Origin: Octopus bimaculoides
Taxonomy: Eukaryota
Length of the DNA stretch: 46,455 nt
NCBI RefSeq assembly: GCF_001194135.2
Contig: NC_068982.1
Coordinates: 134,534,191 to 134,580,645 of the forward strand
Direction: 5' to 3'
Part shown: positions 1 to 46,455 of the stretch, piece after piece
Numbering within the stretch: position 1 is the first letter of the stretch
Layout: each line of letters opens with the position of its first letter
Translations under genes and position numbers: made by a program
Notes under the pieces: model-generated
Database searches by the model: none
Told to the model about the DNA's origin: nothing
Seen by the model: only the letters and a program-made list of their open reading frames with translations

Positions 1-410
1 AAACCTCATGTGTCACCCGCAAGCCGGCCCAGGGGCACCGGCAACGATCTCGCTCGAAAGATTTCATGTGTCGCCCGCACATGAGCCAGTCCAGGGGCAA
101 TGGCATCGATCCTGCTCGAAAGATTTCATGTGTGTCTCGCACATGAGCCAGTCTATGGGCACTGGCAACGATCCCGCTCGAAACATTTCATGTGTCACCC
201 GCACAAGGGCCAGTCCAGGGGCACTGGCAACGATGTCGCTCGAAAGATATCATGTGTCGCCCGCACATGAGCCAGTCCAGGGGCACTGGCAACAATCCCG
301 CTTGAACGATTTCATGTGTCACCCGCACATGAGCCAGTCCAGGGGCACCAGTAACGATCTCGCTCGAAAAACCTCATGTGTCACTCGCACAAGAGCCAGT
401 CCAAAAGCGA
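1..410. repeat. Tandem array of ~62-bp units (~6.5 copies), related to RTE 3'UTR internal repeats
   Basis: Recurring unit tttcatgtgtcrcccgcacatgagccagtccaggggcactggcaacgatcccgctcgaaa; similar units inside the elements at 39140-39435 and 36520-36790. Confidence 0.9.
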
Positions 411-430
411 ACGTTAAACGATGATGATGA

Positions 431-1441
431 TTAAAGCTCGCAAGGAATGAAGCCAGTATGCTCCGTTGGATGTGTAATGTCAATGTGAATACCCGTCAGA
501 GTGTAAGTATCTTGAGAGAAAAGCTGAACATTAGAAGCATCAGTTGTGGCGTGCAAGAGAGACGATTGCGCTGGTATGGACATGTGGTGAGAATGGAGGA
601 GGATAGCTGCGTGAAAAAGTGCCACACCCTAACAGTTGAGGGAACCCGTGGAAGAGGTAGGCCCAGGAAGACCTGGGCTGAGGTGGTGAGGCAAGACCTT
701 CGTACATTGGGCCTCACCGAGGCGATGACTACGGACCGNNNNNNNNNNNNNNNNNNNNNNNNNNNNNNNNNNNNNNNNNNNNNNNNNNNNNNNNNNNNNN
801 NNNNNNNNNNNNNNNNNNNNNNNNNNNNNNNNNNNNNNNNNNNNNNNNNNNNNNNNNNNNNNNNNNNNNNNNNNNNNNNNNNNNNNNNNNNNNNNNNNNN
901 NNNNNNNNNNNNNNNNNNNNNNNNNNNNNNNNNNNNNNNNNNNNNNNNNNNNNNNNNNNNNNNNNNNNNNNNNNNNNNNNNNNNNNNNNNNNNNNNNNNN
1001 NNNNNNNNNNNNNNNNNNNNNNNNNNNNNNNNNNNNNNNNNNNNNNNNNNNNNNNNNNNNNNNNNNNNNNNNNNNNNNNNNNNNNNNNNNNNNNNNNNNN
1101 NNNNNNNNNNNNNNNNNNNNNNNNNNNNNNNNNNNNNNNNNNNNNNNNNNNNNNNNNNNNNNNNNNNNNNNNNNNNNNNNNNNNNNNNNNNNNNNNNNNN
1201 NNNNNNNNNNNNNNNNNNNNNNNNNNNNNNGAGCGTGGCCGTTTTCGTGCGGGTGACACGTAAAAGCACCCACTACACTCTCTGAGTGGTTGGCGTTAGG
1301 AAGGGCATCCAGCTGTAGAAACTCTGCCAAATCAGACTGGAGCCTGGTGTTGCCATCCGGTTTTCACCAGTCCTCAGTCAAATCGTCCAACCCATGCTAG
1401 CATGGAAAGCGGACGTTAAACGATGATGATGATGATGATGA
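431..1441 (+). mobile_element. 5'-truncated RTE-clade LINE (ORF2 C-terminus + 3'UTR + (ATG)n tail), interrupted by a gap
   Basis: Open frame LARNEASMLRWMC...ERRLRWYGHVVRMEEDSCVKKC...EGTRGRGRPRKTWAEVVRQDL, typical of the RTE ORF2 C-terminus; tail ggaaagcggacgttaaacgatgatgatg. Confidence 0.88.
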
Positions 1442-1450
1442 TATATATAT

Positions 1451-1484
<34 letters not shown>
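1441..1484. repeat. (AT)n microsatellite
   Basis: Directly visible. Confidence 0.95.
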
Positions 1485-1485
<1 letters not shown>

Positions 1486-2017
1486 AATAAGACTAGTGAG
1501 AAGTAATATAGAACCAGTTGAGTTTTCAATGGTATTGAACTCACACCCTCTTCTAATAAGTGCTCATTTTGTACCTAAATTAGAAACAATTTTTCTAAGT
1601 AGGGTTGGATGAAATACCTGGCAGTATTTCTTCCAGTACTTTATATTCTGCTTTTCTTCCCTTAAGAGTTGAGAGAATAAATACCAAAAATGTGGCTTTA
1701 TGTCAGTTAAAATTATTTATTTGTAGTGTACAATATAAATTTGAAAGATATTGAGATGAGATGATAGAGAGAAGTGAAAGGGAGGAGTGAAAATAAAAAT
1801 GTTGGTGAGGAGGAGGAAATAAATGGATTAAGAGAAAGAAAGATGATAAAGAAATAGAGAGCATGGAAGAAAAAAAGAGGAAAGTATAGAAAGACACGGT
1901 AAATGAGAGAGAGAAGGAAGATAAGCAACAAAGAAAGAAAAGGAAAATATTCTACCAAAAAGTTTGAAAGAGTGTTTAAAATGTGGTATCTGGTAAAAGT
2001 GTAACAAAAAAAAAAAA

Positions 2018-2023
2018 TTTATT
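2018..2023 (-). terminator. Candidate CIP2A polyadenylation signal AATAAA
   Basis: tttatt on the + strand, about 710 nt downstream of the stop; only one of several possible signals. Confidence 0.3.
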
Positions 2024-2735
2024 CAAATAAAATTTTAAAAATAACTCAGTAAAATAATGTGCATGATTTTGTGATATTTAGAATTTAATATTTCATTAAA
2101 TTTTATCTTGATATTCAAATTTGAGAAATCCATGTAAAATGATGCCCACCCCATGAGACATGCAGGACAAACCCTCTCATTAATTCTGACAAACAAATAT
2201 TCTAGGTGTTTACTTAACAGAACTACATAATGAATTTTAATGTAAGTGGCTGAGTATTCCACACACTGGTCCCTTTCATAATCCTTGAGGTATTACACAC
2301 ACTGCTACTCTTTAATCTTCAGCATGAAACAATATGACAAAGTTGACCCTTTGAAACACAAATACAGCACATGCTATAAGCCACCACACAGTCTTTATCG
2401 ATAGGACTTCACTCAAGATTTGGATCAGATTCTAAGCAATGGGAAAAAATACTTCTGTCCAAAATACCTGCCACATAGCTGGATTGAACTCAGAATCACA
2501 TGATAGCCAAGCAAACTTAATCATGCAACACACATCATGTACACAAACACCCGATTACATACACACCTGTATTTGTTTGTGTGACATGTATTGAATCAGT
2601 CTAATTGAATTAATTCAGGTGAAACTTCAGATCTCAGTTAAAGCAATTGTGTATGTATATATGTATAGACACGGCCACATGTACATACTCCACACTCACA
2701 CAAACATATACAAAGAGACATTATTAGCAAAGTCC

Positions 2736-2897
2736 TTAAAAAGACACCTTTGGTGGAATTTTGCTACTACTTAGGTTATGAATCATGGCAGCTATTTGTT
2801 CATGTTTGGCAAGGTTATCTTTAACTTCTTGTAATTCTTCAGTTTTCTCTTTGATGACACTTTCATGTTTTTGACACACAACTTCAAGAGAAGTGAT
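2736..2897 (-). CDS. CIP2A: CIP2A terminal coding exon (162 nt including TAA)
   Basis: gatatttcag|ATCACT...[59 protein letters not shown]. Confidence 0.92.
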   Translation of the reverse strand: [53 protein letters not shown]

Positions 2898-5800
2898 CTG
2901 AAATATCACAAGAAAAGAATTTTAAGAAATTAATTAACAAGTAAAAGAATTTAACTTCAATAAAATCAAACCTAACAGAAAGTTTGAACAAATTATCTGA
3001 TAGAACCTATTTGCCTTCATCTCTATCTGTCTGGTCCAGTCTGATTTGTCCATCTATTTATCTGATAGAACCTATTTGCCTTCATCTCTATCTGTCTGGT
3101 CCAGTCTGATTTGTCCATCTATTTATCTGATAGAACCTATTTGCCTTCATCTCTGTCTGTCTGGTCCAGTCTGATTTGTCCATCTATTTATCTGATAGAA
3201 CCTATTTGCCTTCATCTCTGTCTGTCTGGTCCAGTCTGATTTGTCCATCTATTTATCTGATAGAACCTATTTGCCTTCATCTCTGTCTGTCTGGTCCAGT
3301 CTGATTTGTCCATCTATTTATCTGATAGAACCTATTTGCCTTCATCTCAGTCTGGTCCAGTCTGATTTTTCCAGCTATTTATTCATCTGTTCTCATTGTC
3401 TGCCCATTCCTGTGAGAGGAGTAGGGGAATCCCCAGATAAGCATATACACTGGTTCTATTTCACTTCAATATTATATATTTGTCAATTGTTTAGATATTT
3501 AACCAATTAGCTAATCAATTGTTCAATCAATCAATCAATCAATCAGTTAAGTTTGTCAGAGTAATCTTTATAGCCATTCCCAACCTTATCAATGACATTG
3601 CCCCCTCTAAGAAAAATTACAACTTCTCAAAACATCTAGCACTGCTCCATTGTACCCCCTTGTGAACTCACAACATCCCTGAGGTGTATGTGTGGGTGTT
3701 ACTGACAAAGTGAAGAACCACAGCCCTAGATTTTGAAATGTCACAATTAACCCCAGTTGGATTAGAACTCAGAGTGTAGAAAAGAAAAAACAGAAATTTA
3801 AATGCTGATATCACTCTATCATTCAGTTATGCAGGTGGATACCAGAACTGGTATTTGCCACATTTAGTTATGTCTCTTTACACAGTTCAAATCCCACCTG
3901 GATTCCTTGTAGTCTTTCATTGGTGCAGCCTCCTGGCTTACCAGTCCTCAGTCAAATCATCCAACCCATGCCAGCATGGAAAGTGGATGTTAAATGACAA
4001 TGATGATTCTTCTAAAGTTGATAAAATAAGTTGATGGCATTCCGTCGAGGGTTCCAGTTGATCCGATCAACGGAACAGCCTGCTCATGAAATTAACGTGC
4101 AAGTGGCTGAGCACTCCACAGACACGTGTACCATTAACGTAGTTCTCGGGGATATTCAGCATGACACGGTGTGACAAGGCTGGCCCTTTGAATTCCAGGC
4201 ACAACAGAAACAGGAAGTAAGAGTGAGAGAAAGTTGTGGTGAAAGAGTACAGCAGGGTTCACCACCATCCCCTGCCGGAGCCTCGTGGAGCTTTAGGTGT
4301 TTTTGTTCAATAAACACTCACAACGCCCGGTCTAGGAATCGAAACCGCGATCCTATGACTGCAAGTCCGCTGCCCTAACCACTGGGCCATTGCACCTCTA
4401 CTGATAAAATAAGTAACAGCCCAAGTAAATATGAATTGGGATTAATGTAATCAACAATAGTCTATAACAATGGTTCCAACCTTTCCATCACTACCAATGA
4501 CCCCTTTTGCTTAAATGGATTTTCCCACGGACTCCAGACCATGGAAAGTCTGTTTACTCGATCAACCAATTTTATTAGCTCACAACAAACTCGTTTTCCC
4601 GGTTTCATCTCTCAAATGAAAGACATATATAATTAAAATAATTATATGTAACTAGGTAATTGCACATTTTATGCTGCAGACTTTTAAAACAAAACTTATG
4701 AATGCATGGAACTATTTTTGTGGGTTCCTTGAGGTCTGTGGATCCCAAGTTGGGAAACACTGGTCTGTGCTCCAGCATGGCAACAATCCAATGATTGAAA
4801 CCAGTAAAATAATAAAACAACAGGCATGAAGTATGGAAATTAGGGGGAGGCAGGAGCTTACAGTGTAATATTTGTACTCTTCCTGTAAATAATATATAAA
4901 TGGAGAGCTCATCAGAATTTAACAACAACAGCAGCAGCCGCCACCACCAGGCATGCTTTTGTGGTGGGCTGCAAATCAAGAAGCCATTGTTTATTAGCCA
5001 GAGGCCATAAGAGAAATGCAAACTCACTCACACAAACACACACAGATATATGAAAAGCTTCTTTCGGGTTCGACCTACCAATTCTGTTCACAAGCCTTTG
5101 TTTGATCAGCCTGGAGCCATAATAGAAGACACTTGCTCAATGTGTAACACAGTGGGACTGAACCCAAAACCATGTGGTTGGGAAGTGAGCTTCTTAACCA
5201 CATCATCATCATCATCATTGTTTAACATCTACTTTCCATGCTGGCATGGGTTGGACGGTTTGACTGAGGACTGGCGAGCCAGGAGGCTGCACCAGGCTCC
5301 AGTCTGTTCAGGCAAGGTTTCTACAGCTGGATGCACTTCCTAATGCCAACCACTCCCAGAGTGTAATGGGTGCTTTTTACATGCCACCAGCACAGGGGCC
5401 AATCAGGCGACACTGACATTGACCACACTCGAATGGTGCTTTTTATGTGCCACCGGCACAGGAGCCAGTCAGGCAGCACTGGCTTTGCCCCACAACTATA
5501 AAAAAAGAAAACATTTAAATAAACCTACCTTTTGCTGTAGTTCTTTTTTCTCTATTTCAGTTTTGTCCAAACTTCTCCGTACTTTTTCGATGGCTTCATC
5601 TAAATCATCACGCTCCTTAGACAGTTTCTGCAGCTGCTCTTCAATCTCTGATACAGTTTTTTGTAATGCTGAAGAAGTGAACATTTCAATGCATTTCAGA
5701 AAAATTGTATTAATCTAATATGAGTTAATTAAAAATTGCTAGTTTATTAAGAACAGAATCAATCTTTATAAGGAAAATATGATAAGCCATCACTGCTAGC

Positions 5801-8800
5801 TTCTGGTCTTAAGTTCTGGGTTCAAATTTCACTAATGTTGCCGTTTGTCCTTTTGGAGTCAATAATTACCAGTTGAGCGCTGGGGTTGATGTAATCAACT
5901 AGCCCCTCTTTTCCTTAAATTTCAGGCCTTGTGCTTATCATAAAAAGAACTATCATCATCATCATCATCAAAATATTAAAAGGATAGCCATTGTTGTTGG
6001 CACTCCGTCGCTTACGACATCGAGGGTTCCAGTTGATCCGATCAACGGAACAGCCTGCTCATGAAATTAACGTGCAAGTGGCTGAGCACTCCACAGACAC
6101 GTGTACCATTAACGTAGTTCTCGGGGATATTCAGCGTGACACAGTGTGACAAGGCTGACCCTTTAAATTACAGGCACAACAGAAAGAAGAAGTAAGAGTG
6201 AGAGAAAGTTGTGGTGAAAGAGTACAGCAGGGTTCGCCACCATCGCCTGCTGGAGCTTCGTGGAGCTTTAGGTGTTTTCGCTCAATAAACACTCACAACG
6301 CCTNNNNNNNNNNNNNNNNNNNNNNNNNNNNNNNNNNNNNNNNNNNNNNNNNNNNNNNNNNNNNNNNNNNNNNNNNNNNNNNNNNNNNNNNNNNNNNNNN
6401 NNNNNNNNNNNNNNNNNNNNNNNNNNNNNNNNNNNNNNNNNNNNNNNNNNNNNNNNNNNNNNNNNNNNNNNNNNNNNNNNNNNNNNNNNNNNNNNNNNNN
6501 NNNNNNNNNNNNNNNNNNNNNNNNNNNNNNNNNAAAAACACAAAGAAAACTGAATAAACCAATCACTTACATTTAACCATTGATTCTGATTCTTTTAGTT
6601 GTCTTGAGAGTTTGCCTTGCTTTTCAAGACTCCTGTAAAATGTGACAGAAAGTAAAGATTAATGAAACAATTCAGTTTACCGATGACAGTATACATTATG
6701 TTCTATATATACATACATACATACATACAAAAACTCTGTTCAATTTAATACTTATTTATTGACATTGTTTTTAATGAATTATGCATTAGCTTGTAGCTTT
6801 GAGATTTTGCTGATGTGATTGCATATTTTTAGAATGACATTGTAGGGTAGGTGTGAGAGGCCAGATCTGGACAGTTGGAACATAAAACAAGCAGAATACT
6901 TGAGCTGGATATGGTTGGTTTAAATGCTAAAGGTTTAAACCACGTAATAACTTATAGAAAGCCCAACTTTGCACAAAGGATGTGGGGTGATTTTTTGAGC
7001 CAATTTCTTTTAAAAATAAAAGTGTTTCTTATTTTCCATGCATGCAAGGCTGTTTATCACCATCATCATCATTTAACGTCTATTGTCCATGCTGGCATGG
7101 GTTGGACGGTTTGACTGGACTAGCATGCTGGAAGGCTGCACCAGGATCCAGTCTGATTTGGTACGGTTTTCTATGGTTGGACGCTCAGCTAAGAAATTTA
7201 CTTCTGTAGTTTTGTGTTCAGCCCCTCTCCATGGCACCTTGTGCAAGTGTCTTCTACTACAACAATGGACTGATCAAAAGCATGTGAATGAATTTGGTAC
7301 AGAGACATTGTGATGAAGCCCACTGTATACATATGTGTATGCATGTACACACACCTTTGTTTGACTTATTGTTTGACAACCAGCAAAAAGAGTGTAAGAC
7401 AGACTTAAGAAACTGGACTGAAACCCTTCAAGGTGGTGCCCCAGCATGGCCTGTAGTACAATGACTGGAACAAATAAAAAAATAAATAAGATGGATTATG
7501 GTTTAGTTTATATTTCTACGAAGGAAGACAAACACCTACTTTGTAGCTAGAAGTCTTAGATTTCTAATTGATGCTTCCATAGATAAGCACCCACTTGCCT
7601 TCAAGGATATAGGAATGATATTTAGAGAAAGTGAAAAAATAAGGAAAAAAAGGAAGGTGTGGTGATTGAGATGAACAATGTTAATTTTATCTGGACCCTC
7701 TGGCAGAGCATGTAGCTAAAGATGAACTGCGAGATACGTTTACAAAGTTATCAGTTACCTTCACTCGATTACTGTCCTTATCCTCAACAATCATTACAAA
7801 TTGTAAACATTTATCAAAGATATTAAGTTACCGGAACAAGAAAGAAAGAAAAAGGAAAGAGAAGGAAGGAAGGAAGGGGGTAATGGCCAGTTATTTTATC
7901 AGTATTGATTGTGGAAAAACAAAAACACACACAAAAACAAAACAAAAAAATGGATAAATTGAGTGGCCCAGGGCCTTGTTTTGGCAAGTTTTCTTTCTCT
8001 ATTTTTACATAAATATATGAAAAAAAAGTTTGGAGTAAAACACTAAATATGTATATTTTTTTAAGTTTCTAAATGCGTGTGTATATACATACATACAAAT
8101 AAACAGCAGAAAAACACTCTCACGTGACCTTATCAGAAGGCCACGATTGGTTGATGTTCACCCTGGCGCAAAACAGAACTGGAGACAAATGCCACGCAAA
8201 TAAGAGCCAATCAGGGTGATGGACACAGCAGGGTCCAAACGGGCCAAAGGCTAGATGTTAGCTGCTTCGTTCGCATTTGTAAATAAATACCCAAGAGAGA
8301 GGTTTCACTACAGTCTATATTTACAAATGTTTGCAATTCTTAATTGAAAATTGTAGCAATGTTTCATTCCCTAACCCTCATCATGATTTAACATCCATTT
8401 TTCATGCTGGCATGATTTGGATTGTTTGACAGGAGTTGGAAAGGTCAGGGGCCACCCTAAGCTCCATTGTCTGTTTTGTTTTGGTTTCTACAGCTGGATG
8501 CCTTTCCTAATGCCAACCACTTTACAGAGTGTACTGTGTGCCTTTTATGTGGCGTAGCCATCTGGTTTCACCAGTCCTCAGTCAAATCGTCCAACCCATG
8601 GAAAGCGATGATAATGAAGCACCAACACCTATATTTTTTACATGGCCCCTTGGTTCAATAAAGTAAGATAGCTGAGTAGTTAAAGAATTATGAATTTATG
8701 TCTAGTTTGACTCCAAACCAGAGTGTGCCTGTAGCCTAGGCAATGTATGTTTTAATTACAGGTTGTATAAAATAACTGAGTTCGACAGCCTATTCCACAT

Positions 8801-11670
8801 TAAATTCATCACATACACGACATCTACCACAACATAGTTTCACATACACACACACATGCATACATACATTCACATACAAACATGTATCATTTTATACAAG
8901 GTTATACTTACACTTCATTCTGTTGCTTCAGTGTTTCATGATGTTTACGCAAGATTTCATGCATCTCTGTCAACGAAGTATGTTCCTGTCTCAAAGTATT
9001 GAGCATATGTTCAGCATTCTCTAACCTATTGCACAGAAACAGATAACAAATGATAAGGCAGATGAAAAAAAAAAATCAATACAAAAAAAAAACAGCATAC
9101 AGTTTTTACCCTTTTGATACCAAGTCACCTGACATCAACCCTGCTTAAAGTGGTTCAAATCAAAACCTTCCTTCAAAGTTAATAAATAAATGCATCTATT
9201 AAATGCCTCATCCATAGAAAAAGCTAAAATATAGTTTAACTCTTTTGGTGCTAACCTACCAGAAACTACACTTGGCTCTATGACACAAATTCCATGTTTT
9301 AAGATGGTATAAATTAAAATCTTTCTTCAAAATCTCATGTAAATTTAAGTTCAAGCACCTGTTAAATAACGACAAAGTTATTGTAGTTAATTCATCATTA
9401 TTTTCTAAATTAATTAAATAAAGGCAGGATATTTCAACAAAAATATGGTAACAAAAGGGTTAAAGCAACTGCAGAGTTATTCTAAAATATCTAATATTTC
9501 ATGAAACTTCATTAGTTCCTCTCTATAATTAGATTTCTTTTTTTTCTTTTTCTTTTTACTTGTTTCAGTCATTTGACTGCGGCCTTGCTGGAGCACCGCC
9601 TTTAGTCAAGCAAATCGAACCCAAGACTTATTCTTTGTAAGCTTAGTACTTATTCTATCGGTCTCTTATGTCAAACCGCTAAGTTACGGAGACGTAAACA
9701 CACCAGCATCAGTTGTCAAGCGATGTAGGGGGGACAAACACAGACACACACACATATATATACATATACATATATACGACGGGCTTCTTACAGTTTCCGT
9801 CTACCAAATCCACTCACAAGGCTTTGGTTGGCCCGAGGCTATAGTAGAAGACACTTGCCCAAGGTGCCACGCAGTGGGACTGAACCCAGAACCATGTGGT
9901 TGGTAAGCAAGCTTAATAAATCCAATTTTTTTTTAGGAGTGATGCATATGGATGAGGACAGCTGCATGAAGAAGTGCTGAGCTCTAATTGTGGAGGGAAC
10001 CAGTGGAAGGGGTAAACCCAGGAAGACATGGGACGAAGTGGTGAGAAAGAATCTTCGGATGCACTACACAGGTTACTAGAGAACTGATGAAGAAACAATA
10101 CTAGATAATGATCCAAAATTATGGATCATTATCTGGTATTGATACATAATTATATATGTATCATTCCTAGTTAGGGTAATTATAATTATTATTTAATTAT
10201 TGTTGTTGTTGTTGCTGTTGTTGTTAAGCGGCAAGCTGAAAGAATCATTAACATGTCAAACAAAATGGTTAGCAGCATTTTGTCTGTCTTTATGTGCTGG
10301 GTTCAAAGGTTGACATTGCCTTTCATCCTTTGGGGTTGATGAAATGAGTACCATTTGAGCAGAAGGGACCAATGTTATTGACCAAACCACTCCCTCTGAA
10401 TTCTGCCAAAGTTTGAAACCGTTATTATTAGTTTTATCCTAATTATATACAAAGACACTTTGAGTTACGTTATTGATGTTGCTTAAACAATGGTCACCTA
10501 TGAACCAGATCGACAATCCATGACATTCTGGTTGTGACCATCCTGTCTTTATCGCAGACTCAGGATCACATTTTCCAACACCACCAATACCTCATCTTCA
10601 TCAAAGCTCATAATGACTGAATGATGTATTTCTTCATATACATTGTCCAATCATTAAAGGCTCTGATGAAACTGAGAAGTCATGCTAGTAATCACTAAAG
10701 GGCACAGTGTTTCTTACAGCAAAAACAGCTGTAAGCTAATGGATTTAATTATGTAACACCTACTCTTTTGTCGTTTATTAATTAACACTTTGGAGACAGA
10801 GCCTCATTTGGAGTTTCAGTGCCAAGAAGATGGAGCCCTTTTCACAAGCCCTACAGTGGGCATGCACTTACTTAAAAAAAAAAAATTATAAAAAATAAAG
10901 TAATTACTTTACATATATAGAACTATATATATTCTTGTAGGAAACTGAACGAACCAATACAATCCAATACAATCTTCTTTGTCATTTGACTTTTTGCCCA
11001 ATAGATTGGCCCTGTCATCTCTTAAGGGTTAATACTATGCTCTATACTTATGATATGGCTTAAAAATATGTGAATTCTCACTACCTCAGCTGCTTATGAA
11101 TACCATACATTATAAGTGTAGGAAATGGTGATTAGCACTTGCTGGGTGCCTCACAATTTCCATACACAGTACATGGAAGGAAAGGAGAGGACAAGATCTC
11201 TCTGAATAAGTAACAATAATTTATTTTCTCTGAATAAACATGCCATCTCTGGTTAGCGGTAGCCATGAACGCCTTGGTGAAGAAAGCAGCTGGGTTGGTA
11301 GTGAGACACAAAAGTGCTAAGGCATTTTCAGAAACTCGCAGTGTTGCTCGCCATCAAAAGTCCATTCTCCACGGAGCTGCTCTAAGTTGTGTCCTGCCCG
11401 GTCAGAAGCTGCGATCGAAGAGAGTGAATGGTGGTGAACCCTAGCTGATGCTGATGATTGCGCATGTGCATAAGGGGCTTCTATCAGGTCTTTGGAAAGC
11501 TCTAATCCTTGTGCATGTGTAAATGAATGTTCCAACAAGGCATCTAGAACCATGCGTCACTACATAAGTATATCAAGCACTAGAACTTAGCTAAGCAATA
11601 CAATTAAATAAATACATATACAGCTTGGAGAGAAAGAGGGAGAGGGGGATGGGGAGGGAGAGGGGGGATG

Positions 11671-11742
<72 letters not shown>

Positions 11743-14700
11743 AGATAGTATCAAGCATGCTGAAACCAATAGCTGTACACAGTTATTCCATTTGGTAGGG
11801 TCAACTTAAGTTTCTAGAAAAATCTGAACTGATCATCTTTATAATATATTTGTCAGGGAGCCATGGTTATCTCAGGTGAAAAGGATATCTTCTCTGCTCT
11901 CTGCTCTCTCTCTCTCCCTCTCTCATTTCACTTATCCTATTCCTGTGCATTTGCTAACTCGATGCTCTCTGGTTATCAATGATGGCCTTTACAAGAGCAA
12001 CAACACACTTATAAATAAGAATTTGTTAAACTTGATCTGAAGCTAATATGATACAACAGCAAGTAGATCAGAAGCAGAAAAGAAGATTGATCTTACTTTT
12101 GACTTTGTTCATTATAGTTTTCCTTCAATACCGTGTGTTCCTCTGCCATCAATGCCAGTCTGAAATCGAAACGATAAAGAAGGACAATTTTCTTTAATAT
12201 TCTTTACATACTTGTATGGTAGGAATCATATTTTATTTAGAAGACAAGTTGAAATTTAGTATAACAAAATACGTTTGTGGTGCAATGAAGCTGCAATAAC
12301 AAAACACATTTTAGTTTTTAATTGTTTCAGTCATTGAACAGTGGCCATGCTGTGGCACCAGCTTGTAGGGTTTAGTCAAAGAAATTGACCCAAGTACTTA
12401 TTTTTAAGTTTGGGATTTATTCTGACAGTCTCTTATGCCAAACCACAAAATTGTGCCCATGACTTTTGCAGGCCATCCTAAACCTGTAATAAGAAAAGAT
12501 GAGTTGGAACAAAGACTGCAGATATTGGAGAAAAGGAGAAAGAAAAAGAAAAGAACCATCTAGATTTACTTCTGGTTTTTGGCTTTTTAGAAAAGATTAG
12601 AGAAAGGTGGTGTATTGAAAAGTCATGACAACCCCTGCTGGAGGCCTAAACCAATTACTTGCAGAGAAAATTCCACTGAAGACAGCTAAATGCCAAGTGG
12701 ATTATGACTGCATTATATCAGAAGAGTAAAATGGGTTTGAAAGAAGTTTGTCAGCAGAGAAGTCGTGTGTTGTAACTTTAGAAGAGCTGCTAACCATTCC
12801 TTTTGCAAAGAAAAGTAAAATGAAATACACACACCAAGATGAAAGTAAATGTTATATATTGTACTTAATAAAACAAGGCAAAACAAACATGGAGTTTCCA
12901 AAAAGTAGAACCAGAAAAAGAAAGAACATCTCACTTCTGTTTTTCAGCCAGTAAATTGTTATAATTTGTCTCAAGAGCAGTCATATTCTGTAGCTTTTCT
13001 TGATATTCTTCTGTTCTCTTTTCAAAAGTACGGAGCATATTACGGATGCTACAGTTCTGAAGATAAAATTTCAAAAGAATAAAGAGAATTAATCTAATAA
13101 AAACCAATGAGACTTCAAGTATAAATACTAAATAAATTTCGAGTGTTGTGTTGTCACCAGATGTTATCAAAAAGGTTTAATCAACCCCTATTCTTAACTT
13201 ACATTTTTTTTATTATTGAAAACACAGAAGAATAATTGACGAAAAGAAATACAATACTTGACTAAAATACTTATTTTACTGACCCAAGAGAAACAAAAGG
13301 CAAAAACCGGCCTTAGTGGGATTTGAACTCAGAAGAAAGTGATACAACTAGACACTTCTAGGCATGTTGCCTTCTGCTATTTAACAGATTCTGATAATCC
13401 ATCACAGTTTATAATTAGTCTTGTGTTTACAGCTGATATAACAACACCTTCATGGGTGGAAGTTTGAAACCATAACAGATGAAACATATTTGAAGTGGTC
13501 TTCTTACAACCATAAACTAAACCACGTCAGTGATAATTCTATGAAGATTTCACCAGTAGAAACTTACCTCTGCTTCTGCTTCTGCACGACGAGACCTGAA
13601 TTGACTTATGACACGATCAGCACGGACCACTGCTAATGTCTTAGCTTCCAAAAGGTCTTGTAGCTGTTGTTCTCTCATCTAAGGACAGAAACAAAGTATT
13701 CAATATTTACATTATTTTCACTGCTTATTAAAGAAGATGCCTTCTTTCTGGTGCTTGTTTTTTTCTTAAAGAAATCTAATTAAAACAATCATCATCATCA
13801 GCATCATCATTTAACGTCCGCTTTCCATGCTAGCATGGGTTGGACGATTTGACTGAGGACTGGTGAACTGGATGGCTACACCAGACTCCAATCTGATCTG
13901 GCAGAGTTTCTACAGCTGGATGCCCTTCCTAACGCCAACCACTCCGAGAGTGTAGTGGGTGCCAGTCAGGCGGTTCTGGCAATGGCCATGCTGGAATGGT
14001 GTTTTTTTATGTGCCACCTGCACAGGAGCGAGACTGCTGCTCTGGCAGTGATCCCGCTCGGATGGTGCTGTTAGTGCTCCACTGGCACGGGTGCCAGTCA
14101 ATAGTCATACCAATCCTTTCTATTATAGGCAAAAAGCCTGAAATTTTGAGGGAGGGGGGGGCTAGTCGATTACATTGACCCTTGTGTTCAACTTGTACTT
14201 ATTTTATCAACACCAAAAGGAGAAAGGCAAAGTTGACTGTGGCAGAATTAAATCTAATTAAATGTCATTAAACATTTTGTCTAGCATGACACCGATTCTG
14301 CCAGCTCACCATCTTGACAACAGTCGTAATAATAATTGTTTCTTACACACAAAACCCGATATTTAGGGAAGGCAGTGTTAAATGATTAAATCAACTCCAG
14401 CACTTGACCGTTACTTTATTTTATTGACCCTGGAAAGACAGAAGGCAAAGATGACCTCAAGAAGATTTCAGCAGAACACATAAAAGCATTGCAACTACAT
14501 AGTGTATAGCTTTACAGTGACATTGAATTTGGAATCACATGGTCGTGAAGTAAATTTTCTAACCACACAGACTGGGTGCTTTCCTGTACCCTAACAACAA
14601 TCTCATAATTCATCATCATCGTCATCATCATTTAATGTCTGTCTTCCATGCTGGTAGGGGTTGGATGGTTTGACAGGAGCTGATAAGTGGCACCAGGCTC

Positions 14701-17700
14701 CAGTCTGTTTTGGTTGGCTTCTTTAGCTGGAAGTCTTTCATAACATTAACACATAAAGTGCAACAGGCCATGATCATGGCTGTCAGGCCACGATCGTGGT
14801 CCAGATAGATGCATTTAATTTATGGGCGTTTGTTGAGGTCTAATGTCACTAAAACGCTCTGATACCCACCAGAATGCAAGAGGACTAATAGTTGAATTAA
14901 TGACTTTTCACCATTATATACTAAGATATTTTAACTATTTTTTGTTTTTATGTGTGCATGGGTAGTCTCATTTTCATAAAATGTGCCCAGCAGTCCATGC
15001 TATGTAAGTGCAAATCCCAGCACTTTATGGGTTAACCACTTTACAGAATGTAGTGGGTGCTTTTACATGGTACCAGCACAGGTGCTTTTTAAATGACATT
15101 GGTACAGGTACTTTTATGCAGTACCAGCACCAGTGCTTTTCATGGGGTACCGGCTTCAGTGTTTTTTCCTATTCTGTTTAAACAATTTAGTAAAAAGAGG
15201 GCTTTTTCGATACAAATTCAAGGTAACCAATCTTACCTGCATTGACTGCAGCTTGTGCTCATAAACATCTATCATTTCAGAAAGCTTCACATCTTTTACC
15301 TGGAAAAAGGAATAAATAGATAAAGAAATAAAGATACAAAAGTTTCAAATTGTAGGAAAAAAAAAAAATCTGTGGAATGACAATTTAAACTTTTGGCTTT
15401 GTGGTTGAAGAGATGAATAGAAGAGACAGTGATGACAGGCAAAGAGGCATAATACTATCTTGGTTAATACAGAATGTTTGGGATGAAAGGGTGGCAGAAG
15501 GGGGGAGAGAGAGAGTGTTTGTGTGTGTGTGTGTGTGTATGTGTGTGATGGATAGTAAAAGAAGGGGATAATATTTAATAGTGTATGGTAGATGACATAA
15601 TATAACAAACAGTATTGCTGAGCATTTTTACTATCTAAGGATCTTCTTGAGAAATTAAATTCGGAAAGGAATATATACCAACCTCTAAACCAGTTTGAAG
15701 TTTTTCAATCAAATCTTCAATGCTCTGTTCAGCAATTGATGCCGATTTTCCAGGAACTTTCTGACCAGCATGATTTGATGTTAAAATATTGTAAGAGTTG
15801 TGGATACTGCTATTCCATCCAAATGTAGAATTGTTCATTGTTTTATGATCTTGTTCACGGACAACGTTGTTTGCAGCCAAGGCATCACCCAACCTAAAAT
15901 AATGATTTGGAGTAATATTATTACTATTATTCAGTAGTTTTATTTTTATAACGTGCTTTCACTTCACTACCGAGGGCAGCTCTGTGTACCTTGGGTATGT
16001 GCTGTGGTTTGCTGTGATGCTCTTATGGTTACTGTATTGAAAGTGTTTTGCGTAGGATGTGTGCAGTGCCCAGTAGTGCAATTTTCTGTATGTTATATAT
16101 ATTTGTAAGTCCTGGTGTTTTTGTTATGTATTTGTCTGAACATTTATTATTATTATTATTAGTGTGTTGGGGCAGCATTTCTTTTGGCTCTTTACATTCT
16201 AAGTTCAAATATCAGCAAAGTCAACTTTACTTTTCATCCTTTCAGGGTTGAAAATATAAGTACCATGTTGTGGTGAGAGTCACTGACACCCCTGGGGGAT
16301 TGGAAGAATGGACTAGCCGAACTCTTATAAAGAGTAGCGTATTGGAGTAGGAGTTGTTGAGAGGGCGTTTTTTGCAGTACATTGTGTGAACACATTGATT
16401 TTACCTTTGCTTCGTTAAATTATATATCCAACATTTGTCTAGGATACAACAACAATACCAACAGCTACTGGAAGTAGTGTTGAAGAAGTCTGAAAATACT
16501 TCAGGTTCATTCTCATCAGACAGCATAGCAAACTCAATTGGAGAATTTATTTATAACCCAGAAGAAGGTACTACTTTTTCTGCATATTTTAGAAGATACA
16601 AAGAAATCTTCAAAGAGGAATGTAAAAATTGGAATGACAAGAAGAAGGTACAACTACTTTTAAGAAAGTTATCCCCTGCCAAACACGAAAAATACTGTAA
16701 TTATATTCTGTCGAAGAAATAGGTGAGAGTTGTTTTGATGAAACAATTAATTAGTTATTGAGAATTTTCAGAGAAAGAAGTTCCCCTTTCAATACTCATT
16801 CGCAGTGTTTAAATTTAGTTAAAAAAGATGATGAAGATTGCATCACCTATGCTGGAGTAATTAACAGAGTGTGAAAAATTCAAATTAAATAAATTAACTC
16901 CAGATTTGTTCAAATGTCTAATTTTTGTTCAAGAGTTAACTGCAAGAAAAGATGCTGATATACATTCCTGTATATTAACAAAATTAGAACAGGACCAAAA
17001 ATTAACTCTACAGGCAGTTGCTGAAGAATGCCAGAGGATTATAAATTTAAGACATGATGTGGATAAAACTGAAGAAAACGATTGCTTTCAGATACATGTA
17101 TGTTGACTTGAAATGGATAAGGAAAAATGAACGTCAAGACCAAATCCATGCTATGGGTGCAGAGGTTCACGTTTTAGAAGTAATTGTCCTTTTAAAAATC
17201 GTAATGTTTTGAGTGCGAAAAAATTGGACATAAAAGCTTGCATTGTACAGTGAAACAAAAAAAGGGTCAAACAAAAAATTCTNNNNNNNNNNNNNNNNNN
17301 NNNNNNNNNNNNNNNNNNNNNNNNNNNNNNNNNNNNNNNNNNNNNNNNNNNNNNNNNNNNNNNNNNNNNNNNNNNNNNNNNNNNNNNNNNNNNNNNNNNN
17401 NNNNNNNNNNNNNNNNNNNNNNNNNNNNNNNNNNNNNNNNNNNNNNNNNNNNNNNNNNNNNNNNNNNNNNNNNNNNNNNNNNNNNNNNNNNNNNNNNNNN
17501 NNNNNNNNNNNNNNNNNNNNNNNNNNNNNNNNNNNNNNNNNNNNNNNNNNNNNNNNNNNNNNNNNNNNNNNNNNNNNNNNNNNNNNNNNNNNNNNNNNNN
17601 NNNNNNNNNNNNNNNNNNNNNNNNNNNNNNNNNNNNNNNNNNNNNNNNNNNNNNNNNNNNNNNNNNNNNNNNNNNNNNNNNNNNNNNNNNNNNNNNNNNN

Positions 17701-20700
17701 NNNNNNNNNNNNNNNNNNNNNNNNNNNNNNNNNNNNNNNNNNNNNNNNNNNNNNNNNNNNNNNNNNNNNNNNNNNNNNNNNNNNNNNNNNNNNNNNNNNN
17801 NNNNNNNNNNNNNNNNNNNNNNNNNNNNNNNNNNNNNNNNNNNNNNNNNNNNNNNNNNNNNNNNNNNNNNNNNNNNNNNNNNNNNNNNNNNNNNNNNNNN
17901 NNNNNNNNNNNNNNNNNNNNNNNNNNNNNNNNNNNNNNNNNNNNNNNNNNNNNNNNNNNNNNNNNNNNNNNNNNNNNNNNNNNNNNNNNNNNNNNNNNNN
18001 NNNNNNNNNNNNNNNNNNNNNNNNNNNNNNNNNNNNNNNNNNNNNNNNNNNNNNNNNNNNNNNNNNNNNNNNNNNNNNNNNNNNNNNNNNNNNNNNNNNN
18101 NNNNNNNNNNNNNNNNNNNNNNNNNNNNNNNNNNNNNNNNNNNNNNNNNNNNNNTGAGTGATTGAGTGAGTGAGTGTTTGTATGTCTGTGTTTGACCTCC
18201 CCATCACTTGACAACCGATGCTGATGTGTTTACGTCCCCGTAACTTAGCGGTTCGACAAAAACGATCGATAGAATAAGTACTAGGCTTACAAAGAATAAG
18301 TCCTGGGGTCGATTTGTTTGACTAAAGGCGGTGCTCCAGCATGGCCACAGTCAAATGACTGAAACAAGTAAAAGAGTAAAAAGAGAGAGTAAAGGAGTAT
18401 GCACTGATTTTTTTAAAGGGATTAAACGAATGTTTGATGCCATATAATTACCTATTACCAAGTCTGGAGGAAATTTTCGTGAAATTGAATGGAGGAAAAT
18501 GTTTTTCAAAGTTGGACCTATCTGAAGCATATTTGGAGGTAAAAGTCATTGAGGAATGTTCAAAATTATTGACAATAAATACCTATAAAGGGTTGTCATA
18601 AATTTAATCGACTCCCCTTTAGTAGGTGCTGGTGCTACATACAATGTACCCTTGCAGGCACCACATGAAAAGCATCCATGCCGGTGCCATGTGGAAAGTA
18701 CCTGTACTGGTATCATGCAAAAGGCATCCACTACACTTTGTAAAGTGGTTGGTGTTGGGAAGAGCATCTAGTTTTAGAAACTATGCCAAAGCAGCAGATG
18801 ACTGGAGCTTGCTGCAGCCCTCCAGCTTGCCAGCTCCAGTCAAAATTTGTCCAGCATGGAAAACAAACATTAAATGATAATGATGGTCATGATGACGATA
18901 ATATATATATATATCACAACTTTTCCGGTTTGAAAAAACAGCTGAAACAAAACATTATTTATGTGCAGCCCATATTCTTCTTAAAAACAAACTAGCTACC
19001 TGTCATAGCTTTTTTTGGTACACTAAATCTGTTTACTAATTTATTGACAAAATATCCAAAAGATTTAGAAAACACACATTTTCAAAATGCTGAACATATG
19101 GTAACACACACACACACACACACACACATAGCACACCTCTGTTTGTGACCTCTATAGTTGGTTAGCTATATACCTGCTATCACAACTCAAAGATGACTCA
19201 TAATAATTTAACTCATTTTCAAACACGATAAAATATGAGACAGATTGGTTAGACAGACACAGAGGGAGAAAAAAGTATATATTACAAAAACCTGCCATTT
19301 ATTTCCTAACTGCCCACTCTTCTTTTTAACCATGTTATTAGAAGATCTACACTTCATGATTTTTTTAACACAATTTTAGCTAAATAAAAAGGAGAAAAAA
19401 AAATTAAACAAAAANNNNNNNNNNNNNNNNNNNNNNNNNNNNNNNNNNNNNNNNNNNNNNNNNNNNNNNNNNNNNNNNNNNNNNNNNNNNNNNNNNNNNN
19501 NNNNNNNNNNNNNNNNNNNNNNNNNNNNNNNNNNNNNNNNNNNNNNNNNNNNNNNNNNNNNNNNNNNNNNNNNNNNNNNNNNNNNNNNNNNNNNNNNNNN
19601 NNNNNNNNNNNNNNNNNNNNNNNNNNNNNNNNNNNNNNNNNNNNNNNNNNNNNNNNNNNNNNNNNNNNNNNNNNNNNNNNNNNNNNNNNNNNNNNNNNNN
19701 NNNNNNNNNNNNNNNNNNNNNNNNNNNNNNNNNNNNNNNNNNNNNNNNNNNNNNNNNNNNNNNNNNNNNCTATATATATATATATATATGAATATATACA
19801 CGTGTGTGTGTGTTTGTGTGTACACATATGTATACGTGTGTGTGTGTGTAAACATGCTAATAAAATTGCAGCCTACCAAAGGCGGCAACAGACAAACACC
19901 TTGATGGCAAGCCAAAAGTAGGTGGTGTCTAAGTCACCCAGACTTGTGCCAACGCAGAGGCTTAGGTGTCTCGCATGCATGCAGCATCAGTGCAGCTTTC
20001 TGTTTTAAAGCTGCTTTGGCAGAACAGATAATACAAGTAATTACTGAGGAATGCTGAAATCGGTAAAACATGATGACACTATTTAAGTGAGGCCAAACCG
20101 GCAGATAAAGGAGTGGAGAGAGTAGGGATGGTTTCTTATCTCATCATCATTTAACGTCCGTTTTCCATGCTGGTATGGGTTAGACGGTTTGACAGGAACT
20201 GGCTAGCTGAAGGGTTGCCCAGACTCCAGTCATCTGCTTTGGAATGGTCTCTATGGCTGGATGCCCTTCCTAATGCCAACCACTCTGAGAGTGTAGTGAG
20301 TACCTCTTATGTGCCACTGGCACAGGTGCTTTTTATGTGGCACTGAAATGGCAGCTTTTTACATGGCACCAGCACCTGCAAGCCTTCAAGACAGAGACCT
20401 CTTAGCTGACAGCAGGACATGCCAGTATGTATAGATGGCCACAGTTTTACTTAACTTGACATTTCTTCTTAAGCATAGCAAATCGCCAAAGGTCTGTCCC
20501 TTGCCATCTCCTCAGTGGGACCCAATGTCTGAACATTCTTTCTTACTGCTTGCATAATGCAATATTACTGAAATAAGAAAAAGTTAATAGGCACAGGTGT
20601 GGCTGTGGAGTTGAGAACCTTGCTTCTGAATCTTGTTGTCCTGGGTTAAAACCTACTGTACAGCACCTTGGGCAAGCATTTTCTAATGTAGCTCTTGTCC

Positions 20701-23700
20701 AAACAAATCTTCGAGTGGATTTGGTTGGGGGGAAACTGAAAGAAGCCTGTAGTGTGTATGTACGTATGTATATGTGTGTACATGTTTGTATTTGTGGCTA
20801 CACATCATGTGATGATTGTAAATGTGTGTCATCATCATACAAGTGAGGTTGTTTGTTTCCAGTCTTCTGTGATAAAACATGTCTGGTCATAAGGAAATAT
20901 TACCTTGCTTGGAAACAGGGGAAGGTTTGTGACAGGAAGGGCATCCAGCCATAGAAAAATCTTCCTCCACAAATTCCATTTGACCAATGCAAGCACCAGA
21001 AAGTGGATGATAAATGATGATGATAATGAATTCTATTTTGTATTTGTTTTATAAGTAGGAGCCTTCTTTTCCTGCTGTCTTGAGTATTGCAGGAGACTGT
21101 TGATTGAAATTAATTTTAGCAACATCGTTCACCACAGATTAATCTGTTCATCGGTGAGAATTTTTCCAGAGCATATTGCTTTTTCTTTATTTGAAGATAA
21201 TGTAATTCACACACATACACATCCTTATGCAGGCATTGTGTGTGTGCGCGTGCATGTACAAAAATATGTGTGTGTGTGTGCATAGATATGAGGTCGATGC
21301 CAGTGGCTCTTGACTTGTTCCTGTGCCAGTGGCACGTAAAAAGCACCCACTACACTCTCGGAGTCGTTGGCGTTAGGAAGGGCATCCAGCTGTAGAAACA
21401 TTGCCAGATCAGATTGAAACCAGGTCCAGCCTACTGGCTTGCTAGTCATCAGTTAAACCATCCAACCCATACCACTGTGGAAAGCAGATGTTAAATGATG
21501 ATGATGATGATGATGACGACGATGACGAGATATATAAAATCATCATCTAATGTCTACTTTTCCATGCTTGCATGTGTCGGATAGAATTTGTTGAAGCAGA
21601 TTTTCTTTAGCCAGATGCCCTTGCTGTTGCCAACCTTCACCCATTTCCAAGCAAAACAATATTCCCCATGATCAGACATGTTTTACATGGTAGACTGGAA
21701 ATGAACAACCTCACTTGTGAATCAGAAGTGGCTTGAGCTATATAAACAAAACTGAACACACCTACACAAGGTGTGTGTTGTTAGTTTAGGTGTAAAAGGT
21801 GTCAGGTGAAATTCTCTTATACCTAAAATGCAACTGGCTCATGAACAAATAACACACACACACACACACACATTGTGTTTATGAGCTCACCTGTATGACA
21901 ATGAAACTGATTTACAACCATCACATGATACCTAGAAAAGGGTCCACACAATCAAGTGTGTGTGTGTGTATAAATGTAGTTCTTACATTTATATGTAATT
22001 TCTGCGACTCCACTGTTTTCTTTCTTTCTCTCTATCCCTCTATATTTTCCGTTTCTCCCCCCACCCTTCTTTGCTGTCTTCTTTCTCTCACTCCCTACTA
22101 TCTTTCATTCCTTCTCCTCACTCCCTTTGTTTCTTTCCTTCATCCTCTCTCTTGTCCCCTTCCCCTCTGCCTGTTGCTCACATATGACTACATGCCATTT
22201 CTCTTGCCCCTGTCTTTTTTGGACAAGATGTCCACCGGACTGGATATTATTTCTCTTGCCTCCTGACATTTTTTCTCTCTTCTATTTATTCTATTTCCTT
22301 TAAAAATTTCTCCCAGGCGTTACCCATTACAATTTGTCTTGGCCTAACAGCCCTTAATGTTTGTCTTCGTCAACTGTTTACTTTGTACATCCATTCTGTT
22401 GTTGTTTGTTCATTTGAAGCCCTAACTCTCCACAAATTTTATATTTTTAAAATTTCTGGATGCTACTGTCTTATGAAGTTTTCCTACCTTGTCGTTAAAA
22501 ACATGAAATAAGGAGTAGTATATATATATATATCTGGCACGTAAAAAGACATTCGAGCGAGATCATTGCCAGTGCCGATGGACTGGCTCCTGTGCAGGTG
22601 GCACGTAAAATACACCATTTCGAGCGTGGCCGTCGCCAGTACCGCCTGATTGGCCCTCGTGCTGGTGGCACGTAAAACACCCACTACACTCTCGGAGTGG
22701 TTGGCATTAGGAAGGGCATCCAGCTATAGAAACTCTGCCAAATCAGATTGGAGCCTGGTGCAGCTATCTGGTTTGCCAGTTCTCAGTCAAATCGTCCAAC
22801 CCATGCTAGCATGGAAAGCGGACGTTAAACAACGATGATGATGATGATATATATAGTAGATTTATAAACCAGGCTAATTTAGCTACTTCTTTGTAGACTG
22901 AAAAAAAAAAATGATTAGCCTTAATTGATTCTCATCAGAGGAGGCGTCAACATCAATTTGACTAATCCCAGAGAAAAGCTGCCAATTTGCTTCTATACTC
23001 AACAATTTCAATAGCTACAAATTTTTTGCATACCATTAGTATTAACACTTTATCTAATATCAGGATCCTGACAATAGGGATCTCGGTCCACACCGTATAA
23101 AGGTATGATATAATACATGTAACCTTTATAGTAAGTCTATAAACAGGGCTAGCATGTATGCGTGTGTCTTTTTGTGTTTGTATTCAATCATTGCTGGATA
23201 ACTGGTGTTGGTTTGTTTATGTCTCTGTGACTTAGCAGTTTGGCAAAAGAGACCAACAGAACAAGTGCCACACTTAACAATTGGTACTAGGGTCAATTTT
23301 TTTGACTAAACCCTTCAAGGCAGAGCCCCAGTATTGCCACAGTCCAATGACTGAAACAAGTAAAAGATTAAAGATAACAAATAGTAGTTTGGATTGCTAG
23401 AAATAGCAGCCATATCACAAGCTTTGATCTAAAAAAATAGGACATTTTGGTTAATGTAGTCTTAGCTCACACTGTCTAACAAAAAAATGTGATAGAATCA
23501 GCTGGAAGTCATTTGATGATAGCTCTGCTTAATCAGGGATAAGTTTGGGGGTCAAACAACATCTATAAACCCAAATGTGTTACAGTACAGATGCCATGAG
23601 TATTCATCTTTACTCCTCATTTGAAAGCAATGAGATCTTTATAAACCCAGATCAAACATAAATATTGGTTTCGAATTTTGGCACAAGGCCAGCAATGTTG

Positions 23701-26700
23701 GAGTAGGAGGTACGTTGATTACATCAACCCCCAGTACTCAAATGGAACCCAAAATGATAAAAGGCAAAGTTGACCTTAGTGAATTTGAACTCAGAACGTA
23801 GTGACAGACAAAATGCCACTAAGCATTTTGCCCAGCATGCTAATGATTCTGCCAACTTGCCGCCTTAGAATCATACAGAAATATTCTTTTCTACTATAGG
23901 CACAAGGTACTTAATTTATAGACTCCGAAAGGATGAAAGGCAAAGTCAACCTCGGCGGAATTTGAACTCAGAACATAAAGACAGAGGAAATAACGCAAAG
24001 CATTTCGCCCAGCGTGCTAACGTTTCTGCCAGCTCGCTACCTTGGACCAAACATAAATATTAGCAGAGGTTTTGGTTTTCTCGTGAGCCCATCTTAATTA
24101 TCTTTTATTTCAGTCATTAGACTGTGCCTATTCTGGGGCACTGCCACGAAGAATTCTTTGTCAAATGAATCGACCCCAGTACTTATTCCCCCGATCCCTT
24201 TTGCAAAGTTATGGGGACTTAAAACACAGCAATACTGGTTGCCAAGCAATGGTGGCACACATACACACATGATGGGCTTCTTTCAGTTTCCGTCTACCAA
24301 ATCCACTCACAAGGTTTTGGTTGGCCCGAGGCTATAATGAGAGACACTTGCCCAAGCTGTCATGCAGTGGGACTGAACCCAGAACCACGTAGTTGGGAAG
24401 CAGGCTTCTTACCACACAGCCATGCCTGCGCCTATGGTATAGATATACATGAAGATGAAATTATGATTAAGGTAAAATTACAAACAAATGATTAAATATT
24501 AAGTAAATTAAACAAAAAAAATTAAATGCTTATAACATTAATGCACAATATGCATGTGTGTGTGTGTGCGTGTACATGCATACACATATATAAATACGCT
24601 CAAACCATACTAGCATGGAATGCAGAAATAAAATGATGATGATGTGTGTGTGTATTGTCGGAGAAGAAAACATAAAAAGCTATCAGGAATGACGACAACA
24701 AGAAGAACAAACAGTTTCAAGCTAAACAAATCTAATCTCAGTCAAAGATAAGATGTTCCTCATTTTTTTAAAATTAATTGGAATATCAGCTCCTGATATG
24801 GTTAACGACCTATGCAGTATAACAGTAACAGAACTAAGTTCCAATTTGCTTAACAGTAAGTTTCATTTAATAAGCTTGCAGGGTGCCAAAGCTTGGAGGT
24901 GAGTCTGGTGGCCAGTGCCGAGATACAGCACAGGCTTCAGTGTTTTCCCTTCTTCAAATGTCAATTTGTAAGAAAAGCAAAAACAACAAATTTTGCCTCA
25001 AGAAGGATGGGCAAAAAGAGAGAGAGAGAGAGAGAGATAGAAAGAGAGTGATGAGTGATGGTGGTAAGAGGTTGTATGGTTAAAGATGTGTTTTCTTTAC
25101 AGAATTATCAAAACTTCTGCTAAGGTTAATGAAGAAATGATTGCTTTCTAATCAGGAGTTAAGATAAATGAGTAAAATATATGCATATATAAATAAAACA
25201 TGAGAAATCTTAGAGTTACTCTGCAGCACAAATGTCACATATCAACCTTCAGCCCTCAGTGAAGTTGTAAAGTTTTGATCAGCCAAATACAAGAGGTATA
25301 GTTGATGTATGGTAAAGGTTGCTATATTACTGACCATATGGTCGTGAGTTCAAATACTGTTATAGCCAATGTTGTGTATATTGATTGCTGGTAGGAACAT
25401 TGTATTTCATTTTGCCATCATGAAATCAATACAATCACTTTTAACTTATCTCTATAAATTCTCAATAGAATTTAGTGCCAAAAGTAGGATACTTTTAAAT
25501 ACTTTAATATGTTTGGTAGTATATTAAGGTTGTTTAGGAAGGGCATCCAGCTGTAGAAACTCTGCCAAATCAGATTGGAGCCTGGTGTAGCCATCTGGTT
25601 CGCCAGTCCTCAGTCAAATTGTCCAACCCATGCCAGCATGGAAAGCGGACGTTAAACAATGATGATGATGATCCCTATGAGTAATTAATATGTATGGTGG
25701 CATGGGTTGGACAGTTTGACTGGGCTGGCACAGCCTACTGGCTTGCCAGTCCCCAGTCAAACCATCCAACACATGTCAGCATAGACAACGGACGTTAGAT
25801 GATGATGATGATGATGGTGATGATAATGATATGCTGTTTTAGAAGACCCGTCAAGCCAAGTGAAATCGTAGTCGTGGCTTATGCTGGTGGTATGGAAAAA
25901 AAGCACCTTTTGAGCGTTGGGCCTCACAGAGACAAAGTGGCCAAGACTTTTGGCATTATGCTGTGATTGAGAAGAAGACCCATCAAGCCAAGTTAAAAAA
26001 CCATCCTCCTCCTCTTTCAAAAAAATAAATGTGTGTGGAGAGAATCAGGCCTGTTTTTGATGATCCTCATTGGTGAGTCTAGTTTGTGACACTTTGTTAA
26101 GTTTTGTGATGCAAGGTGTATGTCAGAAGATTTTTCTCAATTTACACCCAATAGTTCAGTACAGCAATATGTAAATATTTATAAGCAATCACACCATGTG
26201 ACATCTTGGCCCAGTGTAGTTTCTATAGTCTTGGATTGACCAATAATCTGTGACTGAAATCGGGTAGATGAAAACTGTAAAGAAGCCCATTATATAAATT
26301 ATGCCAGTATTTTAAAAAGAACAGGCTCATCATGTGTTGTATAACATGGATTTCACTTGAGAATTATATTAAGGTTACAAATGTCGGCGGAATGACCAAC
26401 TTCTTAAATGTTCATTCAAAGAATATTTTGGTCGGCCAAACATCTGAATCCTCATCATGAAAACTGACAAACGTCCATCCAATCATTTGATTTTTAAGTT
26501 GAAAATGATGTTAGGATCAATGCTATTTGTCATTCTTCTAAGATTGGTGAAACACGTTTTGGTCATGACCTTGACAACTTGCAAACAATCACCAACACAG
26601 ACCCTCTACACACTACGGGTTAATGTGATGAATCAATATTGACAGCAGCTGTACAACAACAACAACAACACAAAATATTAAAATGCAGCAGGATTATTAA

Positions 26701-29700
26701 TTAATCTTTTTGAATGAGTTGCAAGACCAGTTTCACTGAAGAAAGTGTATAGTTGAAGCCCGCCACCGCTACCACCACCACCATCATCATCATCTGATGT
26801 CCCTTTTCCCATGCAGGCATGGACCGAATGGTTCAACAGGAGTTAGCAAACTGGAGAGCCACACCAGGCGTTGGTTGTCTGTTTTGTCATTGCTTCAATG
26901 GCTGGATGCCCTTCTTAATGCCAACCATTTTACAAGGTGTGCTGGGTGCTTTTTTATGTGGCACCAGCAATTCCAGTCAATCCGTCTAACTCGTGCCAGC
27001 ATAGAAAGCAGACATTAAATGATGATGGTGATGATATATATATAACCAAATATATNNNNNNNNNNTATATATATATATGGTTAATGAGCTGTGTTTTCTT
27101 TGTCTTTTTTAGCTCTTCATTGTCTCCTAATCCCACATCACAAAGTTTGGAATGTTTTATTACATGTGTGAAGGTCAACTGTATCTGTGATGACAAATCT
27201 AATTTACAATGGTAATTTACTGATGATTCTTCTGTTCCGTGTTTGTGTATATTTCTCATTGTCAGCTCTAAGCATTACTCACTTCCTTTATTACCAAACA
27301 TTAAACAATCTCCCTGTGTTATTTGTTCCACCTATGACCTTTGTCTTTTCTCCACGGAATTCTTCTCATTCTATCCCCCCTGTTATTGTCCACTTAAACA
27401 AATATTTGAAAATTCTCATTATTCTTTTTAACCCTGACTTGCTACTTAGAATATGTTGATCTGAAAAGAAACACAAAGACAAAACATACAAAATATAAAC
27501 AAAACTTGATAGTTTATTTTATTTTTTTTTAATGTTTGTCCCACCTGGTTTGGAAGCAAGCATCTGCACCACAACCATGCCAGCACTAATATATAGAGAA
27601 ACGAGGATGGACATGCAATAAAGAAAAGATTAGTTTACATACGCGACATGAGGGAACGATTCCAGCTTGGATCCAATAGAAAGTAAATTTATAGCTGCAT
27701 GTACTTCATTGCGATCAGACGACAAGAATCCCTTTGATAAGAATTGCACAATATTGGAATTCTGAAAGCATAATTAATTACATTTAGGAAATACTAAAAT
27801 ATATATTTTAGAGGAATGAAAAATACACAGGTTTGAATTGATTTATCTAATGATCTAATATGATTTCAAAGATGTTCAGAAGTGTTTCTATCATCATCAT
27901 CATCATCATTTAACGTCCGCTTTCCATGCTGGCATGGGTTGGACAGTTTGACTGAAGATTGGCAAGCCAGGAAGCTGCACCAGGTTGCAATCTGATCTAG
28001 CAATGTTTCTACAGTTGGATGCCCTTCCACTCCAAAAGTTTAGTTGGTGCTTTCATGTGCCACCATCACAGGGAGCCAGTCAGGGGGCACTAGTATCGAC
28101 CCATGCTCAAATAGTACTTATTACGTGCCACCAGCATGGGTGCCAGTCAGGTGGCACTGGCCACAACTACAATTTCGATTTTACTTGACTCAACAGGTCT
28201 TCTCAAGCAAATGATATCACCCGACACTTCAAGGGTACTTTTAAATGGGCCGGTCGTGCAACGCTGGCATCGGCCATGGCTGCGATCTCACTTTACTTGC
28301 CGGGTCTTCCCAGTCACAGCATATCTCCAAAAGTCTTAATCTCTTGGAATCAAAAACTGTTCTAAGACCCAAATGCTATAAAATACAGGGAATATGTTTA
28401 AGAGTTAGAATTCATTTGCAAATGTTGAAGAAATAATTTTGAATTCCATGGTCTCTTTGATAAGAGATTTCTACAAAAGACTTGGGTTGAGTGTCGGTTT
28501 GCAATTTAGTACTATACCAAACATCAATGAAACAACTACAAAGTGAATATGTTACCTATTTTAAGCCAGACTATTTGAGTGAGCGGAGTTAGTGTCAAAA
28601 CTGGTCTTAAAGACACAATACAATGCCTTTTGTAAATTTCAACAATGACAATGGTCACCATAATAACAATAATAATCATTGTTGTCATCATTTAACCCTT
28701 TTGTTACTGTATTTCTGTTGAGATGTTCTGTGTTTCTTTCAATTAATTTTAAATATAACAAAGAGTATAGTAAAATAACTCAGTTATCATTCAGCTAGTG
28801 TTAGGAACATAAATTGTGACTAAGGTTTGGTGGAAGATTTTAATTCAAAACTTATGAAAACAAGACATTTGTACTCAGAGCCAGAGCCGGTTTCAGCTGG
28901 GTTGGTAACGAAAAGGTTAATGTCCCTTTTCCAGGATATATTGAGGTAGATTTTCTACAGCCAGATGCCCTTCATGTTGCTAACCTTCATTTGTTTCCGG
29001 GCAATACAATATTTCCCTATGGCCAGACATATTTTTCATGGAAGACAAGAAATGAACAATATTGCTGCTATGACAATTATACTCACTTGCAACCGTTACA
29101 TGATGTCTAGATAAAGATAAACACAAACACACACATACATATTCAGTTTCCATCTAGCAAATTCACACACAAAACTTTGGTGGGCCCAAGCCTATAGTAG
29201 CCTATTGCCAAGGAACACCACTACTCATATAATAGTTTCAAATTTTGGCACATGGCCAGCAAATTTGGGGGAAGGGGCAAGTTGATTACATTGAGCCTAG
29301 TTCTTGATTGTTACTTATTTTATCGACACCAAAAGGATGAAAGGCAAAGTTGACACTTGTGGAATTTGCACTTAGAGTGTAAAGATGGACAAAACGTTGC
29401 TAAGCATTTTGCCCAGCATGTTAACAATTCTGCCAGCTCACTGCCTTCACCATTCATGTAATGATGATCGGTATTTACACTTAGCATGAAATGTTAAGTC
29501 AAGAAGACACATAACACATCATACATATACATTCTCTCTCTCTCCCTGTGTAAGTGTGTGGGTGGGGTAGCAGGCTTTTTTTTAGTTTCTTATTTCTTTG
29601 TTGCCCACAAGGGGCTAAACATAGAGGGGACAAACAAGGAGAGACAGAGGGATTAAGTTGATTACATCGACCCCAGTGCATAACTGCTACTTAATTTATT

Positions 29701-32700
29701 GACCCCGAANNNNNNNNNNNNNNNNNNNNNNNNNNNNNNNNNNNNNNNNNNNNNNNNNNNNNNNNNNNNNNNNNNNNNNNNNNNNNNNNNNNNNNNNNNN
29801 NNNNNNNNNNNNNNNNNNNNNNNNNNNNNNNNNNNNNNNNNNNNNNNNNNNNNNNNNNNNNNNNNNNNNNNNNNNNNNNNNNNNNNNNNNNNNNNNNNNN
29901 NNNNNNNNNNNNNNNNNNNNNNNNNNNNNNNNNNNNNNNNNNNNNNNNNNNNNNNNNNNNNNNNNNNNNNNNNNNNNNNNNNNNNNNNNNNNNNNNNNNN
30001 NNNNNNNNNNNNNNNNNGCGGTGGCGGTGGAGACGGTGGTGGTGGTACAAACAATGTTGTTTATTTGCAACCTTCAATGAAAACCTTCCTGGCTATTGTG
30101 CTGTTCATGTTTGAAGGACTGAGAAATATTACCTTGACTGGAAACAGGTGAGAGAGCACCTGGCCATAGAAAATCTGCCTTGACAAATTTCATCTGACCA
30201 TCTATGCAAGCATGGAAAAAAAAAACATGAAAACACTGATGATGACAATGTTTATGATGATTATTAGAAGGAGGTTGAAGACCACGGGAATTCAGGATTG
30301 TTTGAGGAAACTTTTATAGGCTAGTAGCTTGGTTACCATTATAGAAAGAGTTCTAAATCTGGGGAAATGGTCTGTAGTCCAAGTATTAACATTGCAAAGG
30401 TCAACATGCTAATTTAGATCAGAAGTCCTAGTGCCATTGAGGAAGTGGTTTTGTTCAGTATGTAGGAAGGAAGGTGGAACTTGACTCTATCTATTCACAA
30501 CTAAACAACGAATAAACAAATAAGATTTCTGGCAAACTGACAGAAAAGTAAGAGTTTAGATATATCAGAGGAGTAGCTAGCATTATAATCACTGTTGAAA
30601 TGAAATCTCAGACAGCTGTCTCATTAGATGTAGCTGTTAAGTTTTTTGTTGATGTTGACAGTAAATGCTTTCCCTGTGAGGGAAAAGTTGTTCTGTATGA
30701 AGCATAAGTAAAACTTGTGACATGGAGCCATGAACTTTAAATAAAGAAAATCTATGAAGGATGGAGAGAAATGAGTCAAGCGTGATTCAGTGGATGCTAA
30801 CTTGTATGAGAAGCTGACAGATCATCATCGTCGTTGTTTAATGTCTGCTTTCCATGCTGGCATGGGTTGGACGGTTTGACTGAGGACTAGTAAACCAGAA
30901 GGCTGTACCAGGCTGTTTCTACAGCTGGATGCCCTTCCTAATACCAACCACGCTGAGAGTGTAGTGGGTGCTTTTTACATGTCACTGGCATGAGGGCCAG
31001 CAGGCGGTACTTGCATTGACCTTGCTTGAATGGTGCTTTTCATGTACCACCATCATGGGAGCCAGTCAAGTGGCACTGGCAGCAACCACGCTTGGATGGT
31101 GCTTTTTACATGCCACTGGCATGGAACCAATCAGGCAGCACTGGCATCGACCACACTTGAATGGTGTTTTGTACCTGACACTGGCACAGGTGCTAGTCAG
31201 GCTGTACTGGCATCAGCCACAACAATGACTTCACTTGACTCAACAGGTCTTCGCAAGCACAGTTTATTGCCCAATGATTGAAGGGTTCTCTTAAATGGGC
31301 CAGTTATGCTCCACTGGCATAGGCCACAGTTACGGTTTCATTTGGCTTGTGGGGTTTTCTCAAGCACAACATATCTCCAAAGTCTCAGTCACTTGTCATC
31401 GCCTCCTTGAGGCCCAACGTTCGAAGGTCATGCTGGAGCCTGGTGCAGCCTCTCAGCTTACCAGCCATGGTCAAACTGTCCCAACCCATGCCAGCATGGA
31501 GAATGGATTCTAAATGATGACGATGATGATGTAATTTTCATAGTAGAATTGACAAGAAATTCAGAAATTTGAACCTTTAACCACTCAGTTCTCTCCTCAG
31601 TTACACAGTCTATAATTGTATTCTATTGCCAGGCCATCATTTTGCTTTTAAATGTAGAGCTCTTCCATCAGTCAATGTTGACCATGCACATGAATGTATA
31701 GGCTTGAGCAAGACTTTCCAGAACAACTAGTCATTGTTCATGCATGCAAGTCTCTTCTTTCAATATCATTAAAGTTTATCCAAGAGAAAAGTTCAATGAC
31801 TTGGACTGGCACAGCTTGACACCAATCTTATCCCAGACATAGCTGTTGGAATACAAAGATCCAGAATAGATACCAAATTCCTGATTTTCTAACAGTTCCA
31901 TTGCCTTGGATTGGTAGTTTTTCCTTTTTCTTCTTTCCAACTTCAAAAGAAGGGAAAAACAAAGCTGATTTCAGTGGGATTTAAACTCAGAGTGAAAAGG
32001 TTCATATCAAATATGACGTATTCTATTCAACACTAACAGTTCTGCCAAATTTTCCACCTTTGTTTATAAATACAGATGATCAATGTAAGCATAAAGATAA
32101 AACATGTTTCATCGAGTCAAAGAAGTGAGGGAAAACATTTGTAGAACTATTCATGATTACTTCCATTGTGAGAAAAAAATGGGGGAAACCCCCCCAAATC
32201 AAATGAAGTTTAAAAGAAGGAACTTTTGATTGAACTGAGGTTTTAAAACCCCAGATTTGAGTAGCTGGTAAATCCTAAAAGGTAACAAATCTATGTAAAA
32301 ATAAGACTACTTTCAAAAAATTGCTTTATAGAGTTTTCCGTACACATTTCACATAAGCATTAAGGAAAATTAATTTAGGGATGAAATAAGCTTATTTTTA
32401 AAATTCTTTTGCTATCAAACAACCTGAGACTGTCCCTAGTTCTATGATACAAACCCTGTGTTTAAAAGTGATCTAAATGAAAACCAGCCATCAAAATTTC
32501 AGGCTCCTTTATGTTTCAAACACCTTAACTCTGGCAGTTATTCTACTAAATTCTTTATTATTTTGAAAATTAACTGAAATGACAGCAGTTTATTTCAACA
32601 TAACTATAGTAACAAAAGGATTAATCTTGTCAGAGAAGTTATATATAAAATTGAAGAGGGCAAAATCAAAGTTTACTCAGAAGCAGAGAGAGATTTACAA

Positions 32701-32797
32701 AAAGAAATATGGTTAACTTGATAGAAAGATAAAGAGTAACAGAGAGATGGAGAGAGAGGAGAGTGGGAGAAAGACAGTAAAAGACAAAGCACACAAA

Positions 32798-32829
<32 letters not shown>

Positions 32830-32960
32830 GGCTAATGCATAACAACTCCTTTTACCTGCATGACATTTTCAAAGAAGGATTTTACTGTAGGCACATTAAT
32901 GAACGACAAGAAATTCAATACACACAACACCAATGATACACTGAGGTCACTGTGGAATAG

Positions 32961-33017
<57 letters not shown>

Positions 33018-35757
33018 TAAATTGCGAAATTAAACATCCACACCCACATATGTGTAAACGATGACAAATTCTAAACGAGATGAAAAAACAATCTATTAAA
33101 CATACAAGAGGAGTTGACAGATGGAAGAAGCAAATTCATTTGATGAACTCACCCCCAGTTCTGACGTTTGGCATCTTTTCTGGTGTGATTCATAGAGAAG
33201 TTGGTGTTGTTGAAGTGAAACTCTAACAGCTGGTGGAAATCTTCAACTTGCAAATAGGATAACATTTTTTCAACAAACATGCTTTCTTGGCAGATATGTT
33301 GAACCTGTTAAGGCTGGTTAGAACAACTTAGGATTCAAAAACAACATGCATTACAAATGTATATACATTTTAATGACAAATAAACAAATTTCATGAATAC
33401 ATAGTGAGTGAGAATTTCAGTGAAGAATATTTTATTCGTAACTTAAGTAAACATGTGGAAATAATGGAATAGCAGAATAGGGAAGTTGATCAAGAACTGA
33501 AAAATTGTTATAACCAGTCTAGTGGTGGTCAGTTTGTGGGGCTGCTAGAGAATTGGATAAAATACATTACAATATTTGTTGTGCTCTGAAATCAAATCCT
33601 GTTATAGTCAATTGTGCTTTTTATCATTTCAGAGTTGATTCAGAAAGTACCAGCTCAGTTCTGGCACAACCATTTCTCCAGCCAGCCATCGCATCTTGGA
33701 CGTTGTGCTAGTTCAAGAGTGTGAGGGCTGTGAAAGGCGTTACATCTGTTATCATTATCATTTAACATCCGATTTCCATGCTGGCAAGCTGGAGAACTAT
33801 GCCAAGCTCTATTGTCTGTTTTGGCATGGTTTCTATGGCTGGATGCCCTTCCTAGTGCCAACTGCTTTACAAAGTGTACTGGGTGCATTTTTTGTGACAC
33901 TAGTACTAGTAGGGGTCACCAAGTACCTTGTGAGACAGAACAAAGTCCCTTTGAAAGCATGGTATGCGCTATACCAAGCCATCCTTGATTCCAAGTGATG
34001 GCTGTAGTGTTTGTTAGCTTAGCTTACACAATCCATGCATGGCAAAATATACCAGTCCATCTCAGATAACATTCTTCTATGATCTGATATCTCTACTAGA
34101 GCTTGGCAAACAGAAATCCGTAGAACTAAATGTTTACTATCCAAATACACAATAAAATACCTGTAGTGTGTCTGAACTCAAAACCCTTTCTACTAGCTTG
34201 TGATACTGCTTCAAATGAAACTGTTATGGTGTGAAGCACAGCCAGTGAAATCTCATCACAACACTGCTATTTCATGATACTCTATCTATCCAGTAAAATA
34301 TTTTTGCTTGCATCTTATTTGTTTATCTATTGACATCTGTATTGTTTATGCTCGCATAGGTTAGGCATATTACTTAGGCACTCACTGTTTTACAGTCAGA
34401 CGTCCATCCACTTGATAATCCCAAACTGGTTTTCAAAGGATTTTTCATTCTATTTGTCTTTGAAAGTGCAGAGCTACAGGATCATTTTGTTATGGAATGT
34501 AAACAAACATCACTGTTTTTAACTTTTGTGTGGAGCAAGAAATGTAGCATTCACATACATACGAGTTTGATTACATTTGTGTGTCTGCAAAAATCACTCA
34601 GCTATGTGTGGTAACATTGCTGTCTTTTCCCCTATCAATGAGTCATCTGTTGGCTTTGCGTCTTCAAAGGCATGTAGAATAAGATATTCCTTACTAGAAA
34701 AACAGGTAGGGGTTAGTGACAGTAAGAGCATTCAGCTGTAAAACAATGCCTCAATAATATATTCATTTAACCCATGCTAGCACAGAAAAAAACAAACGTA
34801 AAAGCAAACAAAACAATATATACACACCAGGCTTCCATATAGTTTCCAGCTATAAATTCCACTCAAAGCATTGCTCATCCCAAGGCTACTGTAGAAGACC
34901 CTTTTCCAAGGAGGCATGCAATGAGATGGAACTCAAAAACCAAATGGTAACAAAATAAAGTGTCTATCTACACAGCCATACCTGGTGAGTTGGACAAAAA
35001 ACAGATTTGTCAGATTGACATGTTTGGCTGATTAAATCAATCCCAGTTTAATATTACTGACATCGGTTTTATTGATCACTGTTGACACAATGACATGATG
35101 AACTGAGTTGCTGAAAGTAGTCAGTTGTACCTGTACAAAGTAGTTCTTTAGAGCTAACGAGGTTAAATACCATTAACACCAAAATGTCTTTGTTGAGGAA
35201 TAATATACAGTACCAGTGACAAACTGTTTTATTGTCTATGGATTATTTTCAAAAGAAATTATTTTTTACCATTTAGTCAGAAGGGAATGAAGGATGAAAG
35301 TACGAGCAAACCAGATGTCTGGCCCAAATGCTTGCATTGAAGTGGATTCCACTATATATAAAAAAAAAACAAACTACAGGCCTAGGTAGTGGTGGTAAAC
35401 TTAGCAACAATTTAAGTCTACCATCCAAGTAGGCTTTGGTGGCCAATCGGATACTCTAAAGATTGCTTTAGTCCACTGATCTAGACTGGTATTTTGTCAC
35501 ACCTGACCAATATCATGAGTGAATTTGATAGACAGAACGTGTAGAAGCCTATTCTCTCTCTGGCAGTTGTGGTGATTTGCTGCACTTGAAAAGACGTACA
35601 TTATTTACATTATTTAAATTAGACAGATATGTGTCCTCATCTTGTTTGTTGTTACCACAACATTTCAACTGATTTTCTCTCCAGCCTTCATCAGGTGTCC
35701 TTGTGGAATTTTTAAACCCAACTCTGGGTTCTCATTCCTAAGATATATTTTTGCAGA

Positions 35758-35791
<34 letters not shown>

Positions 35792-38700
35792 TACTCAAGG
35801 GTTGGGTTCAAAATTCTATCAGGCCACCTGATGAAGGCTGGAGAGTAAATCAGCCGAAATATTGTGGTAACATCAAACAAAATGAGGACACATATCCGTC
35901 CAATTTAAATGATGTACAGAATTCCTCATCTCTGAAATATAGAACAGTTAAAAAGATGTGTCAAGCTAAGTAAAACCACTGTTCTCCATTCAGGTGCCGG
36001 TGCCACATAAAGTGCACCCATGCCGGAGCTGCATAAATGCATCCATTCTGGTGGCACATAAAAAGTACCCAGTACAGTCTGCAAAATGGTTGGCATCAGG
36101 AAGGGCATCCAGCCATAAAAACCATGTCACAACAGACAACTGGAGTCTGGCCAACTCCATTTTCAGACCAGAAATGCATAGCGGTATTTCGTATGTCTTT
36201 ACGTTCTGAGTTCAAATTCCGCTGAGGTTGACTTTGCCTTTCATCCTTTTGGGGGTCGATAAATTAAGTACCAGTTGCGTACTGGGGTCGATCTAATCGA
36301 CTGGCCCCCTCTCCCAAAACTTCAAGCCTTGTGATTAGAGTAGAAAAGAATACAGTGGAAATGAGGTACCAAGTCAACAATGACAATGTACTACATTACT
36401 AGATGACTGTATACAATTCAGCTGGCTTAGTTTAGATTGAATAAGTGATATCATATTTTCTTCATCCAACTGTAAAATACTTGCTTCAGTATCCTTCATC
36501 ATTTGTAAAAGTCGTCATCTGTGCCAGTGGAGCGCTAACAGCACCGTCCGAGCATGGTCATTGCCAGAGCAGCTGTCTGGCTTCCGTGCCAGTGGCATGT
36601 AAATAGCACCATTTGAGTGGGATCGTCACCAGTGTCGTCTTACTGGCACTTGTGCTGGTAGCTCGTGAAAAAACATTCAAGCGAGGTCGTTGTCAATGCC
36701 ACTGGACTGACTCTTGTGCAGGTGGCACGTAAAAAACACCATTTTGAGCGTGACCATTGCCAGTACCGCCTGACTGGCACGTAAAAGCACCCACTACACT
36801 CTCGGAGTGGTTGATGTTAAGAAGGGCATCCAGCTGTAGAAATTCTGCCAGATCAGATTGGACCCTGGTGCAGCCATCTGGTTTGCCAGTCCTCAGTCAA
36901 ATCGTCCAACCCATGCTAGCATGGAAAGCGGACGTTAAACGATGATGATGATGATGATACAATGCATGTTGGCAGAGGTGGATCAACAGTATCATTACAA
37001 CATTGGAGAAAAGGTCTTGTAATATTTGTTTTGTGTTCAAATCCTACCATGGTCAATGTTGCTCTTCATCTTTTTGAGGTTGATAAAATAAAGCATCAGT
37101 CAAGTATTGGAGTAGATTCAATCAACTAAAGCTATTACTGCCAATCTCTGGCCATTTGCTATGTTAGAAATTATAATTATTATTATTAAGGTGGCAAGCT
37201 GGTAGAATCGTTAGGTGAAATGCTTGGCGGTATTTCGCCTGTCACTACGTTCTGAGTTCAAATTCTGCTGGGGTCAACTTTGCCTTTCATCCTTTCAGGG
37301 TCGATTAAATAAGTACCAGTTATGCACTGGGGTTGATGTAATTGACTTAATCCTTTCCCCCAAATATGAGGCCTTGTGCATCCAATAGAAAGGATTATTA
37401 TTAAGGTAGTGAGCTGGCAGAGTTGTTAGCAAGCTGGGTGAAATGCTCAGCGGTTTATTCGTCTGTCGCTACATTCTGGGTTCAAATTCTGCCAATATTG
37501 ACTTTGCCTTTTGTCCTTAATAAATTAATAATTTAAATACCAGTGAAACATTGGATTTGATGTAATTGACTAGTCCCCTCCCCACAAATTTCAGGTTTTG
37601 TGCTTTTAGTAGAGAGGATTATTACCTCCACCTTAGCGAAGACAGAGGTATTGTTTTCAGCTGTGTTTATTTGTTTGTCCATGGACAAGATATCTCAAGA
37701 ACTGCTGGATGAATTCGGATGAAACTTTCAGGGATGTTTGGCCTCGTGACTGCCACAAACTGATTAGATTTTGGGATCGATCTGGTACTGGGCAAGGATT
37801 CAGGATTATTTTTCAGGCTTTTAAAAAATTTTTGAGAGCGGTCAGGTTCATTTTGAGTATTCCCGTTTGAGAGCAGTCGAGTTTATTGCATTGAGAGGAC
37901 GTTGGTGTTGCCTTGATGGAGGTTTGTGGTCTCTGAGCGCTCTTGTTATTATTTTCAGAGTCAATTTCGTCTATCATCCATTTAGTTAAAATACTAGTGC
38001 TTTAGTAGGGATCAACCTAATTGACTATACCTTCTTCCCCATTATTTCATACTTTTATATTAATTCCCTATAATCTGCAGAACTGATCACCTGCCATAGC
38101 TATACACATAAGCATTATCTCCACTATCATAATCACTTTTATATTCAATTCTACCCAACTCTAACCCAAAGTAACACAGTTATTTTTACTCGTCTTTGTA
38201 CTCAAATCAATTCCTCAGTGAATCAGATGCAAGTACGAAGATTCGAAGAAAGTAAATTAAGAAAACATATCAGCAGAGTTATTGCCCTTGAACACTGAGG
38301 TTTGTACTTTGCAATAAGAATCTTACGAAAACCTTTTATTCCTTGGTGGATACTTCGAAGTATTCCTCGCTTTAGCAGGTATATTTACTTCTGAGAAATA
38401 TAAATACTAAAGCTTTTTCTTCATATCTACGTTGGTTATTGACTGCATTATTTGTCATCAGGTCAGAACTTGGCAGGATTTGAAATCAGTAGATTTCAAA
38501 CAAACTGTAAAAGAAAGTATTTAATCTAATAACTGTGTACCATTTCTACTAAGTTACCAACCTATTATCGTCATCTAAATATTCATTATCCCAAAAGAAC
38601 ACATCAAAGCACTTTTAAAGTCTCATTTTTCTCAGGATCTTACATGCTATTCATCATCATATTACGTCCGCATGTATAGGAGAGGTTGTCACGGTCGGAG

Positions 38701-41700
38701 TTAGTTCTTATTCAGAGTTATTGCCCTTGCAAAATCAGTTCTCGCGTGTACGTTTCATTAGTTGAGGGATGTTTAATTATAGGCAATTAAAAGGGGATCA
38801 TGAGTTCAAATTCACAGCAACTCTGTACAGGGCACAACATTCTGTGTCCCACAGGTTGTCTGGCAGTTAAAAAATAGGACAGGTGCTATGAGAAAAGTTT
38901 CTTGCCGGAAACAGGTATCCATCCATGGGAAGATGTCTTTCATTTATTTAGTTACAACTAAATTGAGAGATCATGCAGGACATAGATATCCTTCAGCTAC
39001 ATCATCGTTTAACGCCCGCTTTCCATGCTGGCATGGGTTGGACGATATGACTGAGGACTGACGAACCAGGCTCCAATCTATCTGGCAGAGTTTCTACAGC
39101 TGGATGCCCTTCCTAATGCCAACCACTCCGAGAGTGTAGTGGGTACTTTTACGTGCCACCAGCACGAGGGCCAGTCAGGCGGTACTGGCAACGGCCACAC
39201 TCAAATAATGTTTTTTATGTGCCACCTGCACAGGAATCAGTCCAGTGGCACTGGCAACGACCTTGCTTGAATGTTTTGTTCACGTTCCACCGGCACAAGT
39301 GCCAGTAGGGCGACGCTGGTAATGATCACGCTCAAATGGTGCTATTTACGTGCAACCGGCACAGAAGCCAGACAGCTGCTCTGGCAGTGATCCCACTCGG
39401 ATGGTGCTGTTAGTGCTCCACTGGCACGGATGCCATTAAAGGATTATCAATTGTTTTTTAATGTTATATACAAGGCATGGGTATGTGGTTAAAAAGTTTG
39501 CTTCCCAACCACATAGTTTTGGGTTCAATTTCACTGCATAGCACCTTCAGCAAGTGTCTTTTACTATAGTTAACAAAAGTCGTGCATACGGAATTGGTAG
39601 ATGGAAACTGTGTAGAAGCCTATTATGCGTGATGTGAAGGGTATGCATGCTTGTGTCTCCTTGTCTTGATGTCACATGGTAGCTGTAAATGAGTGTCATT
39701 GTCACTGATTTCCAATATTCTGTAGAAACGTGTTTGGCTATGGAGAAATAATAACTTGCTGGGAAATAGGTGAGGATCGATGACAATAGGGGCATCAGGC
39801 CATAGAAAATCTGCCTCAATAAACTCCGTCTGATCCATGCAAGCATGGAAAAATGGCCGTTAAAATTATAAGGATGCTGTTACCATTAGGATAACATAAT
39901 GGAGAGGATGTAAAAATCCAGTCAGTCTTTTAGAGCCTGCTTTTTTAGTTATACTAAGAATTAAATTATTTCTGAGTCAATGTTTCACCCTTTTTGATGA
40001 CAATTTGAATTGGCCAGCATCCCTTCTTAAATCTTTCACGTTGATATAAAAAAGAAGATGAAATTTAATTTTGAATTCCCAGCACTTTTCAAATGAATTT
40101 CTATCATCCTTGGTTGGGAAACATTGCTCCAAGAGGTTGAGGGGCTATCTTTCGATTTGATGTGAAGAGACGTCAGGTAAAAGCACATGGGTTTTGTTTA
40201 CATCTAATCGGCTAACCCTAACAGGTCGATTAGATGTAAACAAAACCCCATGTGCTTTTACTGTGGACTAACCATCAGACAAGTGGTGTTGTTCACTTCA
40301 TAATCTTCTGTGGGAACATGTCCAGCCATGGCGAAAATTATCTTGTTTGGAAGTGGGTTTGGGACAGCAAAAAGGGCATCCGGCCATAGAAAATCTGCAT
40401 CAATGAATTCCATCTGACCCATACTAACATGGAAAAGGTGAACGTTAAAACAATGATGATGAGGAGAAGGAAGAGGATGATGATGATGATGATGATGAAC
40501 ATACACAAAGGAGGAACCATGAACAGAGCATGGGTCGTTTATGAAAAACATACATGTGAATAACAAGTTGATTTAAATATTCCAATATTAGCATCAAAAG
40601 GATATTACAAAGTGCTTTAATAACGAGGATTTGTTTTTGGCAGAAAGTTTTCATGGCTGTTGGGTGAGAGACTGGTGGAGAAGCCTTTAGACTTTTGTGC
40701 AAAACAGTTAGAAGAGATTCTACAGATTTTTCTTGGTCTTTAAGCCAACTGTTTTCATTCAATTCCTAAAGAAAAAAACAGGATAGAAACCGTTCAATAG
40801 TTGTCATGTAAGGAAAAGGAATGAATATTCTTTAACCAAAAAGGGATTCTAGCTTGTCTGTTGGCAGTCTCATGATGATATTGTTAACCCATAAAACGCT
40901 AGGATTTGCACTTACATAGCATGGACTGCTGAGCACATTTTATGAAAAAGAGACTACCAACGCACACATAAAAAACAAAAAATAGTTAAAATATCTTCTT
41001 AGTATATAATGGTGGCAAGTTTTACATCATCTGAAAAGTCATTAATTGAACTATTACTCCTCTTGCATTCTGGGGGTATTGAAGCGTTTGAGTGACATTA
41101 GACCCTAACAAATGCCCATAAATTAAATGCATCTATTTGGGCCACGATCGTGGCCTGNNNNNNNNNNNNNNNNNNNNNNNNNNNNAATACTTGTATTTCA
41201 TTCTGAGAGAGGTGGTGAAAGTACCACAATAATTCAGCCTACAACATTCTTTCTGTCATTGGTATTTTACTAATCACGATTCTTTTAATCCAACAGGTAA
41301 GAATTTGTAATCAATACTCAATGCTAATGAAATGTTTGTTAGTTACACAGTAATATAATTTTGAACAGATTTTTTTCTCTTATTTTCAAATACAATGTAA
41401 TATAATTTTTTTAAGAATCTGGAATTTTGACAGAGAAAATAAAAAGATTTATGGAAGTAAAAGATTTTAGTTATAAACAGTATGAAATAGGACACAAGAA
41501 AATGGTTTAGATTTGTAAAATAGATAAAAAGAAAATGACAAGCAATATTTTATGTAAAGATGGTATTGAGACATTTAGTAATGTTGTTTAAGCAGTAATG
41601 AAAAAGTTTGATGAACCTCAAAATGGAAATAATAATGATAGTCATGACAATGATGATGATGATTATGATGGTATGGGACAGTGAATTATTGAGTATGTCA

Positions 41701-44700
41701 ATATCAATGATGTTTAGTAGTAGCAGTAATCGAAATTTTCAAATACCTCCAAAATTTCAATACACAATTCCAGAGCTCTGCAAGAGGCTTCAATCTCGGA
41801 ATCAAGCGATGATGAAATCCAGCTAGTCATAGCTTCAAGATGGAAGGCTGTGACATTCTTTGGTGCTGTTGGGTCATTGTATTGGGAGAGATCAAATAGA
41901 TAATAGCTGAGCATTTTCCGAATACTTCTGACCGAACAGAATGAAATGAAGAGTTCAAACACCTGAAAAGTTGAAAGAAAATTATTTAATGAGATGCTTA
42001 AGAAAAGAAGGACAAACACCACAGAATGGCTGATATGTCTAACATGGACCACGTCTGTGACCAAAATACAGGATGGTAGACAGATATCATACTTGGATTG
42101 TATTTTTATAAAGCAGCTTTCTCAAATGTAATTTCTAAAAATGGTGCAGGAGTGGCTGTGTGGTAAGTAGCTTGCTTTCCAACCACATGGTTCCGGGTTC
42201 AGTCCCACTGCGTGGTACCTTGGGCAAGTGTCTTCTACTATAGCCTTGGGCCAACCAAAGCCTTGTGAGTGGATTTGGTAGACGGAAACTGAAAGAAGCC
42301 CTTCCTATATATGCATGTGTGGCTGTGTTTGTCCCGCCAACATCGCTTGACAACCGATGGTGGTGTGTTTACGTTCCCGTAACTTAGCGGTTTGGCAAAA
42401 GAGACTGATAGAATAAGTACCAGGCTTCCAAAGAATAAGTCCTGGGGTCGATTTGCTTGACTAAAAGGCGGTGCTCCAGCATGGCAGCAGTCAAATGACT
42501 GAAACAAGTAAAACAGAAAATGTTATTTACACATTACTTAGTATCAGCTCATAGCAGGATTGTGTGAAAATGCTCATGTGAAGGTTAGTGACACCTGTTG
42601 GCAGGGCTCAATTAGTGTTAGTTGAAGGTAACAAGATAAAAGAATTACTCAACAAGCTAAGAGCATACCTTTGTAGCAGTCAGTGCAGAGCAACTTCCTA
42701 AAAGTACAAAGACTTCCTTCAATGATGCAGAAAGGTGAGTAAACCTGATGTAAAAATAAAATAAAATAGATAACTAGAAAATAAATAGAATAAATTAGAC
42801 CATGGAAGAACCATTTAATAACACACAGACCTGTTAAATTCAATTTAGATTTCAATTTATTTCATAAGTTTTTAAATTCTATATATTTTTTCCCCTCACT
42901 CTTTTGCAACTTGGTCACTGACACTGTTCTACTGTAATGGAACAGTTGTCAGGTTCGCAGTTTTGCAATGAAAATTTTGGTAGTAATGAGTATTATTATT
43001 AAATGGCTAGAGTCACTCTTACATGATGTCGTTACGTCAGTTCCTACACGCAATCTCAGATCAAGTCTCTTGCTAGACAGGCGCAACTCTAAACATAGAA
43101 AATAAATAGAATTAAAGAATCTACATAATTTCATAGACCATTGTTACCTGGAAAAATATATCATCACTATCATCAATGTAATAATCATTCTTCCCAGCAG
43201 GAATAGTTGAGACAGGTTCACAAGTTAACAAACATATACATACTTCACTTCAATGTCATCTCATCTGCTAAGTCTATTTCAGGTTTGTCCTAATTCTTTC
43301 TTCTCTAGTCTATATTTGTCTGTTGCAAGTCAAACCTTTGTGCTGGATTTGGTCAGACATTTTAAAGTATTTCCATCAACACAATATGCCTTTTTTTTCA
43401 CTGATTACAATGAATAAAATAACTAAATGATTAAGAAAATATAGTGTCAGGTAGTTACTGGTAATAGTAGCAATTAGTTAGAGAGGCATGTACAAAGAAG
43501 AAAACTGATATCTGTTGAGATTTATGATAAAAAATATTCTTTTCATAAACAAACAAAAACGCTGTCATTACTACAAACACCAAAAGAATTTGAATGTTAC
43601 TGTTCTTGGTGTGATTGTAACAGCAATCAAAGTGTGGTAAGTTGGTGCTGGTGTTGCTATCATTCATTGTTTAGCTGCTGTCAGCTTGGGTCAGCAGCTG
43701 TGTGCATCTGTTCGCTGTCTATCTGCTGTTTCTCAATGCTCCCTGTCTAAGTAGCTAAGGTGTACTGAATTTATATTGATGGTTAGGCTCAGAAAGAAGT
43801 GTTCCAAAAGATTAAATGGTTACTAGAGCCAGTTCCACACAAAGTCCTCATTGGTCAGATCTTTTTCTATCATGTGAGTAATATTCTAGCAAGTTGCGAC
43901 ATCGGATATAGTGATCTGATTACTGAATATTCCCACTACAGGCACAACACCTTAGATTTATAAGACTGAGGGACTGTGATGTGGTTACATTCATTATGTT
44001 TCCAAAATTACAAACAGAACAAGTTAAATGAAATGGCTTTAAACAGGGGCACCAGTTTGATTGCGTGGTCCTTTAGTTCTCTTCACAATCAGGTAGTTCC
44101 AACCAAAAACGACATGGGTGGGAAGTGAACTGACAACAAAACAAACATTCAGTTACAGATCAACAATTCTACTTACACTGCAAGGAGCTGCTGTATTTTG
44201 GAATTCTTCATCATATCAATAAATAAATCAATGGCATAGAGACGACTGGTTCCTGATTCACCATTAATAACAATATTAAACATCATCTTGAACGTCTGGT
44301 TGATGTTGTTGGCATTGAACAGCTGACAACAAAATTGGGAGTAAATGAGAAACAAATATTTATTTGGTAAAATAAAGAATATGGAATAATCTAGAAACAG
44401 AATCTCTGATAATTCATTTTAGAAAATATAAACATGTGTAGATCAATCTCTTTTTCATTTGACTCTATGTAAGTGTGAATATATCCATATACAAAAGATA
44501 CACACAATACAAGACCTTTGCTTCCTCAAAGGTAACTGGTTTTGTATCACATCCACACTAGCACTCCTAACCCTTTCATCTCTTCCTCCTCCTCCTCTTG
44601 CCACCAATATTGTATCCCACCCCAATCTCAAAACCCAACATTGATCATTATACCTAGTCCTTCCACCTCAGAATATTGAAATTCTTATGCTGTATATATA

Positions 44701-45538
44701 TGTTTTTCCTGTGGCCATCTACTGGGCAGATGACCACTAGAGAGAAACATTAACCACATTGATATCACAGAGGTGTCAGAGGATGTGCAAAGGCCATGGG
44801 CATGGCCTCTTCCACCAGATCAAAAAAGCCAAAAAAAGTTTTAACTAATTTCACACATCCAAAAGATTATGCTTACTTTTCTCTCTGGCCAATATAAGTT
44901 TTATGTCGAGAAATATTAAAACATATAAATGTATGTGTGCATGACTACTTACTTACAAAAGTTTACACATACATACAGACACAAAATTACACAATGCAAA
45001 GGTAAAGATTGTTTGCCAACATAACATGGCAGTTCTGGTTTAGGACTAATGTTGCTGTAATTTAGCCCCAAGAGACATCGTCTCCAGCTGGCTATACAAC
45101 ATGATCTGTGTCCTTACATTTTCGAACAAAGGAATCTAGCACCCCTTGTTCGAAAATATAAGGACATAGATCATGTCATATAGCCAGCTGGAGATGATGT
45201 CTCCTGGGGCTAAATCACAGCAACATTCGTCCTAAACCAGGACTGCCATGTTATGTTGGCAAAAATCTTTACTCCAAAGTACTGTTGCTGAAAATCTCTT
45301 GTTGTGAGATTTAAAAATAGTAATTTTGTACAGTCTATAACTATAACAGTCAGACAAAATGAAAATGTAAGTATTTCAATAATAGTAATAATAATAAAAG
45401 TGACTGGTAACTTACTTTATTGCCTAATTCCTCTTGAAGACACAAACTGGTGAGTATGGAGAGTGAGAAGATTATCATGCTCAAGTTATTATGAGACAGA
45501 AACGGGATCAAAGTCAGCTTCAGCTTGCGAGATACTTC
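2736..45538 (-). CDS. CIP2A: CIP2A (KIAA1524, cancerous inhibitor of PP2A) orthologue; 17 coding exons in window, 5' end outside window
   Basis: The exons join in frame (2127 nt). Peptides are collinear with recalled human CIP2A: LFNANNINQTFKMMFNIVING ~ [30 protein letters not shown] ~ LGESIAANN; QLQDLLEAKTLAVVRADRVI ~ [33 protein letters not shown] ~ KHSHMIAMIHSLS. Confidence 0.95.
2994..3383. repeat. 65-bp minisatellite, ~5.8 near-identical copies, in the last CIP2A intron
   Basis: tagaacc recurs at 3001, 3066, 3131, 3196, 3261 and 3326. Confidence 0.97.
4032..4401 (-). mobile_element. tRNA-derived SINE, full length, 13-bp target-site duplication
   Basis: Head gtagaggtgcaatggcccagtggttagggcagcggac...ggtttcgattcc (A and B boxes); TSD tgataaaataagt at 4019-4031 and 4402-4414. 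Confidence 0.88.
5529..5668 (-). CDS. CIP2A: CIP2A exon (140 nt, phase 1/0)
   Basis: cttcttcag|CATTAC...CAAAAG|gtaggt; LQKTVSEIEEQLQKLSKERDDLDEAIEKVRRSLDKTEIEKKELQQK. Confidence 0.92.
5991..6303 (-). mobile_element. Second copy of the same tRNA-derived SINE family; head lost in a gap
   Basis: Near-identical to 4032-4330. Confidence 0.88.
6571..6632 (-). CDS. CIP2A: CIP2A exon (62 nt, phase 2/1)
   Basis: cattttacag|GAGTCTT...GTTAAAT|gtaagt; SLEKQGKLSRQLKESESMVK; bridges phase 2 to phase 1. Confidence 0.82.
8912..9025 (-). CDS. CIP2A: CIP2A exon (114 nt, phase 2/2)
   Basis: gtgcaatag|GTTAGAG...GAAGT|gtaagt; LENAEHMLNTLRQEHTSLTEMHEILRKHHETLKQQNE. Confidence 0.9.
9236..9463. mobile_element. 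TTAA-flanked MITE, same family as 28692-28920
   Basis: ttaactcttttggtgc ... ggtaacaaaagggttaa. Confidence 0.6.
9549..9912 (-). mobile_element. tRNA-head SINE with conserved central domain and gaaacaagtaaaa tail, slightly 5'-truncated
   Basis: Reverse complement of the 42143-42513 element. Confidence 0.85.
9940..10062 (+). pseudogene. Decayed RTE ORF2 C-terminal fragment
   Basis: MDEDSCMKKC*ALIVEGTSGRGKPRKTWDEVVRKNLRM, homologous to 590-720. Confidence 0.8.
11673..11738. repeat. (GA)n microsatellite
   Basis: Directly visible. Confidence 0.95.
12097..12159 (-). CDS. CIP2A: CIP2A exon (63 nt, phase 2/2)
   Basis: gatttcag|ACTGGC...CAAAA|gtaaga; LALMAEEHTVLKENYNEQSQ (~human LESVAEEHEILTKSY). 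Confidence 0.88.
12935..13056 (-). CDS. CIP2A: CIP2A exon (122 nt, phase 0/2), coiled coil
   Basis: tatcttcag|AACTGT...CAGAA|gtgaga; NCSIRNMLRTFEKRTEEYQEKLQNMTALETNYNNLLAEKQ. Confidence 0.88.
13568..13678 (-). CDS. CIP2A: CIP2A exon (111 nt, phase 0/0)
   Basis: gtccttag|ATGAGA...GCAGAG|gtaagt; MREQQLQDLLEAKTLAVVRADRVISQFRSRRAEAEAE. Confidence 0.94.
13790..14100 (-). mobile_element. RTE 3'-end-derived element with (CAT)n tail. Similar copies at ~5200-5490, 7060-7170, 18600-18900, 20142-20400, 21285-21530, 22530-22850, 25537-25671, 27890-28330, 33745-33900, 36520-36958, 39000-39435 and 45565-45790
   Basis: Shared catcatttaacgtccgctttccatgctagcatgggttggacg...ctacagctggatgcccttcctaacgccaaccac motif, matching the LINE 3'UTR at 1231-1441. 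Confidence 0.88.
14746..15035. mobile_element. piggyBac-like MITE (TIR CCCATAAAGTGC, TTAA duplication) nested in an RTE-tail element
   Basis: ttaa|cacataaagtgc ... gcactttatggg|ttaa; the host repeat resumes on both sides; inverted second copy at 40884-41157. Confidence 0.8.
15237..15299 (-). CDS. CIP2A: CIP2A exon (63 nt, phase 0/0)
   Basis: tttttccag|GTAAAA...ATGCAG|gtaaga; VKDVKLSEMIDVYEHKLQSMQ. Confidence 0.92.
15683..15893 (-). CDS. CIP2A: CIP2A exon (211 nt, phase 2/0)
   Basis: ttattttag|GTTGGGT...TTAGAG|gttggt; [14 protein letters not shown]...SIEDLIEKLQTGLE; the weak donor was chosen because it fits the phase of the next exon. Confidence 0.88.
16266..16433 (+). mobile_element. Putative 5' LTR of a Ty3/Gypsy element
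   Basis: Bounded by TGTTG...CAACA; internal tataaa; immediately precedes gag-like sequence. Confidence 0.65.
16435..17282 (+). pseudogene. Degenerate Ty3/Gypsy (K02A2.6/Mag-like) gag with zinc knuckle
   Basis: SIANSIGEFIYNPEEGTTFSAYFRRY; FKCLIFVQEL...KLTLQAVAEECQRIINLRHD; CX2CX4HX4C knuckle CFECEKIGHKSLHC at 17205-17246; stops and frameshifts between the segments. Confidence 0.85.
20590..21028 (+). mobile_element. tRNA-head SINE with central domain and RTE-like (ATG)n tail; similar copy at 39471-39866
   Basis: Head ggcacaggtgtggctgtgg...caccttgggcaag...ggaaactgaaagaagcc, then agaaaaatcttcc...aagtggatgataaatgatgatg. Confidence 0.75.
23667..24043 (-). mobile_element. Two tandem SINE monomers of the ggcggcgagctggcagaa family
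   Basis: Each contains aaaggcaaagtyracct...gaatttgaactcagaac...ttctgccarct; homologous to 37188-37622. Confidence 0.8.
24102..24432 (-). mobile_element. tRNA-head SINE (42143-42513 family)
   Basis: Reverse-complement homology across head, central domain and tail. Confidence 0.8.
27643..27761 (-). CDS. CIP2A: CIP2A exon (119 nt, phase 0/2)
   Basis: gctttcag|AATTCC...GTCGC|gtatgt; NSNIVQFLSKGFLSSDRNEVHAAINLLSIGSKLESFPHV. Confidence 0.9.
28692..28920. mobile_element. TTAA-flanked MITE (TIR cccttttgttac)
   Basis: ttaa|cccttttgttac ... gtaacgaaaagg|ttaa; relatives at 9236-9463 and ~32400-32624. Confidence 0.7.
32856..32949 (-). CDS. CIP2A: CIP2A exon (94 nt, phase 2/0)
   Basis: attccacag|TGACCTC...ATGCAG|gtaaaa; DLSVSLVLCVLNFLSFINVPTVKSFFENVMQ. 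Confidence 0.87.
32961..33014. repeat. A54 homopolymer (U54 in the CIP2A pre-mRNA), next to a splice acceptor
   Basis: Directly visible. Confidence 0.95.
33153..33297 (-). CDS. CIP2A: CIP2A exon (145 nt, phase 1/2)
   Basis: ggttcaac|ATATCTGCC...TGGGG|gtgagt; ICQESMFVEKMLSYLQVEDFHQLLEFHFNNTNFSMNHTRKDAKRQNW. Confidence 0.88.
35596..35917. mobile_element. Inverted pair of Penelope-like pseudo-LTRs around a (TTA)n spacer
   Basis: Arms ~35607-35729 and 35793-35917 are reverse complements; each carries ctgatgaaggctg...gaaa. Confidence 0.75.
35823..35868 (+). ncRNA. Minimal type I hammerhead ribozyme motif
   Basis: Stem I GCCAC/GTGGT; core CTGATGA(+A); stem II GGCTG/CAGCC; GAAA; palindromic ATAT stem III; predicted cleavage after 35863. 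Confidence 0.7.
37188..37622 (+). mobile_element. Two tandem SINE copies (ggcggcgagctggcagaa family) with (TTA)n tails. Others at ~5790-5950, 10227-10425, 14115-14315, 29235-29447 and 36170-36351
   Basis: Two repeats of aaggtrgyragctggyaga...gttcaaattctgc...actttgcctt...aggattatta. Confidence 0.85.
37621..37948 (+). mobile_element. Helentron-associated (HINE/DINE-1-like) non-autonomous element, tentative
   Basis: Starts attacctccaccttagcgaagacagagg, followed by a gtttgt tract; ends ccttgatggaggtttgtggtctctgagcgctcttgtt (subterminal inverted repeat to the 5' end). Confidence 0.5.
40177..40261. repeat. Near-perfect 34/35-bp inverted repeat with a 16-nt loop
   Basis: gtaaaagcacatgggttttgtttacatctaatcg / cgattagatgtaaacaaaaccccatgtgcttttac. 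Confidence 0.95.
40606..40765 (-). CDS. CIP2A: CIP2A exon (160 nt, phase 0/1), followed by the U12 AT-AC intron
   Basis: ttctttag|GAATTG...CTTTGTA|atatcctttt; ELNENSWLKDQEKSVESLLTVLHK...KQILVIKALC. Confidence 0.88.
40884..41157. mobile_element. Second copy of the CCCATAAA TTAA-MITE, running into a gap
   Basis: Reverse complement of ~14775-15035; begins ttaa|cccataaa. Confidence 0.8.
41747..41962 (-). CDS. CIP2A: CIP2A exon (216 nt, phase 0/0)
   Basis: cttttcag|GTGTTT...TTGGAG|gtattt; VFELFISFCSVRSIRKML...ASCRALELCIEILE. Confidence 0.92.
42143..42513 (+). mobile_element. Full-length tRNA-derived SINE
   Basis: A box tggctgtgtgg, B box ggttcagtcc, central ccttgggcaagtgtcttctactatagcc...gacggaaactgaaagaagcc, tail gactgaaacaagtaaaa. 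Confidence 0.88.
42669..42744 (-). CDS. CIP2A: CIP2A exon (76 nt, phase 2/0)
   Basis: tttttacatcag|GTTTACT...ACAAAG|gtatgc; FTHLSASLKEVFVLLGSCSALTATK; bridges the flanking phases. Confidence 0.85.
44177..44322 (-). CDS. CIP2A: CIP2A exon (146 nt, phase 0/2)
   Basis: ttgtcag|CTGTTC...GCAGT|gtaagt; LFNANNINQTFKMMFNIVINGESGTSRLYAIDLFIDMMKNSKIQQLLA. Confidence 0.93.
45002..45272. repeat. Fold-back element, ~128-bp arms with a 16-nt loop (MITE-like)
   Basis: 45002-45129 is the imperfect reverse complement of 45146-45272. Confidence 0.9.
45416..45538 (-). CDS. CIP2A: CIP2A exon (first in window, 123 nt, phase 0/0)
   Basis: ttgtag|GAAGTA...AATAAA|gtaagt; EVSRKLKLTLIPFLSHNNLSMIIFSLSILTSLCLQEELGNK. 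Confidence 0.9.
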
Positions 45539-46172
45539 CTACAAGTAAAATAGAAATATTCATTATCATCATCATTGTTTAAGGTCTGCCTTCCATGCTG
45601 GTATGGGTGGGGTGGTTTGACAGGGGCCAGCCAGGCAGAAGCCTGCACTAGACTTCTGTGACTGTTTTGGCAGGATTTTTACAGCTGGATGCCCTTTCCA
45701 GCAGAGTGGTCTTAGTGCTCTTTACATGGCACAAGCACAGGTGAGGTTAGTTTTGGCAAGGTTTTTACAGCTGGATGCCCTTGCATACATAAATACACAT
45801 ATGGAGAGGATGTGTGTGCATAAGGTCAAACAGAATTTGTTGAAGCAGATTTTCTACAGCCAGATACCCTTCCTGTCACTAACCCTCACCTGCTTCCAAG
45901 CAAGGTTAAATTTCTCCATGGCCAAACAAGTTTTTCAGGAAAGACTGGAAACAAACAACCTCACCTGTATGATGATTATGCGTATGTGTGTATGTAAGAA
46001 TGTGTAAGTGTGCATATAGGGGGTAGTGATCTTGATATGTGTGCATGTGTAAGTGTGGGTGTGTGGATGATGGCGTGTGGGTGCTGAGACGTGGTCATAA
46101 ATGCCTGCACAGAGCTTCCAGGACAGTCTGCTTCAACATGTAAAACTGGGGGTAACAGTCAATCCCTATCTA

Positions 46173-46455
46173 TCTATATATATAAAAATGAGAATGTGTG
46201 TCTGTCTGTCTGTGTGTGTGTGTGTGTGTGAATCCCTAAAACTCAAGAACTACGCAACCAATTTCATTCAAATTTTACAGATGCCTTACTTAGGGTTCCA
46301 GTTGTGTTTTAGTCAAAAAAATTTTTTTACTTCTTGCAGAGTTCGAGTCCAAGGCAACATAATATCTCCTCCACTATTTAAGTATTATGTGTCAAAAGTG
46401 AAACAAAAACACTCATGTCAAATACTTTCACTTTAAAAATGAAACTATTCCACTA
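46173..46455 (+). mobile_element. 5' end of a Helitron-like non-autonomous element
   Basis: a|TCtatatatataaaaatgagaatgtgtgtctgtctgtc...ccaatttcattcaaatttt, typical of Helitron 5' termini; 3' end outside the window. Confidence 0.5.

What the first reader, a model, noticed from the sequence alone, without database searches (positions are those of the whole stretch)
35596..35917. Strand-asymmetric hammerhead ribozyme pair inside the minor intron of CIP2A
Seen: two ~125-bp inverted arms flank a (TTA)n spacer. The + strand arm folds as a complete minimal type I hammerhead: GCCAC-CTGATGA-A-GGCTG/CAGCC-GAAA-TA-TT-GTGGT, with a palindromic ATAT stem III. The copy read on the CIP2A transcript strand (35699-35654: GACAC-CTGATGA-A-GGCTG/CAGTT-GAAA-TG-TT-GTGGT) has a stem I mismatch, G.U in place of the G10.1-C11.1 pair and a broken palindrome. 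Established: Penelope-like element pseudo-LTRs carry minimal hammerheads with an extra base after A9 that cleave best as dimers, and inverted pLTRs are typical of these elements. Inference: decay biased to the sense copy could reflect selection against cleaving the host pre-mRNA. In the pre-mRNA the two arms would also pair into a long duplex that locks the motif and may be an ADAR substrate, all within a slowly spliced U12 intron.
Basis: partly seen in the sequence, partly recalled or inferred. Interest (0 to 1): 0.85.

Follow-up and report, generated by a model that had tools for sequence, protein, structure and literature searches.

The report
Decayed hammerhead-bearing retroposon pair in octopus intron
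Two inverted copies of a short mobile element that carries a minimal hammerhead-ribozyme motif sit inside the rare "minor" intron of an octopus CIP2A gene, but comparison with Octopus vulgaris shows both copies are decaying neutrally, so this is an ordinary transposon relic and not a ribozyme shaped by the host gene.

Summary
Arms 35596-35729 and 35793-35917 are about 86% complementary around a (TTA)10.7 spacer. The + strand arm holds a complete minimal type I hammerhead (35823-35868). The gene-strand arm holds a degraded one (35699-35654). The host gene is CIP2A on the minus strand of an Octopus species. The repeat lies in a 7,308-nt AT-AC U12-type intron (40605..33298).

The motif has the same architecture as the experimentally active Poseidon (Penelope-like) hammerhead of Anolis. 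It is the most conserved block of a dispersed retroposon family. That family also occurs as single, 5'-truncated, tandem and head-to-head inverted copies in other genomes.

The selection reading fails. The insertion is shared with O. vulgaris, where the gene-strand copy keeps an intact core. The "perfect" stem I (GCCAC) and the ATAT palindrome of the window's + copy are derived, lineage-specific changes. The ancestral states were GACAC and probably ACGT. Both motifs diverge at the background intron rate (89% against 88-90% identity).

The intact copy would be inactive. It has no same-strand partner, its helix III self-duplex is worth -0.2 kcal/mol, and it is locked in a hairpin of about -160 kcal/mol.

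No link to a Penelope-like ORF in octopus could be shown. This is a new member of a known kind, of low interest.

The parts
35596..35759 (-). Longer copy of the hammerhead-bearing retroposon, sense to CIP2A. Its 3' end (…AAATAATGTAAATAATGTAC) is at 35596. The 5' part (CATCTGCAAAAATATATCTTAGGAATGAG…) reaches 35759.
   Evidence: The 5' extension is shared with the single-copy relative L009.
35654..35699 (-). Degraded minimal hammerhead on the gene strand: GACAC-CUGAUGA-A-GGCUGG/UCAGUU-GAAA-UGU-U-GUGGU.
   Evidence: Its MFE fold is not hammerhead-like.
35760..35791 (.). (TTA)10.7 microsatellite at the head-to-head junction. It is (AAT)n at the 5' end of the longer copy read in its own sense, and it is expanded relative to O. 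vulgaris.
   Evidence: AAT-rich sequence also precedes the unit in L005 and L009.
35793..35917 (+). Shorter, 5'-truncated copy, antisense to CIP2A, with its 3' end at 35917. It has lost one of the two terminal 9-mers (AAATAAYGT).
35823..35868 (+). Complete minimal type I hammerhead motif: GCCAC-CUGAUGA-A-GGCUGG(8 nt)UCAGCC-GAAA-UAU-U|GUGGU. The predicted cleavage site is 35863/35864.
   Evidence: The isolated 58-mer folds into stems I and II at -15.9 kcal/mol, z = -2.3.
33298..40605 (-). U12-type AT-AC intron of CIP2A, 7,308 nt, phase 1, containing the repeat.
   Evidence: The 5' splice site ATATCCTT lies at 40605-40598. The splice is in frame (…IKALC-N-ICQESMFVEKML…). The site is conserved in O. 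vulgaris.
33307..33313 (-). Branch-point sequence CCTTAAC. The branch A lies 10 nt upstream of the terminal AC (33299-33298).
40606..40765 (-). CIP2A exon upstream of the minor intron (…MKTFCQKQILVIKALC).
   Evidence: tblastn with O. vulgaris P0001 gives 93% identity. That gene model reads through the AT-AC donor.
33153..33297 (-). CIP2A exon downstream of the minor intron (ICQESMFVEKMLSYLQVEDFHQLLEF…). The 3' end coordinate is approximate.
   Evidence: The third O. vulgaris gene model starts inside this exon.

Best explanation
The feature is the relic of one old insertion of a short, non-coding retroposon whose most conserved block is a Penelope-like-element-type minimal hammerhead.

Two copies were laid down head-to-head. 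Their 5' ends, one of them truncated, meet at an (AAT)n tract, and their 3' ends face outward. This is the arrangement expected when both strands of the target are nicked and used to prime reverse transcription, as shown in vitro for a PLE protein. That step is inferred here.

The insertion happened before this octopus and O. vulgaris diverged. Since then all four copies (two arms in two species) have drifted at the neutral intron rate. By chance the + strand copy of this species gained a better stem I (A>C), and a helix III that probably decayed at a CpG still reads as a palindrome (ACGU > AUAU). The gene-strand copy lost C11.1 and C11.2 to C>T changes.

Neither copy is expected to cleave. 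The motif needs a second same-strand copy to build helix III, and none is present. The AUAU helix III is essentially unstable. In any transcript the two arms pair into a roughly 125-bp duplex that excludes the ribozyme fold.

The only plausible present-day effect is that the CIP2A pre-mRNA carries a long intronic hairpin. This is a generic dsRNA and a possible ADAR substrate; that is inferred and not tested.
For: Orthologous presence:
- Both arms are present in O. vulgaris.
- Of the four copies, only the window + arm has GCCAC; the other three have GACAC. Only the window gene-strand arm has CAGTT; the other three have C(A/G)GCC.

Neutral rate:
- The two hammerheads are 82/92 = 89.1% identical between species.
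- The arms without the hammerheads are 90.4% identical.
- 3.7 kb of the surrounding intron is 87.6% identical.
- No compensatory arm-to-arm changes are seen.

Family:
- A profile of the translated arm recovered 45 small spurious ORFs.
- Their loci show a single copy with a complete unit (L005-L008, one locus assembled in four runs) and single copies cut at the 5' side by the contig end or by truncation (L009, L011, L014).
- L013 holds a tandem pair.
- L015 and L010 hold head-to-head inverted pairs in which a 5'-truncated copy abuts the 5' end of a longer one.
- Only the hammerhead module is shared with octopus, at 80-85% identity.
- L013a keeps GAAACGTT, which supports an ancestral ACGU helix III.

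Architecture:
- The motif fits the same descriptor as the active Poseidon_Ac hammerhead: stem I 3 bp, CUGANGA, 1 extra nt, stem II 6 bp, GAAA-CGU-H.
- The literature describes 5' truncation, partial tandems and adjacent inverted 5'-truncated copies as PLE hallmarks, and describes dual min-HHRs on opposite strands 100-700 bp apart.
- The PAc protein nicks and extends both strands.

Inactivity:
- The helix III self-duplex is -0.2 kcal/mol for AAUAUU against -3.5 for AACGUU.
- In the full + strand transcript (hairpin MFE -158.7 kcal/mol) the pair probabilities of stems I and II are 0. The gene-strand hairpin is -167 kcal/mol.
Against: - No PLE ORF (RT plus GIY-YIG) was found in the window, in the O. 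vulgaris locus or beside any family copy. The best 120 of 1,705 relatives of a PLE protein included no cephalopod. The mobilising partner is therefore unproven.
- The terminal tandem 9-mers, and a tRNA-like head in the related family, would also fit a LINE-mobilised SINE.
- Covariation in the 13-sequence alignment is not significant (33/500 shuffles reach the observed score).
- Rfam hammerhead models give no hit.
- My own family model aligns the Anolis hammerhead in the correct register but only at 11 bits, E = 0.3.
- Only two species were compared, so some ancestral states remain ambiguous, for example TG against CG at positions 15.2-16.2.
- Cleavage and RNA editing were not measured.
Confidence: 0.8

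Rival explanations
1. One reading: the host selects against a ribozyme that would cut CIP2A pre-mRNA, so the gene-strand copy was preferentially inactivated while the antisense copy stayed intact.
For: In this species the gene-strand copy has three motif-damaging changes and the antisense copy fits a strict descriptor. A 2026 preprint reports that tandem retrozymes are depleted from introns and exons in Xenopus.
Against: In O. vulgaris the same gene-strand copy keeps CUGAUGA, G10.1-C11.1 and GAAA. Lineage-specific changes within the 46-nt motif number 1-3 in each of the four copies, about what 6% per lineage predicts. The antisense copy's 'intactness' is partly a derived gain (A>C). Even the ancestral copy had only a 3-bp stem I and needed a partner, so there was little activity to select against.
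Confidence: 0.05
2. The inverted repeat is kept because the intronic hairpin has a function: an ADAR editing or recruitment site, a small-RNA precursor, or a regulator of slow U12 splicing.
For: The hairpin is very stable (-167 kcal/mol, z = -19). It is retained in two species about 12% diverged. Generic plant miRNA-precursor models match it at E = 1e-16.
Against: The miRNA matches score far below the curated thresholds (81 against 230 bits) and occur on both strands, which is what any long hairpin gives. The arms diverge at the neutral rate with no compensatory changes, and arm-to-arm identity is about 83-84% in both species. A retained neutral insertion is the default expectation.
Confidence: 0.08
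3. The element is a foldback or MITE-type DNA transposon, or a local palindromic duplication, and the hammerhead-like motif is coincidental.
For: The element is almost perfectly palindromic, short (322 bp) and non-coding. No target-site duplication or empty site could be defined.
Against: Relatives occur as single-orientation copies (L005-L008 with a complete unit) and copies that lack the 5' part (L009 at a contig end, L011 and L014 truncated), all keeping the 3' part. One related family has a tRNA-like head. These are retroposon features. The hammerhead block is the only part conserved between families, at 80-85%. It carries features not used in the search: the extra nt after A9, G10.1-C11.1 and an ACGU palindrome. 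The chance expectation is 0.01 per window.
Confidence: 0.04
4. The + strand copy is a working ribozyme that processes an antisense transcript of the locus.
For: The core is complete, stem I is 5 bp, stem II is 6 bp and helix III is palindromic. The isolated 58-mer adopts stems I and II as its MFE.
Against: PLE-type min-HHRs show no detectable activity as single motifs and only low activity as dimers. There is no second same-strand copy. The AUAU helix III is worth -0.2 kcal/mol. In context the fold is fully displaced by the arm-arm duplex. The motif is not conserved in O. vulgaris (stem I 3 bp, AUGU).
Confidence: 0.03

Closest known systems
Minimal type I hammerheads of Penelope-like elements (Cervera & De la Peña 2014), e.g. 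the Poseidon_Ac hammerhead of Anolis carolinensis (Frangieh et al. 2024)
   Same: The order is stem I / CUGANGA / one extra nt / stem II / GAAA / two-nucleotide palindromic helix III / H17. Stem I is short (3-5 bp), stem II is 6 bp with a 7-8 nt loop, G10.1-C11.1 is present, and helix III is (ancestrally) ACGU. Copies occur mostly as solitary or truncated units and as pairs on opposite strands.
   Different: No RT/GIY-YIG ORF is associated. There is no ORF start at stem II (ATG AAG GCT GGA GAG TAA). H17 is U and not C. Primary sequence similarity to the Anolis motif is negligible (11 bits). Activity is untested.
Hammerhead-bearing SINE-like elements and non-LTR retrozymes of animals (Schistosoma Sm-alpha; Cervera & De la Peña 2020; 2026 preprint linking retrozymes to PLE pLTRs)
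   Same: It is a short non-autonomous element carrying a type I hammerhead. A related family has a tRNA-like head, and one locus (L013) has tandem units 132 nt apart.
   Different: Retrozymes are defined by same-strand tandem repeats, with a ribozyme in each unit, that give circular RNAs. The CIP2A locus is an inverted pair and cannot yield a unit-length RNA by double cleavage. Canonical retrozyme hammerheads have loop-loop tertiary contacts, which were not examined here.
Inverted SINE pairs in introns as long dsRNA (e.g. inverted Alu pairs edited by ADAR in primates)
   Same: Two inverted retroposon copies about 60 nt apart in one intron give a duplex of about 125 bp in the pre-mRNA.
   Different: Editing at this locus is unverified. 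The organism is a cephalopod, where editing is extensive; this rests on established knowledge and was not tested here.

Membership tests
PLE-type minimal type I hammerhead (min-HHR) | Catalytic boxes CUGANGA … GAAA in type I order (stem I open), with H17 before the 3' strand of stem I | tested here: met
   All four copies (two arms in two species) and 9 family relatives have it. L013b, L009, L012 and L014 carry single core mutations.
PLE-type minimal type I hammerhead (min-HHR) | One unpaired nucleotide between A9 and G10.1 | tested here: met
   It is A in all 13 aligned copies (invariant column A16 of alignment A4). It is U in Poseidon_Ac. The feature is as listed.
PLE-type minimal type I hammerhead (min-HHR) | Conserved G10.1-C11.1 pair, a long helix II and a short helix I | tested here: met
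   G-C is present at pair 17-36 in 10/13 copies. Helix II is 6 bp and 93.6% paired. In helix I only 3 bp are conserved (CAC/GUG), 5 bp in the window + copy. The window gene-strand copy has G.U at this pair.
PLE-type minimal type I hammerhead (min-HHR) | Palindromic positions 15.2-16.2 (helix III formed only in a dimer) | tested here: inconclusive
   AUAU in the window + copy and ACGU in L013a are palindromic. The other copies have AUGU or ACAU, which is consistent with CpG decay of ACGU but is not proven. The AUAU duplex is worth -0.2 kcal/mol.
PLE-type minimal type I hammerhead (min-HHR) | Structure supported by covariation across the family | tested here: inconclusive
   Two pairs show changes on both sides. 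The covariation score is 0.179 against a shuffled mean of 0.147, and 33/500 shuffles are as high. Slid controls are much lower.
PLE-type minimal type I hammerhead (min-HHR) | Self-cleavage, at least as a dimer | not testable with these tools
   This needs in vitro transcription of monomer and dimer constructs.
Penelope-like element (pLTR of a coding PLE) | Motif lies in the pseudo-LTR flanking an RT plus GIY-YIG ORF | tested here: not met
   Only 63 nt lie between the arms. There is no RT/GIY-YIG ORF in the window or in L001, nor beside family copies. No cephalopod PLE appears among the best 120 hits to Poseidon_Ac. The positive control L016 shows the expected HHR-ORF-HHR layout.
Penelope-like element insertion signature | 5' truncation, partial tandems, and an inverted 5'-truncated copy abutting the 5' end | tested here: met
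   The window/O. vulgaris locus, L015 and L010 are head-to-head with one truncated copy. L011 and L014 are 5'-truncated. L013 is tandem. The signature is not exclusive to PLEs.
Rfam hammerhead families (Hammerhead_1, _3, HH9, HH10, II) | Covariance-model match | tested here: not met
   There is no hit at gathering threshold or at E<=10 in the window, L005, L009 or L010. Control: two exact copies of the validated Poseidon_Ac hammerhead in L016 are also missed, so the test is uninformative for this variant.
Non-LTR retrozyme | At least two same-strand tandem units, each with a type I hammerhead | tested here: not met
   The two copies are on opposite strands. No other copy exists in the window.
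U12-type (minor) AT-AC intron | 5' splice site /ATATCCTT, branch site TCCTTAAC-like 10-15 nt from the 3' end, terminal AC, splice in frame | tested here: met
   The donor reads A|ATATCCTTTT at 40605. The branch site CCTTAAC is at 33313-33307 with the branch A 10 nt from the AC at 33299-33298. The intron is phase 1 and in frame, and the sites are identical in O. vulgaris. The mouse Cip2a minor intron is also phase 1. Actual splicing by the minor spliceosome was not tested.
miRNA precursor families matched by Rfam (MIR7533, MIR7723, MIR2606, MIR4208) | Score at or above the curated gathering threshold | tested here: not met
   Scores are 81/230, 58/200, 55/140 and 49/140 bits. For MIR7533 both strands match almost equally (81.3 and 81.1 bits), and these are plant families. 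This is the generic long-hairpin effect.

The most novel reading that the evidence does not exclude
The roughly 70-nt hammerhead module may be the conserved 'central domain' of a so far undescribed superfamily of short retroposons. It would be shared, at 80-85% identity, by an octopus family and by a tRNA-headed SINE-like family in unrelated, unidentified eukaryotic assemblies. The family would integrate by a PLE-like two-strand priming mechanism that routinely produces head-to-head pairs. In cephalopods such pairs would seed long intronic dsRNAs, including one in the conserved minor intron of CIP2A, that feed the unusually active ADAR system.
Probability: 0.15. Interest if true: 0.45.

Novelty: new member of a known kind. 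Interest (0 to 1): 0.22.

Why it matters
The two-species comparison removes that reading.

What remains is a clean, dated example of a minimal-hammerhead retroposon inserted head-to-head in an intron. It yields two practical lessons. First, Rfam's hammerhead models do not detect PLE-type minimal hammerheads, even a validated one. Second, strand asymmetry between two old repeat copies should be polarised with an orthologue before selection is invoked.

The cross-genome conservation of the hammerhead module, and the recurrent inverted pairs, are modest leads for people who study Penelope-like elements and retrozymes.

Tried and rejected
- Rfam at gathering and at E<=10 gave no hammerhead hit, only sub-threshold plant miRNA hairpin models. 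The control on the Anolis Poseidon locus showed the test cannot see this variant.
- An exact or degenerate DNA pattern scan of JGI metagenome contigs gave three hits that match only the 24-nt pattern and lack the GAAA box, so they are chance. IMG/VR gave none.
- The TCCTTAAT at 32366-32359 was first considered as the U12 branch site and rejected, because the resulting exon runs into a stop. The real site is CCTTAAC at 33313-33307.
- A low-stringency tblastn with human CIP2A residues 396-560 could not place the divergent middle exons.
- A weak BLAST match of the arm at 30754-30775 is only TGAAGGxTGGAGAGAAA, without either catalytic box, and is not a copy.
- ARAGORN finds no tRNA in the SINE-like heads. 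The tRNA-like A and B boxes are my reading of the alignment only.
- The search for an octopus PLE using the Poseidon_Ac protein returned 1,705 hits. The best 120 were reptile, insect, spider, fish and unnamed metagenome or Logan contigs, with no cephalopod.
- My family covariance model R1 finds all family copies (57-81 bits) but aligns the Anolis hammerhead only at 11 bits, E = 0.3.
- The source organisms of ERZ21867824, GCA_052426985.1 and SRR118693xx could not be identified from the literature.
- Papers on SINE central domains were checked for a hammerhead link, and none is mentioned.
- A Pfam scan of all six-frame segments was prepared but was too long to submit. Only selected ORFs were scanned.

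Full report
**What is there.** The window carries an inverted repeat. Its arms (35600-35729 and 35793-35922) are 130 nt long, 83% complementary without gaps and 63 nt apart. BLAST gives 85.7% over 126 nt, E = 3e-37. The spacer holds (TTA)10.7 at 35760-35791. Compared with the O. vulgaris orthologue, the right arm of the window has lost 9 bp, one of two terminal 9-mers.

On the + strand, 35823-35868 reads GCCAC-CTGATGA-A-GGCTGG(8 nt)TCAGCC-GAAA-TAT-T|GTGGT. On the minus strand, 35699-35654 reads GACAC-CTGATGA-A-GGCTGG(8)TCAGTT-GAAA-TGT-T-GTGGT. A strict minimal-hammerhead descriptor hits only the + copy in 46 kb, against 0.01 hits expected from 300 dinucleotide shuffles. With stem I relaxed to 3 bp, the other arm and both O. 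vulgaris arms are also hit, against 0.047 expected.

**Host gene and intron.** A database search returns a CIP2A_N (PF21044) protein of Octopus vulgaris, whose exons are 91-100% identical to the window. The window therefore comes from an Octopus species close to, but not, O. vulgaris.

The exon ending at 40606 is followed on the minus strand by ATATCCTTTT. Downstream, CCTTAAC (33313-33307) lies 10 nt before an AC at 33299-33298. Joining the exons there keeps the frame (…IKALC-N-ICQESMFVEKML…), whereas the nearby AG does not. The sites are identical in O. vulgaris, whose annotation reads through the donor and splits the gene into three models. Mouse Cip2a is a documented minor-intron gene with a consensus donor and a phase 1 minor intron, the same phase as here. 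The repeat therefore lies inside a 7,308-nt U12-type AT-AC intron (40605..33298).

**What the motif belongs to.** Rfam gives no hammerhead hit at gathering threshold or at E<=10. The only matches are plant miRNA hairpin models far below threshold; MIR7533 matches both strands almost equally. This negative result is not informative. A genomic Poseidon element of Anolis (L016) carries two exact copies of its experimentally validated hammerhead flanking the ORF, and Rfam misses both.

Using the Poseidon_Ac sequence from the supplement of Frangieh et al. 2024, my descriptor parses the validated ribozyme as CCT-CTGAGGA-T-GCCTGC(7)GTGGGC-GAAA-CGT-C-AGG. This is the same architecture as the octopus motif: short stem I, one extra base after A9, a 6-bp stem II with a 7-8 nt loop, G10.1-C11.1, and a two-nucleotide palindromic helix III. 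These are the features that Cervera & De la Peña list as emerging beyond their search descriptor.

**Family.** No other copy exists in the window or in the O. vulgaris locus, and DNA pattern scans of metagenomes and viral contigs gave only chance hits. One reading frame through the arm is open in all four copies. A profile of those translations recovered 45 tiny spurious ORFs from Logan, ENA and NCBI assemblies. Their loci contain related elements:

- L005-L008 (one locus assembled in four runs) holds a single copy with a complete unit. The L009 copy starts in AAT repeats at the contig end.
- L011 and L014 hold 5'-truncated copies.
- L013 holds a tandem pair 132 nt apart.
- L015 and L010 hold head-to-head inverted pairs in which a 5'-truncated copy abuts the 5' end of a longer one.

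One family has a tRNA-like head by eye; ARAGORN is negative. Between that family and octopus, only the roughly 66-80-nt hammerhead module is shared, at 80-85% identity.

In a 13-sequence alignment, stem II is 93.6% paired. Pair 4 varies among U-A, U.G and C-G, and there is one C-G to G-C swap. Only 3 bp of stem I are conserved, and covariation is not significant (33/500 shuffles).

5' truncation, partial tandems and an adjacent inverted 5'-truncated copy are described as hallmarks of PLE insertions. Min-HHR pairs on opposite strands 100-700 bp apart were noted in Schistosoma. The Anolis PLE protein nicks and extends both target strands in vitro. That the octopus element was mobilised this way is an inference. 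No RT/GIY-YIG ORF is linked to it, and no cephalopod PLE surfaced among the best 120 of 1,705 hits to Poseidon_Ac.

**The asymmetry.** The O. vulgaris locus (L001) aligns to window 36170-32581 at 87.6% identity and contains both arms. The insertion therefore predates the species split. The four copies can be compared site by site:

- Stem I is GACAC in three copies and GCCAC only in the window + arm, so the 'perfect' stem I is a derived A>C change. GACAC-like (ACAC/GUGG) is also the state in the related families.
- The 3' strand of stem II is C(A/G)GCC in three copies and CAGTT only in the window gene-strand arm. These are two C>T changes, one of them at the C11.1-G12 CpG.
- Helix III is TA, TG, TG and CA in the four copies, and CG in relative L013a. 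This is most simply CpG decay of an ACGU palindrome, although a TG ancestor is slightly more parsimonious.
- In O. vulgaris the gene-strand copy keeps CUGAUGA, G10.1-C11.1 and GAAA. The antisense copy has CUGAAGA, with the change at the free position N7.

Lineage-specific changes within the 46-nt motif number 1, 3, 2 and 2, plus one ambiguous column. Between species the two motifs are 89.1% identical and the rest of the arms 90.4%; 3.7 kb of the surrounding intron is 87.6% identical. No substitution in one arm is compensated in the other. There is thus no sign of constraint on either motif, no consistent strand bias, and no constraint on the hairpin.

**Would it work?** The isolated + strand 58-mer folds into stems I and II (-15.9 kcal/mol, z = -2.3). 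The other three copies do not. PLE-type minimal hammerheads show no detectable cleavage as single motifs and only weak cleavage as dimers. Here there is no second same-strand copy. The AUAU helix III self-duplex is worth -0.2 kcal/mol, against -3.5 for ACGU. In the full + strand transcript (hairpin MFE -158.7 kcal/mol) the pairing probabilities of stems I and II are zero, because the two arms pair with each other. The gene-strand RNA forms a hairpin of -167 kcal/mol, z = -19. Such a duplex in a pre-mRNA is a plausible ADAR substrate in a cephalopod. This rests on general knowledge and was not tested.

**Verdict.** The biological inference, selection against sense-strand cleavage, is contradicted by the orthologue. 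The feature is a neutrally decaying, head-to-head insertion of a minimal-hammerhead retroposon. It is a new member of a known kind, with low interest.

Noticed in passing
window 40550-40765 (-) and L001 10001-17129, 26463-27129: The O. vulgaris annotation (GCA_951406725.2) splits CIP2A into three 'hypothetical' gene models. The middle one (P0001, 243 aa) reads through the AT-AC donor into the intron. The next one starts at an internal ATG just after the AC acceptor. The unrecognised U12 intron appears to break the gene prediction.
   Followed up: partly
L010 9890-10260, L012, L013, L015 (ENA ERZ21867824; NCBI GCA_052426985.1): A SINE-like family in unidentified eukaryotic assemblies has a tRNA-like head (TAGCATAACGG … GGTTCAATCC). 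It carries the same hammerhead module as the octopus element at 80-85% identity, while the rest of the element is unrelated. The module behaves like a conserved SINE 'central domain'.
   Followed up: partly
window 35716-35970 (+) and the equivalent frame of all four arms; P0002-P0046: One reading frame through the hammerhead and the 3' part of the element is free of stops in all copies examined (…TPDEGWRVNQPKCCGNNKQDED…). Gene callers therefore emit dozens of 53-86-aa pseudo-proteins from this repeat. There is no evidence that it is coding, but it proved a useful handle for finding copies.
   Followed up: partly
L001 11400-12911 (-): A 504-codon open segment with a reverse-transcriptase domain (RVT_1, E = 2e-37) is present in the O. 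vulgaris CIP2A locus. It lies in a ~1.6-kb stretch of L001 (about 11328-12919) that has no aligned counterpart in the window, between two adjacent orthologous blocks (window ~44131-44138). This is a lineage-specific retrotransposon insertion or deletion; its class was not determined.
   Followed up: partly
window, at least 25 places, e.g. 1262-1435, 5206-5396, 13795-13962, 22659-22851, 36783-36954, 39002-39165: A dispersed repeat of about 180-330 bp occurs more than 25 times in the window and many times in L001 at 70-85% identity; its translation often reads …LQLDALPNANHSESVVG…. One copy lies next to the inverted repeat, at about 35970-36206.
   Followed up: no
window 16399-16719 (+) and 18380-18598 (+): These are retrotransposon remnants inside CIP2A introns. 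One is a DUF7083 domain (E = 3e-16). The other segment (…FSKLDLSEAYLEVK…) resembles a retrotransposon reverse transcriptase by eye but had no Pfam hit. Between them, 17167-18214 is very AT-rich simple sequence (GC 0.215 for 16001-18000).
   Followed up: partly
window 35760-35791 vs L001 ~23940-23950: The (TTA)n tract at the junction of the two copies has 10.7 units in the window but only about 4 in O. vulgaris, a microsatellite expansion since the split.
   Followed up: no
window 35995-36062: There is a tandem repeat of a 25-nt unit (TGCCGGTGCCACATAAAGTGCACCCA), 2.7 copies at 74% match. It lies inside the neighbouring dispersed repeat.
   Followed up: no
L016 2995-3029 and 5633-5667: Rfam release 15 hammerhead models miss both exact copies of the experimentally validated Poseidon_Ac hammerhead even at E<=10. 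PLE-type minimal hammerheads are effectively invisible to Rfam-based annotation.
   Followed up: yes

Follow-up and report, generated by a model that had tools for sequence, protein, structure and literature searches.

A very probable U12-type AT-AC intron in the CIP2A gene of Octopus bimaculoides and its counterparts in other animals

The CIP2A locus

The window analysed here, a stretch of 46,455 nucleotides from Octopus bimaculoides, carries a gene which, judged by homology, is the CIP2A of this species. CIP2A proteins are characterised by the CIP2A_N armadillo domain and a C-terminal coiled coil. The Pfam domain CIP2A_N (PF21044) is present on the homologues, the concatenated exons of the window match the structure of human CIP2A (PDB 5UFL, E=1.6e-10), and the RefSeq protein XP_052821582.1 (P0184, “protein CIP2A [Octopus bimaculoides]”) maps onto the window residue for residue. 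The human CIP2A query used to locate the exons has 99% identity to the macaque/human cluster, and no conclusion rests solely on it. The longer concatenation of exons was required because the 102-amino-acid region around the junction discussed below is too divergent by itself: this joined peptide gave no matches in the homology search, and its PDB and Pfam matches were non-significant. Scanning the window for Rfam families and tRNAs returned no matches, and thus detected no intron-hosted non-coding RNA or tRNA-SINE head.

The termini are GT-AG in 15 of the 16 introns in the window, and AT-AC in the remaining one (33298..40605, minus strand), which is 7308 nt long, lies in phase 1, and contains no N gaps. 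This is intron 5 in the window, and its counterpart is intron 10 of the full gene, as counted in Argonauta and mouse. The upstream coding exon (40606..40765, minus strand, 160 nt) is preceded by the acceptor ...TTTCTTTAG, starts in phase 0, and encodes ELNENSWLKDQ...QILVIKALC(N), an exact match to residues 168-221 of P0184. It ends in ...GCACTTTGTA, with a single base of an asparagine codon, and is followed directly, on the minus strand, by ATATCCTTTTGA (40605..40594). The downstream coding exon (33153..33297, minus strand, 145 nt), which also matches P0184 exactly and is followed by a GTGAGT donor, starts with ATATCTGCCAAG..., read as AT ATC TGC CAA..., or (N)ICQESMFVEKML...RQNWG. The two exons join in frame, in phase 1, as ...KALC-N-ICQES..., with the asparagine codon split A|AT.

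Splice signals and placement of the intron

The U12-type 5’ splice site ATATCCTTTT (40596..40605, minus strand; AT terminus at 40605..40604) is identical in Octopus vulgaris and Argonauta, and the portion that begins directly at the end of the exon, ATATCCTTT (40605..40597), agrees at nine of nine positions with RTATCCTTT, the consensus quoted, together with TTCCTTRAY for the branch site, in PMC8848931. The branch-point sequence AGCCTTAAC (33307..33315, minus strand) agrees with its consensus at seven of nine positions, given that the core CCTTAAC (33313..33307) is perfect and is preceded by AG where the consensus has TT. The core ends 9 nt before the end of the intron, which places the putative branch adenosine (33308) 10 nt from the 3’ junction. 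The 3’ end of the intron reads ...CAGGTTCAAC, with the terminal AC at 33298..33299 (minus strand). No polypyrimidine tract was found between the branch site and the 3’ junction, where the intervening AGGTTCAAC is not rich in pyrimidines. The earlier note had read an exact minor 5’ splice site, a CCTTAAC 9 nt ahead of a terminal AC, and an in-frame junction in a cephalopod CIP2A from the letters alone, and had typed the intron as U12-type AT-AC; all of these points stand, and the intron is the only one of the 16 that departs from GT-AG.

As ATATC occurs on either side of the junction, the intron can be placed in six ways (shifts 0 to +5) which all yield the same mRNA, so that spliced reads alone cannot choose the placement. 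Recognised termini are found in one of the six, at shift 0, where they are AT-AC, and none of the placements gives GT-AG or GC-AG. Support for the junction itself comes from annotated proteins, and from transcripts that belong to another cephalopod. In RefSeq and UniProt, the sequence ...ALC-N-ICQ... is present in the proteins of O. bimaculoides, Octopus sinensis, and Argonauta, while the Logan transcript contigs of the other cephalopod (L003/P0123) run uninterrupted over the junction, with an open reading frame that translates exactly.

The 5’ nonamer is not significant when taken alone, with two occurrences of RTATCCTTT in the window versus 1.08 expected, and the transcript strand of the window has a single copy of the core CCTTAAC, at 33313..33307. 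For the nonamer to fall exactly at an exon end, and for a CCTTAAC to be correctly spaced from a terminal AC as well, the joint chance per intron is about 4e-10. The second ATATCCTTT of the window (11880..11888, minus strand) was rejected as a minor intron: it lies 215 nt inside the GT-AG intron 13, is preceded by non-coding sequence that is rich in (GA)n and has stops in every frame, and its 29-mer is missing from the O. vulgaris locus.

Repeat content and size

Dispersed repeats make up at least 46% of the intron, in 11 blocks whose origin from separate insertions is not proven, with no element classified. The largest cluster of interspersed repeats (36519..37952) includes the blocks 36519-36969 and 37028-37952, for which as many as 42 copies were counted across about 100 kb of Octopus DNA. 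Further blocks are located at 38982-39435, 39473-39636, and 39708-39872, and others at 33745-33909, 34818-34938, 35597-35931, 35991-36157, 36164-36365, and 40269-40462. The orthologous intron of Argonauta is 649 nt long, and the expansion by transposable elements proposed in the earlier note is broadly borne out by this difference and by the 11 blocks. The introns of Argonauta and Octopus share no alignable sequence beyond the splice signals, which means that the ancestral core of the intron cannot be delimited from them. The chromosome-level assembly of O. vulgaris is collinear over the whole intron, with 87-90% identity and the same boundaries.

Orthologous introns in other animals

The genes of the octopus, O. 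vulgaris, Argonauta, mouse (intron 10), sea urchin, hemichordate, and cnidarian all have a phase-1 intron at one and the same column of the alignment (A1 column 442). The signals ATATCCTTT, a TTCCTTRAY-like branch site, and a terminal AC are found together in mouse, Strongylocentrotus purpuratus, Ptychodera, Argonauta, O. vulgaris, and Actinostola, and this is the sole AT-AC intron of CIP2A in every species in which the gene was fully mapped, mouse Cip2a included. Based on these alignments, the octopus intron is orthologous to the vertebrate CIP2A minor intron, and is ancient; the earlier note had anticipated this, together with the correspondence to the human VLLT/LCGDD position.

The closest known system is intron 10 of mouse and human CIP2A (KIAA1524), listed in U12DB, which lies in the same gene, at the same column (mouse T426, human VLL-T-LCGDD), and in the same phase 1, and has the same AT-AC termini and ATATCCTTT, with a TCTTAAC/CCTTAAC box 10-12 nt from its 3’ end. 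The split codon is threonine (A|CN) in mouse and human, in contrast with asparagine (A|AT) in the octopus, and the mouse intron measures 1.2 kb, compared with 7.3 kb in the octopus, where at least 46% is interspersed repeat. The mouse minor intron has a perfect consensus donor, and is retained in SMA mice, that is, upon the loss of SMN (PMC8848931). This intron is also reported to be in phase 1, with the ablation of U11 leading to its retention and to reduced protein (PMC12956336). The U12 dependence of the mouse copy is thus known from experiment, whereas the octopus copy is likened to it by sequence.

In the bivalves Mytilus edulis and Solemya velum, an intron is also found at the same column and in phase 1, but it has GT-AG termini, U2-type donors (GTACGTATAA and GTAAAAATTT, respectively), and a pyrimidine tract, with lengths of 208 and 1141 nt. 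The presence of a GT-AG intron at the same position points to a U12-to-U2 conversion in these two bivalves. The earlier note had asked if the orthologous intron is U12-type in vertebrates and other molluscs: it is AT-AC in mouse, O. vulgaris, and Argonauta, and GT-AG in the two bivalves.

All the sequence-level features that define the general class of U12-type AT-AC introns (/RTATCCTTT ... TTCCTTRAY-N(~10-15)-AC) are present in the octopus intron, whose only atypical trait is a length above that of the orthologues sampled here. A pan-eukaryotic survey of minor introns covers O. sinensis, and finds the molluscs to be relatively rich in them (PMC10639083). The literature search found no paper that pairs KIAA1524 with U12-type, or minor intron with cephalopod.

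Alternative interpretations

One alternative is that the intron is of the U2 type and is spliced through nearby GT-AG or GC-AG sites, with the ATATCC and AC motifs being coincidental. A search of about 100 nt around the boundaries gave 42 combinations of GT/GC-AG pairs that are in frame and free of stops, and the 5’ nonamer by itself is no rarer in the window than expected by chance. Each of these combinations, however, would add or remove 1 to 54 codons relative to the orthologues, in an alignment in which the Octopus, Argonauta, and other cephalopod proteins are free of gaps, and none reproduces the conserved protein. The donors that they would use are poor (GCACTTTG and GTTATTAA are examples), a polypyrimidine tract is absent before 33298, and seven other species carry the same AT-AC signals at this codon, which leaves this explanation highly improbable. 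The pair formed by the GT at 40608 and the AG at 33305, which the earlier note had dismissed as breaking the frame, is indeed not among the 42 combinations.

The termini by themselves do not fix the type of spliceosome, and it might be argued that an AT-AC intron of this kind is excised by the major spliceosome, as in the rare U2-type AT-AC class, which shares its termini with the octopus intron. The introns of this class have U1-like 5’ sites (ATAAGT-like), without the ATATCCTT 5’ box, and, to our knowledge, no TCCTTAAC branch box, whereas the octopus intron has both boxes, in the form of ATATCCTTT and a CCTTAAC 10 nt from the 3’ end. The mouse orthologue, moreover, responds to the loss of U11 (PMC12956336), and the U2-type reading appears very hard to sustain. 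It is just as difficult to accept that the two exons are not truly adjacent, with a mis-join in the assembly or an exon missed within the 7.3 kb producing the AT-AC pairing as an artefact. The window does contain seven N gaps, and the intron is rich in repeats, but no gap falls within 33298..40605, the O. vulgaris assembly is collinear across it with the same boundaries, and every residue is accounted for in the protein alignments.

The intron is, then, very probably a U12-dependent AT-AC intron, excised by the minor spliceosome, at the position of intron 10 of CIP2A in O. bimaculoides. Its removal in the octopus would depend on U11 and U12, and the intron may have a rate-limiting role. Following the established scheme of U12-type splicing, the U11/U12 di-snRNP would read the rigid 5’ site /AUAUCCUUU (U11) jointly with the branch site CCUUAAC (U12), after which U4atac/U6atac.U5 would arrive, and U6atac would take over the 5’ site from U11. 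The attack would then come from the branch adenosine, some 10 nt ahead of the 3’ end, and the exons would be joined at A|AT (Asn).

A failure of splicing would bring in a premature stop, given that the first in-frame stop upon retention (40445..40447, minus strand, TGA/TAA-class) lies 52 codons after the asparagine, with a predicted product truncated at about residue 430. The output of CIP2A would therefore be dependent on the activity of the minor spliceosome, a dependence that experiments have demonstrated for the mouse orthologue.

Evolutionary and practical significance

The cnidarian-bilaterian ancestor very probably already had this intron as AT-AC, in phase 1, and this form has been retained in vertebrates, echinoderms, hemichordates, and cephalopods, while at least two bivalves have converted it to a U2-type GT-AG intron. 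In Octopus, the intron has very probably grown from less than a kilobase (649 nt in Argonauta) to 7.3-9.4 kb, mostly through the insertion of interspersed repeats, with the splice signals remaining intact. The locus adds a clean and dated case of a minor intron which has persisted since the cnidarian-bilaterian ancestor, was converted in bivalves, and has become more than ten times longer through repeats in Octopus.

The octopus intron is, nevertheless, an already annotated and ordinary member of a well-known class of minor introns. It offers little new biology, since CIP2A already figures among the catalogued minor-intron genes, the junction is present in RefSeq, and both the deep conservation of minor introns and their conversion from U12 to U2 are established phenomena. 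A more ambitious reading, which we consider rather unlikely, is that the AT-AC form owes its persistence over more than 600 My to the dependence of CIP2A output on the minor spliceosome, as a throttle linked to proliferation or mitosis. If this were true, the lineages that converted to GT-AG, such as the bivalves, would have lost that control, and the repeat-bloated copy of 7-9 kb in Octopus would test, in nature, the extent to which a U12 intron can expand and still be recognised.

The practical value of the locus lies in the quality of annotation. The earlier note had warned that pipelines restricted to GT-AG may mis-model or split the gene here, and this applies to some species but not to others, given that the models of O. 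bimaculoides, O. sinensis, and Argonauta include the junction. The annotation of O. vulgaris splits CIP2A exactly at the AT-AC intron, with the upstream model ending at the equivalent read-through stop (L010:667), and the CIP2A models of the sea anemone (Actinostola) and the naked mole-rat are also wrong at this intron. With models broken in these three species, CIP2A is a handy check for pipelines that are blind to AT-AC introns.

Gene Identity and Structure

The window corresponds to the CIP2A gene of Octopus bimaculoides without its 5' part, given that the RefSeq protein XP_052821582.1 (P0184), recovered by cluster look-up, maps onto it in 17 exons with zero mismatches. Human CIP2A, used as a tblastn query and afterwards found to be 99% identical to a primate protein cluster (P0001), places residues ~192–905 on the minus strand. 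The concatenated candidate exons match the sequence of the human CIP2A crystal structure 5UFL (E = 1.6e-10), in which the junction studied here aligns with ...EVLLT/LCGDD..., and a second database search, with a longer query, returned O. bimaculoides CIP2A. The 102-aa joined peptide alone had no match in homology searches, and was left unmatched by a word-indexed protein search, although it is contained exactly in P0184 and in the UniProt record P0121; a null from this type of search is not evidence of absence.

Exact reconstruction of the junctions yielded 16 introns in the window, 15 of them GT-AG and one AT-AC, which is intron 5 (40605..33298, minus strand; 7308 nt, phase 1). The first ~190 codons lie beyond the 45416–46455 end of the window. 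Seven N gaps are present in the window (17283–18154, 29710–30017, and 41158–41185, for example). The public O. bimaculoides models are also 5'-incomplete, with 688 and 718 aa versus 898–901 aa in O. sinensis and Argonauta, and the N-terminus of P0121 is odd (MEKFNLAWKQEVSRKLKL).

Splice Signals and Alternative Junctions

The upstream exon (40765..40606, minus strand; 160 nt, with ...TTTCTTTAG just before it) encodes ELNENSWLKDQ...QILVIKALC and contributes base 1 of the following codon, and ATATCCTTTTGA starts directly at its end. On the same strand, the intron closes with ...CTAACCAGCCTTAACAGGTTCAAC, followed by ATATCTGCCAAG in the exon, with CCTTAAC at 33313..33307, upstream of the 3' junction, and the terminal AC at 33299..33298, while the downstream exon (33297..33153) is succeeded by GTGAGT. 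The joined exons form an open frame (...KALC-N-ICQESMFVEK...), in which the Asn codon is split A/AT by the intron. The minus-strand reading of the window thus reproduces exactly the coordinates and motifs claimed for this intron in the earlier note.

The 5' nine-mer alone is unremarkable: RTATCCTTT is matched twice in the window, where 1.08 matches would be expected. CCTTAAC, however, has a single occurrence on the transcript strand, and the probability that both boxes fall in the right places around one exon pair by chance is ~4e-10. As ATATC flanks the junction on both sides, six placements of the intron give an identical mRNA, and recognised termini, AT-AC, are found in only one of the six. 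The GT-AG pair at 40608 and 33305 does disrupt the frame, as the earlier note had argued for that specific pair. A further 42 GT/GC-AG pairs within ~100 nt of the boundaries are in frame, and every one of them combines a poor donor with the insertion or deletion of 1–54 codons. The junction is also crossed uninterrupted by the RefSeq and UniProt proteins of O. bimaculoides, and by those of O. sinensis (XP_029658139.1) and Argonauta hians (KALCNICQES, KTLYNICQGS, and KTLHNICQET), while Logan transcript contigs from another cephalopod (not O. bimaculoides) are continuous and gap-free at the intron position, column 442 of the protein alignment; the open reading frame of one 3.2-kb contig (L003) translates exactly to the protein record P0123. 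The U12-type AT-AC reading is supported, as a bona fide and deeply conserved minor intron, albeit one already known.

A second perfect ATATCCTTT is found on the transcript strand at 11880–11888 (minus), 215 nt into the GT-AG intron 13, preceded by a stretch rich in (GA)n in which every frame contains stops. It has no counterpart in the O. vulgaris locus, and is most likely due to chance or repeat-derived. Intron 6 (32950–33152, minus), directly downstream of exon 33297..33153, is only 203 nt long, with ~55 uninterrupted T in its 3' part, in contrast with the neighbouring AT-AC 3' site, which has no such tract.

Evolutionary History of the Intron

The column-442 intron was reconstructed from fetched genomic loci of CIP2A orthologues. 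It is a phase 1 AT-AC intron in O. vulgaris (L010; 9387 nt, with the signals of O. bimaculoides and 87–90% collinear), Argonauta hians (L002; 649 nt, ATATCCTTTTTC...TTCCTTAAACAATTCCAC), mouse (L005; intron 10, 1202 nt, ATATCCTTTACC...TATCTTAACCAAATGTAAC), Strongylocentrotus purpuratus (L007; 1690 nt), Ptychodera flava (L008; 497 nt), and the sea anemone Actinostola sp. (L006:5038..5493; 456 nt, ATATCCTTTTAA...TTTCTTTAACCATTTGTAC, located by hand at the orthologous codon). It is the sole AT-AC/U12-like intron in every gene mapped in full. This distribution, from sea anemone to mouse, places the origin of the intron no later than the cnidarian–bilaterian ancestor. The U12-type state, which the earlier note proposed to check in vertebrates and other molluscs, was thus found in mouse and in the two cephalopods, but not in the bivalves Mytilus edulis (L004:16971-17178; 208 nt) and Solemya velum (L009:24824-25964; 1141 nt), where the intron is GT-AG, phase 1, with a pyrimidine tract and a U2-type donor. 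The matching column and phase, combined with GT-AG termini, bear the classic mark of U12-to-U2 conversion, which would have happened either a single time in bivalves or separately in each of the two species.

In mouse Cip2a, a known minor-intron gene, the donor of the minor intron matches the consensus perfectly, and the intron is retained in the spinal cord of an SMA model (PMC8848931, with minor introns drawn from U12DB); it is reported to be in phase 1, and U11 ablation in the testis leads to its retention and a drop in the CIP2A protein (PMC12956336). The reconstruction of the mouse gene leaves intron 10, orthologous to the octopus one, as the sole candidate for this published intron. Octopus sinensis is among the >3000 genomes of a pan-eukaryotic survey with intronIC, which notes that molluscs are relatively rich in minor introns (PMC10639083). 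Given these studies, the kind of intron, the gene, and the position were all on record beforehand, and public annotation already includes the octopus junction.

In the naked mole-rat (JH166332.1, L001:14506-16758), the orthologous intron begins ATATCCTTTACT and must end ...TTTCTTAACAAAACTTAT for the mammalian product VLLTLCGDD, which results in AT-AT termini in this assembly that could be either a real variant or a base error. Two other CIP2A introns of Mytilus edulis (L004:13771-14435 and L004:26472-27181) contain tandem arrays with periods of ~62 and ~92 nt (11 and 8 copies), whose units include copies of neighbouring exon ends (residues 233–247 and 854–875), and which look like exon-edge-derived satellites.

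Repeat Content and Expansion

One third of the AT-AC intron is copied elsewhere in the 46-kb window (nine blocks), and the addition of the O. vulgaris locus as a database, with its orthologous intron masked, raises the repeat share to 46% (11 blocks, up to 42 copies), a lower bound. The at least ten TE insertions claimed in the earlier note are plausible on this basis, but these are blocks, rather than counted or classified insertions. Several lineage-specific indels of 0.4–2.9 kb interrupt the otherwise collinear introns of O. bimaculoides and O. vulgaris, so most of the growth is older than the split between these species. Between Argonauta and Octopus, no alignable intron sequence was found, apart from the signals.

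Splicing and Retention

By homology with characterised U12-type introns, U11 would pair with AUAUCCUUU and U12 with CCUUAAC, as a di-snRNP, followed by the U4atac/U6atac.U5 complex and the attack of the branch A, ~10 nt from the 3' end. In a retained intron, read-through would extend for 52 codons to a stop at 40447..40445 (minus); the armadillo domain would be cut short on its C-terminal side, and the whole coiled coil would be lost. Given this truncation, CIP2A output should track the activity of the minor spliceosome, as in mouse, and any regulatory use of this dependence in the octopus is a matter of speculation.

Consequences for Annotation

The remaining value of this intron lies in the quality control of annotations, and in its use as a neat illustration of how a minor intron can be retained, converted, and expanded. 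The warning that the gene may be mis-modelled or split here does not apply to O. bimaculoides, but holds for three other species. The chromosome assembly of O. vulgaris (OX597815.1; L010:428-667 and L010:10001) has an upstream model that ends at L010:667, the first stop on read-through past ATATCC into the intron, and a downstream model, CAI9718163.1, that begins with MFVEK..., from the earliest ATG in the next exon. CIP2A is thus split precisely at the AT-AC intron in this annotation, and its N-terminus is covered by another short model, the third (CAI9718165.1, 162 aa). In Actinostola sp. (JAUJYZ010000513.1, L006:4870-5493), the deposited model lacks the upstream exon encoding ...ILKTRCARISKSLDVLS, and the deposited naked mole-rat protein is mis-modelled at the junction, with VLLNILYYDTLK in place of VLLTLCGDDTLK.
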